Part shown: piece after piece, positions 1 through 64,000 of the stretch
Layout: each line of letters starts with the position of its first letter
Numbering within the stretch: the stretch's first letter is position 1
Notes under the pieces: generated by a model
Databases searched by the model: none
Told to the model about the DNA's origin: nothing
What the model saw: only the letters and a program-made list of their open reading frames with translations
Assembly (NCBI GenBank): GCA_017444385.1
Contig: JAFSWQ010000008.1
Coordinates: 71,685 to 135,684, forward strand
Length of the DNA: 64,000 nt
From: Clostridia bacterium
GTDB lineage: Bacteria; Bacillota; Clostridia; Christensenellales; CAG-1252
Reading direction: 5' to 3'
Position numbers and translations under genes: made by a program

Positions 1-48
1 GAAAAATTAAAATAGTTTTCAAATTACGCGCTTTCTCATACTATTAGT

Positions 49-561
49 ATGAAAAAGATTATCCCTCTTTTGTTATGCGTATTTATTATCGTAACAACCT
101 TTACCGCTTTATACTCTTATTCTCTCGGCAAAGTCAATTATTATATATCTACAATTAAAAAGTATTCTACGCAATCTATATCCGCCTCAATGATCGCCGC
201 AATAATACGCGTAGAAAGTAATTTCGATCCACTCGCGCGCTCGAATAAAGGCGCGATAGGTTTAATGCAATTATTACCCAAAACAGCCGAATACGTCGCG
301 CAAATATTCAAAATAGGCTACGACGAATCCGATCTTTTAGACGGCGAGAAAAATATCCAAATCGGCGTTTTATATTTAAGTTACTTACTCGATAGGTTTT
401 CCCTCGAATGGGTGATAGTCGCTTATAACGCAGGCGAAACTATTACAAAAAAATGGATAGAAAGCGGCGTTTCGTTAAATAAAATACCATATAAAGAAAC
501 CCGCGATTATTACAAAAAAGTTGTAAGAGCAATGAAACTATACGAATTTTCGGGATATTGA
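49..561 (+). CDS. Membrane-anchored lytic transglycosylase (SLT domain)
   Basis: 170-aa ORF with an N-terminal hydrophobic helix (IIPLLLCVFIIVTTF). SLT-type catalytic region IIRVESNFDPLARSNKGAIGLMQL and downstream AYNAG motif. Confidence 0.8.
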   Translation: MKKIIPLLLCVFIIVTTFTALYSYSLGKVNYYISTIKKYSTQSISASMIAAIIRVESNFDPLARSNKGAIGLMQLLPKTAEYVAQIFKIGYDESDLLDGEKNIQIGVLYLSYLLDRFSLEWVIVAYNAGETITKKWIESGVSLNKIPYKETRDYYKKVVRAMKLYEFSGY

Positions 562-717
562 TTATGTGGCTTGAATTCGAGGTCTTTTATTCTCCAATTC
601 TAAAAATATCGCGGGATATATAATATTTTCTATTTCTTTATAAAATAAATAAAAAAGAAACTGTCGGTTGCGTGAAAAATCCTCGTATTTGTGTTATTAT
701 ATAGTTGGAGGTAAATT

Positions 718-1479
718 ATGGAAACCAAAGACATTTTGCGAGAATTAAGAACTAAAAGAAATTTATCTCAAGACGAACTCGCCGAAATAGTTTTCGTCAC
801 CAGGCAAGCGGTCTCTCGCTGGGAAACCGGCGAAACTCTACCCGGAACGGATACCCTCAAACTCTTGTCAAAGGTATTCGACGTATCTATAAATACTTTG
901 CTCGGCAGCCCACGCAAGTTGGTTTGCCAGTGTTGCGGTATGCCGCTAACGGACGACCTTATCAGCAAAGACAAAGACGAGGCGTTCAACGAAAATTATT
1001 GCAAATGGTGCTACTATGACGGAGAATTCACTTACAACAATATGGACGATCTTATTAAAGTATGTATTCCGCACATGGTGGCAAGCGGATTTAACGAAAA
1101 CGAAGCGCGCGAGTATATGAAATCCATTCTACCAAAACTCAATTATTGGAAGAATAAAGAAGACACCGACGGCGCGAAAAACGAAGAATTAAAGAAGACG
1201 TTAATAAAAGAATTCAACGCGCTTAATATAAAAGGACTGCCCAAAGTGACCGCCTTAAACGCGCTCGTTGGCATTTACGTCAATCTCGAATATCCTCTTC
1301 CAAACGGCACTTCGGCGAAGTTTCTGAAGGACGACGTAACCTATTTCGGAAATCAAGTTGAAATCCAAGATGGTGACAAGAAGTGCTACGGTATCGTCGG
1401 CTGCCGCGACTTTATCCTTGTCGCTCGTTACGGTGAAGGGGGCAGCGATCCCGAATTGATAGCGTATAAGAAATTATAA
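718..1479 (+). CDS. XRE-family HTH regulator fused to a Cys4 zinc ribbon and an uncharacterised C-terminal domain
   Basis: N-terminal HTH_3-like LRELRTKRNLSQDELAEIVFVTRQAVSRWETGETLP. CQCCG...CKWC zinc-ribbon pattern. GGAGG RBS just upstream of the ATG. Confidence 0.75.
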   Translation: METKDILRELRTKRNLSQDELAEIVFVTRQAVSRWETGETLPGTDTLKLLSKVFDVSINTLLGSPRKLVCQCCGMPLTDDLISKDKDEAFNENYCKWCYYDGEFTYNNMDDLIKVCIPHMVASGFNENEAREYMKSILPKLNYWKNKEDTDGAKNEELKKTLIKEFNALNIKGLPKVTALNALVGIYVNLEYPLPNGTSAKFLKDDVTYFGNQVEIQDGDKKCYGIVGCRDFILVARYGEGGSDPELIAYKKL

Positions 1480-1496
1480 TTAACATACTGCTTTGC

Positions 1497-1815
1497 TTTA
1501 AAATAGTATATTGTAGCCGTTCAACGCCTTAACATATTCGGTTGCCCGTAAGTAAAAAGAATTTAGTAAAAAATTGATAAAGTAAAAGAAATTATCATTA
1601 GTCTAATTCTTCGTTTCAAATAGTTTGTTATAGCCGTTCAACGCCTTAACATATTCGGATGCCCGTAAGTAAAAAGAATTTAGTCAAAAATTGATAAAGG
1701 AAAAGAAATCATCATTAGTCTAATTCATCGTTTCAAATAGTTTGTTATAGCCGTTAAAAGCCTTAACTTATTCGGCTTACCGTTAGTAAAAAGATTTTTG
1801 TAAAATAATTGACAT
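1497..1815 (+). repeat. Three tandem ~117-bp direct repeats upstream of tRNA-Leu; the third merges into the tRNA promoter
   Basis: Units start at about 1501, 1618 and 1735 (AAATAGT..TAGCCGTTCAACGCCTTAAC..GTAAAAAGAATTTAGT.AAAAATTGATAAAG). Units 1 and 2 are near-identical; unit 3 is diverged. Confidence 0.85.
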
Positions 1816-1837
1816 ACGATATAATATAGTTTATTAT
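1809..1837 (+). promoter_or_regulatory. Sigma-A-type promoter for tRNA-Leu(CAG)
   Basis: TTGACA (1809-1814), 17-bp spacer, TATTAT (1832-1837), about 10 nt before the tRNA 5' end. Confidence 0.6.
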
Positions 1838-1846
1838 ATTATAGAC

Positions 1847-1932
1847 GCGAGGGTGGCGGAATGGCAGACGCGCTAGATTCAGGTTCTAGTGGTAGCAATG
1901 CTGTGTGGGTTCAAGTCCCATCTCTCGCACCA
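1847..1932 (+). tRNA. tRNA-Leu (anticodon CAG), CCA encoded
   Basis: Hand-folded cloverleaf: acceptor GCGAGGG/CTCTCGC, anticodon stem CTAGA/TCTAG with loop TTCAGGT, long variable arm, T-loop TTCAAGT, 3' ACCA. Confidence 0.9.
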
Positions 1933-1934
1933 AA

Positions 1935-1965
1935 ACAAGCAAGCCGATCGACTTGCTTGTTTTTA
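1935..1965 (+). terminator. Rho-independent terminator after tRNA-Leu
   Basis: Perfect 9-bp stem ACAAGCAAG/CTTGCTTGT with an 8-nt loop, followed by a T run. Confidence 0.8.
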
Positions 1966-2071
1966 TAAAAAATAGGCAACTATATATCATCACGCGAAAT
2001 GCGTGTAGATTAAATGATAATACGAAATTGAAAATATATTCTTTCAAAGATAATAACTTAAAAGACCGTAA

Positions 2072-2635
2072 ATGAACAACGTTTTAGATTGTAAGAATAG
2101 AGAAGAGTTCCGTGAGTGGTTAAGTAAGCACTCGCAGAGAGAGGGCGAGTGTTATTTGCTGTTGAAGCGTGGTAAGCCAAAAGACGACAATGCGTTTTAC
2201 TATATCGACGCGGTGGAAGAGGCTCTTTGTTTCGGGTGGATAGATTCGACGATGAAACGGATCGACGGCGTGACTTATCAAAGGTTTTCCCCGCGTAAAA
2301 AGAACGGCTTATGGACGGAATTAAATAAAGAACGCGTAAGAAGATTGGAAAAACTCTCTCTTATGACGGATTTGGGTAGAGCTGTATTGCCCGATATGAA
2401 CGCTGAATTCAAATTGGACGAAGAGATAGAAGCGGCAATCAAAGAAGCGGGCGTTTGGTCGACTTACAAATCCTTCCCGCCTCTATATCAAAGAGTACGC
2501 GCATACAATCTTAAATTCTACAAAGATAAACTTCCCGCTCAATATAGAAAGAGTCTCGCTAACTTTATAGAGAAGACAAAAGAAGGGAATACTTACGGCG
2601 AATGGAACGATTACGGGCGACTTTTAGACTATTAA
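2072..2635 (+). CDS. YdeI/OmpD-associated family protein
   Basis: 187 aa. FREWL...YIDAVEEALCFGWIDSTMKRIDG..YQRFSPRKKNGLWTELNKERVRRL matches my recollection of the YdeI/OmdA family pattern. Confidence 0.6.
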   Translation: MNNVLDCKNREEFREWLSKHSQREGECYLLLKRGKPKDDNAFYYIDAVEEALCFGWIDSTMKRIDGVTYQRFSPRKKNGLWTELNKERVRRLEKLSLMTDLGRAVLPDMNAEFKLDEEIEAAIKEAGVWSTYKSFPPLYQRVRAYNLKFYKDKLPAQYRKSLANFIEKTKEGNTYGEWNDYGRLLDY

Positions 2636-2644
2636 GAAACTACG

Positions 2645-3238
2645 ATGAAAAAGACAATAATATACGTACACGGTAAAGGCGGCAATAAATTAGAGGCGGA
2701 TAGATACAAAGCAATTTTCAGCGACTCACGCGTTTTGGGCGTTGATTACGATCCCGCGCCTCAAAAAGCCCCCAAAGACATTAACTTATTCGTCCGTCAA
2801 AGCAAAAATGACGGCGAAGTGATACTTATCGCTAATAGTATCGGAGCGTACTTTTCTATGATAGCGGGGATAGATAACGAGATAAGTAAAGCCTATTTTA
2901 TCTCGCCTATCGTCGATATGGAAAAGATAATATTAAACTTGATGAAAGCGGCAAACGTCACCGAAGAGCGATTAAGAAAAGAGAAGATAATCCCTACCGA
3001 ATTCGGCGAACCTCTTTCTTTTGAGTATCTATCTTTCGTCCGTAATAATCCTATACGTTGGCGCGCCCCCACCGCGATATTATACGGGGAAAACGACGCT
3101 TTCACCGACTTCGAAACGATGAGAAACTTCGCCGTAAGTATAGGCGCGACTATTACCACTATGCCAAACGGCGAACACTGGTTCCACACCCCCGAACAAC
3201 TCGAATTTTTAGATAACTGGATAAAAAGCGTACAATAA
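2645..3238 (+). CDS. Alpha/beta hydrolase family protein
   Basis: 197 aa. IYVHGKGG start, nucleophile-elbow-like ANSIGA, C-terminal GEHWF (His). Confidence 0.6.
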   Translation: MKKTIIYVHGKGGNKLEADRYKAIFSDSRVLGVDYDPAPQKAPKDINLFVRQSKNDGEVILIANSIGAYFSMIAGIDNEISKAYFISPIVDMEKIILNLMKAANVTEERLRKEKIIPTEFGEPLSFEYLSFVRNNPIRWRAPTAILYGENDAFTDFETMRNFAVSIGATITTMPNGEHWFHTPEQLEFLDNWIKSVQ

Positions 3239-3407
3239 TTTTAGATAGAGGATAGAAAATGTTTTCGATATCTCTATTTATTCATATTTTCAGTGCTATT
3301 ATCAAAATGAAACAGATATACTTGCGATTTTTTACAAGATGATCAAAAAAACAATACGAGTATAACTGAATCACAACAAGTATTAGGTAAAAAACTTTAG
3401 TTAAGTC

Positions 3408-4421
3408 TTATATCGGCTTATCTACTTTCGTAGAGAAGTAGGAAGTACCGTCGAGGTCTTCGAGAGGGAAGAGTTCGAGGTCGAACGAGCCGTCTTCCAA
3501 TAAGGTTATCAAAGTGCCACCGCGTTGCCCGTGGCGCTTTTTTATACCTTTATACGCTAAAAAGTCCATACTCATTCCATAAGTCATACGAATTCCTTTG
3601 TAGGTTAGGGAAGCGGTGTTGAGGTGATCGTGCCCGAAAAACATTCCTTTGCAAGAGCCGAAATCCACCATCTCTTCGAAGAAGTTGCCGTGCTTGGTTT
3701 TAGGGTAGCCGACGTAGTTGTCCTTTTCTTGTATAAAGCCGAGGTGGTACGTGACCGACTTATCCCCACGGTAGCATTTTTCCCAAGCGTCGCGGAATTC
3801 TTTGGGCGGAATGTGGAAAAAAGCGAGAGAGCGGGGAGTATCGTCGCCCGTTTTATAAGAGTTTATCTTATCTTTATACCAATTGATTTGCTCGTCTGAA
3901 ATTACGTCAAATCCGCTGAAAAAGGTTTTTCCGAGATAGGAATTCGAGTCTAAAAACATTAAAACGGTATTCAATTCGCCGTTTTCATTGAGTACGCGAA
4001 TATCGTAATTCCCGCGGTCATTATTAAAGCATTCGCCCTTTCTAAATAGGCAATTGGGTAGACTTTCGTAATAAGCGGATAGGTCGTCCCTATTGTAGCG
4101 CGACCATATTTCGGTGTCGTGATTGCCGAAGACCATCGCCCACGGAATACCCAATCTTTCCATAAAAGAGCCGAAAATTTTTGAGGATTTGAGGTTGTTA
4201 AAAGTACCCGACATAAAAGGCTTTGGATAAAATACCATAGGATAAACCGCGTCGCCTGTAACCGCGATAAGGTCGGGGCAAACCGCGTCGACTACCTTTT
4301 TGATCCCGTCAAGGGCGGCTTTGTCTTCTTTCCGCGTGAAAATACAACCGCCTATATGAATGTCGGTCAATTGTAAAATCTTAAATTTTCCGTCTTTTAA
4401 GGTAAAAGTAGGCGAGTCCAT
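3408..4421 (-). CDS. Metallophosphoesterase (calcineurin-like)
   Basis: 337 aa. Motifs LTDIHIG, GDAVY, GNHD, GHDH. Confidence 0.8.
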   Translation of the reverse strand: MDSPTFTLKDGKFKILQLTDIHIGGCIFTRKEDKAALDGIKKVVDAVCPDLIAVTGDAVYPMVFYPKPFMSGTFNNLKSSKIFGSFMERLGIPWAMVFGNHDTEIWSRYNRDDLSAYYESLPNCLFRKGECFNNDRGNYDIRVLNENGELNTVLMFLDSNSYLGKTFFSGFDVISDEQINWYKDKINSYKTGDDTPRSLAFFHIPPKEFRDAWEKCYRGDKSVTYHLGFIQEKDNYVGYPKTKHGNFFEEMVDFGSCKGMFFGHDHLNTASLTYKGIRMTYGMSMDFLAYKGIKKRHGQRGGTLITLLEDGSFDLELFPLEDLDGTSYFSTKVDKPI

Positions 4422-4554
4422 GTTTCTATCCTTGATTGGTTATATATAAATAATAACATAATTTTAGTTGATAATTCAATAGATAATTTGAAGTTTGAAT
4501 AAGAAAGTAGAGAAGGTGAAGTGCTTTTGAATATATATTATTAAAAACCTCTCG

Positions 4555-4589
4555 TTAGGGGATCCTTCGACAGGCTCGGGAAGAGGTAC
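4555..4589 (+). repeat. Degenerate single arm of the REP/MITE-like hairpin family (locus A)
   Basis: TTAGGGGATCCTTCGACAGGCTCGGGAAGAGGTAC resembles the right arm at 62501-62535. Confidence 0.7.
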
Positions 4590-4749
4590 TATATATTATA
4601 TTGATTACATTTTTGGGAATTAAGGTCTAAAGGTTACGTTTTTGGGAATTCAGTTATAAAAGAAAACATAATAGAATGATTATATGACAATTATTTATGA
4701 ATCTAATATTTACAATTAAAATAAAAAACCTTGCAAATCAATGCAAAGT

Positions 4750-4772
4750 TAAAAATCCCGACGAGCGTCGGG
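4750..4772 (-). terminator. Rho-independent terminator of the small acidic membrane protein gene
   Basis: CCCGAC/GTCGGG stem with a 4-nt loop, followed on the - strand by a T run. Confidence 0.6.
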
Positions 4773-4796
4773 TGTTTAATACGTTTGATCGTAGGT

Positions 4797-5033
4797 TTAT
4801 ACTAAAGTCTTTGCAACGAAAAGACCAACGAATAATACGATTGCGGCGGCTAAACCGATGCAAGTCCAAGCGATTACGGGATGAACGTAACCTTTCTTTT
4901 TCTTGGCGTCTTTCTTATCGTCTGCTGCGGCTTCTTCGGCAGGAGCTTCGGCTGCGGTGTCTTCTGCTGTCTCGGGCGCGGTATCTTCCGCGGCTTCTAC
5001 TTCGTTGTTTTCTACTTTTTCAATGTCGGACAT
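4797..5033 (-). CDS. Small tail-anchored membrane protein with an acidic Ala/Glu-rich N-terminus
   Basis: I place the start at MSDIEKV (ATG 5033), which has an AAGGAG RBS, rather than the ORF-track start at 5072. One C-terminal TM helix (VIAWTCIGLAAAIVLFVGLFV). Confidence 0.55.
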   Translation of the reverse strand: MSDIEKVENNEVEAAEDTAPETAEDTAAEAPAEEAAADDKKDAKKKKGYVHPVIAWTCIGLAAAIVLFVGLFVAKTLV

Positions 5034-5226
5034 AATCGTATCTCCTTTCAATATGTATTTATTATATACCAAACCCTCTAAAAATTCAACAGTTTTTTAT
5101 AAAATTATTACTTTTTGCTCGAAAAAATTGGTTAAAATTTGATATTTATTTATAATTATTAAAAATTCACGTCATCAATGACGCTAAAAACTTGATTATT
5201 AGATTTTGGTATTATAGAATAGAGCC

Positions 5227-6111
5227 GTGAAGCAACTAACTTTATCGGAATACCTCATAAATACTTACGGCGAGAAAATATACAAAATCTCGCTCTCGTC
5301 GGGGTGTACCTGCCCCAATCGAGACGGAACGAAGGGAACTTCGGGCTGCGCTTTTTGTTTAAACGGCTCGGGGGAATTCGCGACGCGTGGGGATATCGAC
5401 TTTCAATTCGAAGAGGCGAAAGCGAAGATAAGCGAGAAAACCAAAGCAAAACGCTTTATCGCTTATTTTCAGTCCTTTTCCAACACTTACGGAAACGTCG
5501 AGGAACTAACGAAGCTATATAAAAAAGTCGCCTTAAAAGAGGAAGTAGCGATTTTATCTATCGCAACTCGTCCCGACTGTATAAACGACGATGTGATTAA
5601 GACGCTTAAAGAACTCTCTTTGATTAAGCCCGTTTGGGTTGAATTAGGGTTGCAAACGGCAAATATCGAATCGGCGCGTAAACTGAATTTAGGCTACGAC
5701 AAATACGACTTTATAAAGGCATTTAACGCTTTGAAAGAAATAGGCGTTAAAGTAATTGCTCACGTCATTTTTTCGCTACCGGACGAGAGCGAAGAGGACT
5801 CGCTCGACACCGTTCGGTTTTTGAGCGAATTATCTCCCGCTATCGACGGCGTAAAGATTCAAATGCTACACGTCCTAAAAGGAACGCCGTTAGGGGATAG
5901 ATATATTGAAAAGCCATTCCGCTTGTATAGTCTTGAAGAATACGGCAAACTATTAAAACGAGCGCTCGAAATTTTACCCGAAAGCGTAGTGATACATCGT
6001 ATTACCGGCGATCCGCCGCGTAAATACCTTTTAGCGCCCCTTTGGACGATAGACAAAAAGAAGACCTTGAACTATCTTAACAAGTACACGATAGGGAAGG
6101 GCGGGAAATAA
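5227..6111 (+). CDS. TIGR01212-family radical SAM protein
   Basis: 294 aa with a GTG start. SSGCTCPNRDGTKGTSGCAFC cluster typical of the YtqA/YhcC-like family. Confidence 0.75.
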   Translation: MKQLTLSEYLINTYGEKIYKISLSSGCTCPNRDGTKGTSGCAFCLNGSGEFATRGDIDFQFEEAKAKISEKTKAKRFIAYFQSFSNTYGNVEELTKLYKKVALKEEVAILSIATRPDCINDDVIKTLKELSLIKPVWVELGLQTANIESARKLNLGYDKYDFIKAFNALKEIGVKVIAHVIFSLPDESEEDSLDTVRFLSELSPAIDGVKIQMLHVLKGTPLGDRYIEKPFRLYSLEEYGKLLKRALEILPESVVIHRITGDPPRKYLLAPLWTIDKKKTLNYLNKYTIGKGGK

Positions 6112-6291
6112 AAGGTGATTTATGGATTTTTAAAAACTCGCGTAAATCCAAACTTTACAATTTATATTTTTTATTGAAATCTATATACTTTTAATTTAAT
6201 TTAATCTATAATAGAAATACGCGGCCGTGTAATATAGATACGTCTACGGGCGAAGTTACGGCGACCGCAAAACAATAACGAGGGTGATAAA

Positions 6292-9200
6292 ATGGACGAA
6301 AAACTAAAAGGCTGGGCGGAAGGTCTACTCGATCTAACCAAAAACAACAACCTTATCAATTTCAAAGACACGAGAAGCGGGACTTTGGACGTAATATATC
6401 CCGATTTCAACACGTTGTTCGACAAGATAAACTCGGACGCTACGTTAGAGGTGTACGATCCTAAATTCGACGATGAAGACGAGGACGAGCCTATTTCCGA
6501 CGACGTTGAATCCGTTCTTCGCGCAACCGCGCCGAGAATAAAGAAAAACAATCAAATAATCGTCTACAACGCTTATACTCGCAATCCCATACCAATTCTT
6601 AAACAAATCAAGAATAAGGCGTTGACCGTAATGACCGAGACCAGCGTTAATATAACCTACGTCGCTACGGCGTTTATCCTTTGGAAAGAGCCCGACGAGC
6701 CCGACGTTTACAAAGCGCCTATTCTTCTCACGCCTATAACCATCTTAAACAATTCCGCGCTTACGCCTTTCTATATCGAAACGCAACAAGACGAAACCAT
6801 CGTCAACCCCACTTTCGCGTATAAACTCAAAGCCGAACACAATATCGATCTTCCCGACTTCGGCGACGAAACCATAGACGAATACGTTACCAAAGTGGAA
6901 AGTATAGTTAAAATGCTCGGTTGGAGCGTTTCGAGAAGCATAAAGATAAGCACGTTTTCTTTCTTGAAGATGAATATGTACGTCGACTTGAAAGACAATT
7001 CCGAGAAGATACTTGAAAACAAAAACGTTCGAGCGTTACTCGGTATCGCGGATTTCGAGTTCGACGGCGAAACCGCCAAAAAGCCTCTCGATCTATTCCA
7101 GTTACACCCCATAGTCGACGCGGACAGCTCTCAATCACGCGCTATGCAAATGGCTCGAGACGGCGTTACCTTCGTTTTACAGGGGCCCCCGGGAACGGGT
7201 AAAAGCCAAAGTATAACCAATATAATCGCCGAATGTTTGTATGCGGGTAAAAAGGTGCTTTTCGTTTCCGAAAAACTCGCCGCGTTAAACGTGGTTTACG
7301 AGAAGCTCAAACAAAGCGACCTCGCGGATTTCTGTTTGGAATTACACAGCAGTAAATCCAACAAAAAGGACGTCGTTAAAGAATTGTGCCGCGTTTTGAA
7401 TTTAGGTAAGACGGGCGTATCGCCCAAGGCGGAAAGAGAACTTCAACAAATCGCTTTGGCGAAAGAGAAGCTCGACGGTTACGTCGACGAATTGCACGCC
7501 GAAAGAGAGACGATAAAACGTTCGCTCTTTGAAATGATCGTCGAATACAACGAAACCAAAGTCGAAAAAGAAATAGATTACGTTATTCGCGATATACATC
7601 TTAAAGGCGAAGAGTATTTCAACGAGATAACCGAGCACCTACATCACTACGTCGAGATGATAGACTACGTAGGAGAAGACTACCGCAAGAATTGCTGGTT
7701 CGGCTTTATCGGATCAGATCCCAGTTATTCCGCAAAAGTCAAGGTCAAAGAAGCCCTTTTGAAAATGGTGGACTTTTTGTGCGACCTTAAACCCGTCGTA
7801 GCCGAATTGAAACAAAAATTCGATATCGACGCCGACTCGGTTTCCCTCTCGAACAAGTACTCGAATTACTGTTTATTCCTCTCGCAAGTAAGATATCTTT
7901 TGCCTTCTACTCTCAATAAAGAAAAGGCGGCGAAAGTCCTCGACCTTATCAACGAGCAAGGCGGATCAGCCGAGAAGTATTTGAAAATCAAGGGCGAAAT
8001 CGACGCGGAATTCAAAGAAGACATATACGCTCTTGAAGCCTCTCTCGTCAAAAACAACCTCGTCCTTAACTACGGTAAGGGCATAAAGAGAGCGTTTTCA
8101 AAGGAATACAAAGAAATATCCAATTTATTTAGAAGTTATAATAAGTCGTTAAAGAAAGTCTCTTACGACGAGATTTTGGCGTTACTCGATAAACTTATCG
8201 ACCTAAAAGAAACCGAGCGGGTATTCGTCGAAAACGAAGGGAAATACGTCGGCTACTTCAATTCCGCTTACGCCGGCGTTAAGACCGACTTTACTAGACT
8301 TCTAAACGAACTCAAAGCGGTGGTCGAATACGATCTACCCGTCGGCAAAATCGCCTCGATGAGCGAAGAGCAATTCAAGGCTTGCCGCCGCGACCTCGCC
8401 CAAATCAAAGAAAAAATCAAAGCCACTCAAGACGAACACAAGGACGCTATCAAATTCATTCACGCTTCCTTCGATCCCAAAGACTTCAATTTGTTGAAGT
8501 TACCCATAGACAGCGTTATCGAAAAATTCACCCTTTGCAACGCGAATATCGACGAAATAGTCAACTGGATAAACTTCTACGCGCTTTTCGTGAAGATAAG
8601 GGAAATGGACGTTGCGGACTACCTGCCCACCTACATAGACGAGGGCGTAAAGAAAGAGGAAGTCGTCAAAGTATTCAAAAAGATTTTCTTCAAAGAATGG
8701 TTCGACTACGTTATCCAAAACACCCCCTCGCTTGCCGAACTCGGTAGAATATTGCACGACCGCACCGTTGATCAATTCGCCGAAAAAGATCAACTGCAAT
8801 TCGCCGTAAACAAGGCGAAGATAAAAGCCAAAGTATCCTCGTCAAGACCCGACCTCGATCTTATCACCGCGGGAAGTCCCATTTCAATTCTTATGAGAGA
8901 GGGCGAAAAGAAGAGAAGGCACAAACCCATTCGTCAATTGCTCGAAGAGATCCCCGATCTCGTTCAGGATTTGAAGCCTTGCTTCCTTATGTCGCCGTTA
9001 AGCGTAAGCACCTTCCTCACCGCCGACTTCCACTTCGACACCGTCATATTCGACGAAGCGTCGCAAATATTCCCGCAAGACGCGGTGGGCGCGATTTATC
9101 GCGGCGATCAACTTATTTGCGTGGGCGACTCAAAGCAAATGCCGCCTACAAACTTCTTCAATTCGACGATAACTTACAGCGAGAACTTCCGTGACGAGGA

Positions 9201-10839
9201 TATAACCGATTACGAATCCATTCTCGACCTTTGCAATACGGCGTTCCCGCAAATATACCTCAAATGGCATTATAGAAGCAAATACGAGGAACTTATCAAC
9301 TTCTCGAACGTGAACTTCTACGACTCTCAACTCGTCACCTTCCCGTCGGTAGAGAGGAAGAAACAATGGATAGGCGTGGATTTCTATTACGTCGAAGACG
9401 GCGTATTCGAGCATAACACGGCGGTAAATAAGAAAGAAGCCGAGAGAGTGGTCGAGCTTATCTACGAAAATATAGAGAAGTATCCCGATAGAAGTTTGGG
9501 CGTTATCGCTTTCAGCACCCGTCAACAAGCGCTAATCGAAAAGGCGTTATGGAACGTTAGAAAGGATCACCCCGACAAAGAATTCTTCTTCTCGTCTGAT
9601 AGAAAGGAACCCTTCTTTATAAAGAATCTCGAAACCGTTCAGGGCGACGAAAGAGATACCGTCATTTTGAGCGTAGCCTACGGTAAAGACGCGGAAGGCA
9701 AGGTATTGCATAATTTCGGGCCTCTCAATAAAACGGGCGGCGAGAGAAGACTTAACGTCGCGGTATCGAGAGCGAAATGCAATATGCAGGTCGTAGCCTC
9801 TATGAAATACACCGATATCGACTTGAATAAATCCAAAGCGAAAGGCACGGTGCTTCTTAAAGAGTATTTGCGTTTTGCAGAGCTTGGCGCCGAGGACGTT
9901 CAAGGCAAGAAGAGAGAACTCATCGTCGACGATAGATTTTGTAACTCCGCTTACGACTACTTACGTGGGCGCGGTTTCGTCGTAGAGAGAAACGTCGGTT
10001 TATCGGATAGAAAGATAGATTTAGCGGTCAAAAACGCCGAGGGCGACAGTTACGTTTTGGCGATAGAGTGCGACGGCAACGAGTACGGCTCTTTCGAAAC
10101 TACTACCGATAGAGATAGACTTCGCAGACAAAACCTCGTTCGCTTCGGCTGGGACTATTACAGGCTTTGGTCGGTCGACTGGTGCGAGAATAATTCGGAC
10201 GAATTGAAGCGCCTCGTCGCCGCAGTCAACAAGTCGTTAAAGAAAGACACCGACAAGAAGAAGGGCGGGGAAGAGCCGAAAGATCCTTCCTTCGACGTGC
10301 CTATACCCGAAACCACCTTCGAATTCCCCAAATACGTGGAAGCCGACGTCGAGAAATTGCGTAAAAAGCACAAGATAAACTTCTTGGCGATCGTTAAAGG
10401 TATTCTCGAAGTGGAGTCCCCAATAAGCGAAGAATTGCTCGTTAAGAAGATGCTATTCTATTTCAATAAAGATAAAGTAACGGCGGAAGTCAACAAGAGC
10501 TACGCGGCGTTAATGAAGAACTGCTCGTCGTTCGGTATAATCCGTCAAAACGAATTCGTCTATCTTGCGGGGCAAACCGAATTCCCGTTGAGGGTAATGT
10601 CTGACGGAAGTATGCGCGACGTGAAGTATATCGCGCTTGAAGAACTTTCCACGGGGCTTCTCGAAATATTAAGAAGAAACGGCTCTGCGGAAAAGGTATC
10701 GTTATATAAGACTCTTTGTTCGTTTTTAGGGTATCAACGCATAGGCGCGGCGGTAATGAGAAGATTAGAGATAGCGCTAAATCTCAACGCGGATATTCTC
10801 GATATCGACGAAGTAAACGTTCGCATTAAAGAAGAGTAG
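6292..10839 (+). CDS. Large SF1 (Upf1-like) helicase with a DUF4011-like N-terminus, a Vsr/DUF559-like endonuclease fold and a DUF3320-like C-terminus
   Basis: 1515 aa. N-terminal LLDLTKNNNLINFKD. Walker A GPPGTGKS, Walker B FDEASQ. Further helicase motifs GDSKQMPP, HYRS, QGDERD, NVAVSRAK. Then IDLAV...AIECDG...W-rich nuclease-like block. Confidence 0.75.
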   Translation: MDEKLKGWAEGLLDLTKNNNLINFKDTRSGTLDVIYPDFNTLFDKINSDATLEVYDPKFDDEDEDEPISDDVESVLRATAPRIKKNNQIIVYNAYTRNPIPILKQIKNKALTVMTETSVNITYVATAFILWKEPDEPDVYKAPILLTPITILNNSALTPFYIETQQDETIVNPTFAYKLKAEHNIDLPDFGDETIDEYVTKVESIVKMLGWSVSRSIKISTFSFLKMNMYVDLKDNSEKILENKNVRALLGIADFEFDGETAKKPLDLFQLHPIVDADSSQSRAMQMARDGVTFVLQGPPGTGKSQSITNIIAECLYAGKKVLFVSEKLAALNVVYEKLKQSDLADFCLELHSSKSNKKDVVKELCRVLNLGKTGVSPKAERELQQIALAKEKLDGYVDELHAERETIKRSLFEMIVEYNETKVEKEIDYVIRDIHLKGEEYFNEITEHLHHYVEMIDYVGEDYRKNCWFGFIGSDPSYSAKVKVKEALLKMVDFLCDLKPVVAELKQKFDIDADSVSLSNKYSNYCLFLSQVRYLLPSTLNKEKAAKVLDLINEQGGSAEKYLKIKGEIDAEFKEDIYALEASLVKNNLVLNYGKGIKRAFSKEYKEISNLFRSYNKSLKKVSYDEILALLDKLIDLKETERVFVENEGKYVGYFNSAYAGVKTDFTRLLNELKAVVEYDLPVGKIASMSEEQFKACRRDLAQIKEKIKATQDEHKDAIKFIHASFDPKDFNLLKLPIDSVIEKFTLCNANIDEIVNWINFYALFVKIREMDVADYLPTYIDEGVKKEEVVKVFKKIFFKEWFDYVIQNTPSLAELGRILHDRTVDQFAEKDQLQFAVNKAKIKAKVSSSRPDLDLITAGSPISILMREGEKKRRHKPIRQLLEEIPDLVQDLKPCFLMSPLSVSTFLTADFHFDTVIFDEASQIFPQDAVGAIYRGDQLICVGDSKQMPPTNFFNSTITYSENFRDEDITDYESILDLCNTAFPQIYLKWHYRSKYEELINFSNVNFYDSQLVTFPSVERKKQWIGVDFYYVEDGVFEHNTAVNKKEAERVVELIYENIEKYPDRSLGVIAFSTRQQALIEKALWNVRKDHPDKEFFFSSDRKEPFFIKNLETVQGDERDTVILSVAYGKDAEGKVLHNFGPLNKTGGERRLNVAVSRAKCNMQVVASMKYTDIDLNKSKAKGTVLLKEYLRFAELGAEDVQGKKRELIVDDRFCNSAYDYLRGRGFVVERNVGLSDRKIDLAVKNAEGDSYVLAIECDGNEYGSFETTTDRDRLRRQNLVRFGWDYYRLWSVDWCENNSDELKRLVAAVNKSLKKDTDKKKGGEEPKDPSFDVPIPETTFEFPKYVEADVEKLRKKHKINFLAIVKGILEVESPISEELLVKKMLFYFNKDKVTAEVNKSYAALMKNCSSFGIIRQNEFVYLAGQTEFPLRVMSDGSMRDVKYIALEELSTGLLEILRRNGSAEKVSLYKTLCSFLGYQRIGAAVMRRLEIALNLNADILDIDEVNVRIKEE

Positions 10840-10913
10840 CACAAACAAATCCTAAATATAAAAGAATATTGAAATTTTCCTGTTAAGAATAAAATAATAT
10901 CACGGAGGCAAAT

Positions 10914-11213
10914 ATGATAGACGCTAAAGACGCTAAAAAAATCTCAAAAGAGAATTCCGATCACTCGATAATACCTAAATGGTTGGAAAACGATATAAAA
11001 GAAGCCGCTGAAAAAGGGCAGAGAAAATACGTTTATAGCGAAAGATTTTACAATCCCGGTTGGTATTGGTTTGATCCCGCTCAAATAAAAAGCTGGAATG
11101 AGCATATGAAATACCCGAAAGAATGCGCAAGATGGTTAAGAAAGCACGGATACAAGGTAAGGCTCATAACCAATTACTTAAAGTTCGAATACACTATAAA
11201 AATCTACTGGTAA
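10914..11213 (+). CDS. Hypothetical protein (99 aa), immediately downstream of the helicase-nuclease
   Basis: GGAGG RBS. No recognisable motif. Confidence 0.5.
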   Translation: MIDAKDAKKISKENSDHSIIPKWLENDIKEAAEKGQRKYVYSERFYNPGWYWFDPAQIKSWNEHMKYPKECARWLRKHGYKVRLITNYLKFEYTIKIYW

Positions 11214-11342
11214 TACTGTTAAAGAAGTTATGCCGAAGAATAATGCAAAAAGCACGGCATCAAATACGTCAACGATTAAAGAGGTTTTATTATAAAGTAT
11301 AAGCCGTTTACGGTTTCATGATTATTCTAGAGTATTACAAAA

Positions 11343-11427
11343 AGGGGATACTTCGACTGCGCTCATTTAGACGAACCTAATCAAATTCGTCGTATGATCG
11401 GCGTAAAGTAGAGTCGAAATATCCCCT
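11343..11427. repeat. REP/MITE-like hairpin element (locus B) between convergent genes
   Basis: Arms AGGGGATACTTCGAC (11343-11357) and GTCGAAATATCCCCT (11413-11427) are inverted repeats. An A run precedes and T-rich sequence follows. Confidence 0.8.
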
Positions 11428-11472
11428 ATTTAATTGCCTTAACGGTTATAAGTTGTAGCCGTTAACGATCGT

Positions 11473-14400
11473 TTACTTACCTAAATCCTCGAAAACGATG
11501 GCGAATTTAAGGTCGAAGTTCCTCATACCCCATAAACGATATTGAGATTTCAAGAAAGAGCAGCAGGGCACGTCGCCGCCAACCCCTCTTTGACCGCCGT
11601 CCACGTTGACGGTTATCTCTTCACGTCTACCGAGTTCGTGTAAGTGTTTAGCGTTTTCAAGCATATTTATATCGTAAGGGTGCGCCGAGAATTCAAACGG
11701 CTTGTTTTCGGCAATTATCTTTATCTTATCGGCGATATTAACCCATCTAACGCCCATACGATTGCCGTTTTCTTGCGGGTAGAGGTAGTCGTGAGAGAGT
11801 TCTTCGGCGGTACCGCTATAAACTCCCATACGCGCCGCCGCAACGCGGTCTATATAGTTTTCGTTAGGTCCCATACCGAAGTATTCGAAGCCGTCTATAC
11901 CCTTCGCCAAAGCGCAGGTAAGACCGTAACGAATTTGGTTAGACCAAGCGAAGAATTTCAATTCGGCGTCTATCTTTCCGTCGCCGTAGACCTTGTAAAT
12001 AGTCTTGGTGCCGCTTTGCAGGAACATATGCCAAGAGGTGATTATTTCAACGCAATCTTCGCCTTTCTTAACCGAAGTAGCAAGAGGTCTCATCTTCGCG
12101 TTCGCTTTCTTGTGACGTCTCAAATTCAAGAACGCAAAAGTATCCGTTTCGGGCGAGAGGGAAGCGTACGTGTCGTTATTCGTGTAAGCGCGCCAGTATT
12201 GCGGTACGATGGGGGAAGAGAGGTATTCTTTGCCTTTAATTATTAAGGAAACGAAACCGCCCGTCTTTTTGTCGAAAGAATAATTGAAGTCGTCGCCCTT
12301 TACGGCGATGATCGAATCTTTAATCTCGCATTCGATTTTAGCGGATTTTTGGGGCAATACACAGGGAAGTTCGCTCTTTTGAGTTACGAATTGTTCGTAG
12401 GCGCAAACGTAGCCCGCTTCGGCGTATTCGGTGGAATCCTTGTAACTGAATTCAACGTCCAAAGTGCTATATCCCTTTGCGGGGAAGAACTCTTTGTCGA
12501 GTTTGACTTTACTTTCGGTCATCGCGGCGGTAGCGGGAATTTCTACTAGTTTATTGACTACCTCTTTACCGTCGCACTTTGCGATAACTCTCATCTCGAA
12601 TCGAGAAAGGTCGATAAACGAATACTTGTTCTTTATCGTCAAAACGTTGTCGTCAAGCGTTAAGAATATTCTCGCGTAGACCTTTTTGACTTCGTATAAA
12701 GCGGGGTTAGGCGAACGATCGGCTCTTACGATACCGTTGAAAGCGAATTGTCCGTCGTGAGGTTTATCGCCCCAGTCGCCGCCCATGGTCCACTCGGTAA
12801 CGCCGTTTACTACGCGTTTTATGGATTGATCGGCAAAGTCCCAAATACAACCGCCCAAAAGCCTCGGATTGTTTTCAAAATCCTTCCAATAATCTATGAA
12901 GTTGCCGAGCGAATTGCCCATACAGTGCGCGTATTCGCATTGCATAAAGGGTTTGTCGCGGTAGGCTTTCGCGGTAAGGACGTTACCCATCATGTTGTTC
13001 CAGAAAGCGCGGCTGTGGATTATGGTCTTATTGTCGGCGATCTTTTGCATTTTCTCTTGTACGGTGTACATTTCGGAAATAACGTCGCTCACTTCGTGCA
13101 TAGGCTCGTAGTGGATAAGACGGGTATCGTCGAGGGCAAGAGCGCATTTTCTTATCTCTTTGAACGCTTCGCCTATACCCGACTCGTTACCGAGCGACCA
13201 AAAGATTATAGAGGGGTGATTTCTGTAAGTTCTCACCATATTTTCCATTCTATAACAGCAGTTTTTCGTCCAAGTAGCGTTGTTATGAGGTATGAGTTTA
13301 GCCGAGCCGTGAGTTTCGAGGTTGTTTTCGCTTATAACGAGTAGACCTATCTCGTCGCATCTACGATAAAAATATCTCGAATCGGGATAGTGGCAGGTTC
13401 TTACGGTGTTTATATTGTTCCTCTTGATAAGCAAAAGGTCGCTATTCGTTATCTCATCGGGAACGGCGTGACCGTAATCGGGGTGGAAATCGTGGCGGTT
13501 TACGCCGCACATTTTGAAGAGTTTGCCGTTCAAAGCGACGTAGGGTTGCTCGCCCTTATTGCCTTTGATTATTTCGATTTTTCTAAATCCGTATTGAATT
13601 ACGCGTCTATCGAACTCAACGCCGTCTTTGGATAGAGTAAGGATAACTTTGTATAATTTAGGTATTTCGTGCGACCATAATTCGGGGGTTAGATCATTAA
13701 AGTCGAACTTCAAAACGTCTTTTGCGGAAAGCGAGCCGTGAACGTTGAGTTCGGGGATATTGAAAGAGCAGTCCGCGCCCGCGTATTCGCCGCCCAAAAC
13801 CACGTCGCAAGTAAGGTCGCATTTAGATAGATCGTCGTTGAAAGTCGCTTTTAAGAATGCGTCCTCGAAACGCGCGGCAGGCTCGAAACGCAAATTTACG
13901 TCTCTGAAAATACCCGACAAACGCCACATATCTTGGTCTTCGAGATAACTTCCCGTACAGTATCTTATAACCAAAACCGTGAGCCTGTTTTTGCCTTTAA
14001 CGACGAAGTTCGTAATATCGTAGGTAACGATATCGAAGGTATCTTCGCTATATCCTACGAATTGACCGTTGACGTACACGAAGCCGCAGCTGTTGATTCC
14101 GCAGAATTCCAAACGGAGATCAGAGTAATCCTCGTCGATATCGAACTCGGTGACGTAAAGACCGCAAGGATTGATCTCGTCGTTTATAGAGGGCTTGCGG
14201 AAGTCTTTTGAATTTATGGGGTATGGGTAGTTTATATTGGTGTAAATGGGAATGTCGTAGCCGCAAAGTTGCCAATTGGAAGGCACTTTGAGCGAATCGA
14301 AACCACTTACGTCATAGTCTCGGGCAAACATCTCGTCTTTGATCTCGTTTACGCTCGAGAAGAATTTGAAACGCCATTGTCCGTTTAAGGAACGTTGATA

Positions 14401-14493
14401 GGGCTTGCCGTTTACGTCAACTCTCGCTTCGAGAGAATTTCTTTTCAAAGTGTTTACAGAAAATATTTCGGGATTTTGCCAATATTTTTCCAT
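11473..14493 (-). CDS. lacZ: Beta-galactosidase, glycoside hydrolase family 2
   Basis: 1006 aa. WSLGNESG and CEYAHCMGNS regions. LacZ-like length and N-terminal WQNPEI motif. Confidence 0.85.
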   Translation of the reverse strand: MEKYWQNPEIFSVNTLKRNSLEARVDVNGKPYQRSLNGQWRFKFFSSVNEIKDEMFARDYDVSGFDSLKVPSNWQLCGYDIPIYTNINYPYPINSKDFRKPSINDEINPCGLYVTEFDIDEDYSDLRLEFCGINSCGFVYVNGQFVGYSEDTFDIVTYDITNFVVKGKNRLTVLVIRYCTGSYLEDQDMWRLSGIFRDVNLRFEPAARFEDAFLKATFNDDLSKCDLTCDVVLGGEYAGADCSFNIPELNVHGSLSAKDVLKFDFNDLTPELWSHEIPKLYKVILTLSKDGVEFDRRVIQYGFRKIEIIKGNKGEQPYVALNGKLFKMCGVNRHDFHPDYGHAVPDEITNSDLLLIKRNNINTVRTCHYPDSRYFYRRCDEIGLLVISENNLETHGSAKLIPHNNATWTKNCCYRMENMVRTYRNHPSIIFWSLGNESGIGEAFKEIRKCALALDDTRLIHYEPMHEVSDVISEMYTVQEKMQKIADNKTIIHSRAFWNNMMGNVLTAKAYRDKPFMQCEYAHCMGNSLGNFIDYWKDFENNPRLLGGCIWDFADQSIKRVVNGVTEWTMGGDWGDKPHDGQFAFNGIVRADRSPNPALYEVKKVYARIFLTLDDNVLTIKNKYSFIDLSRFEMRVIAKCDGKEVVNKLVEIPATAAMTESKVKLDKEFFPAKGYSTLDVEFSYKDSTEYAEAGYVCAYEQFVTQKSELPCVLPQKSAKIECEIKDSIIAVKGDDFNYSFDKKTGGFVSLIIKGKEYLSSPIVPQYWRAYTNNDTYASLSPETDTFAFLNLRRHKKANAKMRPLATSVKKGEDCVEIITSWHMFLQSGTKTIYKVYGDGKIDAELKFFAWSNQIRYGLTCALAKGIDGFEYFGMGPNENYIDRVAAARMGVYSGTAEELSHDYLYPQENGNRMGVRWVNIADKIKIIAENKPFEFSAHPYDINMLENAKHLHELGRREEITVNVDGGQRGVGGDVPCCSFLKSQYRLWGMRNFDLKFAIVFEDLGK

Positions 14494-14598
14494 TTTACGC
14501 CTCCGTCAGCATTTTATTGATATTTTTATTATAATATATAAATAAATATAAATCAAGAGAAAAAAATTAAACTTTTTATATTGTAAATTGGGTCGGTT

Positions 14599-16308
14599 TT
14601 GTTTTATAATATAATCGTGAACTATAAATCGTTGTATCGCAAATACAGACCTCGCACTTTCGACGACGTCGTAGAGCAGGGCTATATAGTAAAGATTTTG
14701 AGAAATCAAGTTTTAAGCGGCAATATCGCGCACGCTTTTTTATTCACCGGGACGCGTGGAACGGGTAAAACTACGCTCGCCCGCATTTTTGCCAAGGCTA
14801 TAAATTGCGAAAACCCCGTTAACGGGAATCCGTGCGGGACTTGCCCCGCGTGCCAAGCTCTAACGCAAGGCTCGTCCGACGTTTTCGAATTGGACGCCGC
14901 TTCCTATAACGGCGTAGACAACGTTCGTCAACTCGTCGATAGCGTTCAATACCTACCGATGACCACAAAGTACAAGGTGTATATAATCGACGAAGTTCAT
15001 ATGTTTTCGACTTCCGCTTTTAACGCGCTCTTGAAAACAATAGAGGAGCCTCCCGAATATTGCGTGTTTATATTGGCTACTACCGAAGTTCAAAAGATAC
15101 CCGATACCATACTTTCGCGTTGCGTAAAGCTCGATTTCCGCTTGGTTAGTACGAAAGGCGTGACCGATTTAATAAAGTCCTTATTAGACAAAGAGAAAGT
15201 TGCTTACGACCTCGACGCTATCAAAGCGATTGCCGAAGCGGGGCAGGGCAGCGTTCGTGACGCATTGAGTATCGCAGAGACCTGTATAGGCGCGAAAGAC
15301 GGAAAGTTGGATTTTCAAACCGTAATCGAGGTTTTGGGCGCAAACGCCCCCGAATTTATCCAAGAATTATCTCGTTCTATCGTTGCGGGCGACCTATCGG
15401 GCGCGCTCTCTCAAATCAATTACGCGGGCGAACTCGGCAAAAATATGGCGGTTTTGGCGCGTGACGTAACCAAGTATTTACGCGATTTATTGATAATAAA
15501 GACGGATAAAAACGCGGCAAAACTCGTTTCTTTGCCCTCGTCTACCTTTGATAAGGCGAAAGAAGTAGCCGAAAAATTCTCGTACGAAGAAATATTGAAT
15601 TGCTTGGAAATTCTATCCGGTTGCGATACCGCGATGAGATATTCGACAACGCCGCGTTACGTTTTGGAAACCGCGGTCGCTAAATGCGCGTCGCTAACGA
15701 GAAACGACTTGATCGAAACGAATGCAAAGATAAAACAAATCGAACGAAAGATAGAAGAGGGTATAACGGTCACAAAGTACGTCAATACGGTGGAATACGT
15801 CAATAAAACCGAGATCGTGACGCAAGCCGTTGAACCGGCGAAAGAAGAGGATGCGGCGCTTACCGCGGCTAACGAGCTTCCTTTTGAGACGGTAGAGGTC
15901 GAAGAGATACCTTTCGACGTGCCGATTGAAGCACCTAAACCAATTGAAAAACCCGTGGAAGCTACTAACGCAAAGCCCTCCTATAAAGCGATAAATACGG
16001 CTAAAAGTATGGAATTGAAAGGGTTTATCAAACTCAAATCGCGCGACGTAGATCCGATGCTTGCGGCAATTTTCAAAGGAGACGACGTCAAAGTGGACGT
16101 TTATCCCAGAAAGGTAGAGCTTATCGTAAAAAGCGAATTCGATTATAAAATGTTAAAGGAAAAAGAAGAGATGTTGAAGTCGCTTATTTACGAGTTTTGC
16201 GAAGACGGTATGCCTTTCGAGATAGTGTATAACGAAGCGAAAACCGCTTCGAACGTAGGTGAATTTCAAAATATGTTCGAAAAGAACAAAGTAAAAGTAA
16301 ATAGATAG
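14599..16308 (+). CDS. dnaX: DNA polymerase III subunit gamma/tau
   Basis: LYRKYRPRTFDDVVEQ, Walker A GTRGTGKTT, zinc module CGTCPAC, DEVHM. The start is uncertain: TTG 14599 or GTG 14617. Confidence 0.9.
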   Translation: MFYNIIVNYKSLYRKYRPRTFDDVVEQGYIVKILRNQVLSGNIAHAFLFTGTRGTGKTTLARIFAKAINCENPVNGNPCGTCPACQALTQGSSDVFELDAASYNGVDNVRQLVDSVQYLPMTTKYKVYIIDEVHMFSTSAFNALLKTIEEPPEYCVFILATTEVQKIPDTILSRCVKLDFRLVSTKGVTDLIKSLLDKEKVAYDLDAIKAIAEAGQGSVRDALSIAETCIGAKDGKLDFQTVIEVLGANAPEFIQELSRSIVAGDLSGALSQINYAGELGKNMAVLARDVTKYLRDLLIIKTDKNAAKLVSLPSSTFDKAKEVAEKFSYEEILNCLEILSGCDTAMRYSTTPRYVLETAVAKCASLTRNDLIETNAKIKQIERKIEEGITVTKYVNTVEYVNKTEIVTQAVEPAKEEDAALTAANELPFETVEVEEIPFDVPIEAPKPIEKPVEATNAKPSYKAINTAKSMELKGFIKLKSRDVDPMLAAIFKGDDVKVDVYPRKVELIVKSEFDYKMLKEKEEMLKSLIYEFCEDGMPFEIVYNEAKTASNVGEFQNMFEKNKVKVNR

Positions 16309-16324
16309 ACAGGAGGAATTTATT

Positions 16325-16657
16325 ATGGCTAAATACGGTGGTTACGGTGGCGGCGGCAATATGCAAGCGCTCATTCGTCAAGCGCAAAAGATGCAAGAAG
16401 AAATGCAAAAGGCTCAAGAGTCGCTGAAGTCGATGGAATTCGTAGGCTCGGCGCAAGGCTTGGTCGAAGTTACCTTGACGGGCGAAAAGACTTTGGTCGG
16501 CGTAAAGATCAAGCCCGAAGTCGTCGATCCCGAAGACGTTGAAATGCTCGAAGATCTCATCAAAGCGGCGTTTGAAGACGCTTACGAAAAAGTGGAAGAA
16601 AAGACCGAAGAGGTCATGGGACCTTACGCAAGTATGCTTAAAGGTACGGGATTTTAA
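16325..16657 (+). CDS. ybaB: YbaB/EbfC nucleoid-associated protein
   Basis: 110 aa. MQALIRQAQKMQEEMQKAQE. Conserved position between dnaX and recR. Confidence 0.9.
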   Translation: MAKYGGYGGGGNMQALIRQAQKMQEEMQKAQESLKSMEFVGSAQGLVEVTLTGEKTLVGVKIKPEVVDPEDVEMLEDLIKAAFEDAYEKVEEKTEEVMGPYASMLKGTGF

Positions 16658-17241
16658 TGAAGAATATACCCGCAATAAATCGTTTGGCGGATAAGTTTTC
16701 CACTCTTCCCGGGGTAGGTAAAAAATCCGCCTTACGCTACGCTTATAAAATAGTCGGAATGTCCGACGAAGACGCGGAAGATTTTATCGAGGCTATAAAA
16801 GAGGTCAAAGAAAAAGTACATCTTTGTTCTTCTTGCGGCGCGTTTACCGATCTACCCGTATGCGAGATTTGTTCGGAAAGAGACTCGTCTACGATATGCG
16901 TCGTTAAAGAACCTAAAGACGTTGACGCATTCGAGAGGCTTGGGGAATATAGGGGCGTATATCACGTTTTACACGGGCAATTAAGCCCCTTAAACGGAAT
17001 AGGTCCCGACGATTTGCGCATCAAAGAACTTTTAGCGCGCCTTGATGATTGTAAAGAGGTTATAATCGCCTTAAATCCCGACGTAGAGGGGGACGCAACG
17101 GCTATGTATATTAGCCGCCTTATAAAGCCTTTGGGTATCAAAGTTACGCGTTTGGCACGCGGAATTCCTTCGGGCAGCGAACTCGAATACGCCGACGAAG
17201 CGACTTTAAGCGAAGCCTTCAACGCAAGAAAAGAGTTTTAA
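16657..17241 (+). CDS. recR: Recombination protein RecR
   Basis: 194 aa. HhH LPGVGKKSALRYA, C4 zinc finger CSSCG..CEIC, Toprim region. Confidence 0.9.
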   Translation: MKNIPAINRLADKFSTLPGVGKKSALRYAYKIVGMSDEDAEDFIEAIKEVKEKVHLCSSCGAFTDLPVCEICSERDSSTICVVKEPKDVDAFERLGEYRGVYHVLHGQLSPLNGIGPDDLRIKELLARLDDCKEVIIALNPDVEGDATAMYISRLIKPLGIKVTRLARGIPSGSELEYADEATLSEAFNARKEF

Positions 17242-17261
17242 TATAATTAAAAGTATAAATT

Positions 17262-17405
17262 AAAAAAAAGGACTGTGACTATTACCCTTAATTTAGGGAT
17301 CCTTCGACTACGCTCAGGATGACGTACTTATCATATTCGTCATATTGAGCGGCGTGAAACAGAGTCGAAATATCCCATATTGGATAATAATTCACAGTCT
17401 TTTTT
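17262..17405. terminator. Bidirectional terminator-like stem (A8-GACTGTGA ... TCACAGTC-T6) whose loop holds REP/MITE-like element C
   Basis: 8-bp inverted arms at 17271-17278 and 17392-17399, flanked by an A run and a T run, between the convergent recR and 17415-19010 genes. Confidence 0.6.
17294..17377. repeat. REP/MITE-like hairpin element (locus C), two inverted arms
   Basis: TAGGGATCCTTCGACTACGCTCAGGATGACG ... CGTCATATTGAGCGGCGTGAAACAGAGTCGAAATATCCCA. Confidence 0.85.
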
Positions 17406-17414
17406 GTATGTTAA

Positions 17415-19010
17415 TTAGTGCAAATGATATTTTTTCGTAGAATAGAGAATACCGTAAACGCAAACGTAGAAGGGAATATTCGCCAATAATACGGCGGGAT
17501 AGAATATGGGAACTATCATTGAATTTACGTTATCGACGGTCACGTTCAGCGAGGGTATAAAGAACCCTAAAAGCATAATAACGACCATCAAATTCAAGTA
17601 GACCATTATCGCCGTCGCAAGACTTATACGGAAATTATAGTCGGTCTTTTTGCGTTTAAACCTAAAGAAAAGGTACTTTTGAATAAAGAAGAAAGGTATC
17701 ACCAAAGCGATAAGGGCGATAACCAAATAGAATATAAGACCTTTTTCTACCGTTTTGTCAAAGAAGAAATAACCGAGTAAGACCTCTAAAAGTATCATCG
17801 CAAACGTGATAATAGAGCAGTCCTTGTTGATTCTATTTACGAAATAGAAGTTGTCAGCATAGTAGGAATATGCGTTTTGGTTGACGTAAGGCTTTACTAA
17901 AATGCCCTTTTTAGCCATTTGAGTCTTTAATTCGGCATAAGAAGAAACGCTAATAAAGTGATCTTGCTCGGGCTCTTCTTCAATAGCCTCTGAAGGTCTA
18001 TCGGGTAGAATCTCTTTCAAAATGTTTTCGTACCCGTACTTGTTGAAAATATCCATTTGGGCAAGATAGGTCTTGAATTCGCCGTAAGCGGTGCCGGTTT
18101 CGGTAACTCTTACCGCGGTTGCGAGTTTTTCTTGCTCTTCAAGCGTGACTTTGGAAGCCTCGTTTTCGCTCTTTACGGGCTCTACGACTGGGTCTTCCTT
18201 AGGTGTTTCGGCGGGCTTTTCGTCGAACATTCCAAGCGCGTCCATCGCTTCGAGTTCTCTGCGAGCTTTTTCTGCGTCGTAGACGTAAGTAGGGCGGGGG
18301 ATATACTCTTGTTTTTCCTCAACATTTATATTTTCTTCGGTTTTGACCGTATTAAAAGAATTCTTTTCAGTGCTTACAGCCTCAGGACTTTCGACGTTAT
18401 CGGTTACTTCAACGGGGGTTGATTCTTGTAATTTATCCTCTTTTTCAAGGCTTTCAACGACGTTTGAATTATCTTCTTCAACTTCTTGTTTTTTCTTATC
18501 TTTAGCCGCTTTTTGCGCTTTCTCTCTTTGTTTCTTTTCCTTTTTGGTCTCTACGCGGATAAGAGGTTCTTCCCGTAATTCTTTTATTTCCTCTTTCAAA
18601 GGCGCTTCGACGGGTGCTGCTTTAACGACTTCGTCCATAAGGATAATACCGTAGCGGTCGCCCGATTTTACGAGAGAGCAGCCCTCGGCTTTTGACGCGT
18701 CGTCTAAGACTACTACGCCGTAATTTGCCGATAATTGATAAGCGGTGTAATTTACGAGAGAGAAGATAGGGGTGTCCGCATACTCTAAAATAGAATACTT
18801 TCCGTCCTCTTCCGAATAGGCGATTGCGCCTTCCTTTACCATACCGTCTAATAGGTATTGCAAAGATCCATCCGCCAAATAATAATCGTCCGAGATTATA
18901 ACGAAAGAAGCCTCGATACCGTCAATATCGGACGGCTCGTTGGCGAGTTTATTAAGAACAAAACTTTGACATTGTTCAAGCAAGTAGGGCTTCGTTATAT
19001 TCGTACTCAT
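17415..19010 (-). CDS. Hypothetical membrane protein: soluble N-terminal domain, Lys/Glu-rich linker, C-terminal multi-TM region
   Basis: 531 aa. Low-complexity KEKKQREKAQKAAKDKKKQEVEE segment. About 5 predicted TM helices in the last ~150 aa. Confidence 0.6.
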   Translation of the reverse strand: MSTNITKPYLLEQCQSFVLNKLANEPSDIDGIEASFVIISDDYYLADGSLQYLLDGMVKEGAIAYSEEDGKYSILEYADTPIFSLVNYTAYQLSANYGVVVLDDASKAEGCSLVKSGDRYGIILMDEVVKAAPVEAPLKEEIKELREEPLIRVETKKEKKQREKAQKAAKDKKKQEVEEDNSNVVESLEKEDKLQESTPVEVTDNVESPEAVSTEKNSFNTVKTEENINVEEKQEYIPRPTYVYDAEKARRELEAMDALGMFDEKPAETPKEDPVVEPVKSENEASKVTLEEQEKLATAVRVTETGTAYGEFKTYLAQMDIFNKYGYENILKEILPDRPSEAIEEEPEQDHFISVSSYAELKTQMAKKGILVKPYVNQNAYSYYADNFYFVNRINKDCSIITFAMILLEVLLGYFFFDKTVEKGLIFYLVIALIALVIPFFFIQKYLFFRFKRKKTDYNFRISLATAIMVYLNLMVVIMLLGFFIPSLNVTVDNVNSMIVPIFYPAVLLANIPFYVCVYGILYSTKKYHLH

Positions 19011-19176
19011 ATTTATATTTTATAATTTATATCCATATAAGTCAAGAGGTTTATACGGTCTAATATTCGGCGATTTAGGACGTTATTTATCTTTATCAAT
19101 CAAAAACAAAGGTCGAATTCGCTTTGAATTCTACGTTTGAAATTTCGATAACCCTTATAGAGCAGGGTAGAATAAG

Positions 19177-19392
19177 CTATTGTTTCTTACTCTTACGATA
19201 TTCGTCGTAGGTTAATACTTTGTCTATGATTATGCCGGCGTAGTCGACTTCGCCGTCGAGTCCTATACATTTCATACAGTTATCGCAAACTTTGGTCGAG
19301 TCGAATTCGCAAAGGTCGCAATAACCGCAATTATCGCAAATATTTTCTTCAACTATTACGCAATGCTTTACGCCGTCGTCTTTTTTAGCCAT
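19177..19392 (-). CDS. Cys-rich mini-protein (71 aa, 10 Cys), translationally coupled to the recombinase
   Basis: CDNCGYCDLCEFDSTKVCDNCMKC pattern. Its start overlaps the recombinase stop by 8 nt. Confidence 0.55.
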   Translation of the reverse strand: MAKKDDGVKHCVIVEENICDNCGYCDLCEFDSTKVCDNCMKCIGLDGEVDYAGIIIDKVLTYDEYRKSKKQ

Positions 19393-20440
19393 CTTCTTCG
19401 TCTTCCTTTTTCCTTATTTTTACCACGCCGGCAGCCTGTCTTTTTATATCTTCGTCTATAGCGGCGTAGTGCCTTTTTGTCGTTTCAATGCTCGTATGCC
19501 CGAGAACCTCCGCAACGACGTATATATCTTTGGTTTCTCTGTATAGATTCGTACCGAACGTTGAACGCAGTTTATGCGGCGTTATATGCTTTAATGGGGT
19601 AGCGATTTCCGCATACTTTTTTACCATAATTTCCACCGTTCTCACGCCTATTCTTTTATTTTGCATAGAGAGGAATAGAGCGGTGGTTTCTACCTCTAAA
19701 GAGCGGCGATATTCCATATACTCTTCCATGATCTCGATAACTTCTTCGGGCAGGTAGAGAATGGTACGATTACCGCCTTTCCTCGTTACTCTAAACGAGC
19801 CGGCGGCGAGATCCACGTCCTCGATATTCAACCCGACGCATTCGGATACGCGAATACCAGTGCCGAGCATTAAGGTAAGCAGCGCGACGTCGCGGATTTT
19901 GGTTTTTTCGTGGTATTTTTGCGCTCTCGATGAGAGTTCTTCGCCGCCTTCAACTACGTCGAGAAAATCGGTCATCTCCTCGCCCTCTAACCTTATTATC
20001 TCTTTCGAATGCTTTTTAGGCATATCGACTTTGGTGGAAACGTTTTCTCTTAGCAGGTTTTTATTATATAAATAGGCGAAAAGCCGCCTTAATGAAGCAA
20101 GTTTCCTCGATTTACCTTCCGCGCCGTTATTTCTCGTAATGCCGTTTTCATCGACGTAAGAGGTAAGATAATCTAAATAATTCTCAATATCCGTTTGAGT
20201 AACCGCGTTTAATTGATCTATGGTAAAGTCCTCGATGGACGTATTTTTGAATTTTCTCACTTCGTTAGTTAAATAATTGAAGAATACCAAATAATCACGG
20301 CCGTAATTCAATCGCGTAAGCGGAGAAGTAATATTGGACATCGCAACGAAGAACTGCGAACAAAATTCGGGCAGCCGATCGCGTAGTTCTTTAATTTGTT
20401 TTATTATCTTTTCGTCGCGTTCTTGAGAATAATTCTTCAT
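19385..20440 (-). CDS. Tyrosine site-specific recombinase (XerC/XerD/integrase family)
   Basis: 351 aa. N-terminal SAM-like domain. Catalytic pattern GTGIRVSE (Arg), HKLRSTF (His-x-x-Arg), LGHTSIETTKRHY (His...Tyr). Confidence 0.85.
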   Translation of the reverse strand: MKNYSQERDEKIIKQIKELRDRLPEFCSQFFVAMSNITSPLTRLNYGRDYLVFFNYLTNEVRKFKNTSIEDFTIDQLNAVTQTDIENYLDYLTSYVDENGITRNNGAEGKSRKLASLRRLFAYLYNKNLLRENVSTKVDMPKKHSKEIIRLEGEEMTDFLDVVEGGEELSSRAQKYHEKTKIRDVALLTLMLGTGIRVSECVGLNIEDVDLAAGSFRVTRKGGNRTILYLPEEVIEIMEEYMEYRRSLEVETTALFLSMQNKRIGVRTVEIMVKKYAEIATPLKHITPHKLRSTFGTNLYRETKDIYVVAEVLGHTSIETTKRHYAAIDEDIKRQAAGVVKIRKKEDEEDG

Positions 20441-20507
20441 ATGATAAGTATAAATAAAAAAAAGCGAAAAGTAAATACTTTTCGCAAAAATTCAAATAGT
20501 AAATAAC

Positions 20508-20714
20508 TTATTTTTCGTTAACGCCGAGAAGCTCGTCGGACGATACTTCAAGTACCTTGCAAATACGAATAATAAAATCAATACTGGGCTCGTTGCGACC
20601 TTGCTCCCAGTGAGCATAACAGCTTTCGGTCACTCCTATGAAATCCGCCATTTGTCTTTGAGTATAATTCCTTCGTTTGCGGGTAATAACTAAGTTAAAT
20701 CTAAAACTATTCAT
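20508..20714 (-). CDS. Small XRE-family HTH DNA-binding protein (68 aa)
   Basis: RKRRNYTQRQMADFIGVTESCYAHWEQGRNEPS HTH_3 pattern. First gene of the XRE-recombinase-Cys-rich unit. Confidence 0.8.
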   Translation of the reverse strand: MNSFRFNLVITRKRRNYTQRQMADFIGVTESCYAHWEQGRNEPSIDFIIRICKVLEVSSDELLGVNEK

Positions 20715-20792
20715 TTGTCACCTCAAAAAATATTGTATCATATGTGAAAGAAAATTACAAGTGATATTGTAAAATAAAATCAAAAAAAATGT

Positions 20793-20815
20793 TTATTATG
20801 TACTGTACATAATAA
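20793..20815. promoter_or_regulatory. Perfect 23-bp palindrome TTATTATGTACTGTACATAATAA upstream of the XRE gene (candidate operator)
   Basis: 11-bp arms are exact reverse complements around a central T at 20804. The core equals the TACTGTA heptamer of the neighbouring repeat arrays. Confidence 0.6.
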
Positions 20816-20888
20816 TATAGAAAAATAGTAGTTTTTCAGTCAAGAGACGTTTGATAATACATTAGAAGGGCTCAGCGTATAAAAAGCG

Positions 20889-21249
20889 TACAGTATATAA
20901 CATACAGGATATAAAATACAGGATTATATATACAGTAGGTTATATACAGTATGTATTATACAGTATATATTATACAGTAACTGCACGATTTATAAAATGT
21001 ATATAGAGTACAGTACATATTATACACTACATATTACACAGTACATAGAATACAGTATATTGTATACAGTACATAAAATACACCATATATACATAGCGTA
21101 CAGTATAGATTATACACTACAATATGTACAGTGTATATACAAATAGTACAGGGTGTTATGTACAGTACATATTATACAGTAAATATACATAATATACAGT
21201 AGTATATATACAGTACATATCGTATATACAATATACGTTTTGTACAGAT
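20889..21249 (+). repeat. 14-bp-periodic TACWGTA repeat block 1 (almost all TACAGTA)
   Basis: Cores at 20889, 20903, 20917, 20931, 20945, 20959 and 20973 are exactly 14 bp apart. Later cores at 21009, 21023, 21037, 21051, 21065, 21079, 21099, 21113, 21127, 21147, 21161, 21175, 21195, 21209 and 21243 are spaced 14, 20 or 34 bp. Confidence 0.9.
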
Positions 21250-21398
21250 AGTGTTAGATTTTTCGTAAATCATAATATTAAACGGGATTTATTAAGGTTT
21301 GAGATAATCATAAAGAGGATTAAGTAGAGAAGACCACGGTTTAGAGGGAGATCGCGTATAAAAGCGGCGCGGTTATTAAAAACCCGTAGAGAAGGGTA

Positions 21399-21432
21399 TC
21401 TATACAAAACGTACATATCGTTAAAATTTTAA
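21399..21432 (+). repeat. 34-bp direct repeat, copy 1 (TCTATACAAAACGTACATATCGTTAAAATTTTAA)
   Basis: Identical 34-mer recurs at 22410-22443. Weaker similarity continues ~45 nt downstream (GGGGTCGAAATTTA vs GGGGACAAATTTA). Confidence 0.85.
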
Positions 21433-21548
21433 GACGATTATTTAATTATTGGGGGTCGAAATTTAATAAAATCAACACGTTATTTTCATATAAATCGAAT
21501 AGAGCAGCCATCTACCTTCGCTATACAGATATAAAAAATATTATTGTG

Positions 21549-21701
21549 TACATTATGTACAGTGTATGTACATAGCGTACAGTATAATTTATACGGTATA
21601 TAATGTACATATTATATACGTTTAGTACAGTACATAATATACTGATATACGTACGATATATACAGTACAATATGTACATATACTGTACGTTTTGTACAGT
21701 A
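21549..21701 (+). repeat. 14-bp-periodic TACWGTA repeat block 2 (mostly TACAGTA)
   Basis: Exact TACAGTA at 21578, 21626, 21661 and 21695; TACTGTA at 21681; many one-mismatch cores (TACATAT, TACGGTA, TACAGTG). Confidence 0.85.
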
Positions 21702-22120
21702 TATAACATTGAAAATTTTAATTTACCAGTATCCGCAAATAAAATACAATTCATATAAGCGTTAAAAAGTATTAAGATCGTATGAATCGACGGCATATTA
21801 ATAATAATGACTAATATATTATATCAAATACGGCTGGCTTAATACAATTCTATTTCTTTTATCCCGGATATCGAGCAATACTTCAAAGTATATCGTTATC
21901 CTTTATAACTCATGTATTGTTTTTACGTAGATAGCAATTAAGAATACGGCTTTGATTATAAACTATCGCGACAAAATGCGGCAAGCTCTAAACCATAAAC
22001 CAATCTTTGCTTCTAAAAGTCCTACGGTCACGCGGGTTTTTTGCTTTCATTCAGGATCATATCACGCCAATTTGAAAATACGCCTAAAATGTCGTTTATA
22101 TATTACATATTAGCCACTAA

Positions 22121-22150
22121 CTATTCGCAAAAGTATGCTTTTGCGAATAG
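22121..22150. other. Perfect 13-bp-stem hairpin CTATTCGCAAAAG-TATG-CTTTTGCGAATAG in the unique core of the ORF-free region
   Basis: The arms are exact reverse complements. No long U tract on either strand. Confidence 0.7.
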
Positions 22151-22409
22151 TTTACAAAAATATCATCACATTGGCAACACGATCGCAAGCTACCGGATTT
22201 ACAAATATTCTTAAAAATTGATTGATATCCGCTCTGCCCTGCGTTCGTATATTTACCAGCAGTAAATTCAAGCAATGATTCTTATAGATAATTTGGCGTA
22301 AAAATAACGAAAAATCACTAAACAAGATGAGAACTTCACGTATTGATTTATATCTTTAATAGTTTATCTTTCCGACCGCCATATTAATAAAAACCTCAAT
22401 TAAACTACC

Positions 22410-22443
22410 TCTATACAAAACGTACATATCGTTAAAATTTTAA
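22410..22443 (+). repeat. 34-bp direct repeat, copy 2
   Basis: Identical to 21399-21432, 1011 bp downstream. Confidence 0.85.
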
Positions 22444-22541
22444 AGCAAATTTATAATCTAACGGGGACAAATTTAGCGATTATTATCAATATTTCGCAAC
22501 GATAAGAAGGATCATTTCTACGATTGTATGATATGTATAGT

Positions 22542-22776
22542 TACTGTACAAACTGTACACAAGATTATATTATGAGTTAAAATGGGATAGATAACTCTGA
22601 ACTCATAATAGATTTCCCGATACACCACACTTCTCTATCCGAATTCCTAATAAAGAACTAAATGTATATAATGTACTGTATTTTATATACTGTACTTTTC
22701 GTATATTTCCTGTACATATTATACTGTATTATTTGTATATATTATATACGTTTTATACTGTATTATATAAACTGTA
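22542..22776 (-). repeat. 14-bp-periodic TACWGTA repeat block 3 (TACTGTA orientation), interrupted at 22561-22660
   Basis: TACTGTA at 22542, 22674, 22688, 22722 and 22756. Near-cores at 22552, 22708 and 22770. Spacings 14, 20 or 34 bp. Confidence 0.85.
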
Positions 22777-22858
22777 CATATCATACATAGTAACGACGCT
22801 TGATAGATATTGTAATGCTGAACTATTTGAACGCAATATTTGAAAAATACTTTGCTCA

Positions 22859-23136
22859 TTCTGTACATAAAGTACTGTATAATATAGCCTGTACTTTTTG
22901 TATTGTAAGCGCCCTTCTCTATCTTTCTTTAAATCACTCTGCTATCTATCATTACATAGATAACGATGTACGTTATGTATATTTATTGTATAGAATGTAC
23001 AGTATATAACGTACTGTATAATTTATATGTAATATATACATATTGTACTGTACATATACTACTATACAGTATATACTATACACTATATACTGTATAGTAC
23101 ATACTGTATATTACATACTGTACTTTATGTACTGTA
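22859..23136 (-). repeat. 14-bp-periodic TACWGTA repeat blocks 4-5 (mostly TACTGTA)
   Basis: Cores at 22859, 22873 and 22887, then TACTGTA at 23012, 23046, 23088, 23102, 23116 and 23130. Two TACAGTA at 22998 and 23065. Confidence 0.85.
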
Positions 23137-23190
23137 CTTTTTTATATGCATATTATATACTTAAATTTCTTACTTTATTACTTGCAGATT

Positions 23191-24429
23191 CTATTTTTTT
23201 AATTCGCTTAAAATGCCTTCTAATGCGATTTTAACGTGTTCGTAGGTTAAACCGCCCTGAACATAGGCGATATAAGGGGGCTTAATCGGCGCGTCGGCAG
23301 ATAATTCAATACTTGCGCCGCCTACGAACGAACCAGCAGCCATAATAACCTTTTCGTTATATCCCGGCATATCCCACGGTTCCGGTAAAACGTCGCTATC
23401 GATGGGCGAATACTTTTGTATGGTTTGGATAAACTTAATCAAATCATTTTCGTCATTAAAGACGATCGAGCGAATTATATCGTTCATTTCTTCTTCGGGC
23501 TCGGGTATGGGGTGATAGCCGCATTTTTTCATTACGGCGCCTATTAAGACGCTTCCTTTTAACGCGTTCGCCACAATATGCGGGGCAAGGAACAAGCCTT
23601 CGTAATAATTTTGATAACCGTACATATAAGAGCCTACTTCGTTGCCGAGTCCCGGCGCGGTAAGACGGAACGCAGCCTTCTCTACCGCCTCTACGGTACC
23701 CACCAAATAACCACCAGTGGGCGCCAATCCGCCGCCAATGTTTTTAATGAGCGAACCGATAGTAAGATCCGCGCCGAATTCGGACGGCTCGTTTTCTTGG
23801 GTAAATTCACCGTAACAGTTATCAACGACAAAATAGAGTTTTCGATCTACTCTCTCTTTAACGTAGGCAATAAGCGCACCTAGATCAGTGACTTTTAGCG
23901 CCTTACGCGAAGTATATCCGCGACTTCTCGTAACGTAAACTACTTTAATTTCGCTATGAGTATTTATAGTATCGATTATCTCGTCAAATTTAAAGCCGCC
24001 GGATCCGTTTAGATCGCTTTGATAATAACCTATACCGTATTCCTTTAACGAGCCGCTTTCGCCGTTTATAACGCCCATTAAAGTATCGTACGGCTCGCCG
24101 GTGACGCTGTATAACGCTTCACCGCTTCTCAAAAGCGCAAAAAGTCCAATCGTCAAAGCGTGTGTGCCGTTAGCGATAAGCGGGGAAACGAGCGCGGCTT
24201 CGGTCTTAAAAACGTCTGCGTAAACATGGCAAAGAGAATCCCTGCCAATATCGCCGTAGCCGTAGCCCGAAGAGCCTTTGAGGTGTCTTTCCGCAATGCG
24301 ATTTTTTCTGAAAGCCTCAAGGACTTTCTTTTGATTATAATAAGCGATTTCGTCAATACGCTTATAAATATGAGAATATTCTTTTTCCGCTTCCTCTATC
24401 AAATTAATCCCGCTATCAACGTAAGCCAT
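23191..24429 (-). CDS. Methionine gamma-lyase-family / aluminium-resistance-type PLP protein (YnbB-like)
   Basis: 412 aa. Typical position downstream of miaA in Firmicutes. Cys/Met-metabolism PLP fold features. Confidence 0.7.
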   Translation of the reverse strand: MAYVDSGINLIEEAEKEYSHIYKRIDEIAYYNQKKVLEAFRKNRIAERHLKGSSGYGYGDIGRDSLCHVYADVFKTEAALVSPLIANGTHALTIGLFALLRSGEALYSVTGEPYDTLMGVINGESGSLKEYGIGYYQSDLNGSGGFKFDEIIDTINTHSEIKVVYVTRSRGYTSRKALKVTDLGALIAYVKERVDRKLYFVVDNCYGEFTQENEPSEFGADLTIGSLIKNIGGGLAPTGGYLVGTVEAVEKAAFRLTAPGLGNEVGSYMYGYQNYYEGLFLAPHIVANALKGSVLIGAVMKKCGYHPIPEPEEEMNDIIRSIVFNDENDLIKFIQTIQKYSPIDSDVLPEPWDMPGYNEKVIMAAGSFVGGASIELSADAPIKPPYIAYVQGGLTYEHVKIALEGILSELKK

Positions 24430-25327
24430 AATTCTTTATAATCGTCTCCAAATTCTTTTCTTTTTCAAGGTAATTAAGCCAAATCGCTTCGGGGTAGTAT
24501 TTTCTACACCAGGTCAACTGTCTTTTCGCATAGTTTCTGCTTCTCTGCTTTATGAGTTCCACCGCTCTACCGTAATCGTATTCCCCCGTCAAATAGGCGT
24601 AAAACTCTTTATAAGCGATAGCGCCGAAGGACTGCGTTTCGGCAGTACAACCCAAATCGACTAGCGACTTTACTTCGTCGAGCAACCCGTTTGCGAGCAT
24701 TATATCGACTCTTTTATTTATTCTATCGTATATCTCGCTACGCTCACCCGACAAAACGTAAATATCGGCGTTGTAACGAGGTTTATTCAACTCTTCTTGA
24801 GATGAGTTCGACTTGCCGTTCAACGCGACCTCGATAGCCCTCGCTACTCTATGCACGTCGTTTACTTCGAGCTGTCCCGCGCGGATTTTATCGAGCGAAT
24901 ACAACTCGTCCCATAACTCTTGATTGGTCATGGTTTCAGTCATTTTAAGGACGTTTTCGCGTATGTTTTCATCATAGGTCGAAAAGGTCATTTCATACAA
25001 AACGGCGTTTATATACATACCCGTACCGCCGACTAATATGGGGGTCTTCCCTTTTGCGAACTCGTCTTCGATAATGGGCAAAACTTCGGCTTGATAGTCG
25101 GCTACCGTATAACGCGCGGTGGGCTCGACGACGTCTATCATATAGTGAGGAACGCCTTGCTTCTCTTCGCTCGTGACTTTCGCCGTGCCGACGTCCATAT
25201 GCCGATAAATTTGCATACTGTCGGTCGAGATTATCTCGCCGTTTATTCGTTTTGCGACCTCAACCCCAAGCGCGGTTTTGCCCGTACCGGTAGGCCCTGT
25301 AATGACGATCAATTTCTTCATCAGCAA
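24416..25327 (-). CDS. miaA: tRNA dimethylallyltransferase
   Basis: P-loop GPTGTGKTAL, SMQIYRHMDVGTAK, LVGGTGMY. Confidence 0.9.
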   Translation of the reverse strand: MLMKKLIVITGPTGTGKTALGVEVAKRINGEIISTDSMQIYRHMDVGTAKVTSEEKQGVPHYMIDVVEPTARYTVADYQAEVLPIIEDEFAKGKTPILVGGTGMYINAVLYEMTFSTYDENIRENVLKMTETMTNQELWDELYSLDKIRAGQLEVNDVHRVARAIEVALNGKSNSSQEELNKPRYNADIYVLSGERSEIYDRINKRVDIMLANGLLDEVKSLVDLGCTAETQSFGAIAYKEFYAYLTGEYDYGRAVELIKQRSRNYAKRQLTWCRKYYPEAIWLNYLEKEKNLETIIKNYGLR

Positions 25328-27219
25328 ATACGCATAAACATTTTTTCGAGATCGCGCTTACTGATTATCGTGTAAGCAGGTCTGCCGTGGGGACATTTAG
25401 GCGGAATCCCGTTTTTGAAGGTGTTAATCATAAACGCTTTAACCTCGTCCTCGTCCATATAAGTATTGCCTTTTATTGCCGCTTTGCAAGCCGCCGACAT
25501 AAGTTTTTCTTTTAAAGGAATATCTGCTCTTTCCTCCGAAACCAGTTCGGAAATGAGGTCTTTAACGTTCATATTTACGAGCAAAAGCGGAAGCGAAATA
25601 AGGGAAAATTCGTTATCCTTGACCTTCTCTACTTCAACGCCTATCTTTTTAAGCTCTTCGATCTTATCGCAAAAAGCGTCAACGTCCGCATAGTCGACTT
25701 TGAATTCGTAAGGAAGCATAAGAGGTTGAATGATAAGCCCGTTTTCCTCTACTTGCTTTTTCAATTTAGCGTACAAGGTAAACTCGGCGGCGGCGTGTTG
25801 GTCGATAATTAGAGCGTTTTCGCCGCATTCGAGAATAATATAAGTGCCGAACAATTGCCCCGCGTATTTGAAATCTACGCCTTCTTTTATTGACTCGAAC
25901 ATTTCGGTTTGAGTGGGGTTTTCATATTCGTTTGCGGCTTTCTCGGCAGCTTCTTCGACCTCGTTTACAAGGGTTTCCTCTTGCTTTTCGTCTTTATTGC
26001 CTACCGTTTCTTCTTCGAAATCGTCGAATTCTATATCGCTTACTTTTACGCTCGAAGCCCGCTCGTTTACGGTTTTGTCCGCTTTCTTATCGCTCAAAGT
26101 AGAGGGTATAAGCGGTTCGTAGGTCTTCTCTTCTTTCTTCTCTTCTTGTTTGGGTTTGAAGGAATCCGCAACGAAAGGTTTACGCCACTCGTCGCCTATT
26201 ACGCCGCCCAATTCCCCGAAAGAATAGGTGTTTTCTTTTAAACTGTCTTCAAGTTTTTTGCTTAAATTGCGTTGTACGAATCCGAACACTTTGCTTTGAT
26301 ATTCGAATTTGATCTCGGCTTTAGTGGGGTGAACGTTAACGTCTATTTCTTTGGGATCCACTTTCAAGCAAAGCACGGCAAACGGATAATAACGCTTGAC
26401 GAAATAATCGTTATAAACGTTATTTAACGCGGTAACCAAAGCGACGTTGGTAACGATTCTACCGTTTACTATAAAGGTTTGGTTTGCTCTCGTGGGGCGC
26501 GGATAGGTCGTAGAAGAAACGAATCCGCTCATCCTCATTCCGTATTCCTCAACGTCTACTTCGATGGTTTTATCTATCACTTCGTCCCCGTAGACCACGC
26601 TCATCGCGCTTAAAAGCCCTTCGCCGTCTGTAACAAGAACGGTGCCTGTTTCGTTGACGTACTCGAAAACGATATCGGGATTGGCGAGCGCAAGCCTTTG
26701 CATCAAAGATGTTATATAGTGCAATTCGTTCTTTGATTTACGCATAAATTTAAGTCTTGCGGGGGTATTGTAGAACAAATTGCTAACGGTTATAGTCGTA
26801 CCGGTCGCTCTCGAAGACTCGGTAATTTCGCCGATTTCGCCGCCTTTTACGACGATAGAATAGGCAGCCTCGCCCTCGACTCGAGAAATTATTTCCACCT
26901 CGGAAACCGCCGAGATACTCGCCATAGCCTCGCCCCTGAAACCCAAACTAGCGATATGCGTTAGGTCGTCCGCTTCTTTTATCTTGCTCGTGGCGTGAGG
27001 TAAAAAAACTTTTTTAAGGTCGTCTTTTTCGATGCCCGAACCGTTATCCACTACTTTGATAAAAGAGATATCCTCGCCTATCTCGACGTAGATCTTCGTA
27101 GCGCCCGCGTCAAGCGCGTTTTCAACGAGTTCTTTTACCACGCTCGAAGCGCCTTCTACGACTTCGCCGGCTGAAATTTTATTGTAGACGTTACTGTCCA
27201 ATACGTTTATTTTACTCAT
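25321..27219 (-). CDS. mutL: DNA mismatch repair protein MutL (endonuclease-type)
   Basis: GHKL ATPase VVKELVENALDAGA. C-terminal DQHAAAE endonuclease motif. Confidence 0.9.
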   Translation of the reverse strand: MSKINVLDSNVYNKISAGEVVEGASSVVKELVENALDAGATKIYVEIGEDISFIKVVDNGSGIEKDDLKKVFLPHATSKIKEADDLTHIASLGFRGEAMASISAVSEVEIISRVEGEAAYSIVVKGGEIGEITESSRATGTTITVSNLFYNTPARLKFMRKSKNELHYITSLMQRLALANPDIVFEYVNETGTVLVTDGEGLLSAMSVVYGDEVIDKTIEVDVEEYGMRMSGFVSSTTYPRPTRANQTFIVNGRIVTNVALVTALNNVYNDYFVKRYYPFAVLCLKVDPKEIDVNVHPTKAEIKFEYQSKVFGFVQRNLSKKLEDSLKENTYSFGELGGVIGDEWRKPFVADSFKPKQEEKKEEKTYEPLIPSTLSDKKADKTVNERASSVKVSDIEFDDFEEETVGNKDEKQEETLVNEVEEAAEKAANEYENPTQTEMFESIKEGVDFKYAGQLFGTYIILECGENALIIDQHAAAEFTLYAKLKKQVEENGLIIQPLMLPYEFKVDYADVDAFCDKIEELKKIGVEVEKVKDNEFSLISLPLLLVNMNVKDLISELVSEERADIPLKEKLMSAACKAAIKGNTYMDEDEVKAFMINTFKNGIPPKCPHGRPAYTIISKRDLEKMFMRIC

Positions 27220-29828
27220 TTTTTAGCCCTCTCAACTAAGTCCGCCAACGTAACAAGGGCTTGCATAGGTGTCATATTCTCCACGTTGGTTTCCTTCAAA
27301 ATATTATATAATTCTTCTTGTATGCCCGCTTGGAACAAATCCATTTGAACTTGAGTTTTTTCGCCCATACTTTCCGAAAGAATTGCGTCGGTATTTATAT
27401 TTTCGCGGTAGGATATCGCTTCCGAAATGCTCTTGGCTCTATCGGTGACGGCTTTGGGTACGCCAGCTAGCCCCGCCACTTCTATACCGTAACTCTTATT
27501 CGTTCCGCCGCGCGCTATTTTATGTAAGAACACGACTGTTCCGCCCGTTTCGCTAACCATTATTCTATAATTCTTTACGCCGAACATTTTTCCTTCGAGG
27601 TCGGTCAATTCGTGGTAATGGGTGGCGAAAAGCGTATTGCATTTAAGCACTTTGTTGCAGTATTCGAGAACCGACCAAGCGATAGATAGCCCGTCGCAAG
27701 TCGAAGTCCCTCTACCTATTTCGTCGAGGATTAATAGCGACTTATCGGAAGCGTTGTTCAAAATATTAGCTACCTCGACCATCTCAACCATAAACGTACT
27801 CAACGCGTTAGACAGGTCGTCGCTCGCGCCTACGCGGGTGAAAATGCGGTCGGTTAGTTTGATTTCCGCCGAATTCGCGGGGACGTAGCAACCTATATGA
27901 GCCATAAGGACGATCAAAGCGACCATACGCATATAAGTACTCTTACCCGCCATATTGGGTCCGGTTATAACCATCGTGCGGCATTCTTCCGAGAACACCG
28001 CGTCGTTAGGTATGTATTTGCCTTTGTCGAGCAATTTTTCAACTACGGGATGGCGGCCGCAAACGATTTTATACTCTCTTACCTTGCCGTTTATCTTGGG
28101 GCAAACGTAATCGTTTTCTATTGAAACGATAGCCAAAGAGAGCAAACAGTCCAAAGCGCTCACAGCGTCGGCAGTCGAGAGCATCGCGGGAACGACCTCG
28201 CCGAGCATCTTTCTTATAACGTCGAACAATGCGATCTCGCGTTTTATGCGTTTATCGTGCGCGCCGGTTATTCTCTCTTCCAAATCGGACAACGCTTCGG
28301 TCTTATATCGCTCGCCGTTGACGGTGGTTTGCTTTCTTTCATATTCCAAAGGAACTTGATCTTTAAAGGATTTGCTGACCTCGATATAATAGCCGAAAAC
28401 CTTATTGCAACCTATCCTCAACGTTCTAATTCCCGTCTTCTCGCGCTCTTCGGTTTCCATTTGTTTGATCCAATCGGACGCTTCTCTTTCGGCGAGATTA
28501 TACTCGTCTACGTCACGATCGAACCCGTCCGCAATGAAACCGCCTTCCGAAATAATATAAGGCGGATCGGGAATAATAGCGCGAGCGATTATATCGCAGA
28601 TCTTATCGAAATCGCCTATTTTCGAGCGTATGCCTTTGAGCATCGGTGACGTCGCGTCTTTCAAAGTTTCCTTTAACACGGGCAGCAAAACGAGGCAAGA
28701 GCCTATTCCGTAACACTCTCTGGGATTTAGCGAGCCGAACGCAACTTTACCCGCGAGACGCTCTAAATCTCTCATTCCTTCCAACGCTTTAAGAAGGTTT
28801 TTACGAAGTTTTACGTTAGAGATAAGCTCGGTCAGCGCATTAAGACGAGCGTTTATTTTACTCTCGCTGACGAGCGGATTATCCACCCATTTGCGAAGTT
28901 TTCTCGCGCCCATGCTCGTTTGAGTTTTATCGAGTAGCCAAAGGAGCGTACCCGTTTTTCTTCTATCTCTTATAGTTTCGGATAGTTCGAGATTTCTTCT
29001 CGTCGTAGCGTCCAAAAACATTATCTCGTCGCTTTTGAGATAGTTTAGCTTTGAAAACTGTGACAACGATCTCTTTTGAGTTTCTTTGAGGTATTGCATC
29101 AATGCGCCGGCAGCCGAGACCGCGTACTTTTTATCGCCGCATTCATACGCGTCCAAAGTCACTACCGCGAATTGCTCTTTGAGCGTCTTTTCGGCGGTTT
29201 TGAAAACGAACGCCCAATCCGGATAAACGGATACGGGTATTCTATACAACGCGTCTTCGGCGAAAATGTTTTTGGCGGTGACGTTGCCGAGTATTTCGGC
29301 GGCGTGAATGGAATTCAACGTGTTTTCCGCTTGTTTAAGAGAATTATCGCCCGAATACTCTACGAGGTTGAATTCGCCCGTACTCAATTCCGCCCAAGCC
29401 AAACCGATATTTTTTCCGTCGTGGAATACCGCCGCTACGTAGTTGTTTTTCTTATCGTCCAAAATGGCGTCTTCTACGACGGTACCCGCCGTAATAACCC
29501 TTACGACGTCCCTTTCCACCATTCCTTTTTGATCGCCGGGATTGGTGAGTTGCTCGCAAATAGCCACTTTGTAACCTCTGTTAATGAGGCGAGATATATA
29601 TACGTCTACGGCGTGATAGGGTACTCCGCACATAGGCGCGCGTTCTTTTAAGCCGCAATCCCTGCCCGTCAACGTAAGTTCGAGTTCCTTTGAAACTACT
29701 TCGGCGTCCGAGAAAAACATTTCGTAGAAGTCGCCGAGACGATACATTAAAATACAATCGTTGTACTTCTCTTTTATCTCGAAATAGTGTCTCATCATTG
29801 GCGATAAAGCGTTGAAATCTATATCCAT
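27216..29828 (-). CDS. mutS: DNA mismatch repair protein MutS
   Basis: MMRHYFEIK, Walker A GPNMAGKST, DEIGRGT. I prefer the ATG at 29828 (GGAGG RBS, no overlap with miaB) over the ORF-track start at 29849. Confidence 0.9.
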   Translation of the reverse strand: MDIDFNALSPMMRHYFEIKEKYNDCILMYRLGDFYEMFFSDAEVVSKELELTLTGRDCGLKERAPMCGVPYHAVDVYISRLINRGYKVAICEQLTNPGDQKGMVERDVVRVITAGTVVEDAILDDKKNNYVAAVFHDGKNIGLAWAELSTGEFNLVEYSGDNSLKQAENTLNSIHAAEILGNVTAKNIFAEDALYRIPVSVYPDWAFVFKTAEKTLKEQFAVVTLDAYECGDKKYAVSAAGALMQYLKETQKRSLSQFSKLNYLKSDEIMFLDATTRRNLELSETIRDRRKTGTLLWLLDKTQTSMGARKLRKWVDNPLVSESKINARLNALTELISNVKLRKNLLKALEGMRDLERLAGKVAFGSLNPRECYGIGSCLVLLPVLKETLKDATSPMLKGIRSKIGDFDKICDIIARAIIPDPPYIISEGGFIADGFDRDVDEYNLAEREASDWIKQMETEEREKTGIRTLRIGCNKVFGYYIEVSKSFKDQVPLEYERKQTTVNGERYKTEALSDLEERITGAHDKRIKREIALFDVIRKMLGEVVPAMLSTADAVSALDCLLSLAIVSIENDYVCPKINGKVREYKIVCGRHPVVEKLLDKGKYIPNDAVFSEECRTMVITGPNMAGKSTYMRMVALIVLMAHIGCYVPANSAEIKLTDRIFTRVGASDDLSNALSTFMVEMVEVANILNNASDKSLLILDEIGRGTSTCDGLSIAWSVLEYCNKVLKCNTLFATHYHELTDLEGKMFGVKNYRIMVSETGGTVVFLHKIARGGTNKSYGIEVAGLAGVPKAVTDRAKSISEAISYRENINTDAILSESMGEKTQVQMDLFQAGIQEELYNILKETNVENMTPMQALVTLADLVERAKK

Positions 29829-29832
29829 ACTA

Positions 29833-31140
29833 TTATTCCTCCACTTCACCGAACAACGAAGCCGACTGCGACCTCGTTATTTTGACGTTGACGAAACGCC
29901 CTATCATATCGGGACTTCCAGCAAAAGTTACTAACCTTCCGCATTCGGTTCTACCGCATACCGTACCCTCGTATTTTGGGTTGACGTCCTCGACGAGTAT
30001 CTCTTTTACCTTGCCTTCGTACTCGTCGCTAATCTCTTTTGTAATCGAGTTTTGCAAAGCAATCAATTCAACCACTCTACGCTTCTTTATCTCGTCGTCG
30101 ATTTGTTCCATTTTAGCGGCGGGCGTGCCGTTACGCGGGGAATAAACGAAGGTAAAAGCGTTTGAAAATCTCACTTCCTTAACGAGCGAGAGTGTTTCGA
30201 GATAATCCTCTTCGGTCTCGGTGGGGAACCCTACCATTATATCGGTGGTGATGCCCACGTCGGGCATCGCTTCGCGTAAAGCATTAATGATTTTAAGATA
30301 ATCCTCACGGGTGTATTTGCGGTTCATCTCTTCAAGGACTTTCGTCGACCCCGATTGAACGGGCAAATGAACGTTATTGCAAATATTCTTGTACTTCGCT
30401 ATGACGTCAACCGTTCTTTGGTTGATATCTTTCGGGTGGCTCGTCATAAATCGAATCCTGAATTTGCCTTCGATAGATGCGATACGCTCAAGGAGATCGG
30501 CAAAGGTCACGCCTTCTAAGTCGCTACCGTAACTATCAACGTTTTGACCGAGCAAAGTTATTTCTTTATAACCTTCTTTGATGAGCTTTTCGCAATCGGC
30601 TACGATGGACGCCATATCCCTACTACGCTCTCTACCCCTAACGTACGGAACTATACAATAAGTACAGAAATTATTACAGCCATACATTATATTTACCCAG
30701 GCGTTGGGATAGCTCGTGCGAGCTATTGGCAATTCGAGCGACGCGTCCATAGTGGCGGGTTTAATGCTAACGTACTTTTTACGGCGTTTGGCGACCTCTA
30801 TCGCTTGCTTCAATTCAACGAGGTTAGACGTACCCAAAACAATATCGACGTACGGATAACTCTTTCTCAACTTCTCCGCTACGCCTTTTTGTTGAGTCAT
30901 ACAACCGACTACCGCGACGATTTTCGTTCTATCCGCCATACAAATTTTCTTTATCGCGCCGAGGTTACCGCTTAAACGGTCTTCCGCGTTATCCCTAATG
31001 CAGCAGGTATTGAAAACGAAAACGTCCGCTTCCTCGTCATTGACGGTGGAAACGTAACCCATTTCTTCGAGCATTCCCGCGAGTTTTTCGCTCTCGTGAA
31101 CGTTCATTTGACAGCCGTAAGTGTTTATCTTATAGTACAT
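29833..31140 (-). CDS. miaB: tRNA-2-methylthio-N6-dimethylallyladenosine synthase
   Basis: MTTase N-terminus TYGCQMN, radical SAM CNNFCTYCIVP, C-terminal TRAM domain. Confidence 0.9.
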   Translation of the reverse strand: MYYKINTYGCQMNVHESEKLAGMLEEMGYVSTVNDEEADVFVFNTCCIRDNAEDRLSGNLGAIKKICMADRTKIVAVVGCMTQQKGVAEKLRKSYPYVDIVLGTSNLVELKQAIEVAKRRKKYVSIKPATMDASLELPIARTSYPNAWVNIMYGCNNFCTYCIVPYVRGRERSRDMASIVADCEKLIKEGYKEITLLGQNVDSYGSDLEGVTFADLLERIASIEGKFRIRFMTSHPKDINQRTVDVIAKYKNICNNVHLPVQSGSTKVLEEMNRKYTREDYLKIINALREAMPDVGITTDIMVGFPTETEEDYLETLSLVKEVRFSNAFTFVYSPRNGTPAAKMEQIDDEIKKRRVVELIALQNSITKEISDEYEGKVKEILVEDVNPKYEGTVCGRTECGRLVTFAGSPDMIGRFVNVKITRSQSASLFGEVEE

Positions 31141-31222
31141 TTGTTCCCTTTGTTTTTTTAAGAAGACGTATCATCGAGAATACTTCAAAAATAATACGCC
31201 TTCTATTTGTCGATTAAAAAAT

Positions 31223-32629
31223 TTAGATTATATATTTGTTCTCTTTCTTTTTAGCGTTTTGAAGTTCGGCTTTCTTCTCTTCGTAGCCGCGTCTATCGAA
31301 CAAAGCGAAAGTGGCTTTCTTCCCCTCTTCAACGCCGGGTTGATTGAAGGTATCGATACCCAAAAGAGCGCCGGTATAAGCGGTTTCAAGCATAAAGAAC
31401 ATCAATAATTGACCTAACGTAAACTCGTTGACTTCGGGAACGTAGATGGTTCTATTGGCTTTTTGCTTTTTGGTAAGAGCGTATTCGGTGGCAACGCGTT
31501 CGGTATTGAGAAGCTTGCCTAAATTGTTGCCGCAAAGGAAGTTCACGTCGGGGAATTCGGGAAGACCCTCGGGAATTTTGTATTCGGAACGGAACTTATC
31601 GACCGCTATAAAGGTTATAACCTTGTCGTAAGGACCTTCGGCGTAAAGTTGGACTTGAGAGTGTTGATCGGTAACGCCCAAAGACTTGACGGGTGTTTGA
31701 CCTACGTTGACGGTCTCGCCTTTAAGATTGACGGCTTTACCCAAACTTTCGCCCCATAATTGGCAATACCAGTCAGCGATATACTTCAAGCTATCCGCAT
31801 AAGGCATCATAACCGATACGTTCTTGCCTCTTTGCATACTGATATATTGAAGCAAAGCGGCGCACAAAGGAGCGTTCTTTCTGAAATCAGCGGACTTCGC
31901 GTTTTCTTGGGTGAATTTTGCACCTTCGAGGAAGGTGGCTATATCGATGCCGAGTACGGCTGCGGGAAGCAAACCGACGGGGCACAATTCGGAAAATCTA
32001 CCGCCAACGGAAGACGGAATATAGAAGGTTTTGAACCCCTCTTTTTTAGCGAGCTTAATGAGATTACCTTTTTCTATATCGGTGGTAGCGATGACGTTAT
32101 TAGCAAACTTATCGCCCAAAGCCTTTTTGAGAATATCGGTTATTATGAGATATTGGCTCATTGTTTCGCTTGTCGCGCCGCTCTTGGTGATGACGTTGAA
32201 CATAGTGTTTTTAACGTCGATTATGTCGAGTAAAGCGTTCATTCTCTCGGGATCTACGTTATCTTCAACGTAGAATTTAGGGCCGTTTCTTCTTGAGTCG
32301 TCGAGTTCGTTATAATGCAAATGCTTTAACGCTTGGAATACCGCGATAGGTCCCAAAGCGGAGCCGCCGATACCCAAAACGACGAACGCTTTGAAGTTCT
32401 TTCTCACGTTTTCGGCGGTAGCGACGATATCTTTGACTATCTCGTCTTGATTATAGGCGAGTTCCGTCCAACCCATCATACCCTTACCGGAATTCTCTTT
32501 GACGTAATTAAAAGCGTCCTCGGCTTGCTTCTTGTAAGAATCGAGTTGAGCGTCGGAAACGCCCTCTTTTTCACCGATAAAATCGGCGGTCATATTGTTA
32601 TAATCGAAACGAATTTTTTCTTTTAACAT
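31223..32629 (-). CDS. pgi: Glucose-6-phosphate isomerase
   Basis: 468 aa. LGIGGSALGP, SKSGATSET, DQHSQVQLY motifs. Confidence 0.9.
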   Translation of the reverse strand: MLKEKIRFDYNNMTADFIGEKEGVSDAQLDSYKKQAEDAFNYVKENSGKGMMGWTELAYNQDEIVKDIVATAENVRKNFKAFVVLGIGGSALGPIAVFQALKHLHYNELDDSRRNGPKFYVEDNVDPERMNALLDIIDVKNTMFNVITKSGATSETMSQYLIITDILKKALGDKFANNVIATTDIEKGNLIKLAKKEGFKTFYIPSSVGGRFSELCPVGLLPAAVLGIDIATFLEGAKFTQENAKSADFRKNAPLCAALLQYISMQRGKNVSVMMPYADSLKYIADWYCQLWGESLGKAVNLKGETVNVGQTPVKSLGVTDQHSQVQLYAEGPYDKVITFIAVDKFRSEYKIPEGLPEFPDVNFLCGNNLGKLLNTERVATEYALTKKQKANRTIYVPEVNEFTLGQLLMFFMLETAYTGALLGIDTFNQPGVEEGKKATFALFDRRGYEEKKAELQNAKKKENKYII

Positions 32630-32843
32630 AGTAAACCTCCAAATTGGTTTTATTTTACTATAATTATATATAATAATTATAAAAAAATCAAACGATATAA
32701 TAGCGGTTAGAAAAAAATATCGTTTGAGCGGAAATTTTTTTAGATGATTATATTATCTAAAACGGTAAAGGATATTATGCTTATCAGTGCAGGTTATAAT
32801 TTCGAAAATTGCTTTTTATAAAAAACGAGAGGTATTATATACT

Positions 32844-33383
32844 TGTCATGTTGAGCGTAGTCGAAACATCTCATCCGATTTACATACTTTTACAATAGTA
32901 GTACCTCTTTTTAGGGGATCCTTCGACGACGGCTTACGCCTGCTCAGGATGACGTACCTCAACTAATTCTTTACTGTAAAGGCTGGTATTCGTTATTATT
33001 GATTCGATTATTTACGAATTTTATCGTTTGTTTAATAAGACAATTATTCTATTTATTCGTCATGTTGAGCTTGTCGAAACATCTCATCCGATTTACATAC
33101 TTTTACAATAGTAGTACCTCTTTTTAGGGGATCCTTCGACGACGGCTTACGCCTGCTCAGGATGACGTGCCTCAACTAATTCTTTACTGTAAAGGCTGGT
33201 ATTCGTTATTATTGATTCGATTATTTACGAAAGTTATCGTTTGTTTAATAAGACGATTATTCTATTTATTCGTCATGTTGAGCTTGTCGAAACATCTCAA
33301 CCGAATAAATGATAAATCGATTACTTCTGCTTCGCGTTAGGGGATCCTTCGACGACGGCTTACGCCTGCTCAGGATGACGTAC
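32844..33383 (+). repeat. Tandem array (2.5 units, period 213-215 bp), each unit holding one full REP/MITE-like element (locus D)
   Basis: GTCATGTTGAGC starts at 32844, 33059 and 33272. Units 1 and 2 are nearly identical. Unit 3 shares the arms but has a different interior. Confidence 0.9.
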
Positions 33384-33430
33384 TTTTATTGATATCTTTG
33401 ATTAGGATAATTCTTACACAAAAAATACGT

Positions 33431-33577
33431 GCGAAGAAAGTTATAATTTTTGCGTAGCAAGTTATCGTTCGAGCGAAGAAAGTTATAATTTTTGCGTAGC
33501 AAGTTATCATTCGAGCGAAGCGAGTTATCATTCTTACGCAGCGAGTTATCATTCTTGCGTAGAGAGTCTATCACATT
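33431..33577 (+). repeat. Seven tandem 21-bp repeats (iteron-like), organised partly as a 42-bp super-repeat
   Basis: Units start at 33431, 33452, 33473, 33494, 33515, 33536 and 33557. Consensus about GCGWAGNRAGTTATCRTTCNN. Units 1+2 match units 3+4 except for 1 nt. Confidence 0.9.
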
Positions 33578-34371
33578 TCGCCTTTTGCTCTTAATAGACA
33601 AACTCTCAAATAGTCTAATGAAGCCGCGAGGTCGTCGTAGGTTTTATAATCCGCGCTGTAAACCTCGAGTAATAGCGGCGCGTCGACGCCCGCACGTAAT
33701 AGTTTTTCAAAAAATGTACAAAAATCAAAATCGCTGTCTATAGGCATACAAGTAACGCCGTTTTTAACGCCGCAAAGGTGTACGGTATTTATATCCCTAC
33801 CCATCGTCTTAATATATTCGTCTACGGGGTACTCGGTAAGCATTGCTTGTTTGATATCCAAAGTGCATCTAACGGACTTCGAATATTCTTTCAAACGAGT
33901 ATAAAACTCGGGATAACTGAATAAAGTCCAGCTTACGTTTTCGTAACAAAGGGTAATATCGTACTCGGCGCAAATCGAACAAATATGCTCTACTCTACGC
34001 GAAAATTCGGGAAAACTGACGTTATACGGCTTGTTTTTAAGCCTCGCTTGACCGTGAAACGTATAGTTTGACGCGCCTAAAACCTTACCGCAATATAAAA
34101 CTTCGCGGAGTAATTCCTCGGCGTCGCGTACGGTGCGCGGGCTCATATTGAACAATTCGGGCTCGAAATGTTGATTGAGCGAATGGACGCTATGTATTCT
34201 CAAGCCTTCCGTCCTCGTTGCGAGCATATCCGCGAACTCTTTCTTATATTCGCTGAAGGTGGTCAAGAAGACCTCGACCACCTCGCAACCTAATTTTTTA
34301 ATTATTTTGAAAGTATTTTCAACGTCTTCCTTCAAAAAGAGGGAAGCCGTTGAAAGACCTATTTCCATCAT
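33571..34371 (-). CDS. Sugar phosphate isomerase/epimerase (xylose-isomerase-like TIM barrel)
   Basis: 266 aa. AP_endonuc_2-like pattern (VEVF..., HSVH, CYEN, LCGVK). Confidence 0.65.
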   Translation of the reverse strand: MMEIGLSTASLFLKEDVENTFKIIKKLGCEVVEVFLTTFSEYKKEFADMLATRTEGLRIHSVHSLNQHFEPELFNMSPRTVRDAEELLREVLYCGKVLGASNYTFHGQARLKNKPYNVSFPEFSRRVEHICSICAEYDITLCYENVSWTLFSYPEFYTRLKEYSKSVRCTLDIKQAMLTEYPVDEYIKTMGRDINTVHLCGVKNGVTCMPIDSDFDFCTFFEKLLRAGVDAPLLLEVYSADYKTYDDLAASLDYLRVCLLRAKGEM

Positions 34372-34907
34372 TCCGCAGTAGTTTCGATAAGACCGATATT
34401 GCCGTCGTCACGTCTATAAACGACGCTTACTTCGCCGCTCTCTTCGTTAAGGAATACGTAGAAGCTATGATCCATTACGTTGAGTTGGAAGATGGCTTCC
34501 TCTACGGACATAGGATGAAGCACGTATTTCTTTCTCTTGACGAGTTCTTCTTTCTTGACTTCTTCCACTTCGTCGAGGAATTTTTCCGAACTCTCGCGGA
34601 GTTTCTTGCTCAATTTGGTACGATACTTTCTCATCTGTCTTTCCACTTTGGGGATAACGACGTCGATGTTGTCGTACATGCTGTTTCCGTTTGCGTTTTC
34701 GGCTCTCAAAACGGTATCGCCGACGATTATCGTCAATTCCATTTTATACTGACCGTGTTCTTCTTTGCAGACAACTCTCGCAACGTTGGAATCGCCGAAG
34801 TATCTACCGAGTTGTTTTTCGATCTTCTTATCGAGTAATTCTTCTAAATTCTTGCCTACGTCATACTTGAGTCCTGTAATTTCGATACGCATAATTTTGT
34901 CCTCCAA
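34368..34907 (-). CDS. hpf: Ribosome hibernation promoting factor (long form)
   Basis: 179 aa. N-terminal S30AE/YfiA fold and C-terminal dimerisation region (KRKKYVLHPMSVEEAIFQLNVMDHSFYVFLN). Confidence 0.85.
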   Translation of the reverse strand: MEDKIMRIEITGLKYDVGKNLEELLDKKIEKQLGRYFGDSNVARVVCKEEHGQYKMELTIIVGDTVLRAENANGNSMYDNIDVVIPKVERQMRKYRTKLSKKLRESSEKFLDEVEEVKKEELVKRKKYVLHPMSVEEAIFQLNVMDHSFYVFLNEESGEVSVVYRRDDGNIGLIETTAE

Positions 34908-34949
34908 AAAATATTTTTATCTTTATCGGTTACCCGAAGATAAACTGTG

Positions 34950-37382
34950 TTAGCCTTTGCGAACCACGATACGATCGTTTTTCACTTCCACGTAAACCAC
35001 GCTATTTGAGGGTATCTCGCCGCTTATTATCTTTTCGGAAAGCTTGTCCTCAAGCATGGAAGTTACTATTCGCCTTAACGGTCTCGCGCCGTACTCTATA
35101 TTGGCGCCGTACTTTATCAAAAGCTGTTTCGCCGTTCTCGAAACCTTCAAAGTTATGTTCTTTTTCGACAACTTCTCGGCTACTTCTATCAATATTATAT
35201 CACAAATTTTGGATAAATCATCCACAGTTAGAGGATGAAATGTGATAATTTCGTCAATTCTATTGATAAATTCGGGCGGTGCGACGGTTTTAAGGGTTTC
35301 GAGCTGCACGTTTTTAAGTTCTATATCGCTCCCGAAGCCCAAAGCTCGAGAAGTAAATTCTCTTGCGCCGAGGTTACTCGTCATTATTATAACGGTCTCT
35401 TTGAAACTGACCGTCCTACCGCGGCTATCGGTGAGCCTTCCGTCGTCGAGAACTTGTAATAATAGATTGTAAATATCCGGGTGGCTCTTCTCTATCTCGT
35501 CGAACAATACGACCGAATAGGGATTACGCCTAACCTTCTCGGTCAATATCCCCGCTTCGTCAAAACCGACGTAACCCGGCGAGCCGCCTATTAAGCGGGA
35601 TAGCGAGGTCTTATCCTGATACTCGCTCATATCGAAGCGTAAAAGTTTGCTTTCGTCGCCGAACAACGCTTGCGCCAAGGCTTTGGCAAGTTCGGTCTTA
35701 CCTACTCCGGTAGGTCCCAAAAACATAAAGCAACCGATAGGACGCTTAGGGTCTTTTAACCCCGCTCTTGCGCGGCGAACGGCGACCGACACCGCTTTGA
35801 TAGCCTCTTCCTGCCCTATTACGCGCTTCTCTAAAACGCTTTCTAGTGACATTAGTTTTGAGGTTTCCGATCTCGTCAATTTGCTGACGGGAATGCCCGT
35901 CCAAGAACAAACCACCTTCGCCACGTCTTCCGCGTTAACGACGTTGAGATCGCCTACGTTTACCTCGGTCTCGTTCAACTTGCGAGAGAGTTTTTTATAT
36001 TTATTCGATACGTCGTCAAGCCCGTCGGTCTTTCCGCTCGACTTCATTTTGGCTATTTCGGATTGAAGTGATCGCATTTCCGCTTTTAATTCTTCAATCT
36101 CGTCGTTTGAGTTGCCTTTTAGTTTTTTAAGCGAGCAAGCCTCGTCGATGAGGTCTATCGCTTTGTCGGGCAGGAATCTATCCTGAATATATTGATCGGA
36201 TAAGATAACCGCCGAAGATATCGCTTCGTCGCTTATCTTCACTTTATGGAATTCTTCGTATTTAGCGCGTATGCCCTTCAATATGGATATCGAATTTTCC
36301 ACGTCGGGCGCTTCCACCGTGACGGGCTGAAAACGACGATCCAAAGCGGGATCTTTTTTGACATATTTATTGTATTCGTCTTGGGTAGTCGCGCCGATGG
36401 TGAGAAGTTCACCTCTCGCTAAAAGGGGTTTTAAGATATTCGACATATCCATAGCGCCGCCTTCGGTGCTTCCCGCTTGTACCATCGTGTGAATTTCGTC
36501 GATAAACAAAACTATATTACCGTCGCTTTGTATCTTCTTAACCAAATTTTTAAGGCGTTCTTCAAAGTCGCCTCTATACTTCGTACCGGCAAGAAGTCCC
36601 GCCACGTCGAGCGAAAAAATACGCTTGTTTTTAAGCCCGTCGGGGACGGATCCGTTCACTATCGCGATGGCAAGCCCCTCAACGATAGCGGTCTTACCTA
36701 CGCCCGCTTCGCCTATTAAAATGGGGTTGTTTTTGGTGCGACGGCATAGAATTTGCACGGCGCGCTCTATTTCTTTATCTCTACCTATAACGGGATCTAT
36801 CTTACCTTTTCTCGCCTTTTCGGTAAGATCTACGCCTAACGACGCGATATCGTCGTCAAGAGGATCATATTCATGATCTACTTCGCTCTTATCGGCAACT
36901 TTCGTCTCGACGGATAAAGGTTTAACCGAAGAAACGCTCGGCTTAATAGGTCTTACTACTTTTTTACCGTTCGTTGTATTTAACTTTTCGAGCAATTCGT
37001 CGTATAGGGAATCGGGCTCTATACCCACCTCTTCAATAATCTCTCTCGCGGTGGTTTGGCTATTCAATATCGCCAAAAAGACGTAAAGCAAAGTGGCGAG
37101 GTCGGAGCCGAAACAAGCGCTGTAATACAACGCTTCGTCGAGTATCGCCTCGGTGGTTTGCGAAATATCTATCTTCTCTTTCCTACCCTCGTATGAAACG
37201 TTTTTCAACACTTTATATTCGGTAAGACCGTAACGATTAAGAAGTATTTGGACGTTATTGCGGAATTGAATAATACCCGCAAGCAAATGCTCGGGGGATA
37301 GGTCGCTGCCCGCTTTTTGAGCGATATCGGCGGCGTTTTTAAGAGCCATTCTCGTAGTAAGGTCAAACCTCTTCAAGTCCAT
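34950..37382 (-). CDS. clpC: ATP-dependent Clp protease ATP-binding subunit (ClpC-type)
   Basis: Clp_N region and two AAA+ modules ([18 protein letters not shown]). I prefer the start MDLKRF (ATG 37382), which avoids overlap with the upstream gene, over 37421. Confidence 0.85.
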
Positions 37383-37386
37383 ATAA

Positions 37387-38175
37387 TCAAAATCCGCAAA
37401 GTTTTTTGAAGGTATCGGCATAGCCTCGAGGGTTGCCGGTATCGTAACGCACGCCGTCGAAAAGATAGGCGTAAACGTCCTTATCGCGCGATAACAAAGC
37501 GAGAGCGTCGGTTAGGTAATACTCGCCTTTGCGTAACTCGACCTTGTTAATATATTCGAAGATATCCTTATTCAAAACGTACCTTCCGAACGAAGTAAGG
37601 TCGCTCTTTATTTTGTCGGGATCCATTTTCTCGTTCAACTCGTCCACTTTGCCGTACGAGCCGTTGAAATCCTTGCTGACGACCGTAGAGTACAGAGCGG
37701 CAAGTTCGGGCGGCTGGCGTTGAACGACGAGCACCGACGCGTCCGACATCTTTTTTGACAACGCGGCGAGCTGCGCTAAACAAGGGGTGTCGCTTTCAGT
37801 TATATCGTCGCCGTACATAAGCCCGAAAGGAAGCCCCTCGCAAAACTTCTCGGCAAGGCGAACTGCGTCGCCGGTACCTTTGGGTTCGTCTTGATAGACG
37901 TAAGCCGCTTGAACGCCCTCTCTACCCTGTAACGGATAGAATTTGCCGCTTATATTATAATCCTCGGGCACGACCTCGGAAAAATACAAAGGAATCGATT
38001 TCTTATCGGAATTGATAATAAAAAGGATCTTCCTCACGCCCGAAGCGACCGCTTCGTCAACGATAAAGTCGAGAACGGGGCGAGTCCCCAAAGGCAACAA
38101 CTCCTTCGCAATTATCTTGGTGATGGGGTTCATTCTGCTACCTTTGCCCGCAACGCAAATGACCGCTCTATCCAT
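37387..38175 (-). CDS. Sugar-1-phosphate nucleotidyltransferase (UTP-glucose-1-phosphate uridylyltransferase-like)
   Basis: 262 aa. N-terminal VAGKGSRMNPITKIIAKELLPL nucleotide-binding motif. Confidence 0.65.
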   Translation of the reverse strand: MDRAVICVAGKGSRMNPITKIIAKELLPLGTRPVLDFIVDEAVASGVRKILFIINSDKKSIPLYFSEVVPEDYNISGKFYPLQGREGVQAAYVYQDEPKGTGDAVRLAEKFCEGLPFGLMYGDDITESDTPCLAQLAALSKKMSDASVLVVQRQPPELAALYSTVVSKDFNGSYGKVDELNEKMDPDKIKSDLTSFGRYVLNKDIFEYINKVELRKGEYYLTDALALLSRDKDVYAYLFDGVRYDTGNPRGYADTFKKLCGF

Positions 38176-38307
38176 TTACTTTCCTCCGATAATATTTTAG
38201 TACTTTTATTATATGATATTTTGCCGTTTTTTGCAATATCGAAAGTTAATTTTTGTGTATCTTCAACTGTAAAATTTGTATATATTAAATTTATTTATCG
38301 GAATATA

Positions 38308-38341
38308 TGAAAATACGGCGTTAAGATTGACTTAACGCCGT
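38308..38341 (-). terminator. Rho-independent terminator after rpsU
   Basis: 11-bp stem ACGGCGTTAAG/CTTAACGCCGT followed on the - strand by ATTTTCA. Confidence 0.7.
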
Positions 38342-38356
38342 ACTTTAATACAATAA

Positions 38357-38548
38357 TTAGTCGCGAGAGTTCTTTCTCTTACGAGCGTTTTCCGCTTTCT
38401 TCTTGCGTGCAACGCTGGGCTTTTCATATTGGTCCTTGCGCTTGATATCGCCGATTATACCCTCTTTGGTACAAGAACGTTTGAAACGTTTGATCGCGCT
38501 ATCCAAACTTTCGTTTTCACGAACCTTGATATATGCCATGGAATTCAC
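38357..38548 (-). CDS. rpsU: 30S ribosomal protein S21
   Basis: 63 aa. VRENESLDSAIKRFKRSC...KPSVARKKK. Confidence 0.9.
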   Translation of the reverse strand: MNSMAYIKVRENESLDSAIKRFKRSCTKEGIIGDIKRKDQYEKPSVARKKKAENARKRKNSRD

Positions 38549-38624
38549 CTCGCTTTTTGTACAGTTTACTATAATAATATAATCGAATATTTTCTAATTG
38601 TCAACGAAAATACGCTACTTTTTT

Positions 38625-38959
38625 TTAATTGATATGCTCGGGCAGTTGTTCACCGCCTAAAATATGGATATGAAGATGCTCTACCGATTGGCAAGCGTCT
38701 TTTCCTTTATTGCTGATAAGACGGAAACCGCCTTGTAGCCCAAACTCGTCGGTTAAGGTCGCGAGAGTTCTGAACGCTTTAGCCATTATCAAAGATTGCT
38801 CTTCGGTCATCTCGCAAATATTGACGAAATGCTGTTTGGGTATCATAAGCAAATATATCTTCGCTTCGGGATGATATCCTTTATTATGACGATATCCTCG
38901 TCTTCATACGTTTTCGTCGAAGTGATCTCGGCGCTTATTATCTTACAAAATACGCACAT
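38625..38959 (-). pseudogene. HIT-family protein gene interrupted by a 1-nt frameshift near 38873-38875
   Basis: N-terminal part MCVFCKIISAEITSTKTYEDEDIVIIKDI (ATG 38959, AAGGAGG RBS) stops after 38 codons. The other frame continues HPEAKIYLLMIPKQHF...HLHIHILGG (histidine triad). Confidence 0.7.
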
Positions 38960-39012
38960 ATTATCCTCCTTTGAGTAATACTCATTTGCGGCAAATCTAA
39001 CCGCAATTCTTT

Positions 39013-40269
39013 TTATCTTAAATAGGCGGGATTTTCCACACCTCTCACGCCGTCCGAATAAAGGTCTTCCGCCTTGACGTAATACTTCTTTCCAAGCCTT
39101 ACTTCGCCTTGAGCGGTGAAGTAAACGCGCACGTAGTTTTCCGAATACCCTTGCGCGTAAGATCCGTCCTTATACTCGGCGACTACTTCGAGCGTCTTAC
39201 CAAGTTGGTTTTGGACGAACTCTCTCTTCATATCCCTCTTCAACACCAAAAGATCGGCTTTTCTCGCTTCAACTACCGAATCCTCGACGAGTTTCATATT
39301 CGAAGCCTTAGTGCCTTGCCTTCTCGAATACGGGAAAACGTGGATATCCGCAAAATTCACGCGGCGCACCAAGCGCTTTGTATTGCCGAAAGCCTCGTCG
39401 GTTTCGGTGGGGAAACCTACGATAATATCGGTGGTTATAGCCGCTTCGGGGAAATACTGCCTTATAAGGTCGCATTTAGCGATAAACTCGTCGCGGGTGT
39501 AATGACGGTTCATCGACTTCAAAACCTCGTCGTCCCCGCTTTGCAACGAGAGATGGAAATGGGGGCAGAAATTCCCCGCTTCTTTTATCGCCGTGAGGAA
39601 CACGTCGTCTATTATCCCAACTTCGAGCGAACTGAACCTGAACCGAGCGTTTACGGTGGCGAGAGTCACTACGAGATCGGTAAGCGTGATACCGAGATCC
39701 ACCCCGTAAGCCGATGTATTTATGCCGGTAAGTACTATTTCCGACGTCGCTTCGCTCTTTTGAACGCACTCGTTATATATATCGTCCGGCTCTCTCGAAC
39801 GGGCCCGACCTCTCAAATAAGGCACTATACAATACGTACAGAAATTATTACAGCCGTCCTGTATTTTGACGAAAGAGCGGGTGAGCATATTTTCCGAGTA
39901 GCACATATTTTCGTATTGGGTCGGCAATTCTCTAATTGCCTTTCCTTCGGGAAATTGAGCGACGAGGCTCTTCATAGCGTTACCCGAAATATAGGTTACC
40001 CCTTTGCCGTCGAATTGGTCGGGATTCTTCTCGGAAGCGCAACCGATAACGTAGATCTTCGCTTTGGCGTTGTACTTACGCACCCTCGCTACGCATTGAC
40101 GCGACTTCTTCTCGGCTTCTTGAGTGACCGCGCAAGTGTTTATTATGTATGCGTCCGCTTTCTCGAATTCATTGGTAACGGTATGCCCCAAGTTTTTCAG
40201 CTTTGCGGCAATACTCTCGCTTTCGCAAGTATTTACTTTACATCCTAACGTGATTATGGAAATTTTCAT
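39013..40269 (-). CDS. mtaB: tRNA threonylcarbamoyladenosine methylthiotransferase MtaB
   Basis: MTTase N-terminus LGCKVN, radical SAM CNNFCTYCIVPYLRG. Conserved position after rsmE. Confidence 0.8.
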   Translation of the reverse strand: MKISIITLGCKVNTCESESIAAKLKNLGHTVTNEFEKADAYIINTCAVTQEAEKKSRQCVARVRKYNAKAKIYVIGCASEKNPDQFDGKGVTYISGNAMKSLVAQFPEGKAIRELPTQYENMCYSENMLTRSFVKIQDGCNNFCTYCIVPYLRGRARSREPDDIYNECVQKSEATSEIVLTGINTSAYGVDLGITLTDLVVTLATVNARFRFSSLEVGIIDDVFLTAIKEAGNFCPHFHLSLQSGDDEVLKSMNRHYTRDEFIAKCDLIRQYFPEAAITTDIIVGFPTETDEAFGNTKRLVRRVNFADIHVFPYSRRQGTKASNMKLVEDSVVEARKADLLVLKRDMKREFVQNQLGKTLEVVAEYKDGSYAQGYSENYVRVYFTAQGEVRLGKKYYVKAEDLYSDGVRGVENPAYLR

Positions 40270-40979
40270 TATTCCTCCGTAAATATCGCCAACGCCGACG
40301 TAGCGGCGATAACGGCTGTTTCGCTCTTCAATATTCTCTTACCGAGCGAAAAGGTTTTGAAACCTTTGCTCTTTGCGTAATCGACTTCTTCTTGACTAAA
40401 TCCGCCTTCCGAGCCGATTAGCAAGGATACTTTTTTAGATAATGACGAAAACGCCTCTTTCGCTTTAACGACGGTTTCCTTTTCGTAAGCCATCAATTTA
40501 TCACCGGAAGCCTCGTCGACGCATTCTTTGAATGGTTTAACTTCGCAAATTTCGGGGACTATCGCCCTACTGCATTGCTTACACGCCTCTATGATTATCC
40601 GCTCGGCTCTATCCTTTTTAAAGGTCTTTTCAGAGGTGAATTCGGTTATAACGGGCACTATTTTCTTAACGCCTATCTCTACCGCTTTTTGCACCGCGAC
40701 GTCCATTCTTTCGGGTTTAATAAGCCCTAAATAAAGGGTTATTTCGGTTGAAAGTTCGCGTTCGTTAAAGGTTTTTTCGGTTATTTTGCATTCGACTTCC
40801 TTATCGCCTATACGCGTTATCTCGCAAAAATAATCGTAGCCGTCTCCCGAACAGACTATCAGCTTATACCCAGTTTTATAGCGCATAACCTTGGTGACGT
40901 GGTAAAACTCGTCTCCGGTTATTATCGCCCTATCGCCCGTAATATTTTCCGCTTTGACGTAAAACCTTCTTATATCCAT
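40269..40979 (-). CDS. rsmE: 16S rRNA (uracil1498-N3)-methyltransferase
   Basis: 236 aa. RFYV start, PUA-like plus SPOUT domain, GSEGGFS motif. Confidence 0.85.
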   Translation of the reverse strand: MDIRRFYVKAENITGDRAIITGDEFYHVTKVMRYKTGYKLIVCSGDGYDYFCEITRIGDKEVECKITEKTFNERELSTEITLYLGLIKPERMDVAVQKAVEIGVKKIVPVITEFTSEKTFKKDRAERIIIEACKQCSRAIVPEICEVKPFKECVDEASGDKLMAYEKETVVKAKEAFSSLSKKVSLLIGSEGGFSQEEVDYAKSKGFKTFSLGKRILKSETAVIAATSALAIFTEE

Positions 40980-41893
40980 TATCTAACGAAAGCATAGGCG
41001 CGCCATTCGCCGTCTTCAAGCTGATCTTTCAGCTTATATCCGAAAGAAAAATACTTTTCCAATACCTCTTCCGCCCTCTCTTTAATAACGCCGCTTATTA
41101 TCACGACCGCGTTTTCATTTAGTCTTTCGGCTATGGTGGGCGCAAGTTTCATAAGGATATCCGCGGTTATATTCGCGCATAAAACGTCCACTTTATCGTG
41201 AAATCCGTCAAGTAAAGAAGCGGTTTTAACCGAATACGTCTTCTCGTCGAATTCGTTTAAAAGTAAATTGACGTGCAGATTTTCTATCGCTTGCGGATCG
41301 AGATCGCAAAAATACGCTCTTCTCGCGCCGAGTTTTAATGCCGCCATTCCGAGAATGCCCGAACCGCAACCTACGTCCGCCACGTACTTACCTTCGAGTT
41401 TTTCTTTGGTCAAAAGCGTTAAGCACATTTTCGTACTTTGATGTTCGCCCGTACCGAAAGCCGCGCCGGGTTCTATGCGAACGTAAGGCTTATCGCCCTC
41501 GGGGGATATCCAAGAGGGGAACACCGAAACCTTTTCGAGTTCGATGGGTTTATAGTAGCGTTTCCAAACCGAAAGCCAGTCCACGTCCTCTATTTTTTCG
41601 GTGGTCATATCCAAACTACCTACGTCGCAGGGCATTTCCTTTTTCACCAATTCGAGTTTTTGCGATAAAAAAGAGAAAAGTTCCCCCGAAACGTCGTCGA
41701 AGAAACCTTCTACCGTTACCTCACCTTGCTTGTCCTTCTCGTCGAGATAATCCCAAACTGCGCCGTTTAGGTCTATCTCGTCGAAATCGGACGGATCGTT
41801 AACGCTTATACCCGTCGCGCCGCCTTCGAGAAGAATATCGCTTATCAACTCGTTGGCGTCGTGAGTGGTGGTGATGGTTATTTTATAACTCAT
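40979..41893 (-). CDS. prmA: Ribosomal protein L11 methyltransferase
   Basis: 304 aa. FGTGEHQST and DVGCGSGILG SAM motif. Confidence 0.85.
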   Translation of the reverse strand: MSYKITITTTHDANELISDILLEGGATGISVNDPSDFDEIDLNGAVWDYLDEKDKQGEVTVEGFFDDVSGELFSFLSQKLELVKKEMPCDVGSLDMTTEKIEDVDWLSVWKRYYKPIELEKVSVFPSWISPEGDKPYVRIEPGAAFGTGEHQSTKMCLTLLTKEKLEGKYVADVGCGSGILGMAALKLGARRAYFCDLDPQAIENLHVNLLLNEFDEKTYSVKTASLLDGFHDKVDVLCANITADILMKLAPTIAERLNENAVVIISGVIKERAEEVLEKYFSFGYKLKDQLEDGEWRAYAFVR

Positions 41894-41895
41894 AA

Positions 41896-43029
41896 TTATT
41901 CCTTTGCGCTATCGTAGAATTTTCTTATGCTTTCCTGTTGCCCCGATGAAATGGATTGAGCGAAAGTTGAAAGAGATTCTTTTTGCGCTTTCGTGAGCTT
42001 GGTGGGCGTAACGACTTTAACGGTTACGTAAAGGTCGCCGTAAACCTCTTTACGAATGTACTTCATACCTTTGCCCTTGATCTTGAACACCTGACCTGTT
42101 TGCGTGCCTTCGGGTATCTTGTATTTATAAGGTCCGTAAGGGGTGGGAACGTCTACTTCTCCGCCTAAAGTGGCTATCGCGAAAGGTATGGGCATTTCGA
42201 TATAAAGATCGTTTTCTCGGCGGTTATACAAGGGGTGCGACCTTACGGTGACTTCCACTTGGATATCGCCCGAAGGACCGCCGTTTTCGCCCGCGTTGCC
42301 TTGACCGCGATAGATCATAGTTCTACCGTCCGACATTCCCGCGATGATATCGCAACTCAATACGCGTTGTTTGAGAATGAATCCCGTACCCGAACAATCC
42401 TTACATACGTCGGTTATTATCTTGCCTTTACCCTTACAGTCGGGACAAACGGACTCGGTGACTATCTGCCCGAATAAAGAGTTTTGTTTTACTCTCACAG
42501 TACCCGTACCGCCGCAACGCGAACAGTTTTTGGCAACCGAGCCTTTTTTCGCACCGCTGCCGCCGCAAGTGGAACAGGTTTCTCTTCTTTTATAGTTAAG
42601 ATCTTTATGAACGCCCCTAACCGACTCGAAGAAGGAAATCGCGACTCTTAATAGAATATCGTCGCCTCGCCTCGGCGCGTTGGGATTAGCCGTTCTTCTA
42701 CCGCCGAAACTCGAAAAGATATTGCTGAAAATATCGCCGAATCCGTCGAATCCGGAAAATCCGCCGCCCGCTCCGCCTGTGAATTGAGGACCGTCCTCGC
42801 TGCCGTATTGATCGTACGCCGCCCTCTTTTGCGGATCGGTAAGCACTTGATAAGCGTGGTTGATCTCTTTGAACTTCTCTTCAGCCGCCTTCTTTTCGGC
42901 TTCGGACTTGGTGGAATAGAGGTCGGGGTGGTACTTCTTAGCGAGCGAACGATACGCCGCTTTGATTTCTTCGTCTTTCGCGTCTTTAGATACGCCTAAG
43001 ATCTCGTAATAATTGCTTGCCATAGTCAT
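41896..43029 (-). CDS. dnaJ: Molecular chaperone DnaJ
   Basis: J domain with HPD, Gly/Phe region, four CxxCxG zinc-finger repeats. The ATG at 43023 has better RBS spacing and may be the real start. Confidence 0.9.
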   Translation of the reverse strand: MTMASNYYEILGVSKDAKDEEIKAAYRSLAKKYHPDLYSTKSEAEKKAAEEKFKEINHAYQVLTDPQKRAAYDQYGSEDGPQFTGGAGGGFSGFDGFGDIFSNIFSSFGGRRTANPNAPRRGDDILLRVAISFFESVRGVHKDLNYKRRETCSTCGGSGAKKGSVAKNCSRCGGTGTVRVKQNSLFGQIVTESVCPDCKGKGKIITDVCKDCSGTGFILKQRVLSCDIIAGMSDGRTMIYRGQGNAGENGGPSGDIQVEVTVRSHPLYNRRENDLYIEMPIPFAIATLGGEVDVPTPYGPYKYKIPEGTQTGQVFKIKGKGMKYIRKEVYGDLYVTVKVVTPTKLTKAQKESLSTFAQSISSGQQESIRKFYDSAKE

Positions 43030-43058
43030 TCCTTTCGACGTCTATAATTACGCCGAAT

Positions 43059-43102
43059 AGGGGATCGTTCGACTTCGCTTAATCAAGGTCGAAATATCCC
43101 CT
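43059..43102. repeat. Short REP-like hairpin (locus E) in the dnaK-dnaJ spacer
   Basis: AGGGGATCGTTCGAC - 14 nt - GTCGAAATATCCCCT. 15-nt inverted arms with 2 mismatches. Confidence 0.8.
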
Positions 43103-43141
43103 TTCCGATCGCACTCGACTTATTGACGTCGGTATAATTTA

Positions 43142-44935
43142 TTATTGAATATCGGGTTCGCCTTCGGGCGCGGAGCCGCTGCCGTCGCCATCGCCTTGGG
43201 TTTGTTGATAGAGTTTGGTGAAGATGGGTTGGATTATTCCGTTGAACTTATCCATACCCGCCTTAACAGCCTCGATATCGTCCGAATTCAAGCATTCTTT
43301 CGCTTCCGCGCAAGCCTTGTTAACGGTCTCTTTCTCTTCCTCGGTCAACTTGTCGCCCGCTTCTTTTACGCTCTTTTCAGCCGCGTAAATGATTTGTTCG
43401 CTACTGTTTTTGAGATCGACGAGGTCGTGACGCTTCTTGTCTTCTTCGGCGTACTTTTCAGCCTCTTTGACCGCTTTGTCGATATCTTCTTCGGTGAGGT
43501 TGGTGCTTGCCGTAATGGTGACCGATTGAGCCTTGTTGGTGGCCTTATCGACCGCTTTAACGTTCACGATACCGTTAGAGTCGATATCGAAAGTAACTTC
43601 GATTTGAGGTACTCCGCGAGGAGCGGGGGCGATACCGTCGAGGGTAAATCTACCCAAAGTCTTGTTATCTTTCGCCATAGGTCTTTCGCCTTGCAATACG
43701 TGGATCTCAACCCCGGGTTGATTATCCGCGGCAGTCGAGAAGATTTGAGACTTACTGGTAGGAATGGTGGTGTTACGCTCGATGAGCTTGGTGAAGATGC
43801 CGCCCATGGTTTCGATACCCAAAGACAAAGGGGTTACGTCGAGAAGCAATACGTCTTTAACATCGCCCGCAAGAACGCCCGCTTGGATAGCCGCGCCGAT
43901 CGCCACGCATTCGTCGGGGTTGATGCCCTTATAAGGCTCTTTGCCGGTGAGTTTTCTTACCGCGTCCACGACTGCGGGAATACGGGTGGAACCGCCGACC
44001 AAAATTACCTTACTGATATCCGAGAAGGAAAGTCCCGCGTCAGCCATAGCCTTTCTCGTGGGTTCGAGAGTAGCGTCGACCAAACTTGCGGTAAGGGAAT
44101 CGAATTTCGCCTTGGAAATTTCCATATCGATATGGAGAGGATTACCGTCTACTTGGGTGATGTAAGGAAGACTTATCGAAGTCTTGGTTACGCCGCTCAA
44201 TTCGATTTTAGCCTTTTCGCAAGCCTCTTTGATACGTTGCATTGCGGGTTTATCGTTGTTGAGGTCGATGCCGTTTTCTTTCTTGAATTCGTCGGTAACG
44301 TACTTCATCAAAGCCGCGTCGAAGTCGTCGCCGCCCAAACGGGTGTTACCGTTGGTAGCCAAAACCTCGAATACGCCGTCGCCGATTTCAAGTATGGAAA
44401 CGTCGAACGTACCGCCGCCCAAGTCGAAGATAAGGACTTTTTGATTCTTGTTTTCCGCTTTATCCAAACCGTAAGCCAAAGCCGCCGCGGTGGGTTCGTT
44501 GATGATACGCAATACTTCCAAGCCCGCGATTTTACCCGCGTCTTTGGTCGCTTGACGTTGGCTATCCGAGAAGTAAGCGGGTACGGTGATGACCGCTTGG
44601 GTAACCTTTTGACCCAAGAAAGCCTCGGCGTCCGCCTTCAATTTGCTGAGTATCATCGCGCTGATCTCTTGCGGCGAATACTTTTTGTTGTCGATGGTTA
44701 CGGTGTAAGAGGTACCCATCTCTCTCTTGATGGACGAAATGGTTCTCAAAGGATTGGCGACCGCTTGTCTTTTGGCGATCTGACCTACTCTTCTCTCGCC
44801 GTCCTTGGTAAATCCTACTACGGAAGGGGTGGTTCTCGCGCCTTCCGCGTTTGCTATAACCGTAGCTTCGCCGCCTTCCATAACGGCTACGCACGAGTTG
44901 GTTGTTCCTAAATCGATGCCTATGATTTTTGACAT
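43142..44935 (-). CDS. dnaK: Molecular chaperone DnaK
   Basis: 597 aa. [26 protein letters not shown]. Confidence 0.95.
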
Positions 44936-45005
44936 AATATATATCTCCTTTTGATTATTTTATATTATTCCGATATAAATATCGGTTGTTCTCATTTTGC
45001 TTACG

Positions 45006-45620
45006 CTATTCGTCCGACGCTATTTTTACCATAGCCGGTCTTAAAAGCGTATCTTTATAGATATAACCCTTTTGCAATACTTGAATTATCTTACCCGCGT
45101 TATCGGGATCGAGTTCTTTAAGCACCGCGTTATGATATTCGGGGTTGAATTCTTCGCCTAACGGATCTATCGCCTTTACGCCCAAAGTAAAGAGCGCGTT
45201 TTCGAATTGTTTGCCGATAAGCTTAAATCCCGCCGCTTGAGTTTCGTCTTTGCACATCGCAATCGCTCTGTCTATGCTGTCGAGGCAGGGGAAAAATGCG
45301 TTCAGCGCGCTATCCACGCCTTTGACTTTCGCGTTTTGTAATTCGTTTGCCGTTCTCTTACGATAGTTATCGAATTCCGCGTACAAACGCATATACTTGT
45401 CTTGCGCGTCGGCGAGTTCTTTTTGTTGCTTTTCTATTTGAGTTTGAGCTTTTACGAGTTCGGTGTCTTGAATTTCGGGTTCCGACTCTTCGCTCGCTTC
45501 GGTCGATTCGACCTCTTCGGCGAGAGATTCCTCTTCGGCGACGATTTCATCTTTTACTTCTTCGTCGTTAACTTCCAATTTTTCGCTCGTTTCGTTCTTC
45601 TTGGTTTTGCTTTTTGACAT
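45006..45620 (-). CDS. grpE: Nucleotide exchange factor GrpE
   Basis: 204 aa. Acidic N-terminus, YMRLYAEFDNYRKR motif. Confidence 0.9.
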   Translation of the reverse strand: MSKSKTKKNETSEKLEVNDEEVKDEIVAEEESLAEEVESTEASEESEPEIQDTELVKAQTQIEKQQKELADAQDKYMRLYAEFDNYRKRTANELQNAKVKGVDSALNAFFPCLDSIDRAIAMCKDETQAAGFKLIGKQFENALFTLGVKAIDPLGEEFNPEYHNAVLKELDPDNAGKIIQVLQKGYIYKDTLLRPAMVKIASDE

Positions 45621-46637
45621 TTATTCCTCCTCGGGATCGGTTATCGTATTTATTGCCTCTTCGAGATGCGTTAAGACTTCGATAACCTTTTTATAATCCA
45701 TTCTTTCGGGGCCTATTATACCCGCGTGAATGTTCTTCGTGTCGTCGATTTTGTAATTCAAACTGACGAGCGAACCGTGAGCGACGCCTTCGTCCGCGCC
45801 TATCTTGACCGACAATTCGATGCCGCCCGAAGTCACTATGCTTCCCAGTTTTTCCTTACTGTCGATTAGCGACAAAATGGCTTTCATATTGCCCGACTGT
45901 TCGTATTCCGGATAGTCGAGAAGTTTCGCCGTGCCTTCAACTATTACGTTATTGCTTTTCGCCCCTTGAATGGTTTCCAAGAGTTTTATGACCGAATTCA
46001 ATAATTCTCTATACTGGTGCAATTCGCTCGAAAGGTTGTCTTGCGAAAGCAATATGTCTTTAACCGACTTGCCGTCGAATAGTTGATTGACTATCTCGCT
46101 CGCTGTTGCAAGGTATTCGCTACCCATATTTACGGGAAGATCGATAATGCTATCCTTAACTACTCCGCCGTTCGTAACGATTACTATGAGCGCGGAATTA
46201 TCGCCCAAGTCGACTAGCCTAATATTCTTAACTACCACGTCGGCGATATCTTCTACGACGACGACCGAAGTATAATTGGTCACGTCGGAAAGCACTTTTG
46301 CGGTAGAACGAACGACGTCTTCCACTTCGTCCATTTTGGAATTAAAGAAGTTCCTCAATTCTTGAACGTAATCCATTCTCGATCCTTGCGCGACTTGGGG
46401 TAAGGACTCAACGTAGAGTTTATACGCTTTTGCGGTGGGGATACGCCCAGCCGAAACGTGAGGTTGTTCGAGATATCCCATTTCTTCAAGAGCGGACAAT
46501 TCCGATCGAATGGTCGCCGGGCTTATCTTTTCTTCAATGACGTCTTTGATATCCGATGACGAAACGGGTTGCGCCGTTTCGATATAACGAGCCACCAAAG
46601 CTTGAAGTATCTTTTGTTTTCTAATGGATAACGCCAT
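45621..46637 (-). CDS. hrcA: Heat-inducible transcription repressor HrcA
   Basis: 338 aa. RKQKILQALVARYIETAQPVSS winged helix. First gene of the dnaK operon. Confidence 0.9.
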   Translation of the reverse strand: MALSIRKQKILQALVARYIETAQPVSSSDIKDVIEEKISPATIRSELSALEEMGYLEQPHVSAGRIPTAKAYKLYVESLPQVAQGSRMDYVQELRNFFNSKMDEVEDVVRSTAKVLSDVTNYTSVVVVEDIADVVVKNIRLVDLGDNSALIVIVTNGGVVKDSIIDLPVNMGSEYLATASEIVNQLFDGKSVKDILLSQDNLSSELHQYRELLNSVIKLLETIQGAKSNNVIVEGTAKLLDYPEYEQSGNMKAILSLIDSKEKLGSIVTSGGIELSVKIGADEGVAHGSLVSLNYKIDDTKNIHAGIIGPERMDYKKVIEVLTHLEEAINTITDPEEE

Positions 46638-46651
46638 ATTCGCCTCCGTTA

Positions 46652-46678
46652 TTAGCAGTCGTAACCTTCTATTGCTAA
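46652..46678. promoter_or_regulatory. CIRCE operator 1 (HrcA binding site, imperfect)
   Basis: TTAGCAGTC-N9-TATTGCTAA versus consensus TTAGCACTC-N9-GAGTGCTAA. Confidence 0.7.
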
Positions 46679-46682
46679 CACC

Positions 46683-46711
46683 ATTATATACCTTAGTATT
46701 AGCAATGTCAA
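46683..46711 (-). promoter_or_regulatory. Sigma-A promoter of the hrcA-grpE-dnaK-dnaJ operon
   Basis: On the - strand: TTGACA (46711-46706), 17-bp spacer, TATAAT (46688-46683). Confidence 0.7.
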
Positions 46712-46725
46712 GGGTTGAGTGCTAA
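46699..46725. promoter_or_regulatory. CIRCE operator 2 (overlaps the -35 box)
   Basis: TTAGCAATG-N9-GAGTGCTAA. The right arm matches the consensus exactly. Confidence 0.8.
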
Positions 46726-46860
46726 TTATTTTAAAAATTTTTTATTTTTTTATTTTACGAAAAAGATGCGCGGCCTTCCCATACGCTTTTTATTATTATA
46801 TGGAATTTATATAATAGTTATTTATATAAATAAAAAGACTTATTGATAATAGTTTCTAAA

Positions 46861-47976
46861 TTACAAGTATTTTTCGACCATGCTTTCTATAATCGAATTT
46901 GAAACGTAAAAGTATTCGTCTTTGATGACGATTCGCGACTCGTTTATATCGCAAGTGCGTTTTACCGCCTCGGTCTCCAATTCTTCCTTGAATTCCTCTT
47001 TGAAATCGGTTGAAAACCTATCGTTGTATTCCTTGAAAACGAGACCTCTCGCGGTACGTAACGCAAGCATTATAAAATCGACTTTCAACCCTTCTTCACT
47101 CTCGTCGACGTAATCTTTTAAGCTTTTTCCGTTAAGAGTATAATCGGTATAAAGCTCTACGTTCGATACGTTGAAGTATCTCTTCCCTTCGTAAAATGAG
47201 TGCGCCGCCGCCCCGAGACCTATATACGAACCGAAACGCCAAACCGCTGAATTGTGTTTACATTCGTAGCCGGGTAACGCGAAGTTACTTATTTCATAAC
47301 GACGGAAATCGTTCTCAATTAGAATTTCCCTCGCCGCTTCGTAGTATTCGACTTGCTTATCTTCATCGGGCAAAGTGACGAGAGAGGATTCCACTTTCGA
47401 GAATAAGGGCGCTTCTTCTTCGAGTATCAACGAATACACCGAAACGTGCTTTACCCCCGTTTGGATTATTCTTTTAATATCCCGCCTTACGTCCTCTATC
47501 GTTTGAAAAGGCAAACCTACCATATAATCGGCGTTCACGTTGTCGAATATGGATACTGCGGTTTCAAGCGCGCTTATCGCTACGGCTGAATCGTGAATCC
47601 TACCTATCGCTTTTAAGGTCGCGTCGTTTAACGACTGTACGCCTATCGAGAGCCTGTTTATTCCAAAAGAGCGCATCGCTTCAAGTTTCTCTCTACTTGC
47701 CGTATCGGGATTACATTCCGAGCTTATTTCCGCGGAAGACAAGTCGAACCTCTCTTTTAATCCGTTTAGCAATTTTTCGAATTGCCCGTTTGATAGTAAT
47801 GTGGGCGTGCCGCCGCCGAAATATAAAGAATTTATCTTTTGTTTTGGATAATTATTCGCTTCGCGTAAAAGAGCGACGACGTAATCGTCGTCGCAATGCT
47901 CGCGCGGAATAGAGTAAAAACTACAATAATCGCACTTCTTTTTACAGTATGGAATATGAACGTAAAGCTCGGTCAT
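46861..47976 (-). CDS. hemW: Radical SAM heme chaperone HemW (HemN-like)
   Basis: 371 aa. [14 protein letters not shown] radical SAM cluster. Conserved position between lepA and hrcA. Confidence 0.85.
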
Positions 47977-49775
47977 TGTTCGTCGTCCCCGACTTTGAGA
48001 ATGGACATAAACGCTTCGCTCGGGACTTGAACGCTACCCACTTGACGCATACGCTTTTTGCCCTCTTTCTGCTTTTCGAGAAGCTTTTTCTTTCTCGTTA
48101 TATCGCCGCCGTAACACTTTGCAAGAACGTCTTTTCTCATAGCTTTGACGGTTTCTCTCGCGATTATTTTAGTGCCGATAGCCGCCTGAATGGGTATCTC
48201 GAACATTTGACGAGGTATAGCCTCTTTTAATCTTTCGGCTATCTTTCTACCTCTATCGTATGCAAAATCCTTGAATACTATCGTGCTTAACGCATCGCAC
48301 GCTTCGCCGTTTAGAAGGATATCGAGTTTGACCATATCGCTGCGTTGATAGCCGTGCATTTCGTAGTCGAGGGACGCGTAACCGCGTGTACGCGATTTAA
48401 GAGAATCGAAGAAGTCGTAGAGAATTTCGGCAAGAGGCATAACGTACAATATTTGCACTCTTTGCGGATCGAGATAGGACATATCGGTAAACACGCCTCT
48501 CTTGGATTGGCAAAGTTCCATGACGGGACCAACGTAATCGGGGGGTGTGAACACCGTGACTTTGACGATGGGTTCTTCGATATGATCTATTTCGGTGGGT
48601 TGCGGAAGTTTAGTGGGATTGTCGACCATCAATAATTCGCCGTTGGTCTTGAATACTTTGAAAACCACGCTCGGCGCGGTGGTGACGAGATCGAGATTAA
48701 ATTCGCGCTCTAACCTCTCTTCAATAATATCCATATGAAGAAGTCCCAAGAAACCGCAACGGAAGCCGAAGCCCAAAGCGACCGAAACGTCGGGCTCGAA
48801 GTAAAGTGAAGCGTCGTTGAGTTTGAGTTTATCGAGCGAGTCGCGAAGTTCGTTGTACTTGCTGCCGTCGGCGGGATATATACCCGCGAACACCACGGGT
48901 TTTACTTCCTTATAACCCGCGTAAGCCGTAGTGGTGGGATTCTCGGCGTTGGTTATCGTGTCGCCTACCGCAGTGTCTTTAAGGTTTTTGATACTTGCGG
49001 CGATATAACCGACGTCGCCCGAAACGAGTTCGTTAGTAACCGCGGCTTTGGGGTTAAAGTAACCTACTTCGGTTACCTCGAATTCCTTGCCGTTCGACAT
49101 CATTTTTATCTTATCGCCGAGTTTAACTTTACCTTCCCCTACTTTAACGAGGGATATCGCGCCGCGATAATTATCGTAAAAACTGTCGAAAATAAGCGCT
49201 TTGAAAGGCTTTTCGGGTTCGCACTTCGCGGGGGGAAGCCTTTCTATTATTTGTTCGAGAAGTCCTTCGATACCTATCCCCGTTTTAGCGGAAACGAGGG
49301 GGCAACCCTCGGTGTCCAGCCCTATCACGTCCTCTATCTCTTTCTTCGTCCTATCCACGTCTGCGGAAGCAAGGTCGATCTTATTTATAACCGGTAGAAT
49401 TTCGAGATCGTTATCGAGAGCCAAATAAACGTTGGTGAGCGTTTGCGCCTCTACCCCTTGAGTTGCGTCCACGACGAGCAACGCGCCGTCGCACGCGGCA
49501 AGAGAGCGGCTTACCTCGTAGGTAAAGTCGACGTGACCGGGAGTGTCTATCAAATTCAAAGTATATTCGTGCCCCTTATAGACGTATTTCATTCTTACGG
49601 GCGTTAGTTTAATAGTGATACCTCTTTCCCTCTCAAGATCCATACTGTCCAAAAGTTGATCTCTCGATTCTCTTTGAGATACGGTAGAGGTAAATTCCAT
49701 CAACCTATCGGCTAAGGTGGATTTACCGTGGTCTATATGAGCGACTATGCAAAAGTTTCTTATATAAGTTTCCAT
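47973..49775 (-). CDS. lepA: Translation elongation factor 4 (LepA)
   Basis: 600 aa. [28 protein letters not shown]. Confidence 0.95.
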
Positions 49776-49893
49776 AAAACCTCTTTACGAACGTACTTTT
49801 ATCATTATAAAACAATAAATTTTTTTTAGCAACCTATTTACATTTATATATTTTTTTTGTATAATATTATCGTACATAAAGGAGGTTTGCACA

Positions 49894-50607
49894 ATGGATT
49901 TTAGTTGGCTTATCGATACGCCTATCGCGCATAGAGGTCTTTGGGACGAAACTTATCCCGAGAATTCGTTAGGCGCTTATGAAAAAGCGATAGAAAAGGG
50001 GTTTAATATAGAGATCGACGTACATTTATTGGCGGATGGCGAATTCGCCGTATTCCACGATAACGGAACCGCTCGTATGTGCGGCAAAAAAGCGAAGGTT
50101 TCCTCTCTCACCGCTGCCGATCTTAAAAACTTCAAATTGAAAGGCACCGAGTATTATATCCCCACCCTTAAAGAATTTTTGGATCTCGTAGACGGTAAAG
50201 TCGGTCTATTGATAGAAATGAAGGATACGACGAATCGCAAAGGCGCTTCCGAGAAGTTGTACGAATATCTCAAAGACTACAAGGGCAAATACGCAATTCA
50301 ATCTTTCTTCCTTCCAGTTTTAAAATGGTGGAGAGATAATACGACCGATATCCCCGTAGGCGTTTTGGCTACCGGAGTTTTGAACGATTGGCAACTTCCC
50401 TTTTTCAAGAAGAAAGTTAAACCCGATTTTTACGCGTTCGATATCATCTTCCTTCCCTTCCCCTTCGTAATGAATCAACAAAAGAAGGGCGTTAAACTTT
50501 TGAGCTGGACGATAAAGACCGACGAACGTTTGGCAAAGGCGAAAAAGGTCGGCGTAGACAACGTAATTTTCGACCACATTAGAATTGATAGTTACTCGAA
50601 AGAATAA
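49894..50607 (+). CDS. Glycerophosphodiester phosphodiesterase family protein
   Basis: 237 aa. HRG...ENSL...IEIDVHL GDPD pattern. Confidence 0.75.
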   Translation: MDFSWLIDTPIAHRGLWDETYPENSLGAYEKAIEKGFNIEIDVHLLADGEFAVFHDNGTARMCGKKAKVSSLTAADLKNFKLKGTEYYIPTLKEFLDLVDGKVGLLIEMKDTTNRKGASEKLYEYLKDYKGKYAIQSFFLPVLKWWRDNTTDIPVGVLATGVLNDWQLPFFKKKVKPDFYAFDIIFLPFPFVMNQQKKGVKLLSWTIKTDERLAKAKKVGVDNVIFDHIRIDSYSKE

Positions 50608-50638
50608 AGTCTTTCGTAACCATAAATTTTTCTCCTTT

Positions 50639-50671
50639 GAAGCCGCTCTTTTGAGCGGCTTCTCGGTTTTT
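50639..50671 (+). terminator. Rho-independent terminator
   Basis: GAAGCCGCTC-TTTT-GAGCGGCTTC followed by TCGGTTTTT. Confidence 0.8.
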
Positions 50672-50742
50672 ATTATTCACTTTACAAAACGCTTAAAAAA
50701 AAGTATTAGAATAATTGTATCGTAACGCGTAATAGAAAAGGC

Positions 50743-51288
50743 TCAATACGCGTTATTTTCGTTTTTATCTTGAATGTAAACGACTTTTTCGGGCAACTTC
50801 TTAATGATAAAGAATACGATAATACCGGTTACTATGCCCGCTATAGAGCCGAATATGGATAGATGAGGTAAATAATAGAAAGGCGCGCCGCTACCTGCGA
50901 AAGCGCTGCCTACCGCGATTTGCCCGAGCCCATGAGCCGCGCCCCCCGCGCAACTTACTGCGGGAATGGAATTGGCTTTTAATCTTAATAGCAAAAATTC
51001 AACGCCCAAACTCAACAAACCGCCGCCCAAAGAATAGAGTATCATCATAGGATTACCGGCGATAAGCCCCAAGACGAGGCACTTAATACCTAAAACGAGG
51101 AATCCTTCCCCTATTCCGTATATTATCAACGTAAACAAAACGACGATATTACCGAAGCCGAGCTTGGCGAACGGTAAGAACGGGAAAATGGGCGGCATCA
51201 AGGATTCGAGATAGCCTATCATTATGCACATAGCGGACAGCACGCCCAAAACGGCGAGTTTTTTTACGGGAAAACTTCTCTTGTTCAT
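50743..51288 (-). CDS. Gx transporter family membrane protein (heptaprenyl-diphosphate-synthase-component-I-like fold)
   Basis: 181 aa, Gly-rich multi-TM. Conserved neighbourhood with NusG-II and ApbE genes. Confidence 0.6.
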   Translation of the reverse strand: MNKRSFPVKKLAVLGVLSAMCIMIGYLESLMPPIFPFLPFAKLGFGNIVVLFTLIIYGIGEGFLVLGIKCLVLGLIAGNPMMILYSLGGGLLSLGVEFLLLRLKANSIPAVSCAGGAAHGLGQIAVGSAFAGSGAPFYYLPHLSIFGSIAGIVTGIIVFFIIKKLPEKVVYIQDKNENNAY

Positions 51289-51680
51289 TTCGTCACCTCG
51301 TCCACTTCGCTCTTCTCGCCGCCGTATATCTTAACGACCACTTGGTTAGGCAAACACACTATACTTTCGCCGCTTTTCGATATAGGCGCGTGCTTTACGC
51401 AATATTGATTTTTGCAGGTGCTTTCGTAAACGTAAGCCTTACCTTCTTCAATCACTATCGTAACGCCGTTATATTTAAGCACGGGATAGGCGCTGCCGTC
51501 GAAAGCGACCGTCCTCACGAGTTCGCCTTTGTAGTATATTTTTACGCCCGCCGCTTCTTGACGGGGTAAAAACAGCACAAGTAAAAGCGCGACTACCATT
51601 ATCAATATCACGCCCACGACCGCGAGATCCCATAATCTGAACGGTTTAGATTCTTTGTAGTACCTAAAATCCTTTTTCAT
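51285..51680 (-). CDS. NusG domain II-containing membrane-anchored protein
   Basis: 131 aa. N-terminal TM helix. CKNQYC ... VCLPN pattern. 4-nt overlap with the downstream gene. Confidence 0.55.
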   Translation of the reverse strand: MKKDFRYYKESKPFRLWDLAVVGVILIMVVALLLVLFLPRQEAAGVKIYYKGELVRTVAFDGSAYPVLKYNGVTIVIEEGKAYVYESTCKNQYCVKHAPISKSGESIVCLPNQVVVKIYGGEKSEVDEVTK

Positions 51681-52658
51681 CTATTCCTCTACTTTTAATT
51701 TGTAGTCTTTTGACGTAACGTTTACGTCGAGTTTATAAGACGATACGTTTTTATCCTCGTATACGAACACCGCCGAAGCGTCGTATAAGTCGAGTAATTC
51801 TTTTGATTTTTCTGCGCCCAAAACGTAGCACGCGGTAGAGAGCGCGTCAGCCGCAGCGCCCGAGCCGCAAACCACGGTAACCGAGGCGAGAGAGTTTTCT
51901 ACCGGGCGACCGTTATCCCCGAAAATATGGTGATAAAGAGTACCCTCGTAAACGTAATTTCTTTGATAATTGCCGCTCGTCGAACACACTTCTCCGCTTT
52001 TCAAAGTAAAAACCGCGAAATAGGATTCGCCGCCGAAGGGCGGTTCGATACCTACCTTATATTCTTTGCCTATCGCGCCGATAGTGCCGCCCAAATTCAA
52101 AATACCCTCTTTGAAACCGCACTTTTCAAGCAAATAACTCACCGCGTAACCCTTGCCGAGCGCGCCGAGGTCGAGAGCGGCGAGGTCGTCTTTTTTAGTC
52201 ACCGTCATATTCTCGTCGTCGAATTCGAATAGATCGAGCCCCACGTGCGTAAGCGTTTGCGTTATGCTTTGATCGTCGGGCGGGGTAAGAGAGGAATTTT
52301 CGTTAAAAGTGTTATCGAAACCCCACAATTTAACGATGGGATAAAGCGATATGTCGAGCGCCGACGAATTCTTATTGAAATCTACGGCAAACTTAATAAG
52401 CGAATAAGTTGCGGCGTCCACTTTAACCGCTTCCCCCGCTTTCGCCTCGTTTATCTTTTTCAATTCGCCGTCCACGGAAACCAGATTTTCAAGTTCTAAT
52501 AGCTTCTTTTCGAGTTCCTTTTGCTCTACCCCGCCCACGCCTTTGAACGAATAAAAAGTCCCCATAAATCCGAAACCCATATATTCTCGGTTAGGAGCGC
52601 AAGCGGCTAAACTTACCGCGATAAATACCATCAAAAGCACGGCGGCTATTTTTTTCAT
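51681..52658 (-). CDS. apbE: FAD:protein FMN transferase (ApbE family lipoprotein)
   Basis: I prefer the start MKKIAAVLLMVFIAVSLAAC (lipobox LAAC) at 52658 over the ORF-track start at 52727. ApbE-like GALGKGYA motif. Confidence 0.75.
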   Translation of the reverse strand: MKKIAAVLLMVFIAVSLAACAPNREYMGFGFMGTFYSFKGVGGVEQKELEKKLLELENLVSVDGELKKINEAKAGEAVKVDAATYSLIKFAVDFNKNSSALDISLYPIVKLWGFDNTFNENSSLTPPDDQSITQTLTHVGLDLFEFDDENMTVTKKDDLAALDLGALGKGYAVSYLLEKCGFKEGILNLGGTIGAIGKEYKVGIEPPFGGESYFAVFTLKSGEVCSTSGNYQRNYVYEGTLYHHIFGDNGRPVENSLASVTVVCGSGAAADALSTACYVLGAEKSKELLDLYDASAVFVYEDKNVSSYKLDVNVTSKDYKLKVEE

Positions 52659-52786
52659 ACCATAATAATAGCATATATTTGCTTTTTCGTCATCTAATGA
52701 ACGGTTTTTTGTTGAAAAAAATATCAATATATATTATAATTTACTTATAGTATTTCGCGGCTAGACCGCGAAGCAATGGAGAAAAT

Positions 52787-53602
52787 ATGAAATATATTAA
52801 ACTGACTTTTCAATATATGTTCAACAAGCATTTTTGGAAGATCGCTTTGATAACCCTTATACCCTCGATAGCGATAAGTTTTTTCGCGTCGTTTTCCTCT
52901 ACCGCGCATTACCTTATCAACTTTTTCAAACAAGAGGATTATAGCTTTTCGGCGGTTTACGGCTCGATATCCGATATAAACTGGGTGGGATTTCTCGTCG
53001 CATTAGGCGTCCTAATACTCTTCAGCTGTATTCTTTCGGTCATAACGGGGACGCTTCAACGACACATGAGGACGGGGCAATTCGCGATAACCAATATAGG
53101 AAAGAGATTAAACGAAAACTTTATATCCTGCTTCCTTACTCTCGCGCTCGTTTTCCTACTCGTTTACCTCTTCGGCGTGTTTACCTCGATAACCGTTTCC
53201 GCTTGGTTTAAGATCACTTCGAGCGCAACGGCGACTCTCGTTATCTCGGCTATCTTTATAGCGGTCATCTTCTTTATAATGGTACTTTTGGTATCTTTGT
53301 TCTCTATGACAAACCCGAATATGATATGCACGGGCGCAAACATTTTAGACAGTATAAGCGTTTCCATCAAAAACACCCGTCCTTACTTGTTCAAGATAAT
53401 AGTCGCATACTCTCTGCCTTTGATATTACTCTTCGCGGTTCAGTTCGGGCTTGCTTTCGTCGAGTTCCGCGCGATACATATCGTGATAGACAGTATTATG
53501 ATGTTCTTCATTTCCTGCTACTATCCCGTTTTGGCGTTCGTAACCTACTACGATATATTCGATAGAGATCGCGAAGACCTCTTGCCCGAAAACCGTCTAT
53601 GA
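52787..53602 (+). CDS. Hypothetical polytopic membrane protein
   Basis: 271 aa, at least 5 hydrophobic helices. No catalytic motif recognised. Confidence 0.55.
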   Translation: MKYIKLTFQYMFNKHFWKIALITLIPSIAISFFASFSSTAHYLINFFKQEDYSFSAVYGSISDINWVGFLVALGVLILFSCILSVITGTLQRHMRTGQFAITNIGKRLNENFISCFLTLALVFLLVYLFGVFTSITVSAWFKITSSATATLVISAIFIAVIFFIMVLLVSLFSMTNPNMICTGANILDSISVSIKNTRPYLFKIIVAYSLPLILLFAVQFGLAFVEFRAIHIVIDSIMMFFISCYYPVLAFVTYYDIFDRDREDLLPENRL

Positions 53603-53610
53603 GGTGATTT

Positions 53611-54522
53611 ATGTTATTCAAACATTCCTTTTCGATATTCCTTAATAAATATAACCTTATATTCAAATCCATCATATATTTCGCGGTTATTGTTTTGATT
53701 ATGACTTCTTTGACGCTCGCTTTCATAAGCCCTATGTTCAAGAGAGTGAGAGACGAAGTCAAGGAAACTCATTTCATTGAGACCTTGCGCGAAGCGGGTA
53801 AAGAATTCATAACCGGCGACGAAGCATACGAGGAAACGATAGAGAAACTTACGATAGATTGGCGTAAGGTTTTGAATTCCTTTGAAGATACTAAACTCGT
53901 TACCGCGATAATCGTTACGGCCGTCTTCCTTTTGATAACCTATTTTTTAATGTTTTTATCCTATTTTGCTTTATCCGATATAATAAACGAATTTATGTTG
54001 GACGGCGCAAAGTACGGATTTTTATCGAATATGATATACAACCTCGGCAAATCAGCGCTATTTGCCCTTCTCTTCCTCGCGATTACGATTCCCGTCAATT
54101 TCGTTATCTTCGCGGCGGCTTACCTTATTCTGTGGGGCGTTACCAAGTTAGCGGGCGTGATTTTTGCATTACCTCTAACGGTATTATTCTTAATAGTCGT
54201 ATTCGCCATTCAAAACACGTTACTTTCCGCTTGGTTGCCCGCGATGACGCGCGACGGTCTTTCGGTCACAAAGGCGTTAAGAGAATCCTTCAAAAACGTT
54301 AAACCAATATTCGGCGAGACTCTCGGGTTATTCGTAATGATAAACTTCTTGGGGCTTATATGGGTTAGCGTATGCACGTTTACCACTTTCGGCGTAGGCT
54401 TTATAATCGCTATCCCCTCTATCGTTATTTTCAAACGTTGCGCCGAACACGTTCTCTACTACAACGCGAAGAAATACAAATACTACGTTGATAAAGATAA
54501 AGTCGTTCAAGGCGGTTTTTGA
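53611..54522 (+). CDS. Hypothetical polytopic membrane protein
   Basis: 303 aa, multiple TM helices. 8-nt spacer from the upstream membrane protein gene. Confidence 0.55.
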   Translation: MLFKHSFSIFLNKYNLIFKSIIYFAVIVLIMTSLTLAFISPMFKRVRDEVKETHFIETLREAGKEFITGDEAYEETIEKLTIDWRKVLNSFEDTKLVTAIIVTAVFLLITYFLMFLSYFALSDIINEFMLDGAKYGFLSNMIYNLGKSALFALLFLAITIPVNFVIFAAAYLILWGVTKLAGVIFALPLTVLFLIVVFAIQNTLLSAWLPAMTRDGLSVTKALRESFKNVKPIFGETLGLFVMINFLGLIWVSVCTFTTFGVGFIIAIPSIVIFKRCAEHVLYYNAKKYKYYVDKDKVVQGGF

Positions 54523-54558
54523 TATAATCAATAAAGAGTATTATTTGTGTAAATATAA

Positions 54559-54698
54559 GTACGTCATCTGAGCGTCGTCGAAGGATCCCCTAACTTAAGC
54601 ACGTCATCCTGAGCGTCGTCGAAGGATCCCCTAAGAAGTGGTAATACTCTCATAAAACTCAAATCGGATTAGACGTTTCGACTACGCTCAACATGACG
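54559..54698 (-). repeat. REP/MITE-like element (locus F), inverted relative to locus D, with one arm duplicated
   Basis: ACGTCATCTGAGCGTCGTCGAAGGATCCCCTAA, then ACGTCATCCTGAGCGTCGTCGAAGGATCCCCTAA, then ~45 nt, then GACGTTTCGACTACGCTCAACATGACG. Confidence 0.85.
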
Positions 54699-54835
54699 AA
54701 TAATATATTTATCAATTATTTATAACTAAAACTATATCATTAAAACAAACGCGGTAAAAAACAATACACCGCGTTCTTTTTTATCAAAAAAACAATTCGC
54801 CTGCTCTTCTTAATATTGATAAAAAACCTTATTTA

Positions 54836-55558
54836 TTAAAACTTCCCTTCGGTAAATTTATAGAGCGCGATTCCTACCGCGGTGGGAAGGTTAAGGCTAT
54901 CTATCGAATCGGTATGCTTGATAATTACGGGGTCGCCTACCTTCAAAAAGTTATCGGGCAATCCCGAGGACTCGTTGCCGAAAACGAGAGACGCGGGGCG
55001 AACGAACTCGGCTTTGTCGAGAGAAAACTTGGCTTGCAGCATAAAAGGATAGCAATTCCTTTTACTCACCGATTGGATATATTCGTTAAAGGTCGAATAA
55101 TGCGATATCCGCAAACTGAACACCGCGCCCATCGAACTTCTAACCGTTTTAGGATCGAATACGTCCACGGCAGGGGTGATTATCGCAAGATCTCGCATTC
55201 CAAACCCTAAACTTGAACGAATAATAGTACCTAAATTACCGCTGTTCGAGGGGTTAACCAAGACGATATGATCGGTATCGGGATTTATTCTTTCTTCAAA
55301 CTTCTCGAAAACGCCTATTGCGAAACAGTTTTCCTTTTGCGACAGGATATTAAACGCTTTGTCGTTCGTTTCGTAAGGAATACCATTCTTTTCGCACAAT
55401 TCGACGATACGCTTACCGCCCTCGCCGTCAATTTGAGAATGTAATAAAACTATCTTGGTTTTTTCGGGTTTATACTTCAACAACTCTATCGTTAAAGTAG
55501 TGCCCAAAGTGTAACTCTCGTCGTTTTCCTTTTTATATCTTTTTACGGTATAGCTCAT
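54836..55558 (-). CDS. TrmH/SpoU-family RNA 2'-O-methyltransferase
   Basis: 240 aa. SPOUT C-terminal motifs LVFGNESSGL and SLNLPTAVGIALY. Confidence 0.75.
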   Translation of the reverse strand: MSYTVKRYKKENDESYTLGTTLTIELLKYKPEKTKIVLLHSQIDGEGGKRIVELCEKNGIPYETNDKAFNILSQKENCFAIGVFEKFEERINPDTDHIVLVNPSNSGNLGTIIRSSLGFGMRDLAIITPAVDVFDPKTVRSSMGAVFSLRISHYSTFNEYIQSVSKRNCYPFMLQAKFSLDKAEFVRPASLVFGNESSGLPDNFLKVGDPVIIKHTDSIDSLNLPTAVGIALYKFTEGKF

Positions 55559-55609
55559 TTTTACCTCTTAATCTCGTAGTCTTTCTCTATTATTTATTCC
55601 GCGTAACCT

Positions 55610-56500
55610 TTACTTCTTCGGGTAATCCCCGAAAAACTCTGGGACGTATTCCTCTTTCGCACTAGAGGTTTCTTGAATAAAACAGTTATTCATTCCCATC
55701 TTTTCGGCTTTCGCGACTACCGCTTTGTACTCGACGCCTTTTAATCTTCGATCAAGCGGAGGATATTCTTTCGCTCTTCCCGAGGGGAAATACTGGCTCA
55801 TAATCGAATACCAAACCTTTTCGCCGAATTCGGCGTACACGGTTTTGAGGACGTTTACGCTGTCCTCGACGTTGCCGGGGAGAACGAGATGGCGAATTAT
55901 TACGCCCTTCTTTATCAAACCGTTTTCGACGGTAGGCTCGCCGACCTGGCGGAACATCTCTTTTATCGCGTTTAAGGCGACTTCCGCATAATCGCTTCTA
56001 CCGGATAACGACTTGGATAATACGCTTGAATAGTATTTGAAGTCGGGCAAATATACGTCGACAAGTCCCTCAAGTTCTTTTAACGTCGATACGCTTTCAT
56101 AAGCGGAAGTATTATAGACGACTGGAATTCTTGGTTTGTATTTTTCGAGCGCTTCTTTAACCGCGTAAGCGTAATGCGTGGGCGTAACGAAGTTTATATT
56201 TTCCGCGCCTTTTTCTTCAAGGTTCTTTATCTCGACGATAAGTTCGTCTACCGTAACGGTTTTACCTCGTCTTAAAGTGGATATTTCGTAATTTTGGCAA
56301 AATACGCAACGGAGATTACAGCCCGAAAAGAATATCGTGCCGCTACCCTTTTCACCCGATACGATAGGCTCTTCCCAAAAGTGAAGGTCGGCTCTCGCAA
56401 TTCTTATATCCGCGTTTACGCCGCAAACGCCGGTGGCGATCCGCCTATCGACGCCGCACTTATTCGGGCATATTTCGCACTTAGTAACGTCAAGACTCAT
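55610..56500 (-). CDS. Radical SAM protein (pyruvate formate-lyase-activase-like, PflX-type)
   Basis: 296 aa. CNLRCVFCQN cluster plus N-terminal Cys-rich region CEICPNKCGV. Confidence 0.7.
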   Translation of the reverse strand: MSLDVTKCEICPNKCGVDRRIATGVCGVNADIRIARADLHFWEEPIVSGEKGSGTIFFSGCNLRCVFCQNYEISTLRRGKTVTVDELIVEIKNLEEKGAENINFVTPTHYAYAVKEALEKYKPRIPVVYNTSAYESVSTLKELEGLVDVYLPDFKYYSSVLSKSLSGRSDYAEVALNAIKEMFRQVGEPTVENGLIKKGVIIRHLVLPGNVEDSVNVLKTVYAEFGEKVWYSIMSQYFPSGRAKEYPPLDRRLKGVEYKAVVAKAEKMGMNNCFIQETSSAKEEYVPEFFGDYPKK

Positions 56501-57123
56501 AACTCTTTAATCGTCCTCAAAAGCCGTTCGTAAACTTTTTTATGGCTTTCGGCGGTATAGTGAACCCCGTCGTCGCCCACTTTAAGATCATCATTATCTA
56601 TATACGGAATGGAATTCTTTCCGCAATAATCTTTTATAAGGAAATTGAGCCTTTTGCTCTTCTCTTCCGCGTGGGAAAACTTTGCGTCGTTAGTCACTCT
56701 TTTGCCGTCGATCAAGGGTAAACCGCCGACGACAAGCTTCACTTTACTTCCGTCCCAATTGACGAAAGAGGTTATTATAGAAAGGCATTTCTTTACCATT
56801 TCAAGGACGTCTTCCATCGTGTGATCGTACCAGTCTGCAAGCTCGTTGGTACCTACCGAAAAAACCACTATATCAATTTTGTCGTGGGTATCCAAACAAG
56901 GTTTAAGATAGTCGATACCTCTTTTACCCGCTTTGTCAGGGCGAGGATCGTTTGAAAACAAAGTACGCGAGCAAAGCCCTTCTTCGATTATCTCGTAATC
57001 CTCTAACGATTTACTTAAAAGCCTCGTCCAACGCGTATCCTCGTCGTACCTATGATGCGGCGTATTTGGGATATACCCCCAAGTATTCGAATCTCCAAAA
57101 CAAAGAACCTTTTTCTTTACCAT
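56497..57123 (-). CDS. SGNH/GDSL hydrolase
   Basis: I prefer the start MVKKKVLCFGDSNTWG (ATG 57123). GDS block plus C-terminal DGVHYT. Confidence 0.75.
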   Translation of the reverse strand: MVKKKVLCFGDSNTWGYIPNTPHHRYDEDTRWTRLLSKSLEDYEIIEEGLCSRTLFSNDPRPDKAGKRGIDYLKPCLDTHDKIDIVVFSVGTNELADWYDHTMEDVLEMVKKCLSIITSFVNWDGSKVKLVVGGLPLIDGKRVTNDAKFSHAEEKSKRLNFLIKDYCGKNSIPYIDNDDLKVGDDGVHYTAESHKKVYERLLRTIKEL

Positions 57124-57319
57124 AACGAACTTCCTTTTCACTATTATATAAAACGACGATAAAATAGTCAAACGGTATATATAACGAGTTAAAATGAGGA
57201 AAATAATAAGCAAATACTCTTATTATATGTGTATTTAATAACGCTTTGTAGTTGCTAAATAGACGGCAACTTAAAATAAGTCTATATAAAGCTTATAAAT
57301 ATTAAATCCAAACTATATT

Positions 57320-57727
57320 CTATTTTGCATTAACCGTTCGGACGATACCGTTTGTACAATGTATAATTCCTATCTTTTCAAATGGTTCACCTTGCAATAT
57401 TTTAACATATTCTTCTTTTGCACCGTTAAATATTACGTAACGTAATGCGGTATTATTGGTAAAAGCACACTGCCCGATTCTATTAAGCTTTTTTCCTAAA
57501 ACTACAAACTTTAAATTAGTACAGTTATAGAAAGCATTCTCACAGATTTCCACAATATTATCAGACACTATAATTCCTTCAATCGATAAATCACCTTCCA
57601 TAAACGATGAACCGATTACATTTATACAATCATCAAAAGAAACGATATTATCTTTTTTTACTGACAAAAGCGCTTTCCCGTCTTCGACAAGAAATATACG
57701 ATTATCAAAATCTATTATATTTATCAT
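57320..57727 (-). CDS. Small BspA-type leucine-rich-repeat protein
   Basis: 135 aa. AFYNCTNLKFVVLGKKLNRIGQCAFTNNTALRYV. Confidence 0.6.
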   Translation of the reverse strand: MINIIDFDNRIFLVEDGKALLSVKKDNIVSFDDCINVIGSSFMEGDLSIEGIIVSDNIVEICENAFYNCTNLKFVVLGKKLNRIGQCAFTNNTALRYVIFNGAKEEYVKILQGEPFEKIGIIHCTNGIVRTVNAK

Positions 57728-57930
57728 TTTAGATTCTCCTTCAACTAAAATGTAGTTCTATTTAATCTTATCACATATAATCGATTAATACAATATGTTT
57801 GTAAAAATGAATTAAAAAACCATACTACGCTCTAATCATTCTCAATCGCGAAAACAATTATTGATCTTCTTATCAATAACAACAACTAATAAACAATTAT
57901 TATGATGATAAACCGTTTTGTCGCAAAACA

Positions 57931-57960
57931 TAAAAATAAGCAAGCGTTTAAGCTTGCTTA
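57931..57960 (-). terminator. Rho-independent terminator after tRNA-Leu(GAG)
   Basis: 9-bp stem TAAGCAAGC/GCTTGCTTA followed on the - strand by TTTTTA. Confidence 0.75.
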
Positions 57961-57962
57961 TT

Positions 57963-58045
57963 TGGTGCGGCCAGTGAGACTTGAACTCACACGGGGTGCC
58001 CATACGCCCCTCAAACGTACGCGTCTGCCATTCCGCCATGGCCGC
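57963..58045 (-). tRNA. tRNA-Leu (anticodon GAG), CCA encoded
   Basis: Reverse complement GCGGCCATGGCGGAATGGCAGACGCGTACGTTTGAGGGGCGTA...GAGTTCAAGTCTCACTGGCCGCACCA folds as a type II tRNA. Anticodon loop TTGAGGG. Confidence 0.9.
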
Positions 58046-58056
58046 TTGTCTTAATA

Positions 58057-58085
58057 ATATTATTACAATAAGGATTTTTTGTCAA
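58057..58085 (-). promoter_or_regulatory. Sigma-A promoter of tRNA-Leu(GAG)
   Basis: On the - strand: TTGACA (58085-58080), 17-bp spacer, TAATAT (58062-58057), 11 nt before the tRNA 5' end. Confidence 0.65.
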
Positions 58086-58211
58086 GAAGTTTTTATAAAT
58101 TTTTGCAAATTTTCTTCGCTATCGTCAAAAGAGAATTTTCATTAAGACGATAGCGATTTTAAATCTTATCTACTCGTTTATCAAGACGATATCGAAATCT
58201 ACGCGGTAAAA

Positions 58212-60437
58212 CTAAACGTCATAGTTACTTATCAGTTTTGCGGGCGTACGCGTAAGATATGTAAGCGGCGTAAGTAATGCGACAAGGACGCTGAATACAG
58301 CCATAACCGCAAGAGACGCGAGCGCGAGCCAGACGGGATAATAAATTATCTGCGTGCCGATTAGGTTTTCAAGAGTATTGATAACGCTCATATTATCGGC
58401 GGCTATCACCACTACCGACGAGAACAGCCAACCTCTAAAAGAGGATAACGAGAAAATATACAAACTCTCGAAAAACGCGTTTAGTACAAGTTGATTTTTA
58501 GGTACGCCTATCGTACGCATTATTGCGAACTTCTTTTGCGCCGCGATAAAACGCGATTTAGTAAGCTTATACACGCCGATAAGTTGTACGACGAGCAACA
58601 ACACGATTACCAAAAGCGATATAACGTGAGTCGCTATGGAAGTTTTATAGAAGATCTTTTTGACGTAAGTCGCGTAAGAAGTGGCTTTTATTCCTTTGTC
58701 CTCCAATTCTTTTATCGTCTTACGGGGATTATTCGCGTAGAAAAAAGTATTAGCGTCCTTGTAGACGTAATTTTCAAGCGTATATAATCTCTCATAATCG
58801 GCGTCCGAAACGTAAACGAGCGGCTCGTTTCTATTCTCTAATCCAACGATGGTAAGATACAACGGTTCGTCGGTTACGACGGTTTCCGTATAAGCGGTGG
58901 GCTTATTATAATAATCCTCTTCGTTGCCCTCGGGATAGTAATAAACGCTACCGTATATTTTATTGTCGATATCCAACCTCATACCGATAAGCTGTTCGGG
59001 TAAGACTATGCCGACGTCGCTTAACGAAGTGTTTTTGATTCCTCTATCGTATAGAAGTTTATCAACTTTGACTTCGCCTTCATCGAGGGCGATTCCGAAA
59101 ATAGAAGCGGGTAAAACCCCGACGTTACTTGCGTTGCCGAGGCTTGCCTGCGATTCAAAAGGCGAAGCGCCCGCCGAAATAGTAACGCTCACGTTTACGC
59201 CTTTATTCACTACTCTACCGTCAAGCCCCATCTTCGCAACGTCGCTTTCTTTGGCGTTAATGCAAATTACGTTGCTATCGTGCGGTTTATAAGCAAATTC
59301 GTTGTATACAAGCGAGCCGGCGTTAGCCGCAACGAGCAAAACGAATATGAGCGAACACAAAAACATAGTGCGGAAGCGGTTTTTTCTTCTCTGCCCACGA
59401 GTCGCCAAAAAGTCGTTTAATACGTTTTTACAGGTGCGCTTATAGTCTATCGCGTGGGTCTTTTTGCGTTCGGTTGCGGTGAGTTTATCGAGATCCAGTT
59501 CCGCCTCGTCCTCGTTTTTTTCTTTTACAGTGTATTTCTCTTCGGTGAGTTTAATCGAACTATCCTCGTCCACGATATTTACGACCTTATCGGTATCTAT
59601 CTTAATATAGAGCTTGTTGTCGTAGGATACGATCTTGATATTCGCCTTAGCGTTGTGTTCGCCGAAGAATTCCATATTCAAGCCGCCCAACGTGACGTCG
59701 TTTCTCTCGAGGTCGCCGAGATATATAACGTCTTTCGATCTATGATCGAGCGTCGCGTTGCTTTCGTTTATCTCGTCGGAAACGACCTTTCCGTCGGCAA
59801 GCCTTATTATCCTATCCGCGTAATAATCGGCGAGATTTTCCTCGTGAGTGACCATAATGACGAGGCAATGCTTGGATAGTCCTTTCAAAATACGCATTAC
59901 AGCCACGGTGTTCGTATCGTCGAGGTTGCCCGTCGGCTCGTCGGCAATGAGTATCTCGGGATTTTTAACGATGGCTCTCGCAATACCTACCCTTTGTTGT
60001 TGACCGCCCGATAGGTTTTGCGGATAACGGTTCTGGTATTTCGCCAAACCCACAAGGTCGAGCGCGTACTCTATCCTTTCCTTTTGATTATCGACTATGC
60101 CCGCAAGGTCGAGAGAAATCTTCAAATTCTCGCTTACCGTGATATCCGGGATAAGGTTGTAGTTTTGGAAAACGTAACCTATTTTACGGTTTCTCAACTC
60201 GTCGAGTTCCTTTGCGTTATACTTCGAGAAGGTCTTGTCATCGATGGTGACTTCCCCGCTGTTGAAGACGTCGAGTCCGCCTAAAACGTTCAATAGCGTA
60301 CTCTTACCGCATCCCGACTTACCCAAAAGCACGACGAGTCCCTTCCCTTCGAGTTCGAGGGTTACGCCGTCGACCGCTTTTATCTCGTTCGACTTATTAG
60401 TGTTATAGTACTTAAAGAGGTTATTGATTTTAAGCAT
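58212..60437 (-). CDS. Fused ABC transporter ATP-binding / FtsX-type permease protein
   Basis: 741 aa. Walker A GKSGCGKST, signature LSGGQQQR, Walker B LIADEPT. C-terminal TM region. Confidence 0.8.
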   Translation of the reverse strand: MLKINNLFKYYNTNKSNEIKAVDGVTLELEGKGLVVLLGKSGCGKSTLLNVLGGLDVFNSGEVTIDDKTFSKYNAKELDELRNRKIGYVFQNYNLIPDITVSENLKISLDLAGIVDNQKERIEYALDLVGLAKYQNRYPQNLSGGQQQRVGIARAIVKNPEILIADEPTGNLDDTNTVAVMRILKGLSKHCLVIMVTHEENLADYYADRIIRLADGKVVSDEINESNATLDHRSKDVIYLGDLERNDVTLGGLNMEFFGEHNAKANIKIVSYDNKLYIKIDTDKVVNIVDEDSSIKLTEEKYTVKEKNEDEAELDLDKLTATERKKTHAIDYKRTCKNVLNDFLATRGQRRKNRFRTMFLCSLIFVLLVAANAGSLVYNEFAYKPHDSNVICINAKESDVAKMGLDGRVVNKGVNVSVTISAGASPFESQASLGNASNVGVLPASIFGIALDEGEVKVDKLLYDRGIKNTSLSDVGIVLPEQLIGMRLDIDNKIYGSVYYYPEGNEEDYYNKPTAYTETVVTDEPLYLTIVGLENRNEPLVYVSDADYERLYTLENYVYKDANTFFYANNPRKTIKELEDKGIKATSYATYVKKIFYKTSIATHVISLLVIVLLLVVQLIGVYKLTKSRFIAAQKKFAIMRTIGVPKNQLVLNAFFESLYIFSLSSFRGWLFSSVVVIAADNMSVINTLENLIGTQIIYYPVWLALASLAVMAVFSVLVALLTPLTYLTRTPAKLISNYDV

Positions 60438-62424
60438 TGTTGATCACCCCTTTTATCGTATTTTTATATAGATAGCGGTTAAACCTGTTGGCGTTTCCTA
60501 TGGTGACGAAGACGTTTACGGCAAGCGCGATAAGGTTAATCCAAGAGATATTCCCCGCATATCCTTTAAGCAGCGAGAATCCGAAAGAGATCTCGGGCGT
60601 TATCGAGAAGCCGTAAATGATCAATACCAAATAGGATAATATAGTCCCCGCAAGCCAACCGATAACTGCGGTCAAAATCATTTCAACGTAGTAAACCCGC
60701 TTTATAAACCAGTCGTCAAGCCCCGTCGTACGCATAATATTGTAATCGCGGCTCTTGACCTTTTCCACGTCTTTAATACTTCCGTTCGTTATTCTAAACA
60801 CTATCGCGGTGAGTCCAAGTAAACCGATTATCGTCAATAAAACGTAAATACTCGTTATTCCAAGCCCGGACACGCCGTACTTGTACGTAACGACGTAGCC
60901 TTTTCCCGCTAATTCCTTAATAGTTTTGTTGATATTTGCCTTAGGATCTAAAGTCACGACGAGCCCGTAATCGTGATAAGGGTTATCCGTATATGGATTC
61001 TCGGCTATCGCCTTTTCAAGAAAACCGTCGCTCGTTATAATAAGGTCGTCTTTATCTCTTACTATCACGCCGCAAACCGTCAATTCGTAGTCGAGAGGCT
61101 CGTGATATACCGAAAAAAGCAAACCCGTACCCGCGAATTCTTCTCTGTTTATTACCTTACCTATCCAATCTTTCGCCGTATATTTACGCGATTGCGGCAG
61201 AGTGATAACTATCTCGTTATCCTTTTCGGGCATTCTTCCGCGATAAATTATCACGTCGGTTGACGACGCGTTGCGCAAATAACCCGAGAATTCTTTGCCG
61301 TCTACGATGACCGTCATCATCGCGTTCAATATATAATTATAGGGATAAACGTGAGAAACACCTTTTACCGACTTGATAGAGGCGAGGTCTTCCTCGTTAA
61401 ACGAATAATAAGCGGACAATTCTTCGTCGGATTTTCCTTCGTGAGATATCGCTTTTTTAGTGATTTCCAAGTCGTACTTATAATAGTTCGTGTTGTCGAG
61501 AATGCTCTTTTGTTTATGTAACGACGGCATACTTTGCCCTATCGCCAGTATAAAGACCCAAATAAAGACGACCGTCAAGAAAGCCAACGAGGTAAGCGTG
61601 AAAATCGTCCTTTTAGGCGTGGCTTTTATATTGTAGAATCCAACGCGGAAAAGGTTGGCGTATCTCGCTTTTTTAGATATTTCCCTTTTAGTCGAGAGGT
61701 TTTCGCTCTCAGAGGGGCTACTCAAAACCTCGTCTTCGCTCACTTCCCCGTCCGCAAGGCGTATCTTTCTCGTTGCGTAAGGCTCTAATTCCTCAAACGA
61801 GTGGGTAACGATGAAAACGAGTTTGCCTTTCGCTAACTTAAACAGCAATTCGAGTATTTCTCGGCTGGTTTCGGCGTCAAGGTTGCCGGTCGGCTCGTCG
61901 GCAAACAAAATGGGCGCGTCTTTCGCCAATGCGCGAGCGATCGAGACCCTTTGCTTTTGCCCGCCCGAAAGCTTACTTCCGCGACTGTTTTCAAAGCCTT
62001 TCAAACCTACTTCTTCAATAAGTGAAAGCACTTTCTTCTTACGTTCTTCGTTATCTTCAACGGAATTTAATAGAGCGAGTTCGATATTTTGATAAACCGT
62101 GTAACTATCGATAAGATAGTAATCTTGAAAGATAAACGCTACGTTTTCATTCCGGAAAGCCGCTCTTTCCGCTTCGTTAAAGTAGTTAATACTCTCGCCC
62201 TTAAAAAAGTATTCGCCGTCGTCGAAAGTATCAAGACAGCTCAAAACGTTCAGCAAGGTACTTTTACCGCTACCCGAACTACCCGTAATTGCGACGTATT
62301 CGCCTTGATAAAAGGATAGAGATATCTTGTGCAAGCCTACCGTCAGCGCGCCTTGATTATATATCTTCGACACTTTATTTAGTTGTATCAAAGGTTTGTT
62401 TTCTTCCATATCGTCATTTATCAT
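60430..62424 (-). CDS. Fused ABC transporter ATP-binding / FtsX-type permease protein (paralogue of the downstream gene)
   Basis: Walker A GSSGSGKST, LSGGQKQR, LFADEPT. The start is ambiguous (62424 or 62409). The ORF-track start at 62472 lies inside a REP/MITE-like copy. Confidence 0.75.
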   Translation of the reverse strand: MINDDMEENKPLIQLNKVSKIYNQGALTVGLHKISLSFYQGEYVAITGSSGSGKSTLLNVLSCLDTFDDGEYFFKGESINYFNEAERAAFRNENVAFIFQDYYLIDSYTVYQNIELALLNSVEDNEERKKKVLSLIEEVGLKGFENSRGSKLSGGQKQRVSIARALAKDAPILFADEPTGNLDAETSREILELLFKLAKGKLVFIVTHSFEELEPYATRKIRLADGEVSEDEVLSSPSESENLSTKREISKKARYANLFRVGFYNIKATPKRTIFTLTSLAFLTVVFIWVFILAIGQSMPSLHKQKSILDNTNYYKYDLEITKKAISHEGKSDEELSAYYSFNEEDLASIKSVKGVSHVYPYNYILNAMMTVIVDGKEFSGYLRNASSTDVIIYRGRMPEKDNEIVITLPQSRKYTAKDWIGKVINREEFAGTGLLFSVYHEPLDYELTVCGVIVRDKDDLIITSDGFLEKAIAENPYTDNPYHDYGLVVTLDPKANINKTIKELAGKGYVVTYKYGVSGLGITSIYVLLTIIGLLGLTAIVFRITNGSIKDVEKVKSRDYNIMRTTGLDDWFIKRVYYVEMILTAVIGWLAGTILSYLVLIIYGFSITPEISFGFSLLKGYAGNISWINLIALAVNVFVTIGNANRFNRYLYKNTIKGVINNA

Positions 62425-62438
62425 TAAAACATTTTTTT

Positions 62439-62535
62439 CGTCATGTTGAGCTTGTCGAAACATCTCTTCCATATTTATTTTATAATTACAGTACCACTGT
62501 TTAGGGGATCCCTCGACAGGCTCGGGATGACGTAC
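62439..62535 (+). repeat. Full-length REP/MITE-like element (locus G, copy 1)
   Basis: CGTCATGTTGAGCTTGTCGAAACATCTC - ~40 nt AT-rich - TTAGGGGATCCCTCGACAGGCTCGGGATGACGTAC. Confidence 0.9.
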
Positions 62536-62548
62536 TTATTCACTCACG

Positions 62549-62637
62549 CGAACGCAGCGAGCGTTCGAGAAAACCATAAAGGTTTTCGAGAAAAAGGAAC
62601 GACCAAGCATAGGTGATGTTGACAATTATTTGTCAAC
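62549..62637. promoter_or_regulatory. Three consecutive short palindromes between the two locus-G repeat copies
   Basis: CGAACGC-AGCGA-GCGTTCG (62549-62567); GAAAACC-ATAAA-GGTTTTC (62569-62587); GTTGACAA-TTAT-TTGTCAAC (62618-62637). Confidence 0.6.
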
Positions 62638-62653
62638 GAATAAAAGCGAAAGT

Positions 62654-62752
62654 CGTGACGCGTTGAGTTTGTCGAAACATCTCTTCCATATTTATTTTAT
62701 AATTACAATACCACTGTTTAGGGAATCCCTCTACTGGCTAGGGATGACGTAC
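62654..62752 (+). repeat. Full-length REP/MITE-like element (locus G, copy 2, more diverged arms)
   Basis: CGTGACGCGTTGAGTTTGTCGAAACATCTC...TTTAGGGAATCCCTCTACTGGCTAGGGATGACGTAC. The interior is near-identical to copy 1. Confidence 0.85.
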
Positions 62753-62820
62753 TTGTTTTCTTCGCATAGTTAAAGGCTGTGAATATAATCACAGCCTTTA
62801 CTTCAATATCGAATCACCTT

Positions 62821-64000
62821 TTACTCTTCAGTGGAAGTTTCCGCTTCTTGCGATTCTTCGGCGGGGGCTTCCTCTATAGCCGCGTCGTCTGCTGTTTCTT
62901 CGATAATTACTTCTTCGTTACCGGTTTCTTCGGTTTCGCCGTCTACTACGGTTTCGCCATTATCTTCCGTAATCCCTTCGAAGACTTCGTCGAGAGCGGC
63001 TTGTTCTCTTTGTCTTCTTCTCTCGATGAGCTCGGCAAGTATCTTTGCGTGTTCCTTATCGTCAAGGGCGTATTTCCAAGTGGGGATAACGCTCAATAAG
63101 CAGGAAATAGCCGAAGGAATGGAAATAACGAGGAACAATATCATCATAAAGTTGCTGTACTCGGTGGCAAGCCTCGGCGTACCGCCCGCGTTGATAAACG
63201 CGTTTACTTCCGCTACGCGCGCGTCAGAGAATCTAACGATGGAATACGCGATACCCGTAATAATTGTAGCGAGACCGGATTGCAACTTAACGAGGAAGGT
63301 TTGACCCGAGAAGAACAACGCGTCGGGGCGTCTGCCCGATTTATACTCTTCGTAGTCTACGCAGTCGGCTATCATAGTGGATTGCAAAACGTTCAGCGCG
63401 CCGGTACCTGCGCCCGCAAAGGCGAACAATACGAAGCATACCGCTATCCAAACGGGCGCCGTCAAAGAGTGCGGCGCGATCTTATACGCTACGAATATGA
63501 GAATAAACGGAAGAACCATTATAAGATTGCTTGCGTTATAAACGTGTTTCTTTGAGAATTTCTCGCTCAATTTAGGCGCGAAGCCCATACCCGCGAACAT
63601 ACCGACGAACAAACCGCCGCCTAATAGTCCCATATATACGAAGGTCATTATAGGGCTCTTACTCGCGAAGTAGTAACTTACGATAGTCATAGCGACTATA
63701 TTGATTATGCTCTTCGCGCTGCCTAAAACGCCGGATATCAACAATTGGACGTAAGGTTTATTGTGAATAATTATCTTTAAGTTGTCTTTTAGGTGAGTTT
63801 TTTCGGTAGCGGCTATTCTTTCCTTTACTTTAAATCCGGTGAGTTGGAACATTATCGTACCGATTAGGGAAATGATAATCGCAACCACTAAGAAGCCGTA
63901 TTTTTCACCGTCGGCGGCGGTAAGACCGAATTTACTCGCTATCGCGCCTCCCACGCCCAAAGCGATGGGTTGCATCGAAAGCATTACCGCTCCGCCCGCG
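62821..64000 (-). CDS. MFS/GPH-family sugar:cation symporter with an acidic C-terminal tail (N-terminus lies beyond the window)
   Basis: Multi-TM ORF still open at the window edge. GPH-like pattern (DCVDYEEYKSGRRPDALFFSG). Confidence 0.7.
   Translation of the reverse strand, partial: AGGAVMLSMQPIALGVGGAIASKFGLTAADGEKYGFLVVAIIISLIGTIMFQLTGFKVKERIAATEKTHLKDNLKIIIHNKPYVQLLISGVLGSAKSIINIVAMTIVSYYFASKSPIMTFVYMGLLGGGLFVGMFAGMGFAPKLSEKFSKKHVYNASNLIMVLPFILIFVAYKIAPHSLTAPVWIAVCFVLFAFAGAGTGALNVLQSTMIADCVDYEEYKSGRRPDALFFSGQTFLVKLQSGLATIITGIAYSIVRFSDARVAEVNAFINAGGTPRLATEYSNFMMILFLVISIPSAISCLLSVIPTWKYALDDKEHAKILAELIERRRQREQAALDEVFEGITEDNGETVVDGETEETGNEEVIIEETADDAAIEEAPAEESQEAETSTEE

Follow-up and report, generated by a model that had tools for sequence, protein, structure and literature searches.

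Known dif modules and replication fork traps

Dimer-resolution modules with a single recombinase are represented by XerS/difSL in streptococci and lactococci and by XerH/difH in Helicobacter and Campylobacter. In both, the site is linked to the recombinase gene at the GC-skew switch and consists of inverted arms, ending in ...AAAA and TTTT..., around a short center (difSL arms, TTTCCGAAAA / TTTTCTTGAAA; difH, AGTTATGAAAA; quoted in PMC5357621). These properties recur at the locus reported here, which likewise appears to be a single-recombinase module.

The known replication fork traps, Tus-Ter and RTP-Ter, form just two small, unrelated groups and are largely dispensable (PMC13220808). Their Ter sites are asymmetric and fall into two groups of opposite orientation. 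A fork is arrested by RTP if the high-affinity B site is the first part it encounters, and the protein genes lie close to sites, with rtp within the innermost Ter/dif region and tus near terC (PMC13220808).

We analyzed a 64-kb stretch of DNA (the window) in which recR, ybaB, dnaX, a recombinase gene, ynbB, miaA and mutL/mutS surround a gap (20715-23190) with a GC content of 0.28 versus ~0.45 in the flanks. An earlier note on this DNA had described the gap as devoid of credible open reading frames (ORFs) and built of short repeats; indeed, it contains no ORF of at least 100 aa. Contigs 100% identical to the window, extending up to 20400-21981, were present in seven other metagenome assemblies. 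The left half is, thus, not an assembly artifact, and for this half only the concern raised earlier is excluded. At the center of the gap lies a dif-like palindrome, and arrays of predicted protein-binding sites point toward it from both sides. Flanking arrays are absent from the reviewed accounts of XerS and XerH, and a literature search of incomplete coverage returned no description of the module or of arrays flanking dif. Within this coverage, such inward-pointing arrays represent an arrangement not described before, which may act as a one-way replication gate.

A dif-like palindrome beside a XerS-like recombinase gene

The recombinase, its small neighbor and the central site are arranged as follows.

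19385..20440, minus strand: XerS-like tyrosine recombinase, 351 aa (Pfam Phage_integrase, 4e-35)
20464..20485, minus strand: terminator-like hairpin with T-run, between the XRE stop and the recombinase start
20508..20714, minus strand: 68-aa XRE protein with Cro/CI-type helix-turn-helix (HTH) (Pfam HTH_3, 5.7e-14), candidate array-binding protein
22119..22152, no strand: dif-like core site, perfect 34-bp palindrome AACTATTCGCAAAAG-TATG-CTTTTGCGAATAGTT

The recombinase resembles XerS in its size of ~350 aa and its full-length similarity, and XerS is also its best NCBIfam model (1.6e-61, full length). Unlike XerS, it scores below the equivalog cut-off (208 versus 267 bits) and is, therefore, XerS-like rather than XerS itself. 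Its PDB relatives are XerD, XerA and XerH. The R-K-H-R-H-Y set of tyrosine recombinases is present, with R197, K221, H289, H315 and Y325 invariant and R292 at least 90% conserved among 25 homologs, in a spacing that we take to be that of XerD. With more than 8,000 recombinase homologs in conserved synteny at the terminus, we rejected a mobile-element reading of the recombinase and XRE pair. In the earlier note, the neighboring ‘recombinase’ had gone unrecognized as a chromosomal enzyme of the Xer type with wide conservation.

The palindrome occurs once in the window and can be read as TATTCGCAAAA-N6-TTTTGCGAATA, that is, with 11-bp arms and the 6-bp center GTATGC. Across six species, it is the sole conserved block of the central gap, with invariant arms in randomized noncoding DNA; apart from the palindrome itself and repeat units at the edges, the surrounding ~0.9 kb is unconserved. 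No T-run follows it. The arm ends CAAAA / TTTTG resemble those of difSL and difH (PMC5357621), while, unlike in difSL with its 11-bp center, the arms are perfectly symmetric around 6 bp (or 4 bp). The arms adjoin the same XerS-like recombinase gene in at least 50 of 80 relatives, in many of them at a distance of 60-150 bp. Here, the distance is 1.7 kb, and, unlike in the XerS and XerH modules, the XRE gene and 1.4 kb of arrays separate site and gene.

A terminus-type GC-skew switch coincided with the site in 41 of the 47 relatives’ loci scored, an origin-type switch in none. Within the window, genes left of ~21 kb are mostly on the plus strand and the skew is positive, with the reverse on the right. 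These patterns indicate that the locus is very probably a replication terminus with a dif-like dimer-resolution site at its center, a context (skew switch and conserved palindrome) that had escaped the earlier reading. By comparison across relatives, the palindrome is the core site at which the neighboring XerS-like single recombinase is predicted to act, and it lies at the junction of the two replichores. A dif-like site with a XerS-like recombinase is common to many Christensenellales and other Clostridia. The module could, thus, serve as a terminus marker for metagenome-assembled genomes (MAGs) independently of the arrays, and it may add another single-recombinase Xer system to XerS, XerH, XerA and the Legionellales system.

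Oriented heptamers on both sides of the palindrome

The remaining elements of the gap are listed in order.

20889..21249, plus strand: left outer array, head-to-tail TACAGTA half-sites mostly in 14-bp steps, polarity toward dif
21088-21102, 21136-21150 and 21232-21246, plus strand: dyads of the left outer array
21399..21463, plus strand: direct repeat D6, copy 1 (TCTATACAAAACGTACATATCGTTAAAATTTTAA...), including dyad 21401-21415
21547..21701, plus strand: left inner block, dyads plus heptamers; a block at the same position recurs in relatives
21547-21561 and 21567-21581 (20 bp apart), 21615-21629 and 21684-21698, plus strand: dyads of the left inner block
22410..22474, plus strand: direct repeat D6, copy 2, including dyad 22412-22426
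22542..22778, minus strand: right inner arrays, dyads 22545-22559 and 22691-22705, TACTGTA half-sites 22674-22762, polarity toward dif
22859..23139, minus strand: right outer arrays, TACTGTA half-sites (14-bp run 23088-23136) and dyad 22967-22981

The innermost right block keeps its position in relatives. The D6 element was also found in one relative (L009), and long inverted repeats lie on either side of the gap center.

Exact TACWGTA heptamers occur 38 times in the window, compared to a shuffle-based expectation of 4.2 +/- 1.95; the gap accounts for 33 of these copies. The 19 TACAGTA and 14 TACTGTA copies among them match the approximate counts given earlier. With up to one mismatch allowed, heptamer density is 27 per kb within the gap versus 1.8 per kb elsewhere in the window. 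The seven cores reported as exactly 14 bp apart (20889, 20903, 20917, 20931, 20945, 20959 and 20973) do keep this period, two of them as TACAGGA. The most common spacing between exact heptamers is likewise 14 bp (12 of 32 intervals), and Tandem Repeats Finder, which had been proposed as a check, reported periods of 14, 28, 42 and 48 bp. A 13-bp palindrome, ATGTACWGTACAT, said to encompass many units, is present in two exact and four one-mismatch copies, making ‘many’ an overstatement.

Opposite polarity in the two halves of the gap was also borne out, with three exceptions: heptamers read TACAGTA from 20889 to 21701 except at 21681 and TACTGTA from 22542 to 23136 except at 22998 and 23065. Forward/reverse counts of TACAGTA in six species were 48/11 on the left and 8/39 on the right, and the orientation was the same in five of six syntenic species.

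A polar heptamer that points toward dif from both sides raises the idea of guides read directly by FtsK or SpoIIIE in the manner of KOPS, the more so as the FtsK guide motif of Lactococcus is also a heptamer (PMC5357621). We rejected this reading on flank counts: in 152 kb outside the gaps, the heptamer is neither enriched nor strand skewed, with nine copies (2/0 left, 3/4 right). The actual repeat unit is, moreover, a dyad of repressor-type geometry, as shown below, and a guide function is highly improbable.

Two roles proposed earlier, a recombinase-invertible segment or a long structured noncoding RNA (ncRNA), fared worse still and retain hardly any probability. The long inverted repeats flanking the center would suit them. 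Against inversion, the conserved site of the recombinase is the single central palindrome and polarity is kept across species, for the heptamer as above and for the dyads in seven of eight. Against an ncRNA, Rfam 15 in gathering and E-value modes gave nothing credible in the gap (best match, 24.9 bits versus a gathering score of 100), and the center of the gap is unconserved apart from the palindrome and edge repeats.

Heptamers are halves of asymmetric dyads

Heptamers belong to a larger repeat unit, the asymmetric dyad (C)TRTACA-N3-TGTAYA(G) of 15-19 bp, with the consensus ACTATACATAATGTACAGT. The heptamer reported earlier is real; its being half of this dyad had been missed. The core pattern TRTAC-N5-GTAYA was found in 123 copies across ten related gaps versus 0.2 in shuffles; in the window, 12 of 14 dyads lie inside the gap, with 0.18 expected for the whole window. 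Half-site centers are 10 bp apart, and 27 of 136 spacings between neighboring dyads are 20-21 bp, which places paired dyads two helical turns apart. Judged by sequence, TACAGTA is the stronger half of the dyad, amplified head to tail every 14 bp in this species, where ‘strong’ refers solely to closeness to the consensus. Fitting the 14-bp heptamer arrays by hand as canonical N5 dyads was rejected, as no canonical dyads occur within the arrays.

The strong half is mostly the dif-proximal one on both sides, with strand ratios of 39:11 on the left and 7:33 on the right (Fisher 1e-8, a value that overstates significance because sites share ancestry and arise by tandem amplification and are, hence, nonindependent). 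Polarity toward dif was seen in seven of the eight species examined; in a sister-clade species (L230), it is missing on one side. The arrays run in the same direction as the leading-strand G>C and A>T bias of the genome, at ~80:20 versus ~55:45. Gaps carry 7 to 24 dyads, and the distance from the dif center to the nearest dyad varies from 46 to ~500 bp.

A conserved XRE protein as candidate array binder

Repeated dyads flank dif only where the locus bears the XRE gene, and the DNA half-site is as invariant as the XRE recognition helix, which is unchanged across both clades. Phage-type repressors bind 14-18-bp dyads. The closest solved relatives of the 68-aa protein are Xre of ICEBs1 and the P22 C2 repressor, and phage repressors with ~40% identity are its closest named relatives. 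From this fold family, the co-occurrence and the paired invariance, we infer that the XRE protein probably binds the arrays. A homolog search retrieved only seven close relatives, and none of 80 distant relatives has an XRE gene adjoining the recombinase gene. Clade-wide identities are 87-94% for the XRE protein, 63-79% for the recombinase and 62-70% for YnbB; the XRE protein is more conserved than its housekeeping neighbors RecR and YnbB. Its segment GVTE(S/G)CYAHWEQGRNEPSI is invariant except for the S/G position. Two elements upstream of the gene bear on its expression.

20732..20760, minus strand: promoter-like TTGTAA-17-TACAAT with TG extension (consensus match only) of the XRE gene
20798..20810, no strand: palindrome ATGTACTGTACAT, the outermost site, ~40 bp upstream of the −35 box of the XRE promoter

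The palindrome is a possible autoregulatory operator, and sites in comparable positions occur in four relatives (L093, L094, L098 and L232). Of the dyads, the one closest to the XRE promoter is still upstream of the −35 box and leaves the core promoter clear.

Phage CI/Cro/C2-type systems share with the locus the protein fold family and the operator design, with 15-19-bp dyads, half-site centers 10 bp apart and tandem placement two turns apart. In these systems, there are two to six operators; here, the 7 to 24 dyads per locus are accompanied by half-site arrays. Unlike phage operators, the sites show no detectable overlap with promoters (30 promoter-like matches versus 23 +/- 5 in shuffles, that is, not enriched), and the locus is chromosomal, lies at the terminus and lacks phage genes.

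Another possible origin is a mobile element (an IMEX or prophage) that once integrated at dif and of which a domesticated or decaying immunity region remains, with leftover operators and no host function. Repressor-like XRE relatives, operator-like dyads in pairs and the fact that dif sites are known integration targets (PMC5357621) would fit such an origin. Conversely, the gap contains neither phage genes nor a second dif copy, it is retained across species with proteins only 56-79% identical, conservation of the XRE protein exceeds that of RecR and YnbB and the arrays are mirrored on both sides of dif, so we regard a remnant as improbable.

Plasmid centromeres and heptads (parC/ParR and omega protein) are similar in their dense, short oriented repeats and a small dimeric DNA-binding protein, for which the XRE protein is the candidate here. 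In contrast to these, no partition NTPase (ParA, ParM or TubZ) is encoded among the neighboring genes, the arrays are mirrored about a recombination site and the protein is of the HTH rather than the ribbon-helix-helix type. Of the nucleoprotein or centromere-like scaffold suggested earlier, the XRE nucleoprotein array, thus, gains support from the phylogenetic co-occurrence of XRE gene and repeats and from the invariant helix and half-site, while the centromere part does not.

Polar arrays as a candidate fork trap

We tentatively favor, at somewhat less than even confidence, a terminus locus centered on dif, with polar arrays on both flanks that bind the XRE protein and act on the machines that converge there. 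The dyads would be operators for dimers of the Cro/CI-like protein encoded beside the array, immediately upstream of the recombinase gene, and XRE-coated arrays would form polar barriers. Coming from the origin side, a motor would reach the weak half first and displace the XRE protein, while a motor that has passed dif would reach the strong half first and be stopped. The likeliest target would be the replisome, with a compact trap confining termination to ~1 kb around dif, built like RTP-Ter or Tus-Ter from an unrelated protein.

As in RTP-Ter of Bacillus subtilis and Tus-Ter of Escherichia coli, asymmetric sites, here predicted ones, form two opposed groups around the terminus, as seen in both the dyad and the heptamer counts, and the candidate XRE gene adjoins a site. 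By analogy to the RTP B site, the half of higher affinity, here deduced from the consensus, would face the fork to be stopped. The known systems spread 9-10 sites over 10-43% of the chromosome; here, tens of sites crowd into ~2.5 kb directly around dif. Nor does the locus encode a Tus or RTP homolog: its single DNA-binding candidate is a 68-aa HTH_3 protein unrelated to either. Several points count against our favored reading, among them the shared direction of array polarity and leading-strand bias, the missing polarity on one side in L230 and the lack of overlap between the nearest dyad and the core XRE promoter. In the 14-bp heptamer arrays without canonical N5 dyads, the putative binding mode is unclear. 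The recombinase/dif module also operates in at least 50 relatives that have neither XRE gene nor arrays. Strong conservation of a dedicated trap is also less expected because known fork traps are largely dispensable. By analogy to the known traps, a fork-trap function of the arrays is conceivable but rather unlikely. About as doubtful is the full claim of a third, independently evolved bacterial fork trap, in which a phage-repressor-like XRE protein would act on tens of polar dyads packed around dif in a clade of uncultured gut Clostridia with a previously undescribed XerS-like single-recombinase/dif module.

The existence of fork traps in other bacteria is unsettled, and the locus offers a compact, sequence-defined candidate with a single small protein, a site of 15-19 bp and a clear rule of orientation. 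Although the hosts are uncultured, this candidate is amenable to tests in vitro and on heterologous replicons. Should the arrays serve in the control of Xer recombination or in terminus positioning instead, they would constitute a new accessory layer on dif.

Control of Xer recombination would make the arrays accessory or architectural sites, at which the XRE protein, bound on both flanks, wraps or synapses DNA or activates the recombinase. It could either limit recombination to resolution, as PepA/ArgR do at cer and psi, or replace FtsK activation, like the phage factor XafT. The XRE gene directly upstream of the recombinase gene, arrays surrounding the core site and weak NCBIfam matches of the XRE protein, one to the RstR family at 3.2e-17 (below cut-off) and one to the Xer activation factor of the VC1465 family (0.0023), point in this direction, although such HTH matches are generic. 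At cer and psi, accessory sequences occupy a single side of the core and keep a constant distance from it; here, the sites are on both sides, and their variable number and distance argue against a precise synaptic architecture, which needs fixed geometry. Since, in addition, most relatives rely on this recombinase/dif module with no arrays at all, an accessory role is unlikely.

An exact-pattern scan of viral and metagenome collections for TACAGTA-N7-TACAGTA-N7-TACAGTA returned 130 loci, all unrelated tandem satellites and none with the XRE gene or the palindrome; the sole, weak tyrosine-recombinase match (26% identity) was at locus L110. The 531-aa and 71-aa proteins had no family in PHROGs, NCBIfam or Pfam.

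Alternatively, the arrays could anchor or condense the terminus or act as a titration sink. As an anchor, the XRE protein would coat ~2 kb around dif and hold dif at the division site, like MatP/matS or RacA; as a sink, the arrays would buffer free XRE protein and time expression of the xer operon. The large, variable number of sites suits a collective or dosage role, and one site is located upstream of the XRE promoter. Neither function needs polarity, yet the dyads point toward dif in nearly all species examined, and we consider both quite unlikely. Downstream of xer, this clade has genes for a membrane and a Cys-rich protein, which would fit an anchor or sink; in the sister clade, they lie outside the XRE-xer transcription unit.

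Gene order and replication polarity

The gene-free gap (20715-23190) starts at the 68-aa Cro/CI-like helix-turn-helix gene (XRE) and ends at the ynbB stop.

Features of the locus
6292-10839, + strand: 1515-aa superfamily-1 helicase-like protein (DUF4011, AAA_11, AAA_12 and MTES_1575 domains)
14599-17241, + strand, left of the gap: dnaX-ybaB-recR
17415-19392, - strand, between recR and the gap: 531-aa membrane protein and 71-aa Cys-rich protein (~8 Cys), downstream of the recombinase
19385-20440, - strand, between recR and the gap: 351-aa tyrosine recombinase
20464-20485, - strand: hairpin and T-run between XRE stop and recombinase start
20508-20714, - strand, between recR and the gap: 68-aa XRE
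21399-21463 and 22410-22474: 65-bp direct repeat, 78% identical, same orientation, one copy on each side of the dif-like site
22119-22152: dif-like site, perfect palindrome AACTATTCGCAAAAG-TATG-CTTTTGCGAATAGTT, single copy in the window
right of the gap, - strand: ynbB-miaA-mutL-mutS

Left of ~21 kb, GC skew is mostly positive and genes lie mainly on the + strand; to the right, for 41 kb, skew is negative and genes lie on the - strand, the signature of converging replichores.

A dif-like site and its recombinase

Alignment of six syntenic species (recombinases 63-79% identical to that of the window) around the palindrome revealed it as the only conserved block in the central ~0.9 kb of the gap, with a variable spacer. 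At least 50 of 80 GTDB representatives labelled Christensenellales, Clostridia or Lachnospiraceae (L013-L092) carry arms of the form TATTCGCAAAA-N6-TTTTGCGAATA ahead of the recombinase gene, usually 60-150 bp from the start codon. GC skew, scored in the 47 relatives' loci with enough flank, showed a terminus-type sign change at the site in 41 and an origin-type change in none. The window's palindrome arms resemble those of difSL and difH (quoted in PMC5357621). An intrinsic terminator was rejected, as no T-run follows the palindrome. We conclude from sequence that the palindrome is the putative site of dimer resolution for a single-recombinase module of XerS-like type; recombinase and palindrome together make up a terminus module common to at least 50 of the 80 representatives, of which the searchable literature yielded no description.

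One rival reading takes the locus as an IMEX remnant. The recombinase itself was rejected as a mobile-element integrase: among NCBIfam models XerS fits it best (full length, 1.6e-61, under the equivalog cut-off), its solved-structure relatives are XerD, XerA and XerH, and its homologues in MAGs of Clostridia and Christensenellales number >8000. In the sister clade (L230, 9975-9999; L231, 1455-1478), a sequence resembling one dif arm, ATCTTTTCGTRAAAT, just ahead of the recombinase ATG may be a half-site for self-regulation.

Heptamer arrays and the underlying dyad

The earlier note had described the gap as an ORF-free, 14-bp-periodic TACWGTA repeat region of opposite polarity in its two halves, and this observation is confirmed. 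The gap holds 33 of the 38 exact heptamers in the window (shuffle expectation, 4.2 over all 64 kb), and our recount of 19 TACAGTA and 14 TACTGTA agrees with the manual one. The commonest heptamer spacing is 14 bp, and Tandem Repeats Finder returned periods of 14, 28, 42 and 48 bp. With three exceptions, 20889-21701 carries mainly TACAGTA and 22542-23136 mainly TACTGTA. No ORF reaches 100 aa, and GC content is 0.28 versus ~0.45 outside. A 13-bp palindrome said to be frequent has only two exact copies. Contigs of other metagenome assemblies are 100% identical across 20400-21981, so the left arrays are real rather than an assembly artefact. Short-read metagenome contigs from the species and its relatives (L001-L007, L010, L229, L231) repeatedly stop inside the arrays, so MAGs of the clade should usually be broken at the terminus. 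Many metagenome contigs (L117, L155, L158, L186, L202 and others) also harbour very large tandem satellites that include TACAGTA, with up to 268 copies; these have no XRE, Xer or dif link and are probably unrelated satellite DNA.

Across XRE-bearing loci, the repeat unit is an asymmetric 15-19-bp dyad with consensus aCTRTACA-NNN-TGTAYAGt. Its dominant arrangement, TRTAC-N5-GTAYA, occurs 123 times in ten gaps versus 0.2 in shuffles, and dyads are concentrated in the gap (12 of 14 in the window, 24 of 26 in the sister-clade locus L232). Of 136 pairs of adjacent dyads, 27 have a spacing of 20 or 21 bp, equal to two helical turns, as in phage-repressor operators. The consensus-rich dyad half is TACAGTA, seen within ...GTACAGTA; head-to-tail amplification of this half at 14-bp intervals in the window and its relative L009 accounts for the pattern first noticed. 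The 14-bp arrays themselves contain no canonical dyads. The 65-bp direct repeat, a dyad plus TCGTTAAAATTTTAA, also flanks dif on both sides in L009 and was not detected in more distant species.

Co-occurrence with XRE

Both an XRE gene and a 1.4-3.8-kb gap were found in two groups, the window's clade (L009, L010, L093-L098) and a sister clade (L229-L232). In the 80 distant relatives, whose dif gaps span 100-1500 bp, no repeated dyads surround dif and no XRE gene lies next to the recombinase. Compared with 17415-23190 of the window, the sister clade has the block of gap, XRE and xer flipped with respect to recR and ynbB, and the genes for the Cys-rich and the large membrane protein lie on opposite sides; this resembles a symmetric inversion about the terminus.

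The closest solved and annotated relatives of XRE are phage-type repressors. No other protein at the locus is as conserved: XRE shows 87-94% identity across the clade, whereas recR, ynbB and the recombinase reach 62-85%. Its segment GVTE(S/G)CYAHWEQGRNEPSI is invariant in both clades except at the S/G position, a constancy that matches the conserved DNA half-site.

Mirrored polarity and possible function

In six species, TACAGTA is mostly forward left of dif (48 forward, 11 reverse) and mostly reverse right of it (8 and 39). Likewise, the dyad half with a flanking C or G faces dif in a ratio of 39:11 on the left versus 7:33 on the right (eight species, Fisher 1e-8, such p-values being inflated by shared ancestry and duplication of sites); L230 departs from this on one side. 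This polarity runs in the direction of the G and A excess generally seen on leading strands, though it is much stronger. Heptamers as a KOPS-like guide would extend beyond the locus, but outside the gaps, where 152 kb contain 9 copies, the motif shows no enrichment or skew; it is therefore a local feature rather than a genome-wide guide.

The sequence comparisons show a terminus locus, a dif-like core, a dyad array of mirrored polarity and a co-occurring, highly conserved repressor-like protein. XRE dimers would occupy the sites, and the polarity flip exactly at dif would point to interaction with directional machines converging there. A fork running past dif would first meet the consensus-rich half, ‘strong’ here meaning nearer to consensus and not measured affinity. 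Known fork traps comprise asymmetric sites in two opposed groups, with the terminator-protein gene near the innermost sites, and RTP arrests forks that reach the high-affinity half first (PMC13220808). As the arrays at dif predict the corresponding order of encounter, we favor a compact fork trap as their inferred function.

Two rivals concern the same arrays. As Xer accessory factor sites, they would be expected to share the precise synaptic architecture of cer/psi, but the nearest dyad lies 46 to ~500 bp from dif and the number of sites ranges from 7 to 24, which argues against it. The second rival is a terminus anchor or titration sink. The variability itself fits a barrier or dosage-type function. 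The interpretation in the earlier note is right in part: of the roles it proposed, an XRE-bound array is plausible, but the centromere, invertible-segment and ncRNA readings are not. A more fitting description of the locus is a terminus region centred on dif and carrying polar arrays of repressor sites, an arrangement to our knowledge undescribed so far and without prior description in the literature searched.

Neighbouring genes

The dnaX-ybaB-recR cluster directly adjoins the replication terminus in the window; in Bacillus, it lies near the origin. In the 531-aa protein, the middle part is acidic and of low complexity, and a membrane domain forms the C-terminal part. No family in Pfam, PHROG or NCBIfam matched either this or the 71-aa protein, and weak homologues occur close to the recombinase in some of the distant relatives. 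The helicase-like gene lies 10 kb from the terminus, and its synteny is kept in relatives.

Follow-up and report, generated by a model that had tools for sequence, protein, structure and literature searches.

What is a perfect inverted repeat doing upstream of a gene for a small, repressor-like protein when it is also the nearest of a long series of related sites that run away from that gene? This question is raised by a 23-bp palindrome found in a stretch of 64,000 nucleotides of a Clostridia genome, referred to here as the window. In a preliminary description of the window, the palindrome was regarded as the obvious autoregulatory operator of the neighboring gene, and the arrays beyond it as a very large set of secondary or titrating sites. 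The sequence of the palindrome, the promoters near it, the comparison with related genomes, and the position of the locus on the chromosome all bear on this view.

The palindrome and the promoters of the XRE gene

The forward strand of the locus carries dnaX, ybaB, and recR. These are followed, on the reverse strand, by the genes for a 531-aa membrane protein, a 71-aa Cys-rich protein, a 351-aa tyrosine recombinase, and a 68-aa protein of the XRE type. Past the XRE gene lies a gap of 2.48 kb, which is free of open reading frames and has a GC content of 28%, and beyond this gap are a PF06838 gene, miaA, and mutL, still on the reverse strand. In the following, G000 denotes this genome and the other G-numbers denote its relatives. 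The features of the locus are:

19385..20440, reverse strand: 351-aa XerS-like tyrosine recombinase (NCBIfam XerS)
20456..20485, reverse strand: intrinsic terminator of the XRE gene (hairpin 20464-20485 plus T8)
20508..20714, reverse strand: 68-aa Cro/C1-type (XRE) helix-turn-helix (HTH) protein, phage-repressor-like (Pfam HTH_3)
20732..20760, reverse strand: promoter P1 of the XRE gene (TTGTAA-17-TGaTACAAT, then a GAGGTG ribosome-binding site)
20793..20815, no strand: the flagged palindrome (half-sites TGTAC and GTACA, 1 bp apart, with symmetric AT-rich flanks)
20814..20843, reverse strand: candidate upstream promoter P2, a prediction (TTGACT-18-TATATT; 10 of 12 consensus positions)
20877..21250, forward strand: left array block 1 (14-bp tiled units of GTAYATAWTRTAC plus a linker A; TACAGTA on the forward strand)
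21399..21432, forward strand: 34-bp direct repeat, copy 1 (holds a perfect CTATAC-N5-GTACAT site)
21546..21705, forward strand: left array block 2 (includes TGTACATTATGTACA and CTGTACGTTTTGTACAG)
22119..22152, no strand: probable dif (AACTATTCGCAAAA-GTATGC-TTTTGCGAATAGTT; core 22124-22147)
22410..22443, forward strand: 34-bp direct repeat, copy 2 (same repeat family as copy 1)
22524..22905, reverse strand: right array blocks (TACAGTA on the reverse strand)
22966..23160, reverse strand: right distal array block (resembles the left arrays in inverted form, with 72% complementarity over 120 nt)

The sequence TTATTATGTACTGTACATAATAA at 20793-20815 can be written as TTATTATGTAC-T-GTACATAATAA and consists of two 11-bp arms, which are exact reverse complements of each other, on either side of a central T. 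It is thus a perfect 23-bp palindrome, as first described, and its distance upstream of the XRE start codon, previously given as ~80 bp, measures 79 bp. It is the array-type site closest to the XRE gene. When the tight palindromes of the window are ranked by length, it comes second, after 22119-22152. In Markov simulations with a composition taken from the 2.4-kb region itself, an arm of at least 11 bp with a loop of at most 1 is produced in 1-4% of simulations of order 1 to order 3 and in 14% of those of order 4. The palindrome is therefore moderately significant, and becomes less unusual when the repeat motif is modelled.

The core of the palindrome is clearly overrepresented nearby. GTACWGTAC is observed 6 times in the window against an expectation of 0.13, with all six copies inside 20800-23137, and TACAGTA/TACTGTA is observed 38 times against 4.2, with 33 of the 38 inside 20801-23136. 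The earlier statement that the core is iterated dozens of times holds for this heptamer but not for the 13-mer ATGTACWGTACAT, which is found just twice, at 20798 and 21158.

In an alignment of the upstream regions of ten genomes, the position and hexamers of P1 are conserved in seven (G000, G001, and G003-G007), and a P1-like promoter was not picked out in G009, G012, and G015. The palindrome, with its center near -79, does not overlap P1, being located 32 bp upstream of the -35 element. As an operator it would be expected to cover a promoter element, and it is found over none of the -35, -10, and +1 positions of the conserved P1; only for the candidate P2 would it be over +1. Given the 32 bp between it and P1, calling it the obvious operator is too strong a statement. 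The predicted P2 would place the start of transcription within the palindrome, and a counterpart of P2 is not evident in the upstream sequence of G004, the relative examined in this respect. Classical repression from the predicted P2 via the palindrome is possible but unsupported.

Half-sites, arrays, and the repressor-like protein

When all 33 heptamers are aligned, GTA is conserved 10 nt upstream and TAC 14 nt downstream of the heptamer start. The array can equally be read as a series of 13-bp near-palindromes, GTAYATAWTRTAC, each with one linker base, in which TACAGTA is the junction between units. The earlier identification of TACWGTA as the array motif is borne out insofar as the heptamer is enriched in this genome, but it is only the junction of the 14-bp tiled units. 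Allowing up to two mismatches, the 13-mer is matched 51 times in the window, and 43 of these matches are inside the gap. Across the assembled 0.92 Mb of the genome, the gap holds all seven perfect 13-mers and 14 of the 23 with one mismatch, or 21 of the 30 best sites together, and no further cluster of the motif was found elsewhere in the assembled genome.

The array period is 14 bp in G000 and 20 bp in G004, G007, and G005, so that no fixed architecture is conserved between species. The heptamer is rare in the latter three. As the functional unit it was rejected in favor of a half-site pair, being a product of the tiling junction and rare in the species with the 20-bp period. The arrangement TRTAC-N5-GTAYA, which is 15 bp long, or 17 bp as CTRTAC-N5-GTAYAG, occurs in 12, 21, 13, 15, 15, 17, and 3 perfect copies in the seven species counted, and is enriched in all seven, the expectation being 0.3-3 even with one mismatch allowed. 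The arrangement of the flagged palindrome, TRTAC-N1-GTAYA, is present in 12 perfect copies in G000 and in 0-5 in the others of the seven species, and GTAYA-N3-TRTAC in 15 in G000, 9 in G007, 5 in G005, and 0-2 elsewhere. Because the N5 arrangement is enriched in every species counted, the conserved element is taken to be the half-site GTAYA/TRTAC, and the conserved geometry is N5. Half-sites in this geometry lie about one helical turn apart, a spacing that suits an HTH dimer.

The spacing of the palindrome is N1, whereas the species share N5, and read as an N5 site the palindrome has three mismatches. In G004, G007, and G005, a TRTAC-N5-GTAYA site is found 72-88 nt upstream of the XRE ATG. When the upstream regions are aligned, this site falls on the left arm of the palindrome, the latter being at 79-101 nt upstream. 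The orthologous N5 site of G000, TGTTT-ATTAT-GTACT, is degraded with three mismatches, and the perfect palindrome is built by an additional inner half-site and by flanks that are symmetric. In G004, the XRE protein of which is 94% identical, the perfect palindrome is absent from the corresponding place. A ATGTACAGTACAT-type palindrome is the first array element past the XRE gene in G004 and G007. The slot is found in G004, G007, and G005 as TRTAC-N5-GTAYA and not as an N1 palindrome. These alignments suggest that the upstream slot is conserved and that the N1 palindrome is specific to this genome, its perfect symmetry being apparently a recent trait at the place where an ancestral TRTAC-N5-GTAYA operator had its right half.

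The XRE protein scores 52.3 bits against Pfam HTH_3 (gathering cut-off 23; E 5.7e-14), and its AlphaFold2 model, with a pLDDT of 92, is a compact Cro/C1 domain of five helices, of which helices 2 and 3 form the HTH. Both the score and the fold place it in the Cro/C1-type HTH family. Its best NCBIfam match is the RstR family, at 62.7 bits, under the cut-off of 80. Searched with Foldseek, the model gives TM-scores of 0.8-0.87 to P22 c2, SinR, C.BclI, and C.AhdI, and the closest structures are those of operator-bound P22 c2, SinR, C.BclI, C.AhdI, and ImmR. The recognition helix, E-S/G-C-Y-A-H-W-E-Q-G-R (ESCYAHWEQGR in the form with S), is invariant in the orthologs, and this invariance matches the half-site GTAYA/TRTAC that is common to the species.

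Orthologs of the XRE protein share 58-94% identity and are restricted to two genera of the Christensenellaceae, where each is encoded in the same orientation as, and directly upstream of, the XerS-like gene. Arrays follow the XRE gene in G003-G007 and G015, where the contig extends upstream, and in G002 arrays are present and an XRE ortholog was not found. In the six examined relatives that lack XRE (G010, G011, G013, G026, G027, and G028), dif and xerS are separated by a short spacer of 110-620 bp, and neither arrays nor any enriched word was found near the pair. The link between the small HTH protein and the arrays, proposed at the outset, is thus supported by their co-occurrence in two genera and by the absence of both from XRE-less relatives, and it appears to hold on this ground. 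Co-occurrence probably represents one evolutionary event in one clade, and for this reason it does not count as independent evidence.

In G001, G009, and G012 no more than ~220 bp of contig remains upstream of the XRE gene, and it seems that metagenome assembly may fail at the arrays.

Phage homologs of the XRE protein, with 40-46% identity, include those of two 7-kb inoviruses with RstB-like, Rep, and Zot genes. Neither the array operator motif nor the dif sequence of 22119-22152 was found in either of these two inoviruses. A structured RNA was also considered for the region and rejected, as the covariance models of Rfam 15 gave nothing at the gathering score and only chance-level matches at E up to 1.

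The replication terminus and the XerS-like recombinase

Within the gap, 22119-22152 is the only non-repeat element that is conserved in all relatives. Its short form, ACTATTCGCAAAA-N6-TTTTGCGAATAGT, is a dif-like palindrome present in a single copy. Of 41 genomes of the order, 16, representing nine genera, have a single copy of the pattern TTCGCAAAA-N4-8-TTTTGCGAA, and none of the 41 has more. The 13-bp arms and the 6-bp center of the site are conserved in 13 genomes. The center is CTTGTG or GTTGTG in four of the six XRE-less genomes, with xerS on the same side, CTTGTC in G011, and GACAAG, which is the reverse complement, in G027. In G010, G011, G013, G026, G027, and G028 the site is located 60-200 bp upstream of the XerS-like gene, and in the XRE-bearing species the distance between dif and xerS is 0.8-1.7 kb. 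A position just upstream of the recombinase gene is a hallmark of XerS/difSL and XerH/difH, and the half-site ATTCGCAAAA found here is like TTTCCGAAAA of difSL and GTTATGAAAA of difH (PMC5357621).

The position of the site on the chromosome is informative. In G028, a complete genome of 2.56 Mb, dif is at 2,270,631 and dnaA at 910,801, which sets them 53% of the circle apart. On the 145-kb contig C5, which contains the window, the cumulative GC skew runs up for 90 kb and then down, turning at 18-21 kb of the window, and on a 238-kb contig of G005 the same locus is at the GC-skew maximum. The most strand-skewed 7-mer of the genome, AGAGAAG, is found 162 times on the leading strand and 13 times on the lagging strand. 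On C5 its forward and reverse copies are distributed 34:0 to the left and 0:24 to the right of 22119-22152, the nearest copies being at -736 and +506. This 7-mer resembles the guide motifs of FtsK/SpoIIIE in B. subtilis and L. lactis. In the short loci available for relatives, the copies of AGAGAAG are too few for its polarity to be judged.

The 2.4-kb gap is the replication terminus, and the conservation, copy number, and setting of 22119-22152 make it very likely that this site is dif. As in a module of the XerS/difSL type, the site is linked to a recombinase gene and is present as a single copy at the terminus. A replication origin was rejected, as the locus is at the maximum and not the minimum of cumulative GC skew and dnaA is opposite in G028. 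So was an integrated mobile element exploiting Xer (IMEX) with two flanking dif sites, as there is only one full site, even at three mismatches, plus one half-site.

The lone half-site, TTTTGCGAA, is overlapped by the terminator of the XRE gene, which also overlaps a candidate xerS promoter. G000, G004, G007, and G005 have in this region an identical block of 42 nt between differing flanks, and in G006, G003, and G001 the sequence ATCTTTTCGCAAAA is found at the position of the terminator half-site.

Among families, NCBIfam XerS is the best match of the 351-aa recombinase, over its full length. The enzyme is classed as XerS-like rather than XerS proper because its score of 208 bits falls under the equivalog cut-off of 267. 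The catalytic arginine (TGIRVSE), the HxxR motif (PHKLR), and the histidine (LGH) align with those of E. coli XerD. The XerD alignment ends at residue 326, short of the tyrosine, which was read from the sequence (...KRHY); with this reading the catalytic set of R, HxxR, H, and Y appears complete. The recombinase is of equal length in species with and without arrays, and so has no extra arm-binding domain. A second recombinase, of the XerC/D type, is encoded on contig C9, so that the XerS-like enzyme is only the probable one to act at 22119-22152.

With respect to the neighboring genes, xre and xerS are flipped as a pair in G006 and G003 as compared with G000, G004, G007, and G005, and such an inversion between species is expected around a terminus. 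Homologs of the recombinase in Lachnospiraceae (~50% identity) were found to have no XRE neighbor, and in nine of the 14 of these loci that were read the gene comes directly after a coding region. An invertible or shufflon-type switch driven by the recombinase was set aside, the enzyme being an order-wide XerS-like enzyme with a site of its own.

In some of the species, the arrays change direction at dif. In G000, TACAGTA is on the forward strand to the left of dif and on the reverse strand to the right, and CTRTAYA is distributed 16:3 on the left and 5:14 on the right. A similar flip is seen in G004, G007, and G006, is weak in G005, and is absent from G003, so that four of six species show it. 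This polarity carries limited weight, because it is mostly a matter of one linker base and about four independent blocks (a chance of ~1 in 8), because the leading strand has an A-rich composition anyway, and because the right arrays resemble inverted copies of the left ones. Outside the arrays TACAGTA is not skewed genome-wide, with 20 copies on the leading and 12 on the lagging strand as against 162:13 for AGAGAAG, and for want of such a skew the arrays were rejected as polar guide sequences of the KOPS or SRS kind. In a test for fork-trap proteins, XRE matched HTH_3 and no other family, and is not a homolog of Tus or RTP.

Interpretation and relation to known systems

The reading that we favor, with a probability of about 0.6, is that the palindrome is the gene-nearest of some 45 GTAYA/TRTAC dyad sites, for which XRE dimers would be the likeliest binder, and that this field of sites, no regulon of the usual sort, brackets the probable dif on which the adjacent XerS-like recombinase would act. 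XRE dimers would bind half-site pairs across the field, and XRE bound at the promoter-proximal site or sites would feed back on its own promoter, perhaps reaching xerS by read-through of the weak terminator. The arrays could load tens of XRE dimers on either side of dif, coating about 1 kb each, and the coated arrays would form a nucleoprotein domain specific to the terminus. The roles conceivable for such a coat include a sensor of termination, an accessory to Xer synapsis, a barrier, an anchor, and phage immunity. What the genomes display directly are the features of the sequence, its setting at the terminus around dif, and the co-occurrence of protein and arrays; binding by XRE, regulation, and any effect on dif are inferred.

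The field of sites around dif has to be weighed against other explanations. It is unlikely that the palindrome is a classical autoregulatory operator and that the arrays merely titrate the repressor, with no tie to chromosome biology. The fold of XRE is indeed repressor-like, P2 would start transcription inside the palindrome, and nearly all of the strong sites of the genome are in one region. However, the palindrome does not overlap the conserved promoter P1, and P2 is without an evident counterpart in G004, the genome examined. Such a model also leaves unexplained why the arrays bracket a single-copy, order-wide dif-like site; by treating them as secondary or titrating sites, the preliminary description ignored their context around a probable dif at the terminus. 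The perfect palindrome might instead be functionless, a by-product of array evolution through template-switch “correction” or slippage, with only the N5 sites being bound. We consider this improbable, although the N1 arrangement shows enrichment in no other genome and here follows automatically from the 14-bp tiling, the perfect form is not conserved in relatives, and 14% of the order-4 simulations yield such a palindrome. What counts against it is that the palindrome occupies the same promoter-proximal slot as the conserved site in three relatives, and that a ATGTACAGTACAT-type palindrome heads the arrays in G004 and G007 too.

The location of the arrays invites a further thought, namely that XRE and the opposed arrays constitute a direction-sensitive barrier at the terminus, either a fork trap or a brake for FtsK/SpoIIIE at dif. 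In B. subtilis, rtp is autoregulated at TerI/TerII, which are next to the gene, and the palindrome would correspond to the autoregulatory site, as IRI does for rtp. The gene of the predicted small binder does adjoin its sites here, the arrays are exactly at the skew switch, and their polarity flips at dif in G000 (16:3 and 5:14), G004, G007, and G006. This polarity, though, resides mainly in one linker base and some four independent blocks (chance ~1 in 8), is weak in G005 and absent in G003, and the mirror layout may be historical, as the right arrays seem to be the left ones duplicated in inverse orientation. XRE is moreover unrelated to Tus or RTP, and we give a barrier, along with this role for the palindrome, a low probability. 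Also of low probability is an origin from phage, in which XRE and part of the arrays would be the domesticated or decaying immunity module of a filamentous phage once integrated at dif as an IMEX, and in which the present role, if there is one, would be immunity against such phages. Consistent with this are the best NCBIfam match of XRE, to the RstR repressor family of CTXphi, the homologs of 40-46% identity that include those of two 7-kb inoviruses, and the lone dif half-site beside xerS, which could be a relic junction. On the other hand, the open reading frame list and Pfam show no phage genes at the locus, the synteny is inherited vertically across two genera, the arrays are found on both sides of dif, and the two inoviruses have neither the operator motif nor this dif sequence.

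Comparison with known systems helps to place the field of sites around dif. The nearest mechanistic kin are the XerS/difSL and the phage repressor-operator systems. In streptococci and lactococci (XerS/difSL) and in Helicobacter and Campylobacter (XerH/difH), too, a single recombinase of ~350 aa has its gene beside the terminus site on which it acts, a site ~31-32 bp long with A-tract half-sites, ATTCGCAAAA in the present case (PMC2965235, PMC5357621). The recombinase described here differs from XerS in falling under the equivalog cut-off (208 versus 267 bits), and the locus differs from those of difSL and difH in that a repressor-like gene and arrays of 1-1.4 kb on each side separate and surround dif, for which there is no description in those systems. 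With the Cro/C1 repressors of phages P22 (c2), 434, and lambda and the C-proteins C.AhdI and C.BclI, XRE shares the five-helix HTH fold, dyad operators (here predicted) of ~15 bp with half-sites one helical turn apart, and a gene that adjoins its sites, which is the layout expected for autoregulation. In contrast to the 2-6 operators of those systems, there are here tens of sites tiled in tandem every 14 or 20 bp, and they are located upstream of the conserved promoter rather than over it, at the terminus around dif.

The nearest functional analogs are MatP/matS and ZapT. The matS site of E. coli, which is a 13-bp palindrome too, is present in ~23 copies over roughly 800 kb. MatP of E. coli and ZapT of Caulobacter, the latter with 10 sites near ter (PMC7188993), are likewise small proteins of the transcription-factor type whose sites mark the terminus. 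They differ in that ~45 sites are here packed into 2.4 kb touching dif, and in having no homology to XRE. RTP-Ter and Tus-Ter share the opposed polarity of sites on the two sides of the terminus, but XRE is unrelated, and the opposed polarity of the arrays is a weak one that not all of the relatives show. The accessory sequences of cer and psi, which bind PepA with ArgR or ArcA, resemble the arrays, as predicted here, in being protein-binding DNA beside a Xer core that could shape the synapse. These accessory sequences are ~180 bp long, on one side only, and bound by host proteins, whereas the arrays are on both sides, kilobase-sized, and accompanied by an HTH gene of their own.

To our knowledge, single-recombinase Xer modules have barely been described beyond streptococcal XerS and the XerH of Helicobacter and Campylobacter. 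In the open literature we found no XerS-like system described in Christensenellales and no arrays of repressor sites described around a chromosomal dif. The locus allows a probable dif to be named, from sequence alone, for a whole order of uncultured gut Clostridia, and in two genera this probable dif is wrapped in dense sites for a dedicated small HTH protein, their predicted binder. A bolder proposal, which we put forward only tentatively, is that a domesticated phage-type repressor and its tiled operators make up a dedicated organizer of dif and the terminus in these Christensenellaceae. The protein-coated domain of 1 kb on each side of dif might then control the timing or manner of Xer recombination, of the convergence of replication forks, or of the arrival of FtsK. 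As a sensor of termination, for example, the ~45 sites would be doubled at the end of replication, XRE would be titrated, and xerS would be released. If true, this would be a terminus system of a new kind that is related to none of MatP, ZapT, Tus, and RTP. If XRE does bind its predicted sites, the locus would provide a compact and experimentally tractable case in which a transcription-factor fold has come to serve the replication terminus, and it bears on how Firmicutes without MatP, Tus, or RTP mark their terminus and time the resolution of chromosome dimers.

The probable dif site and the elements around it

In Christensenellales a single-copy palindrome, conserved across the order, adjoins the XerS-like recombinase gene and probably serves as the chromosomal dif. 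No description of such a dif-like palindrome in this order was found in the literature searched. The elements around it in the window are as follows.

22119-22152: 34-bp palindrome with 15-bp arms, the probable dif
21399-21432 and 22410-22443: identical 34-bp direct repeats, one on each side of dif
21326-21332 and 21388-21394 (+): AGAGAAG
22630-22636 and 22914-22920 (-): AGAGAAG

The direct repeats, each of which holds one perfect CTATAC-N5-GTACAT site, have the same orientation on both sides of dif, a property in which they differ from the arrays. AGAGAAG has the greatest strand skew of all 7-mers in the genome (162:13), and on C5, the 145-kb contig that holds the window, it changes strand exactly at the palindrome (34:0 on one side, 0:24 on the other). 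This skew, together with the switch at the palindrome, makes AGAGAAG a candidate FtsK/SpoIIIE guide motif.

Recombinases and neighbouring genes

The genome encodes a second recombinase, of the XerC/XerD type, which scores under both the XerC and the XerD equivalog cut-offs. It is listed here with the features that lie beside the XRE (68-aa helix-turn-helix protein) and xerS genes.

Contig C9 of the same genome, 107,4xx-108,3xx (-): second recombinase, ~300 aa
Window 20441-20507: xre-xerS junction, with overlapping XRE terminator hairpin, dif half-site (TTTTGCGAA) and candidate xerS promoter
Window 19177-19392 (-): 71-aa protein with 10 Cys (CxxCxxCxxC...CxxCxxC)
Window 17415-19010 (-): 531-aa protein whose N-terminal part is soluble, followed by a linker rich in Lys and Glu and then membrane helices at the C-terminus

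The candidate promoter at the junction is predicted to be nearly leaderless, and a 42-nt block there is identical across four species; the block may serve XerS in autoregulation, or may mark where the ancestral dif once lay. The Cys-rich protein has no family match. By tblastn it is confined to XRE-bearing genera, in which its gene adjoins xerS, and it may thus belong to the same module as XRE and xerS. The membrane protein, encoded between recR and dif, is conserved at that place in the window's own family (seen in G004-G007 and G010-G013) and had no match in loci from three other families (G026-G028).

Assembly breaks and rearrangement at the terminus

In three relatives the sequence upstream of XRE runs for no more than ~220 bp before the contig ends (G001:C152, locus L021; G012:C104, L019; G009:C19, L020), and in a fourth (G002) dif lies at the start of a contig, a pattern that looks like failure of short-read assembly at the arrays. 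A missing XRE gene or dif in a metagenome-assembled genome is therefore weak evidence of absence. As compared with the window, two relatives (L016 of G006 and L017 of G003) carry xre-xerS and the array region in the opposite orientation with respect to the Cys-rich gene and the PF06838 gene. This inversion, which distinguishes species within one genus, is a rearrangement around the terminus.

Follow-up and report, generated by a model that had tools for sequence, protein, structure and literature searches.

The intergenic DNA at 62439–62535 of the window (the whole stretch of 64 kb analysed here) raises the question of what kind of repeat it is and how its copies reached their present places. 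An earlier note, made from the letters alone, had described it as one member of a dispersed hairpin family, and the sequences at this and all the other coordinates that it listed read as described. We find that the window repeats are a genuine family, ordinary in kind, and consider it fairly probable that they are CGTC-tagged REPs in a Clostridia chromosome, putatively spread by an enzyme acting in trans.

To locate the units independently, we used a covariance model (R1) trained on 31 hairpins from IMG/VR contigs and on no window sequence, and scanned the whole 64-kb window with the filters off. R1 matched 13 units with E-values from 1.7e-9 to 2.9e-4 (the next match had E = 0.12), all of them at loci that the earlier note had listed; the dispersed hairpin family is thus real. 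With about six further decayed units, there are 13 intact and ~6 decayed units in 64 kb, none within annotated genes.

The basic unit is a hairpin of 32–44 nt with the consensus CGTC-AT-NNN-GAGC-loop-(G)TCGA-N'N'N'-AT-C(C/T)C. It begins with an unpaired CGTC (or TGTC) tag, followed by a 5-bp stem opening with A-T and T-A pairs (A-U in 11 of 12 rows and U-A in 10 of 12 rows of the window alignment A2), a conserved tandem G·A/A·G at positions 6–7, and two more pairs with a 1-nt bulge, so that five plus two of the 8–9 stem positions are standard pairs. A variable loop closes the hairpin, and a C-rich 3-nt tail ends it. The tags of the window units read (T/A)CGTC or TTGTC ahead of AT; among 419 external units, the commonest four bases 5' of the stem-opening CAT are CTGT, CCGT, GTGT, TTGT and TCGT, which places G-T-C directly ahead of the A-T stem start. 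Two kinds of unit can be told apart in the window: the alpha unit, with the stem GTT/AAC, the loop C-TTG-T or C-GTA-G (5–6 nt from the G-C pair) and the tail CTC, and the beta unit, with the stem CCT/AGG or CCC/GGG, a loop of up to 17 nt with a nested GGC-GTAA-GCC, and the tail CCC. CCC and CTC are also the commonest tails externally, and loops overall range from 2–3 nt (mostly C-GNA-G triloops) to 11–17 nt with a nested mini-hairpin. The main higher-order form is a head-to-head (HH) heterodimer of ~100 nt, consisting of an alpha unit, a conserved spacer and a beta unit; tail-to-tail (TT) dimers, local tandem amplifications and decaying copies also occur.

The local stems are kept by compensatory change. 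All four stem types reported before (ATGTT/AACAT, ATATT/AATAT, ATCCT/AGGAT and ATCCC/GGGAT) are present, three window stem pairs are changed on both sides, and 96.4% of cells in the window alignment are paired versus 84.8% in shuffles, a value that none of 500 shuffles reached; for alignment A1, the observed covariation values were reached by 0 of 500 shuffles. The covariation holds with more copies: in an independent external sample with at least 12 stem types, the triplet NNN/N'N'N' was fully complementary in 163 of 185 units, against ~5% by chance. The inner 2-bp helix with the bulge covaries as well (16 of 25 units versus ~14% by chance), as do the nested loop stems (GC/GC, CC/GG, AC/GT and GT/AC). 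By nearest-neighbour energies, single units are no more stable than shuffled sequence (z ~0), and the predicted fold preference of the dimers is a long hairpin joining arm to arm. The single-unit hairpin thus has no thermodynamic support, and the case for the local stem is made by covariation only.

The element first reported is an HH heterodimer on the + strand (62436–62535), in which a 36-nt AT-rich spacer separates an alpha unit (62436–62467, +; CGTC-AT-GTT-GAGC-TT-GTCGA-AAC-AT-CTC) from a beta unit (62504–62535, −; stem CCC/GGG), R1 matching the pair with E = 3.6e-6 and 3.2e-6. The whole dimer folds into a long hairpin (z = −4.6 as DNA and −6.1 as RNA). A decayed HH dimer (62654–62752, +; repeat family D11), 93% identical to 62445–62540, has mutations in both tags and in the GAGC/TCGA cores, and its part at 62721–62752 scores 8.8 bits with R1. 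Both copies lie past the hairpin after an MFS gene and adjoin the next gene at its start. A mechanically called ORF (60430–62472) runs into the 62.4 kb element, and the in-frame ATG at 62409 is more likely to be its start. An HH heterodimer of the opposite orientation (54599–54701, −; inverted repeats I7, I9 and I13) consists of a beta unit at 54599–54631 (+) and an alpha unit at 54669–54701 (−), with R1 E-values of 1.1e-7 and 3.2e-6. It is adjoined by an extra beta unit (54559–54590, +; E = 2.9e-4), which is a 41-nt tandem duplication (Tandem Repeats Finder: period 41, 2.0 copies, 94% matches).

The largest locus is a cluster of three HH heterodimers on the + strand (32841–33383), with dimers at 32841–32957, 33055–33170 and 33268–33383 and six R1 matches at 32841–32873 (+), 32914–32957 (−), 33055–33086 (+), 33127–33170 (−), 33268–33299 (+) and 33340–33383 (−). 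It grew from a 213-nt block, a dimer with ~100 nt of flank, that was duplicated in tandem (Tandem Repeats Finder: period 213, 2.5 copies, 91% matches; the D7 copies are 98% identical). The GGC-GTAA-GCC insert noted before is present here, as a nested mini-hairpin in the loops of the three beta units, that is, in the three 3' arms at 32.9–33.4 kb.

The form of the ~100-nt element given in the earlier note holds for the HH copies but not at 17.3 and 11.3 kb, where the arms are reversed and the tags lie inside. These are TT dimers, to which no strand is assigned. The one at 17295–17377 (R1 E = 2.7e-9 and 3.2e-5) joins a beta unit (17295–17327, −) to an alpha-like unit (17335–17377, +) with the stem ATT/AAT, and is placed after recR, in the loop of a palindrome, GGACTGTGA...TCACAGTC, that is flanked by A and T runs; the fold of 17262–17402 has z = −7.0. 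Its decayed kin lies at 11343–11427 (E = 0.12 for 11344–11376, −). A palindromic remnant of the inner halves of a TT dimer, GGGGATCGTTCGAC...GTCGAAATATCCCC, occupies 43059–43102 (again without assigned strand) in the spacer between genes that Pfam identifies as dnaK and dnaJ. A decayed single beta-like unit at 4555–4589 (−; repeat family D14), with the tag CCTC and a broken stem, is 86% identical to 62493–62536 and has no R1 match at E ≤ 10. Together, the window holds six HH dimers, two TT dimers plus one remnant, and one tandem extra unit; the decayed loci (4555–4589, 11343–11427, 43059–43102 and 62654–62752) have R1 E-values of at least 0.12 or are recognisable by eye only. The dispersed copies share only 76–86% identity, the 98% identical ones being tandem duplicates; very recent transposition is thus not in evidence.

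The earlier statement that every copy lies just 3' of a gene describes a tendency rather than a rule. By spacer type, three window loci are convergent, three unidirectional and one divergent. The unit at 4555–4589 has a metallophosphoesterase gene (− strand) on one side and an unannotated 112-aa ORF (+ strand) on the other, so that this spacer reads divergently, and the copies at 62.4–62.75 kb abut the start of the next gene.

Comparison with relatives bears on the age of the copies. In ~42 kb of fully syntenic DNA, the sister species carries no unit versus four loci in the window, and since all four are missing there, the window elements must have been gained or lost recently. Two of the four syntenic loci sit inside or replace pre-existing intergenic hairpins: at the recR site (17.3 kb), the relatives have a plain terminator-like hairpin and no unit, and in the dnaK-dnaJ spacer, the sister species has an unrelated simple hairpin where the window has the remnant. 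The spacer between the AP-endonuclease and PGI genes, which holds the three-dimer cluster, is 941 nt long in the window but 398 nt in the sister species, and only 40 nt in a further relative; the helicase-lacZ spacer, with the decayed TT dimer of 11.3 kb, has 633 nt against 62 nt in that species. The spacers of these relatives (83–91% RecR identity) are too diverged, aligning only at the gene ends, to yield an exact empty site or insertion junction, which leaves loss in the sister lineage as a formal alternative to gain. For strain polymorphism, further assemblies of this species were compared: they agree fully at the recR, PGI and SpoU loci or else break or have gaps within the cluster.

The same architecture is found elsewhere. 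In ~2.7 Mb of external loci plus the window, a strict pattern counted 88 HH, 13 TT and 17 tandem (HT) pairs, the last mostly in arrays, and 357 single units; HH is thus the commonest paired arrangement there too. Nearly all HH dimers are heterodimers (85 of 88), with spacers mostly of 18–73 nt (5–144 nt over all 88). The copies avoid genes and divergent spacers: 73% of the external units lie between genes, in DNA of which crude ORFs take up 85%, and single units number 63 in convergent versus 19 in divergent spacers (background spacer lengths 80 kb and 64 kb). A first count, which suggested equal use of convergent and divergent spacers, was discarded, since tandem arrays and the scoring of each dimer as two units had inflated it; counted as singles and dimers, divergent spacers are depleted. 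Flanking complementary stems of at least 8 bp surround 11.8% of HH dimers versus 0.9% of permuted controls. The resemblance to GTCATTCTGAGCG..CGAAGAATC hairpins scattered in many genomes, put forward in the earlier note, is borne out, the motif being spread across phyla: the exact 25-base arm was found in at least 12, and related units sit between the head genes of tailed phages.

Our search for a mobilising enzyme covered the window and the surroundings of external copies. Pfam scans of all major window ORFs showed no transposase, in agreement with the earlier note, and grouping 5393 ORFs of 239 external loci by all-against-all comparison revealed phage structural and ordinary housekeeping genes and no recurrent transposase-like family around ~590 external units. 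ORFs bracketed by two inverted units comprised ordinary genes plus a single reverse transcriptase of a group II intron. Neither the window nor the ORF clusters near external copies contained an insertion sequence that ends in such arms. The only recombinase gene in the window (19385–20440) lies 2 kb from the nearest unit and has the same place in the unit-free sister species. The lack of a mobilising enzyme among the window ORFs and among those clustered near external units counts against the explanation that we favour.

Known RNA families were also sought. At gathering thresholds, Rfam matched only tRNA in the window; the 32.8–33.4 kb cluster had no match at E ≤ 10, and a multi-copy foreign locus had just two matches at chance level (E = 2.9 and 5.4), both away from the hairpin units and scoring far short of the gathering cut-offs. 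Readings of CUGA...GAA and TTCGAC as ribozyme, k-turn or tRNA/tmRNA-like motifs were dropped, there being no Rfam match, and a hammerhead core (CUGANGA...GAAA) was rejected, as it is not conserved between the two arms. The units are followed by C-rich tails and no T run, and there is no terminator-like site in 62300–62900; the 17.3 kb TT dimer merely sits within a larger palindrome that has A and T runs. A literature search by literal sequence strings returned unrelated primers only.

The closest described counterpart is the CGTC-tagged REP superfamily, with families CGTC-1 to CGTC-4, including Neisseria dRS3 and Rickettsia RPE-4 and RPE-6 (Di Nocera, De Gregorio & Rocco, BMC Genomics 2013, PMC3733652). 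As that text describes it, the unit is a mostly intergenic stem-loop of 20–40 bp with an 8–9 bp stem, a loop of 4–5 nt (with exceptions in Bradyrhizobium, Kosmotoga and Mesotoga) and a 3-nt unpaired tail of consensus CCA; dimers are mostly HH with spacers of 20–100 bp, heterodimers are common, TT dimers rare and head-to-tail ones negligible (PMC3733652). Set against this textual description of the four families, the window units appear to fit the superfamily. They have the unpaired CGTC tag with TGTC and CCTC variants and the A-T and T-A first pairs; they share with it the predominance of HH heterodimers with conserved 20–100 bp spacers, the rarity of TT dimers, the tandem clusters of dimer plus flank, the unidirectional or convergent spacers and the lack of a nearby transposase. 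In the 8–9 stem positions, the 5-nt CTTGT-type alpha loop and the unpaired 3-nt tail the likeness is partial. Unlike the units described there, those of the window have a conserved tandem G·A instead of Watson-Crick pairs at two stem positions, followed by a 1-nt bulge, loops from 2–3 nt to 11–17 nt and a tail that is CTC or CCC, not CCA. The host, an uncultured Clostridia bacterium, belongs to a phylum outside that paper, whose text names only Proteobacteria, Chlorobi, Bacteroidetes, Spirochaetes and Thermotogae as hosts (PMC3733652). In the pipeline it describes, only dimer partners were allowed more than one mismatch, other such repeats being dropped, and the REP-encoded peptides given in its Additional file 3 lack the GAGC...TCGA variant (PMC3733652).

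The GTAG REPs and REPINs with their RAYT enzymes (Nunvar 2010; Bertels & Rainey 2011; Messing 2012) likewise carry a conserved unpaired tetranucleotide at the foot of a small hairpin and have stems that covary by subfamily; they are intergenic and in high copy, and what replicates is likely to be an inverted doublet with its spacer. Their tag is GT[AG]G, whereas that of the window is CGTC/TGTC, and no RAYT or Y1 (PF01797) gene occurs in the 64-kb window or flanked by units in the sampled loci. REP/RAYT pairs are also lineage-specific and vertically inherited, unlike the nearly identical core of the window-type units across many phyla, which runs counter to the favoured explanation. The GTAG REP/RAYT system serves as our working model of the probable way in which the present elements are recognised. 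E. coli BIMEs resemble them in alternating two unit kinds in opposite orientation, with conserved linkers, in local clusters at gene ends; the sequences are unrelated, and binding of gyrase, IHF and Pol I is a feature of BIMEs.

Under the explanation that we favour, the dimer, or the unit, would be non-autonomous DNA whose copies enter intergenic spacers, with a preference for sites at or within hairpins already there. Copying would be the work of an enzyme that acts in trans, is specific for structure and recognises the folded single strand together with the tag, as RAYT does for GTAG REPs, and the need of that enzyme, or of a host protein, for a hairpin could maintain the complementarity. 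Heterodimers may persist because perfect long palindromes are unstable. Inserted copies would be tolerated, or might be mildly useful, as extra hairpins at transcript ends. A bolder version, which we regard as tentative and on balance doubtful, is that the GAGC...TCGA hairpin, rather than being a set of lineage-bound REPs, is one pan-bacterial, phage-riding element whose nearly invariant unpaired bases (tag, tandem G·A, bulge and tail) are read by a widespread or horizontally travelling enzyme. If so, it would be a second REP mobilisation system besides RAYT, spreading horizontally and homing to hairpin loops, and the covarying stems would record many independent subfamilies of one mobile-element system.

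The placement of the copies could also be read at the RNA level: the hairpins at gene ends would be under selection to terminate transcription, block 3' exonucleases or serve RNases, and would have spread by recombination or gene conversion instead of transposition. This agrees with the enrichment of units in convergent and unidirectional spacers and their depletion in divergent ones, with the TT dimer that lengthens the recR terminator palindrome from inside, and with the dnaK-dnaJ remnant at the site of a simple hairpin in the sister species. Di Nocera et al. argue in their text for such a role from G-T pairing and location (PMC3733652), and the plus-strand RNA of the 62.4 kb dimer does gain G·U pairs (−37.6 versus −28.5 kcal/mol). 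However, the genes at 62.4 kb are on the minus strand, which has the weaker fold, and the copies there lie past the hairpin that follows the MFS gene, with no T run after the units. Unidirectional spacers show no sense/antisense bias (53 versus 60), there is no Rfam family match, single units fold no better than shuffled sequence, and the copies are dispensable, being absent at all four orthologous sites of the sister species. Moreover, the loops are mostly C-GNA-G triloops, a kind of loop that is exceptionally stable in DNA. We therefore regard a cis-acting RNA element as unlikely.

Two further explanations invoke other mobile elements. In the first, use as an attachment or target site would be what preserves or multiplies the units. 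The Neisseria filamentous prophages that use dRS3 are a precedent within the superfamily, dRS3 being a CGTC-1 repeat (PMC3733652) and the target of the Nf1 prophage integrase (PMC7058167), and at one external locus (L126) a complete group II intron begins 7 nt past a unit within an HH dimer. This explanation is nevertheless highly improbable: in the window, no mobile element lies in or beside any copy, and the sole recombinase gene, 2 kb off, is conserved in the unit-free sister species; a target role would also leave the multiplication of the targets unexplained. Slimmer still are the chances of a classical MITE, in which the arms would be the terminal inverted repeats of a DDE-type insertion sequence shortened by deletion and moved by the transposase of its parent. 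The size of ~100 nt, the inverted ends, the AT-rich interior and the intergenic location recall bacterial MITEs (Correia, RUP, Nezha and others), but around the six HH dimers there is no shared direct repeat of the kind that target-site duplication leaves, and neither the window nor the surroundings of external copies showed a parent insertion sequence with such ends. Each supposed terminal repeat is instead an autonomous, covarying hairpin that is common alone, the arms of a dimer systematically differ, and tail-to-tail arrangements exist. Of the earlier label, then, the REP/BIME half stands and the MITE half is not supported.

These assignments explain ~1.5 kb of intergenic DNA of the window as REP-type repeats, correct one ORF start, and account for several assembly breaks in public metagenomes. 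CGTC-type REPs are a large REP class still without a known mobilising enzyme, the text of Di Nocera et al. reporting none (PMC3733652). Our analysis adds the 25-base arm in at least 12 phyla, the units between tailed-phage head genes, dimer arms that are almost never alike, and close relatives that differ completely in carrying the elements. Taken together, these four facts offer a handle for finding the enzyme, by setting unit abundance against gene content, and they bear on whether the spread of CGTC-type REPs is horizontal. In a BLAST search against isolated phages and plasmids, which has low sensitivity at such a length, the 44-nt consensus unit matched one phage and two Hymenobacter plasmids.

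The element at 62439-62535, which reads CGTCATGTTGAGC-TT-GTCGAAACATCTC, a 36-nt AT-rich interior and TTAGGGGATCCCTCGAC-AG-GCTCGGGATGACG, is part of a genuine repeat family: reading the sequence at each copy listed in the earlier note bore out the description, and a repeat finder returned the same copies as direct repeat families D7, D10-D14 and D17 and inverted pairs I7, I9 and I13. A covariance-model check was performed with R1, a model trained on 31 hairpins from IMG/VR contigs only, so that the test was independent of the window. With filters off, R1 gave 13 matches across the entire window (E = 1.7e-9 to 2.9e-4), all at loci already noted, and the next match had E = 0.12; decay has affected the copies at 4555, 11343, 43059 and 62654. 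The proposed compensatory stem changes held, as 96.4% of the cells were paired in the alignment of these matches versus 84.8% in shuffles (0/500 as high), with both-sided changes at three stem positions. The single arm order proposed for all copies did not, since the 17.3 kb and 11.3 kb copies carry their arms reversed.

Each arm, or unit, consists of a CGTC (or TGTC) tag, a stem of A-T, T-A and three N-N' pairs, the mismatches G.A and A.G, inner G-C and C-G pairs with one 3'-side bulged base, a loop, and a C(C/T)C tail. The alpha units of the window have GTT/AAC stems (ATT/AAT in one copy), TT or GTA loops and CTC tails; its beta units have CCT/AGG or CCC/GGG stems, loops of 2-16 nt including the nested GGC-GTAA-GCC, CCC tails, and GTAC immediately before the tag. 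Six head-to-head (HH, tags outside) pairs, each joining an alpha to a beta unit across a 36-45 nt spacer that is conserved in part, stand beside two tail-to-tail (TT, tags inside) elements and one remnant. At 54.56 kb a tandem duplication has added a second copy of one beta unit, and at 32.8-33.4 kb tandem duplication of a 213-nt block, a pair with its flank, accounts for the three pairs. Single units showed no advantage over shuffled sequence in nearest-neighbour folding (z about 0), and therefore the evidence for the local hairpin is comparative rather than thermodynamic; dimers fold arm-to-arm (z -3 to -7). Between the 32.8-33.4 kb cluster and the stop of an AP-endonuclease-like gene, a 21-nt (42-nt) tandem repeat of about six copies (33428-33574) has units containing GAGCGAAG and TGCGTAGC, sequences similar to the REP loop module.

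The same hairpin is widespread. The IMG/VR pattern GTCAT-NNN-GAGC-N2-16-GTCGA-NNN-ATC, which leaves the triplets free, matched at least 120 stretches, and among the matches listed 163/185 units had fully complementary triplets versus about 5% by chance, with stem types including CCT/AGG, TCC/GGA, TCT/AGA, CCC/GGG, TTC/GAA, GCT/AGC and others. The covariation thus persists with more copies, and a formal count on A1, the alignment of external units, was equaled in 0/500 shuffles; the unit is a structured repeat kept by compensatory change. External loops comprise one class of 2-3 nt, mostly C-GNA-G triloops, and another of 11-13 nt, a second GA/GA plus 2-bp plus GNA module whose two pairs covary (GC/GC, CC/GG, AC/GT, GT/AC). 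Covariation extends to the bulged inner 2-bp helix (16/25 units with a non-GC inner pair versus about 14% by chance). The exact beta arm, GGGATCCTTCGAC-N2-16-GCTCAGGATGAC with 25 fixed bases, occurs in at least 118 stretches of the species-representative genomes (596 Gb; about 0.02 chance matches estimated), in line with the earlier note's remark that such hairpins are scattered in many bacterial genomes. Carriers among the matches listed include Acidobacteriota, Verrucomicrobiota, Coriobacteriia, Clostridia, Gemmatimonadales, Nitrospirota, Gammaproteobacteria, Deltaproteobacteria, Rhodothermales, Pedobacter, Armatimonadota, Binataceae and several candidate-phyla-radiation lineages. In metagenomes from the gut and other habitats, 103 stretches contained the exact alpha arm, and it was frequently succeeded by a partner unit whose stem differed. 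Rfam returned zero family matches for the window cluster at E <= 10, and only two chance-level matches, both off the units, for a foreign multi-copy locus.

Some IMG/VR carriers are true tailed phages, with units between scaffold, portal, major head and terminase genes; tailed-phage contigs L080, L042, L024 and about 15 related loci hold as many as 10 units within 14 kb, predominantly on a single strand. A Gemmatimonadales MAG (CAWBZF010000001.1, locus L193, 3600-5800) has two facing tandem arrays, about 14 x 97 nt and about 10 x 73 nt, with one CGTC hairpin per array unit, CGTCATCCTGAGCC(C/T)GTCGAAGGATCCCTC. Metagenome loci of Ga0256405 (L248, L251, L265, L269, L272-L274, L278, L293 and others) embed the alpha unit in a longer conserved repeat with a common 5' flank, e.g. 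TACTTTCGTACTTTGTCTAT, and common downstream sequence, which suggests composite elements built around the hairpin.

Pooling external loci and the window, we counted 88 HH, 13 TT and 17 head-to-tail (HT, tandem) pairs. Dimers are made of unlike units: 85/88 HH dimers were heterodimers, and CCT+CCT occurred in only 2/63 pairs with a CCT unit, CCT being 32% of units in an unbiased sample. Units avoid genes and divergent spacers, as 73% of the external sample was intergenic and 63 single units lay in convergent and 19 in divergent spacers (background spacer lengths 80 and 64 kb). The placement at gene ends, often between convergent genes, thus stands as a preference, but not for every copy, since the 4555 copy lies between divergently reading ORFs. 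The MFS gene is followed by a hairpin, and the 62.4-62.75 kb copies are located past it. Overlap of the mechanical ORF 60430-62472 with the element results solely from an in-frame ATG further upstream; translation more likely starts at the ATG at 62409.

Presence of the units is lineage-specific. In the window, which derives from a metagenome organism, RecR and PGI share 65-70% identity with proteins named Clostridia or Clostridiales, and 83% and 87% identity, respectively, with those of a sister species whose gene order is the same over about 42 kb (window 6-45 kb). R1 found zero units in this syntenic region, where the window has four loci, and zero in a further relative; therefore, units were gained in the window lineage or lost in the relatives since the split, and gain is the simpler reading because two outgroups have no units. 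Spacers measure 173 nt in the window and 88 nt in the sister species after recR, 112 and 52 nt between dnaK and dnaJ, 633 and 62 nt between the helicase gene and lacZ, and 941 and 398 nt (40 nt in the further relative) between the AP-endonuclease and PGI genes. The plain terminator-like hairpin found after recR in the sister species corresponds in the window to a palindrome that has runs of A and T and carries a TT dimer in its loop, and a remnant replaces the simple dnaK-dnaJ hairpin. Together with flanking complementary stems of at least 8 bp around 11.8% of external HH dimers versus 0.9% of permuted controls, these two sites show that a subset of elements sits inside larger hairpins. Same-species assemblies were identical or broken at the cluster. 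The helicase-lacZ spacer (10840-11472), a plain hairpin in the sister species, holds a 99-aa ORF (10914-11213) without a Pfam match and a decayed TT dimer, which may have arrived together.

The family belongs to a kind described in 2013, when REPs were divided between two superfamilies, one tagged GTAG and the other CGTC (Di Nocera, De Gregorio and Rocco 2013, PMC3733652). That paper describes CGTC REPs with a terminal CGTC that is often TGTC or CCTC, 8-9 bp stems with an almost invariable complementary A-T start, 4-5 nt loops with exceptions, and an unpaired 3-nt tail. HH dimers predominate, with 20-100 bp spacers tending to conservation; TT dimers are rare, HT negligible and heterodimers frequent, for which the authors propose selection against long perfect palindromes. 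Clusters are dimers reiterated with flanking DNA, located between unidirectional and convergent ORFs without transposase-gene association. Members include Neisseria dRS3 and Rickettsia RPE-4/RPE-6, and the hosts reported are Proteobacteria, Chlorobi, Bacteroidetes, Spirochaetes and Thermotogae. Our units fit this description except that they have a conserved tandem G.A and bulge inside the stem, variable and nested loops, a CTC/CCC tail and a Clostridia host. The family is a new member in a new host phylum, possibly a distinct variant. Quentin et al. 2018 and RepRanger 2025, both citing the classification, add nothing on CGTC mobilisation.

A local transposase is lacking: scans of every major window ORF against Pfam, in agreement with the earlier note, detected none, and the only recombinase, XerC/D-like, is also present in the sister species without units. 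Neither clustering ORFs around external units nor inspecting unit-bracketed ORFs gave a candidate mobilising enzyme. By analogy with GTAG REPs and RAYT, we propose that a trans-acting enzyme would recognise the folded single strand and its unpaired tag, with hairpin loops favoured for insertion. Tandem G.A and C-GNA-G triloops, expected to be highly stable as DNA, are prevalent, which would fit a single-stranded DNA substrate, as the heterodimer rule would fit selection against long perfect palindromes.

The main rival to such mobilisation is a function of the units as RNA at the ends of transcripts. The location bias agrees with it, but the absence of a sense/antisense bias in unidirectional spacers (53 versus 60), the dispensability of copies, and copies lying beyond terminator-like hairpins weaken it. 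Relatives do act as landing pads for other elements, since Neisseria dRS3 serves Nf prophages (PMC7058167), and at L126 (Gammaproteobacteria MAG JAGVJK010000036.1) a complete group II intron (2701-4726; domains 1-4 and 5-6 by Rfam, plus an ORF for a 458-aa reverse transcriptase) lies 7 nt past the first unit, inside an HH dimer; this role leaves the multiplication of units unexplained.

Several neighbouring features were also observed. A non-coding, AT-rich region of about 2.5 kb (20750-23250; GC 0.24-0.36) carries two opposed arrays with a 14-nt motif period, TACAGT on the plus strand (19 copies, 20.75-21.75 kb) and its complement ACTGTA (14 copies, 22.5-23.25 kb). It looks like a replication terminus because the cumulative GC skew peaks and gene orientation flips there; it adjoins an HTH gene and the XerC/D-like recombinase gene (19385-20440). 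The same opposed arrays recur at this place in the sister species (L242, 13.75-17.5 kb), and the region may be a fork trap or dif-region feature. A possible defence-type helicase-nuclease of 1515 aa, with DUF4011, AAA_11/AAA_12 helicase and REase_MTES_1575 domains, is encoded at 6292-10839 and is conserved in the sister species. Finally, a 117-nt tandem repeat (1454-1847; 3.1 copies, 87% matches) ends at the exact start of tRNA-Leu(CAG) (1847-1932).
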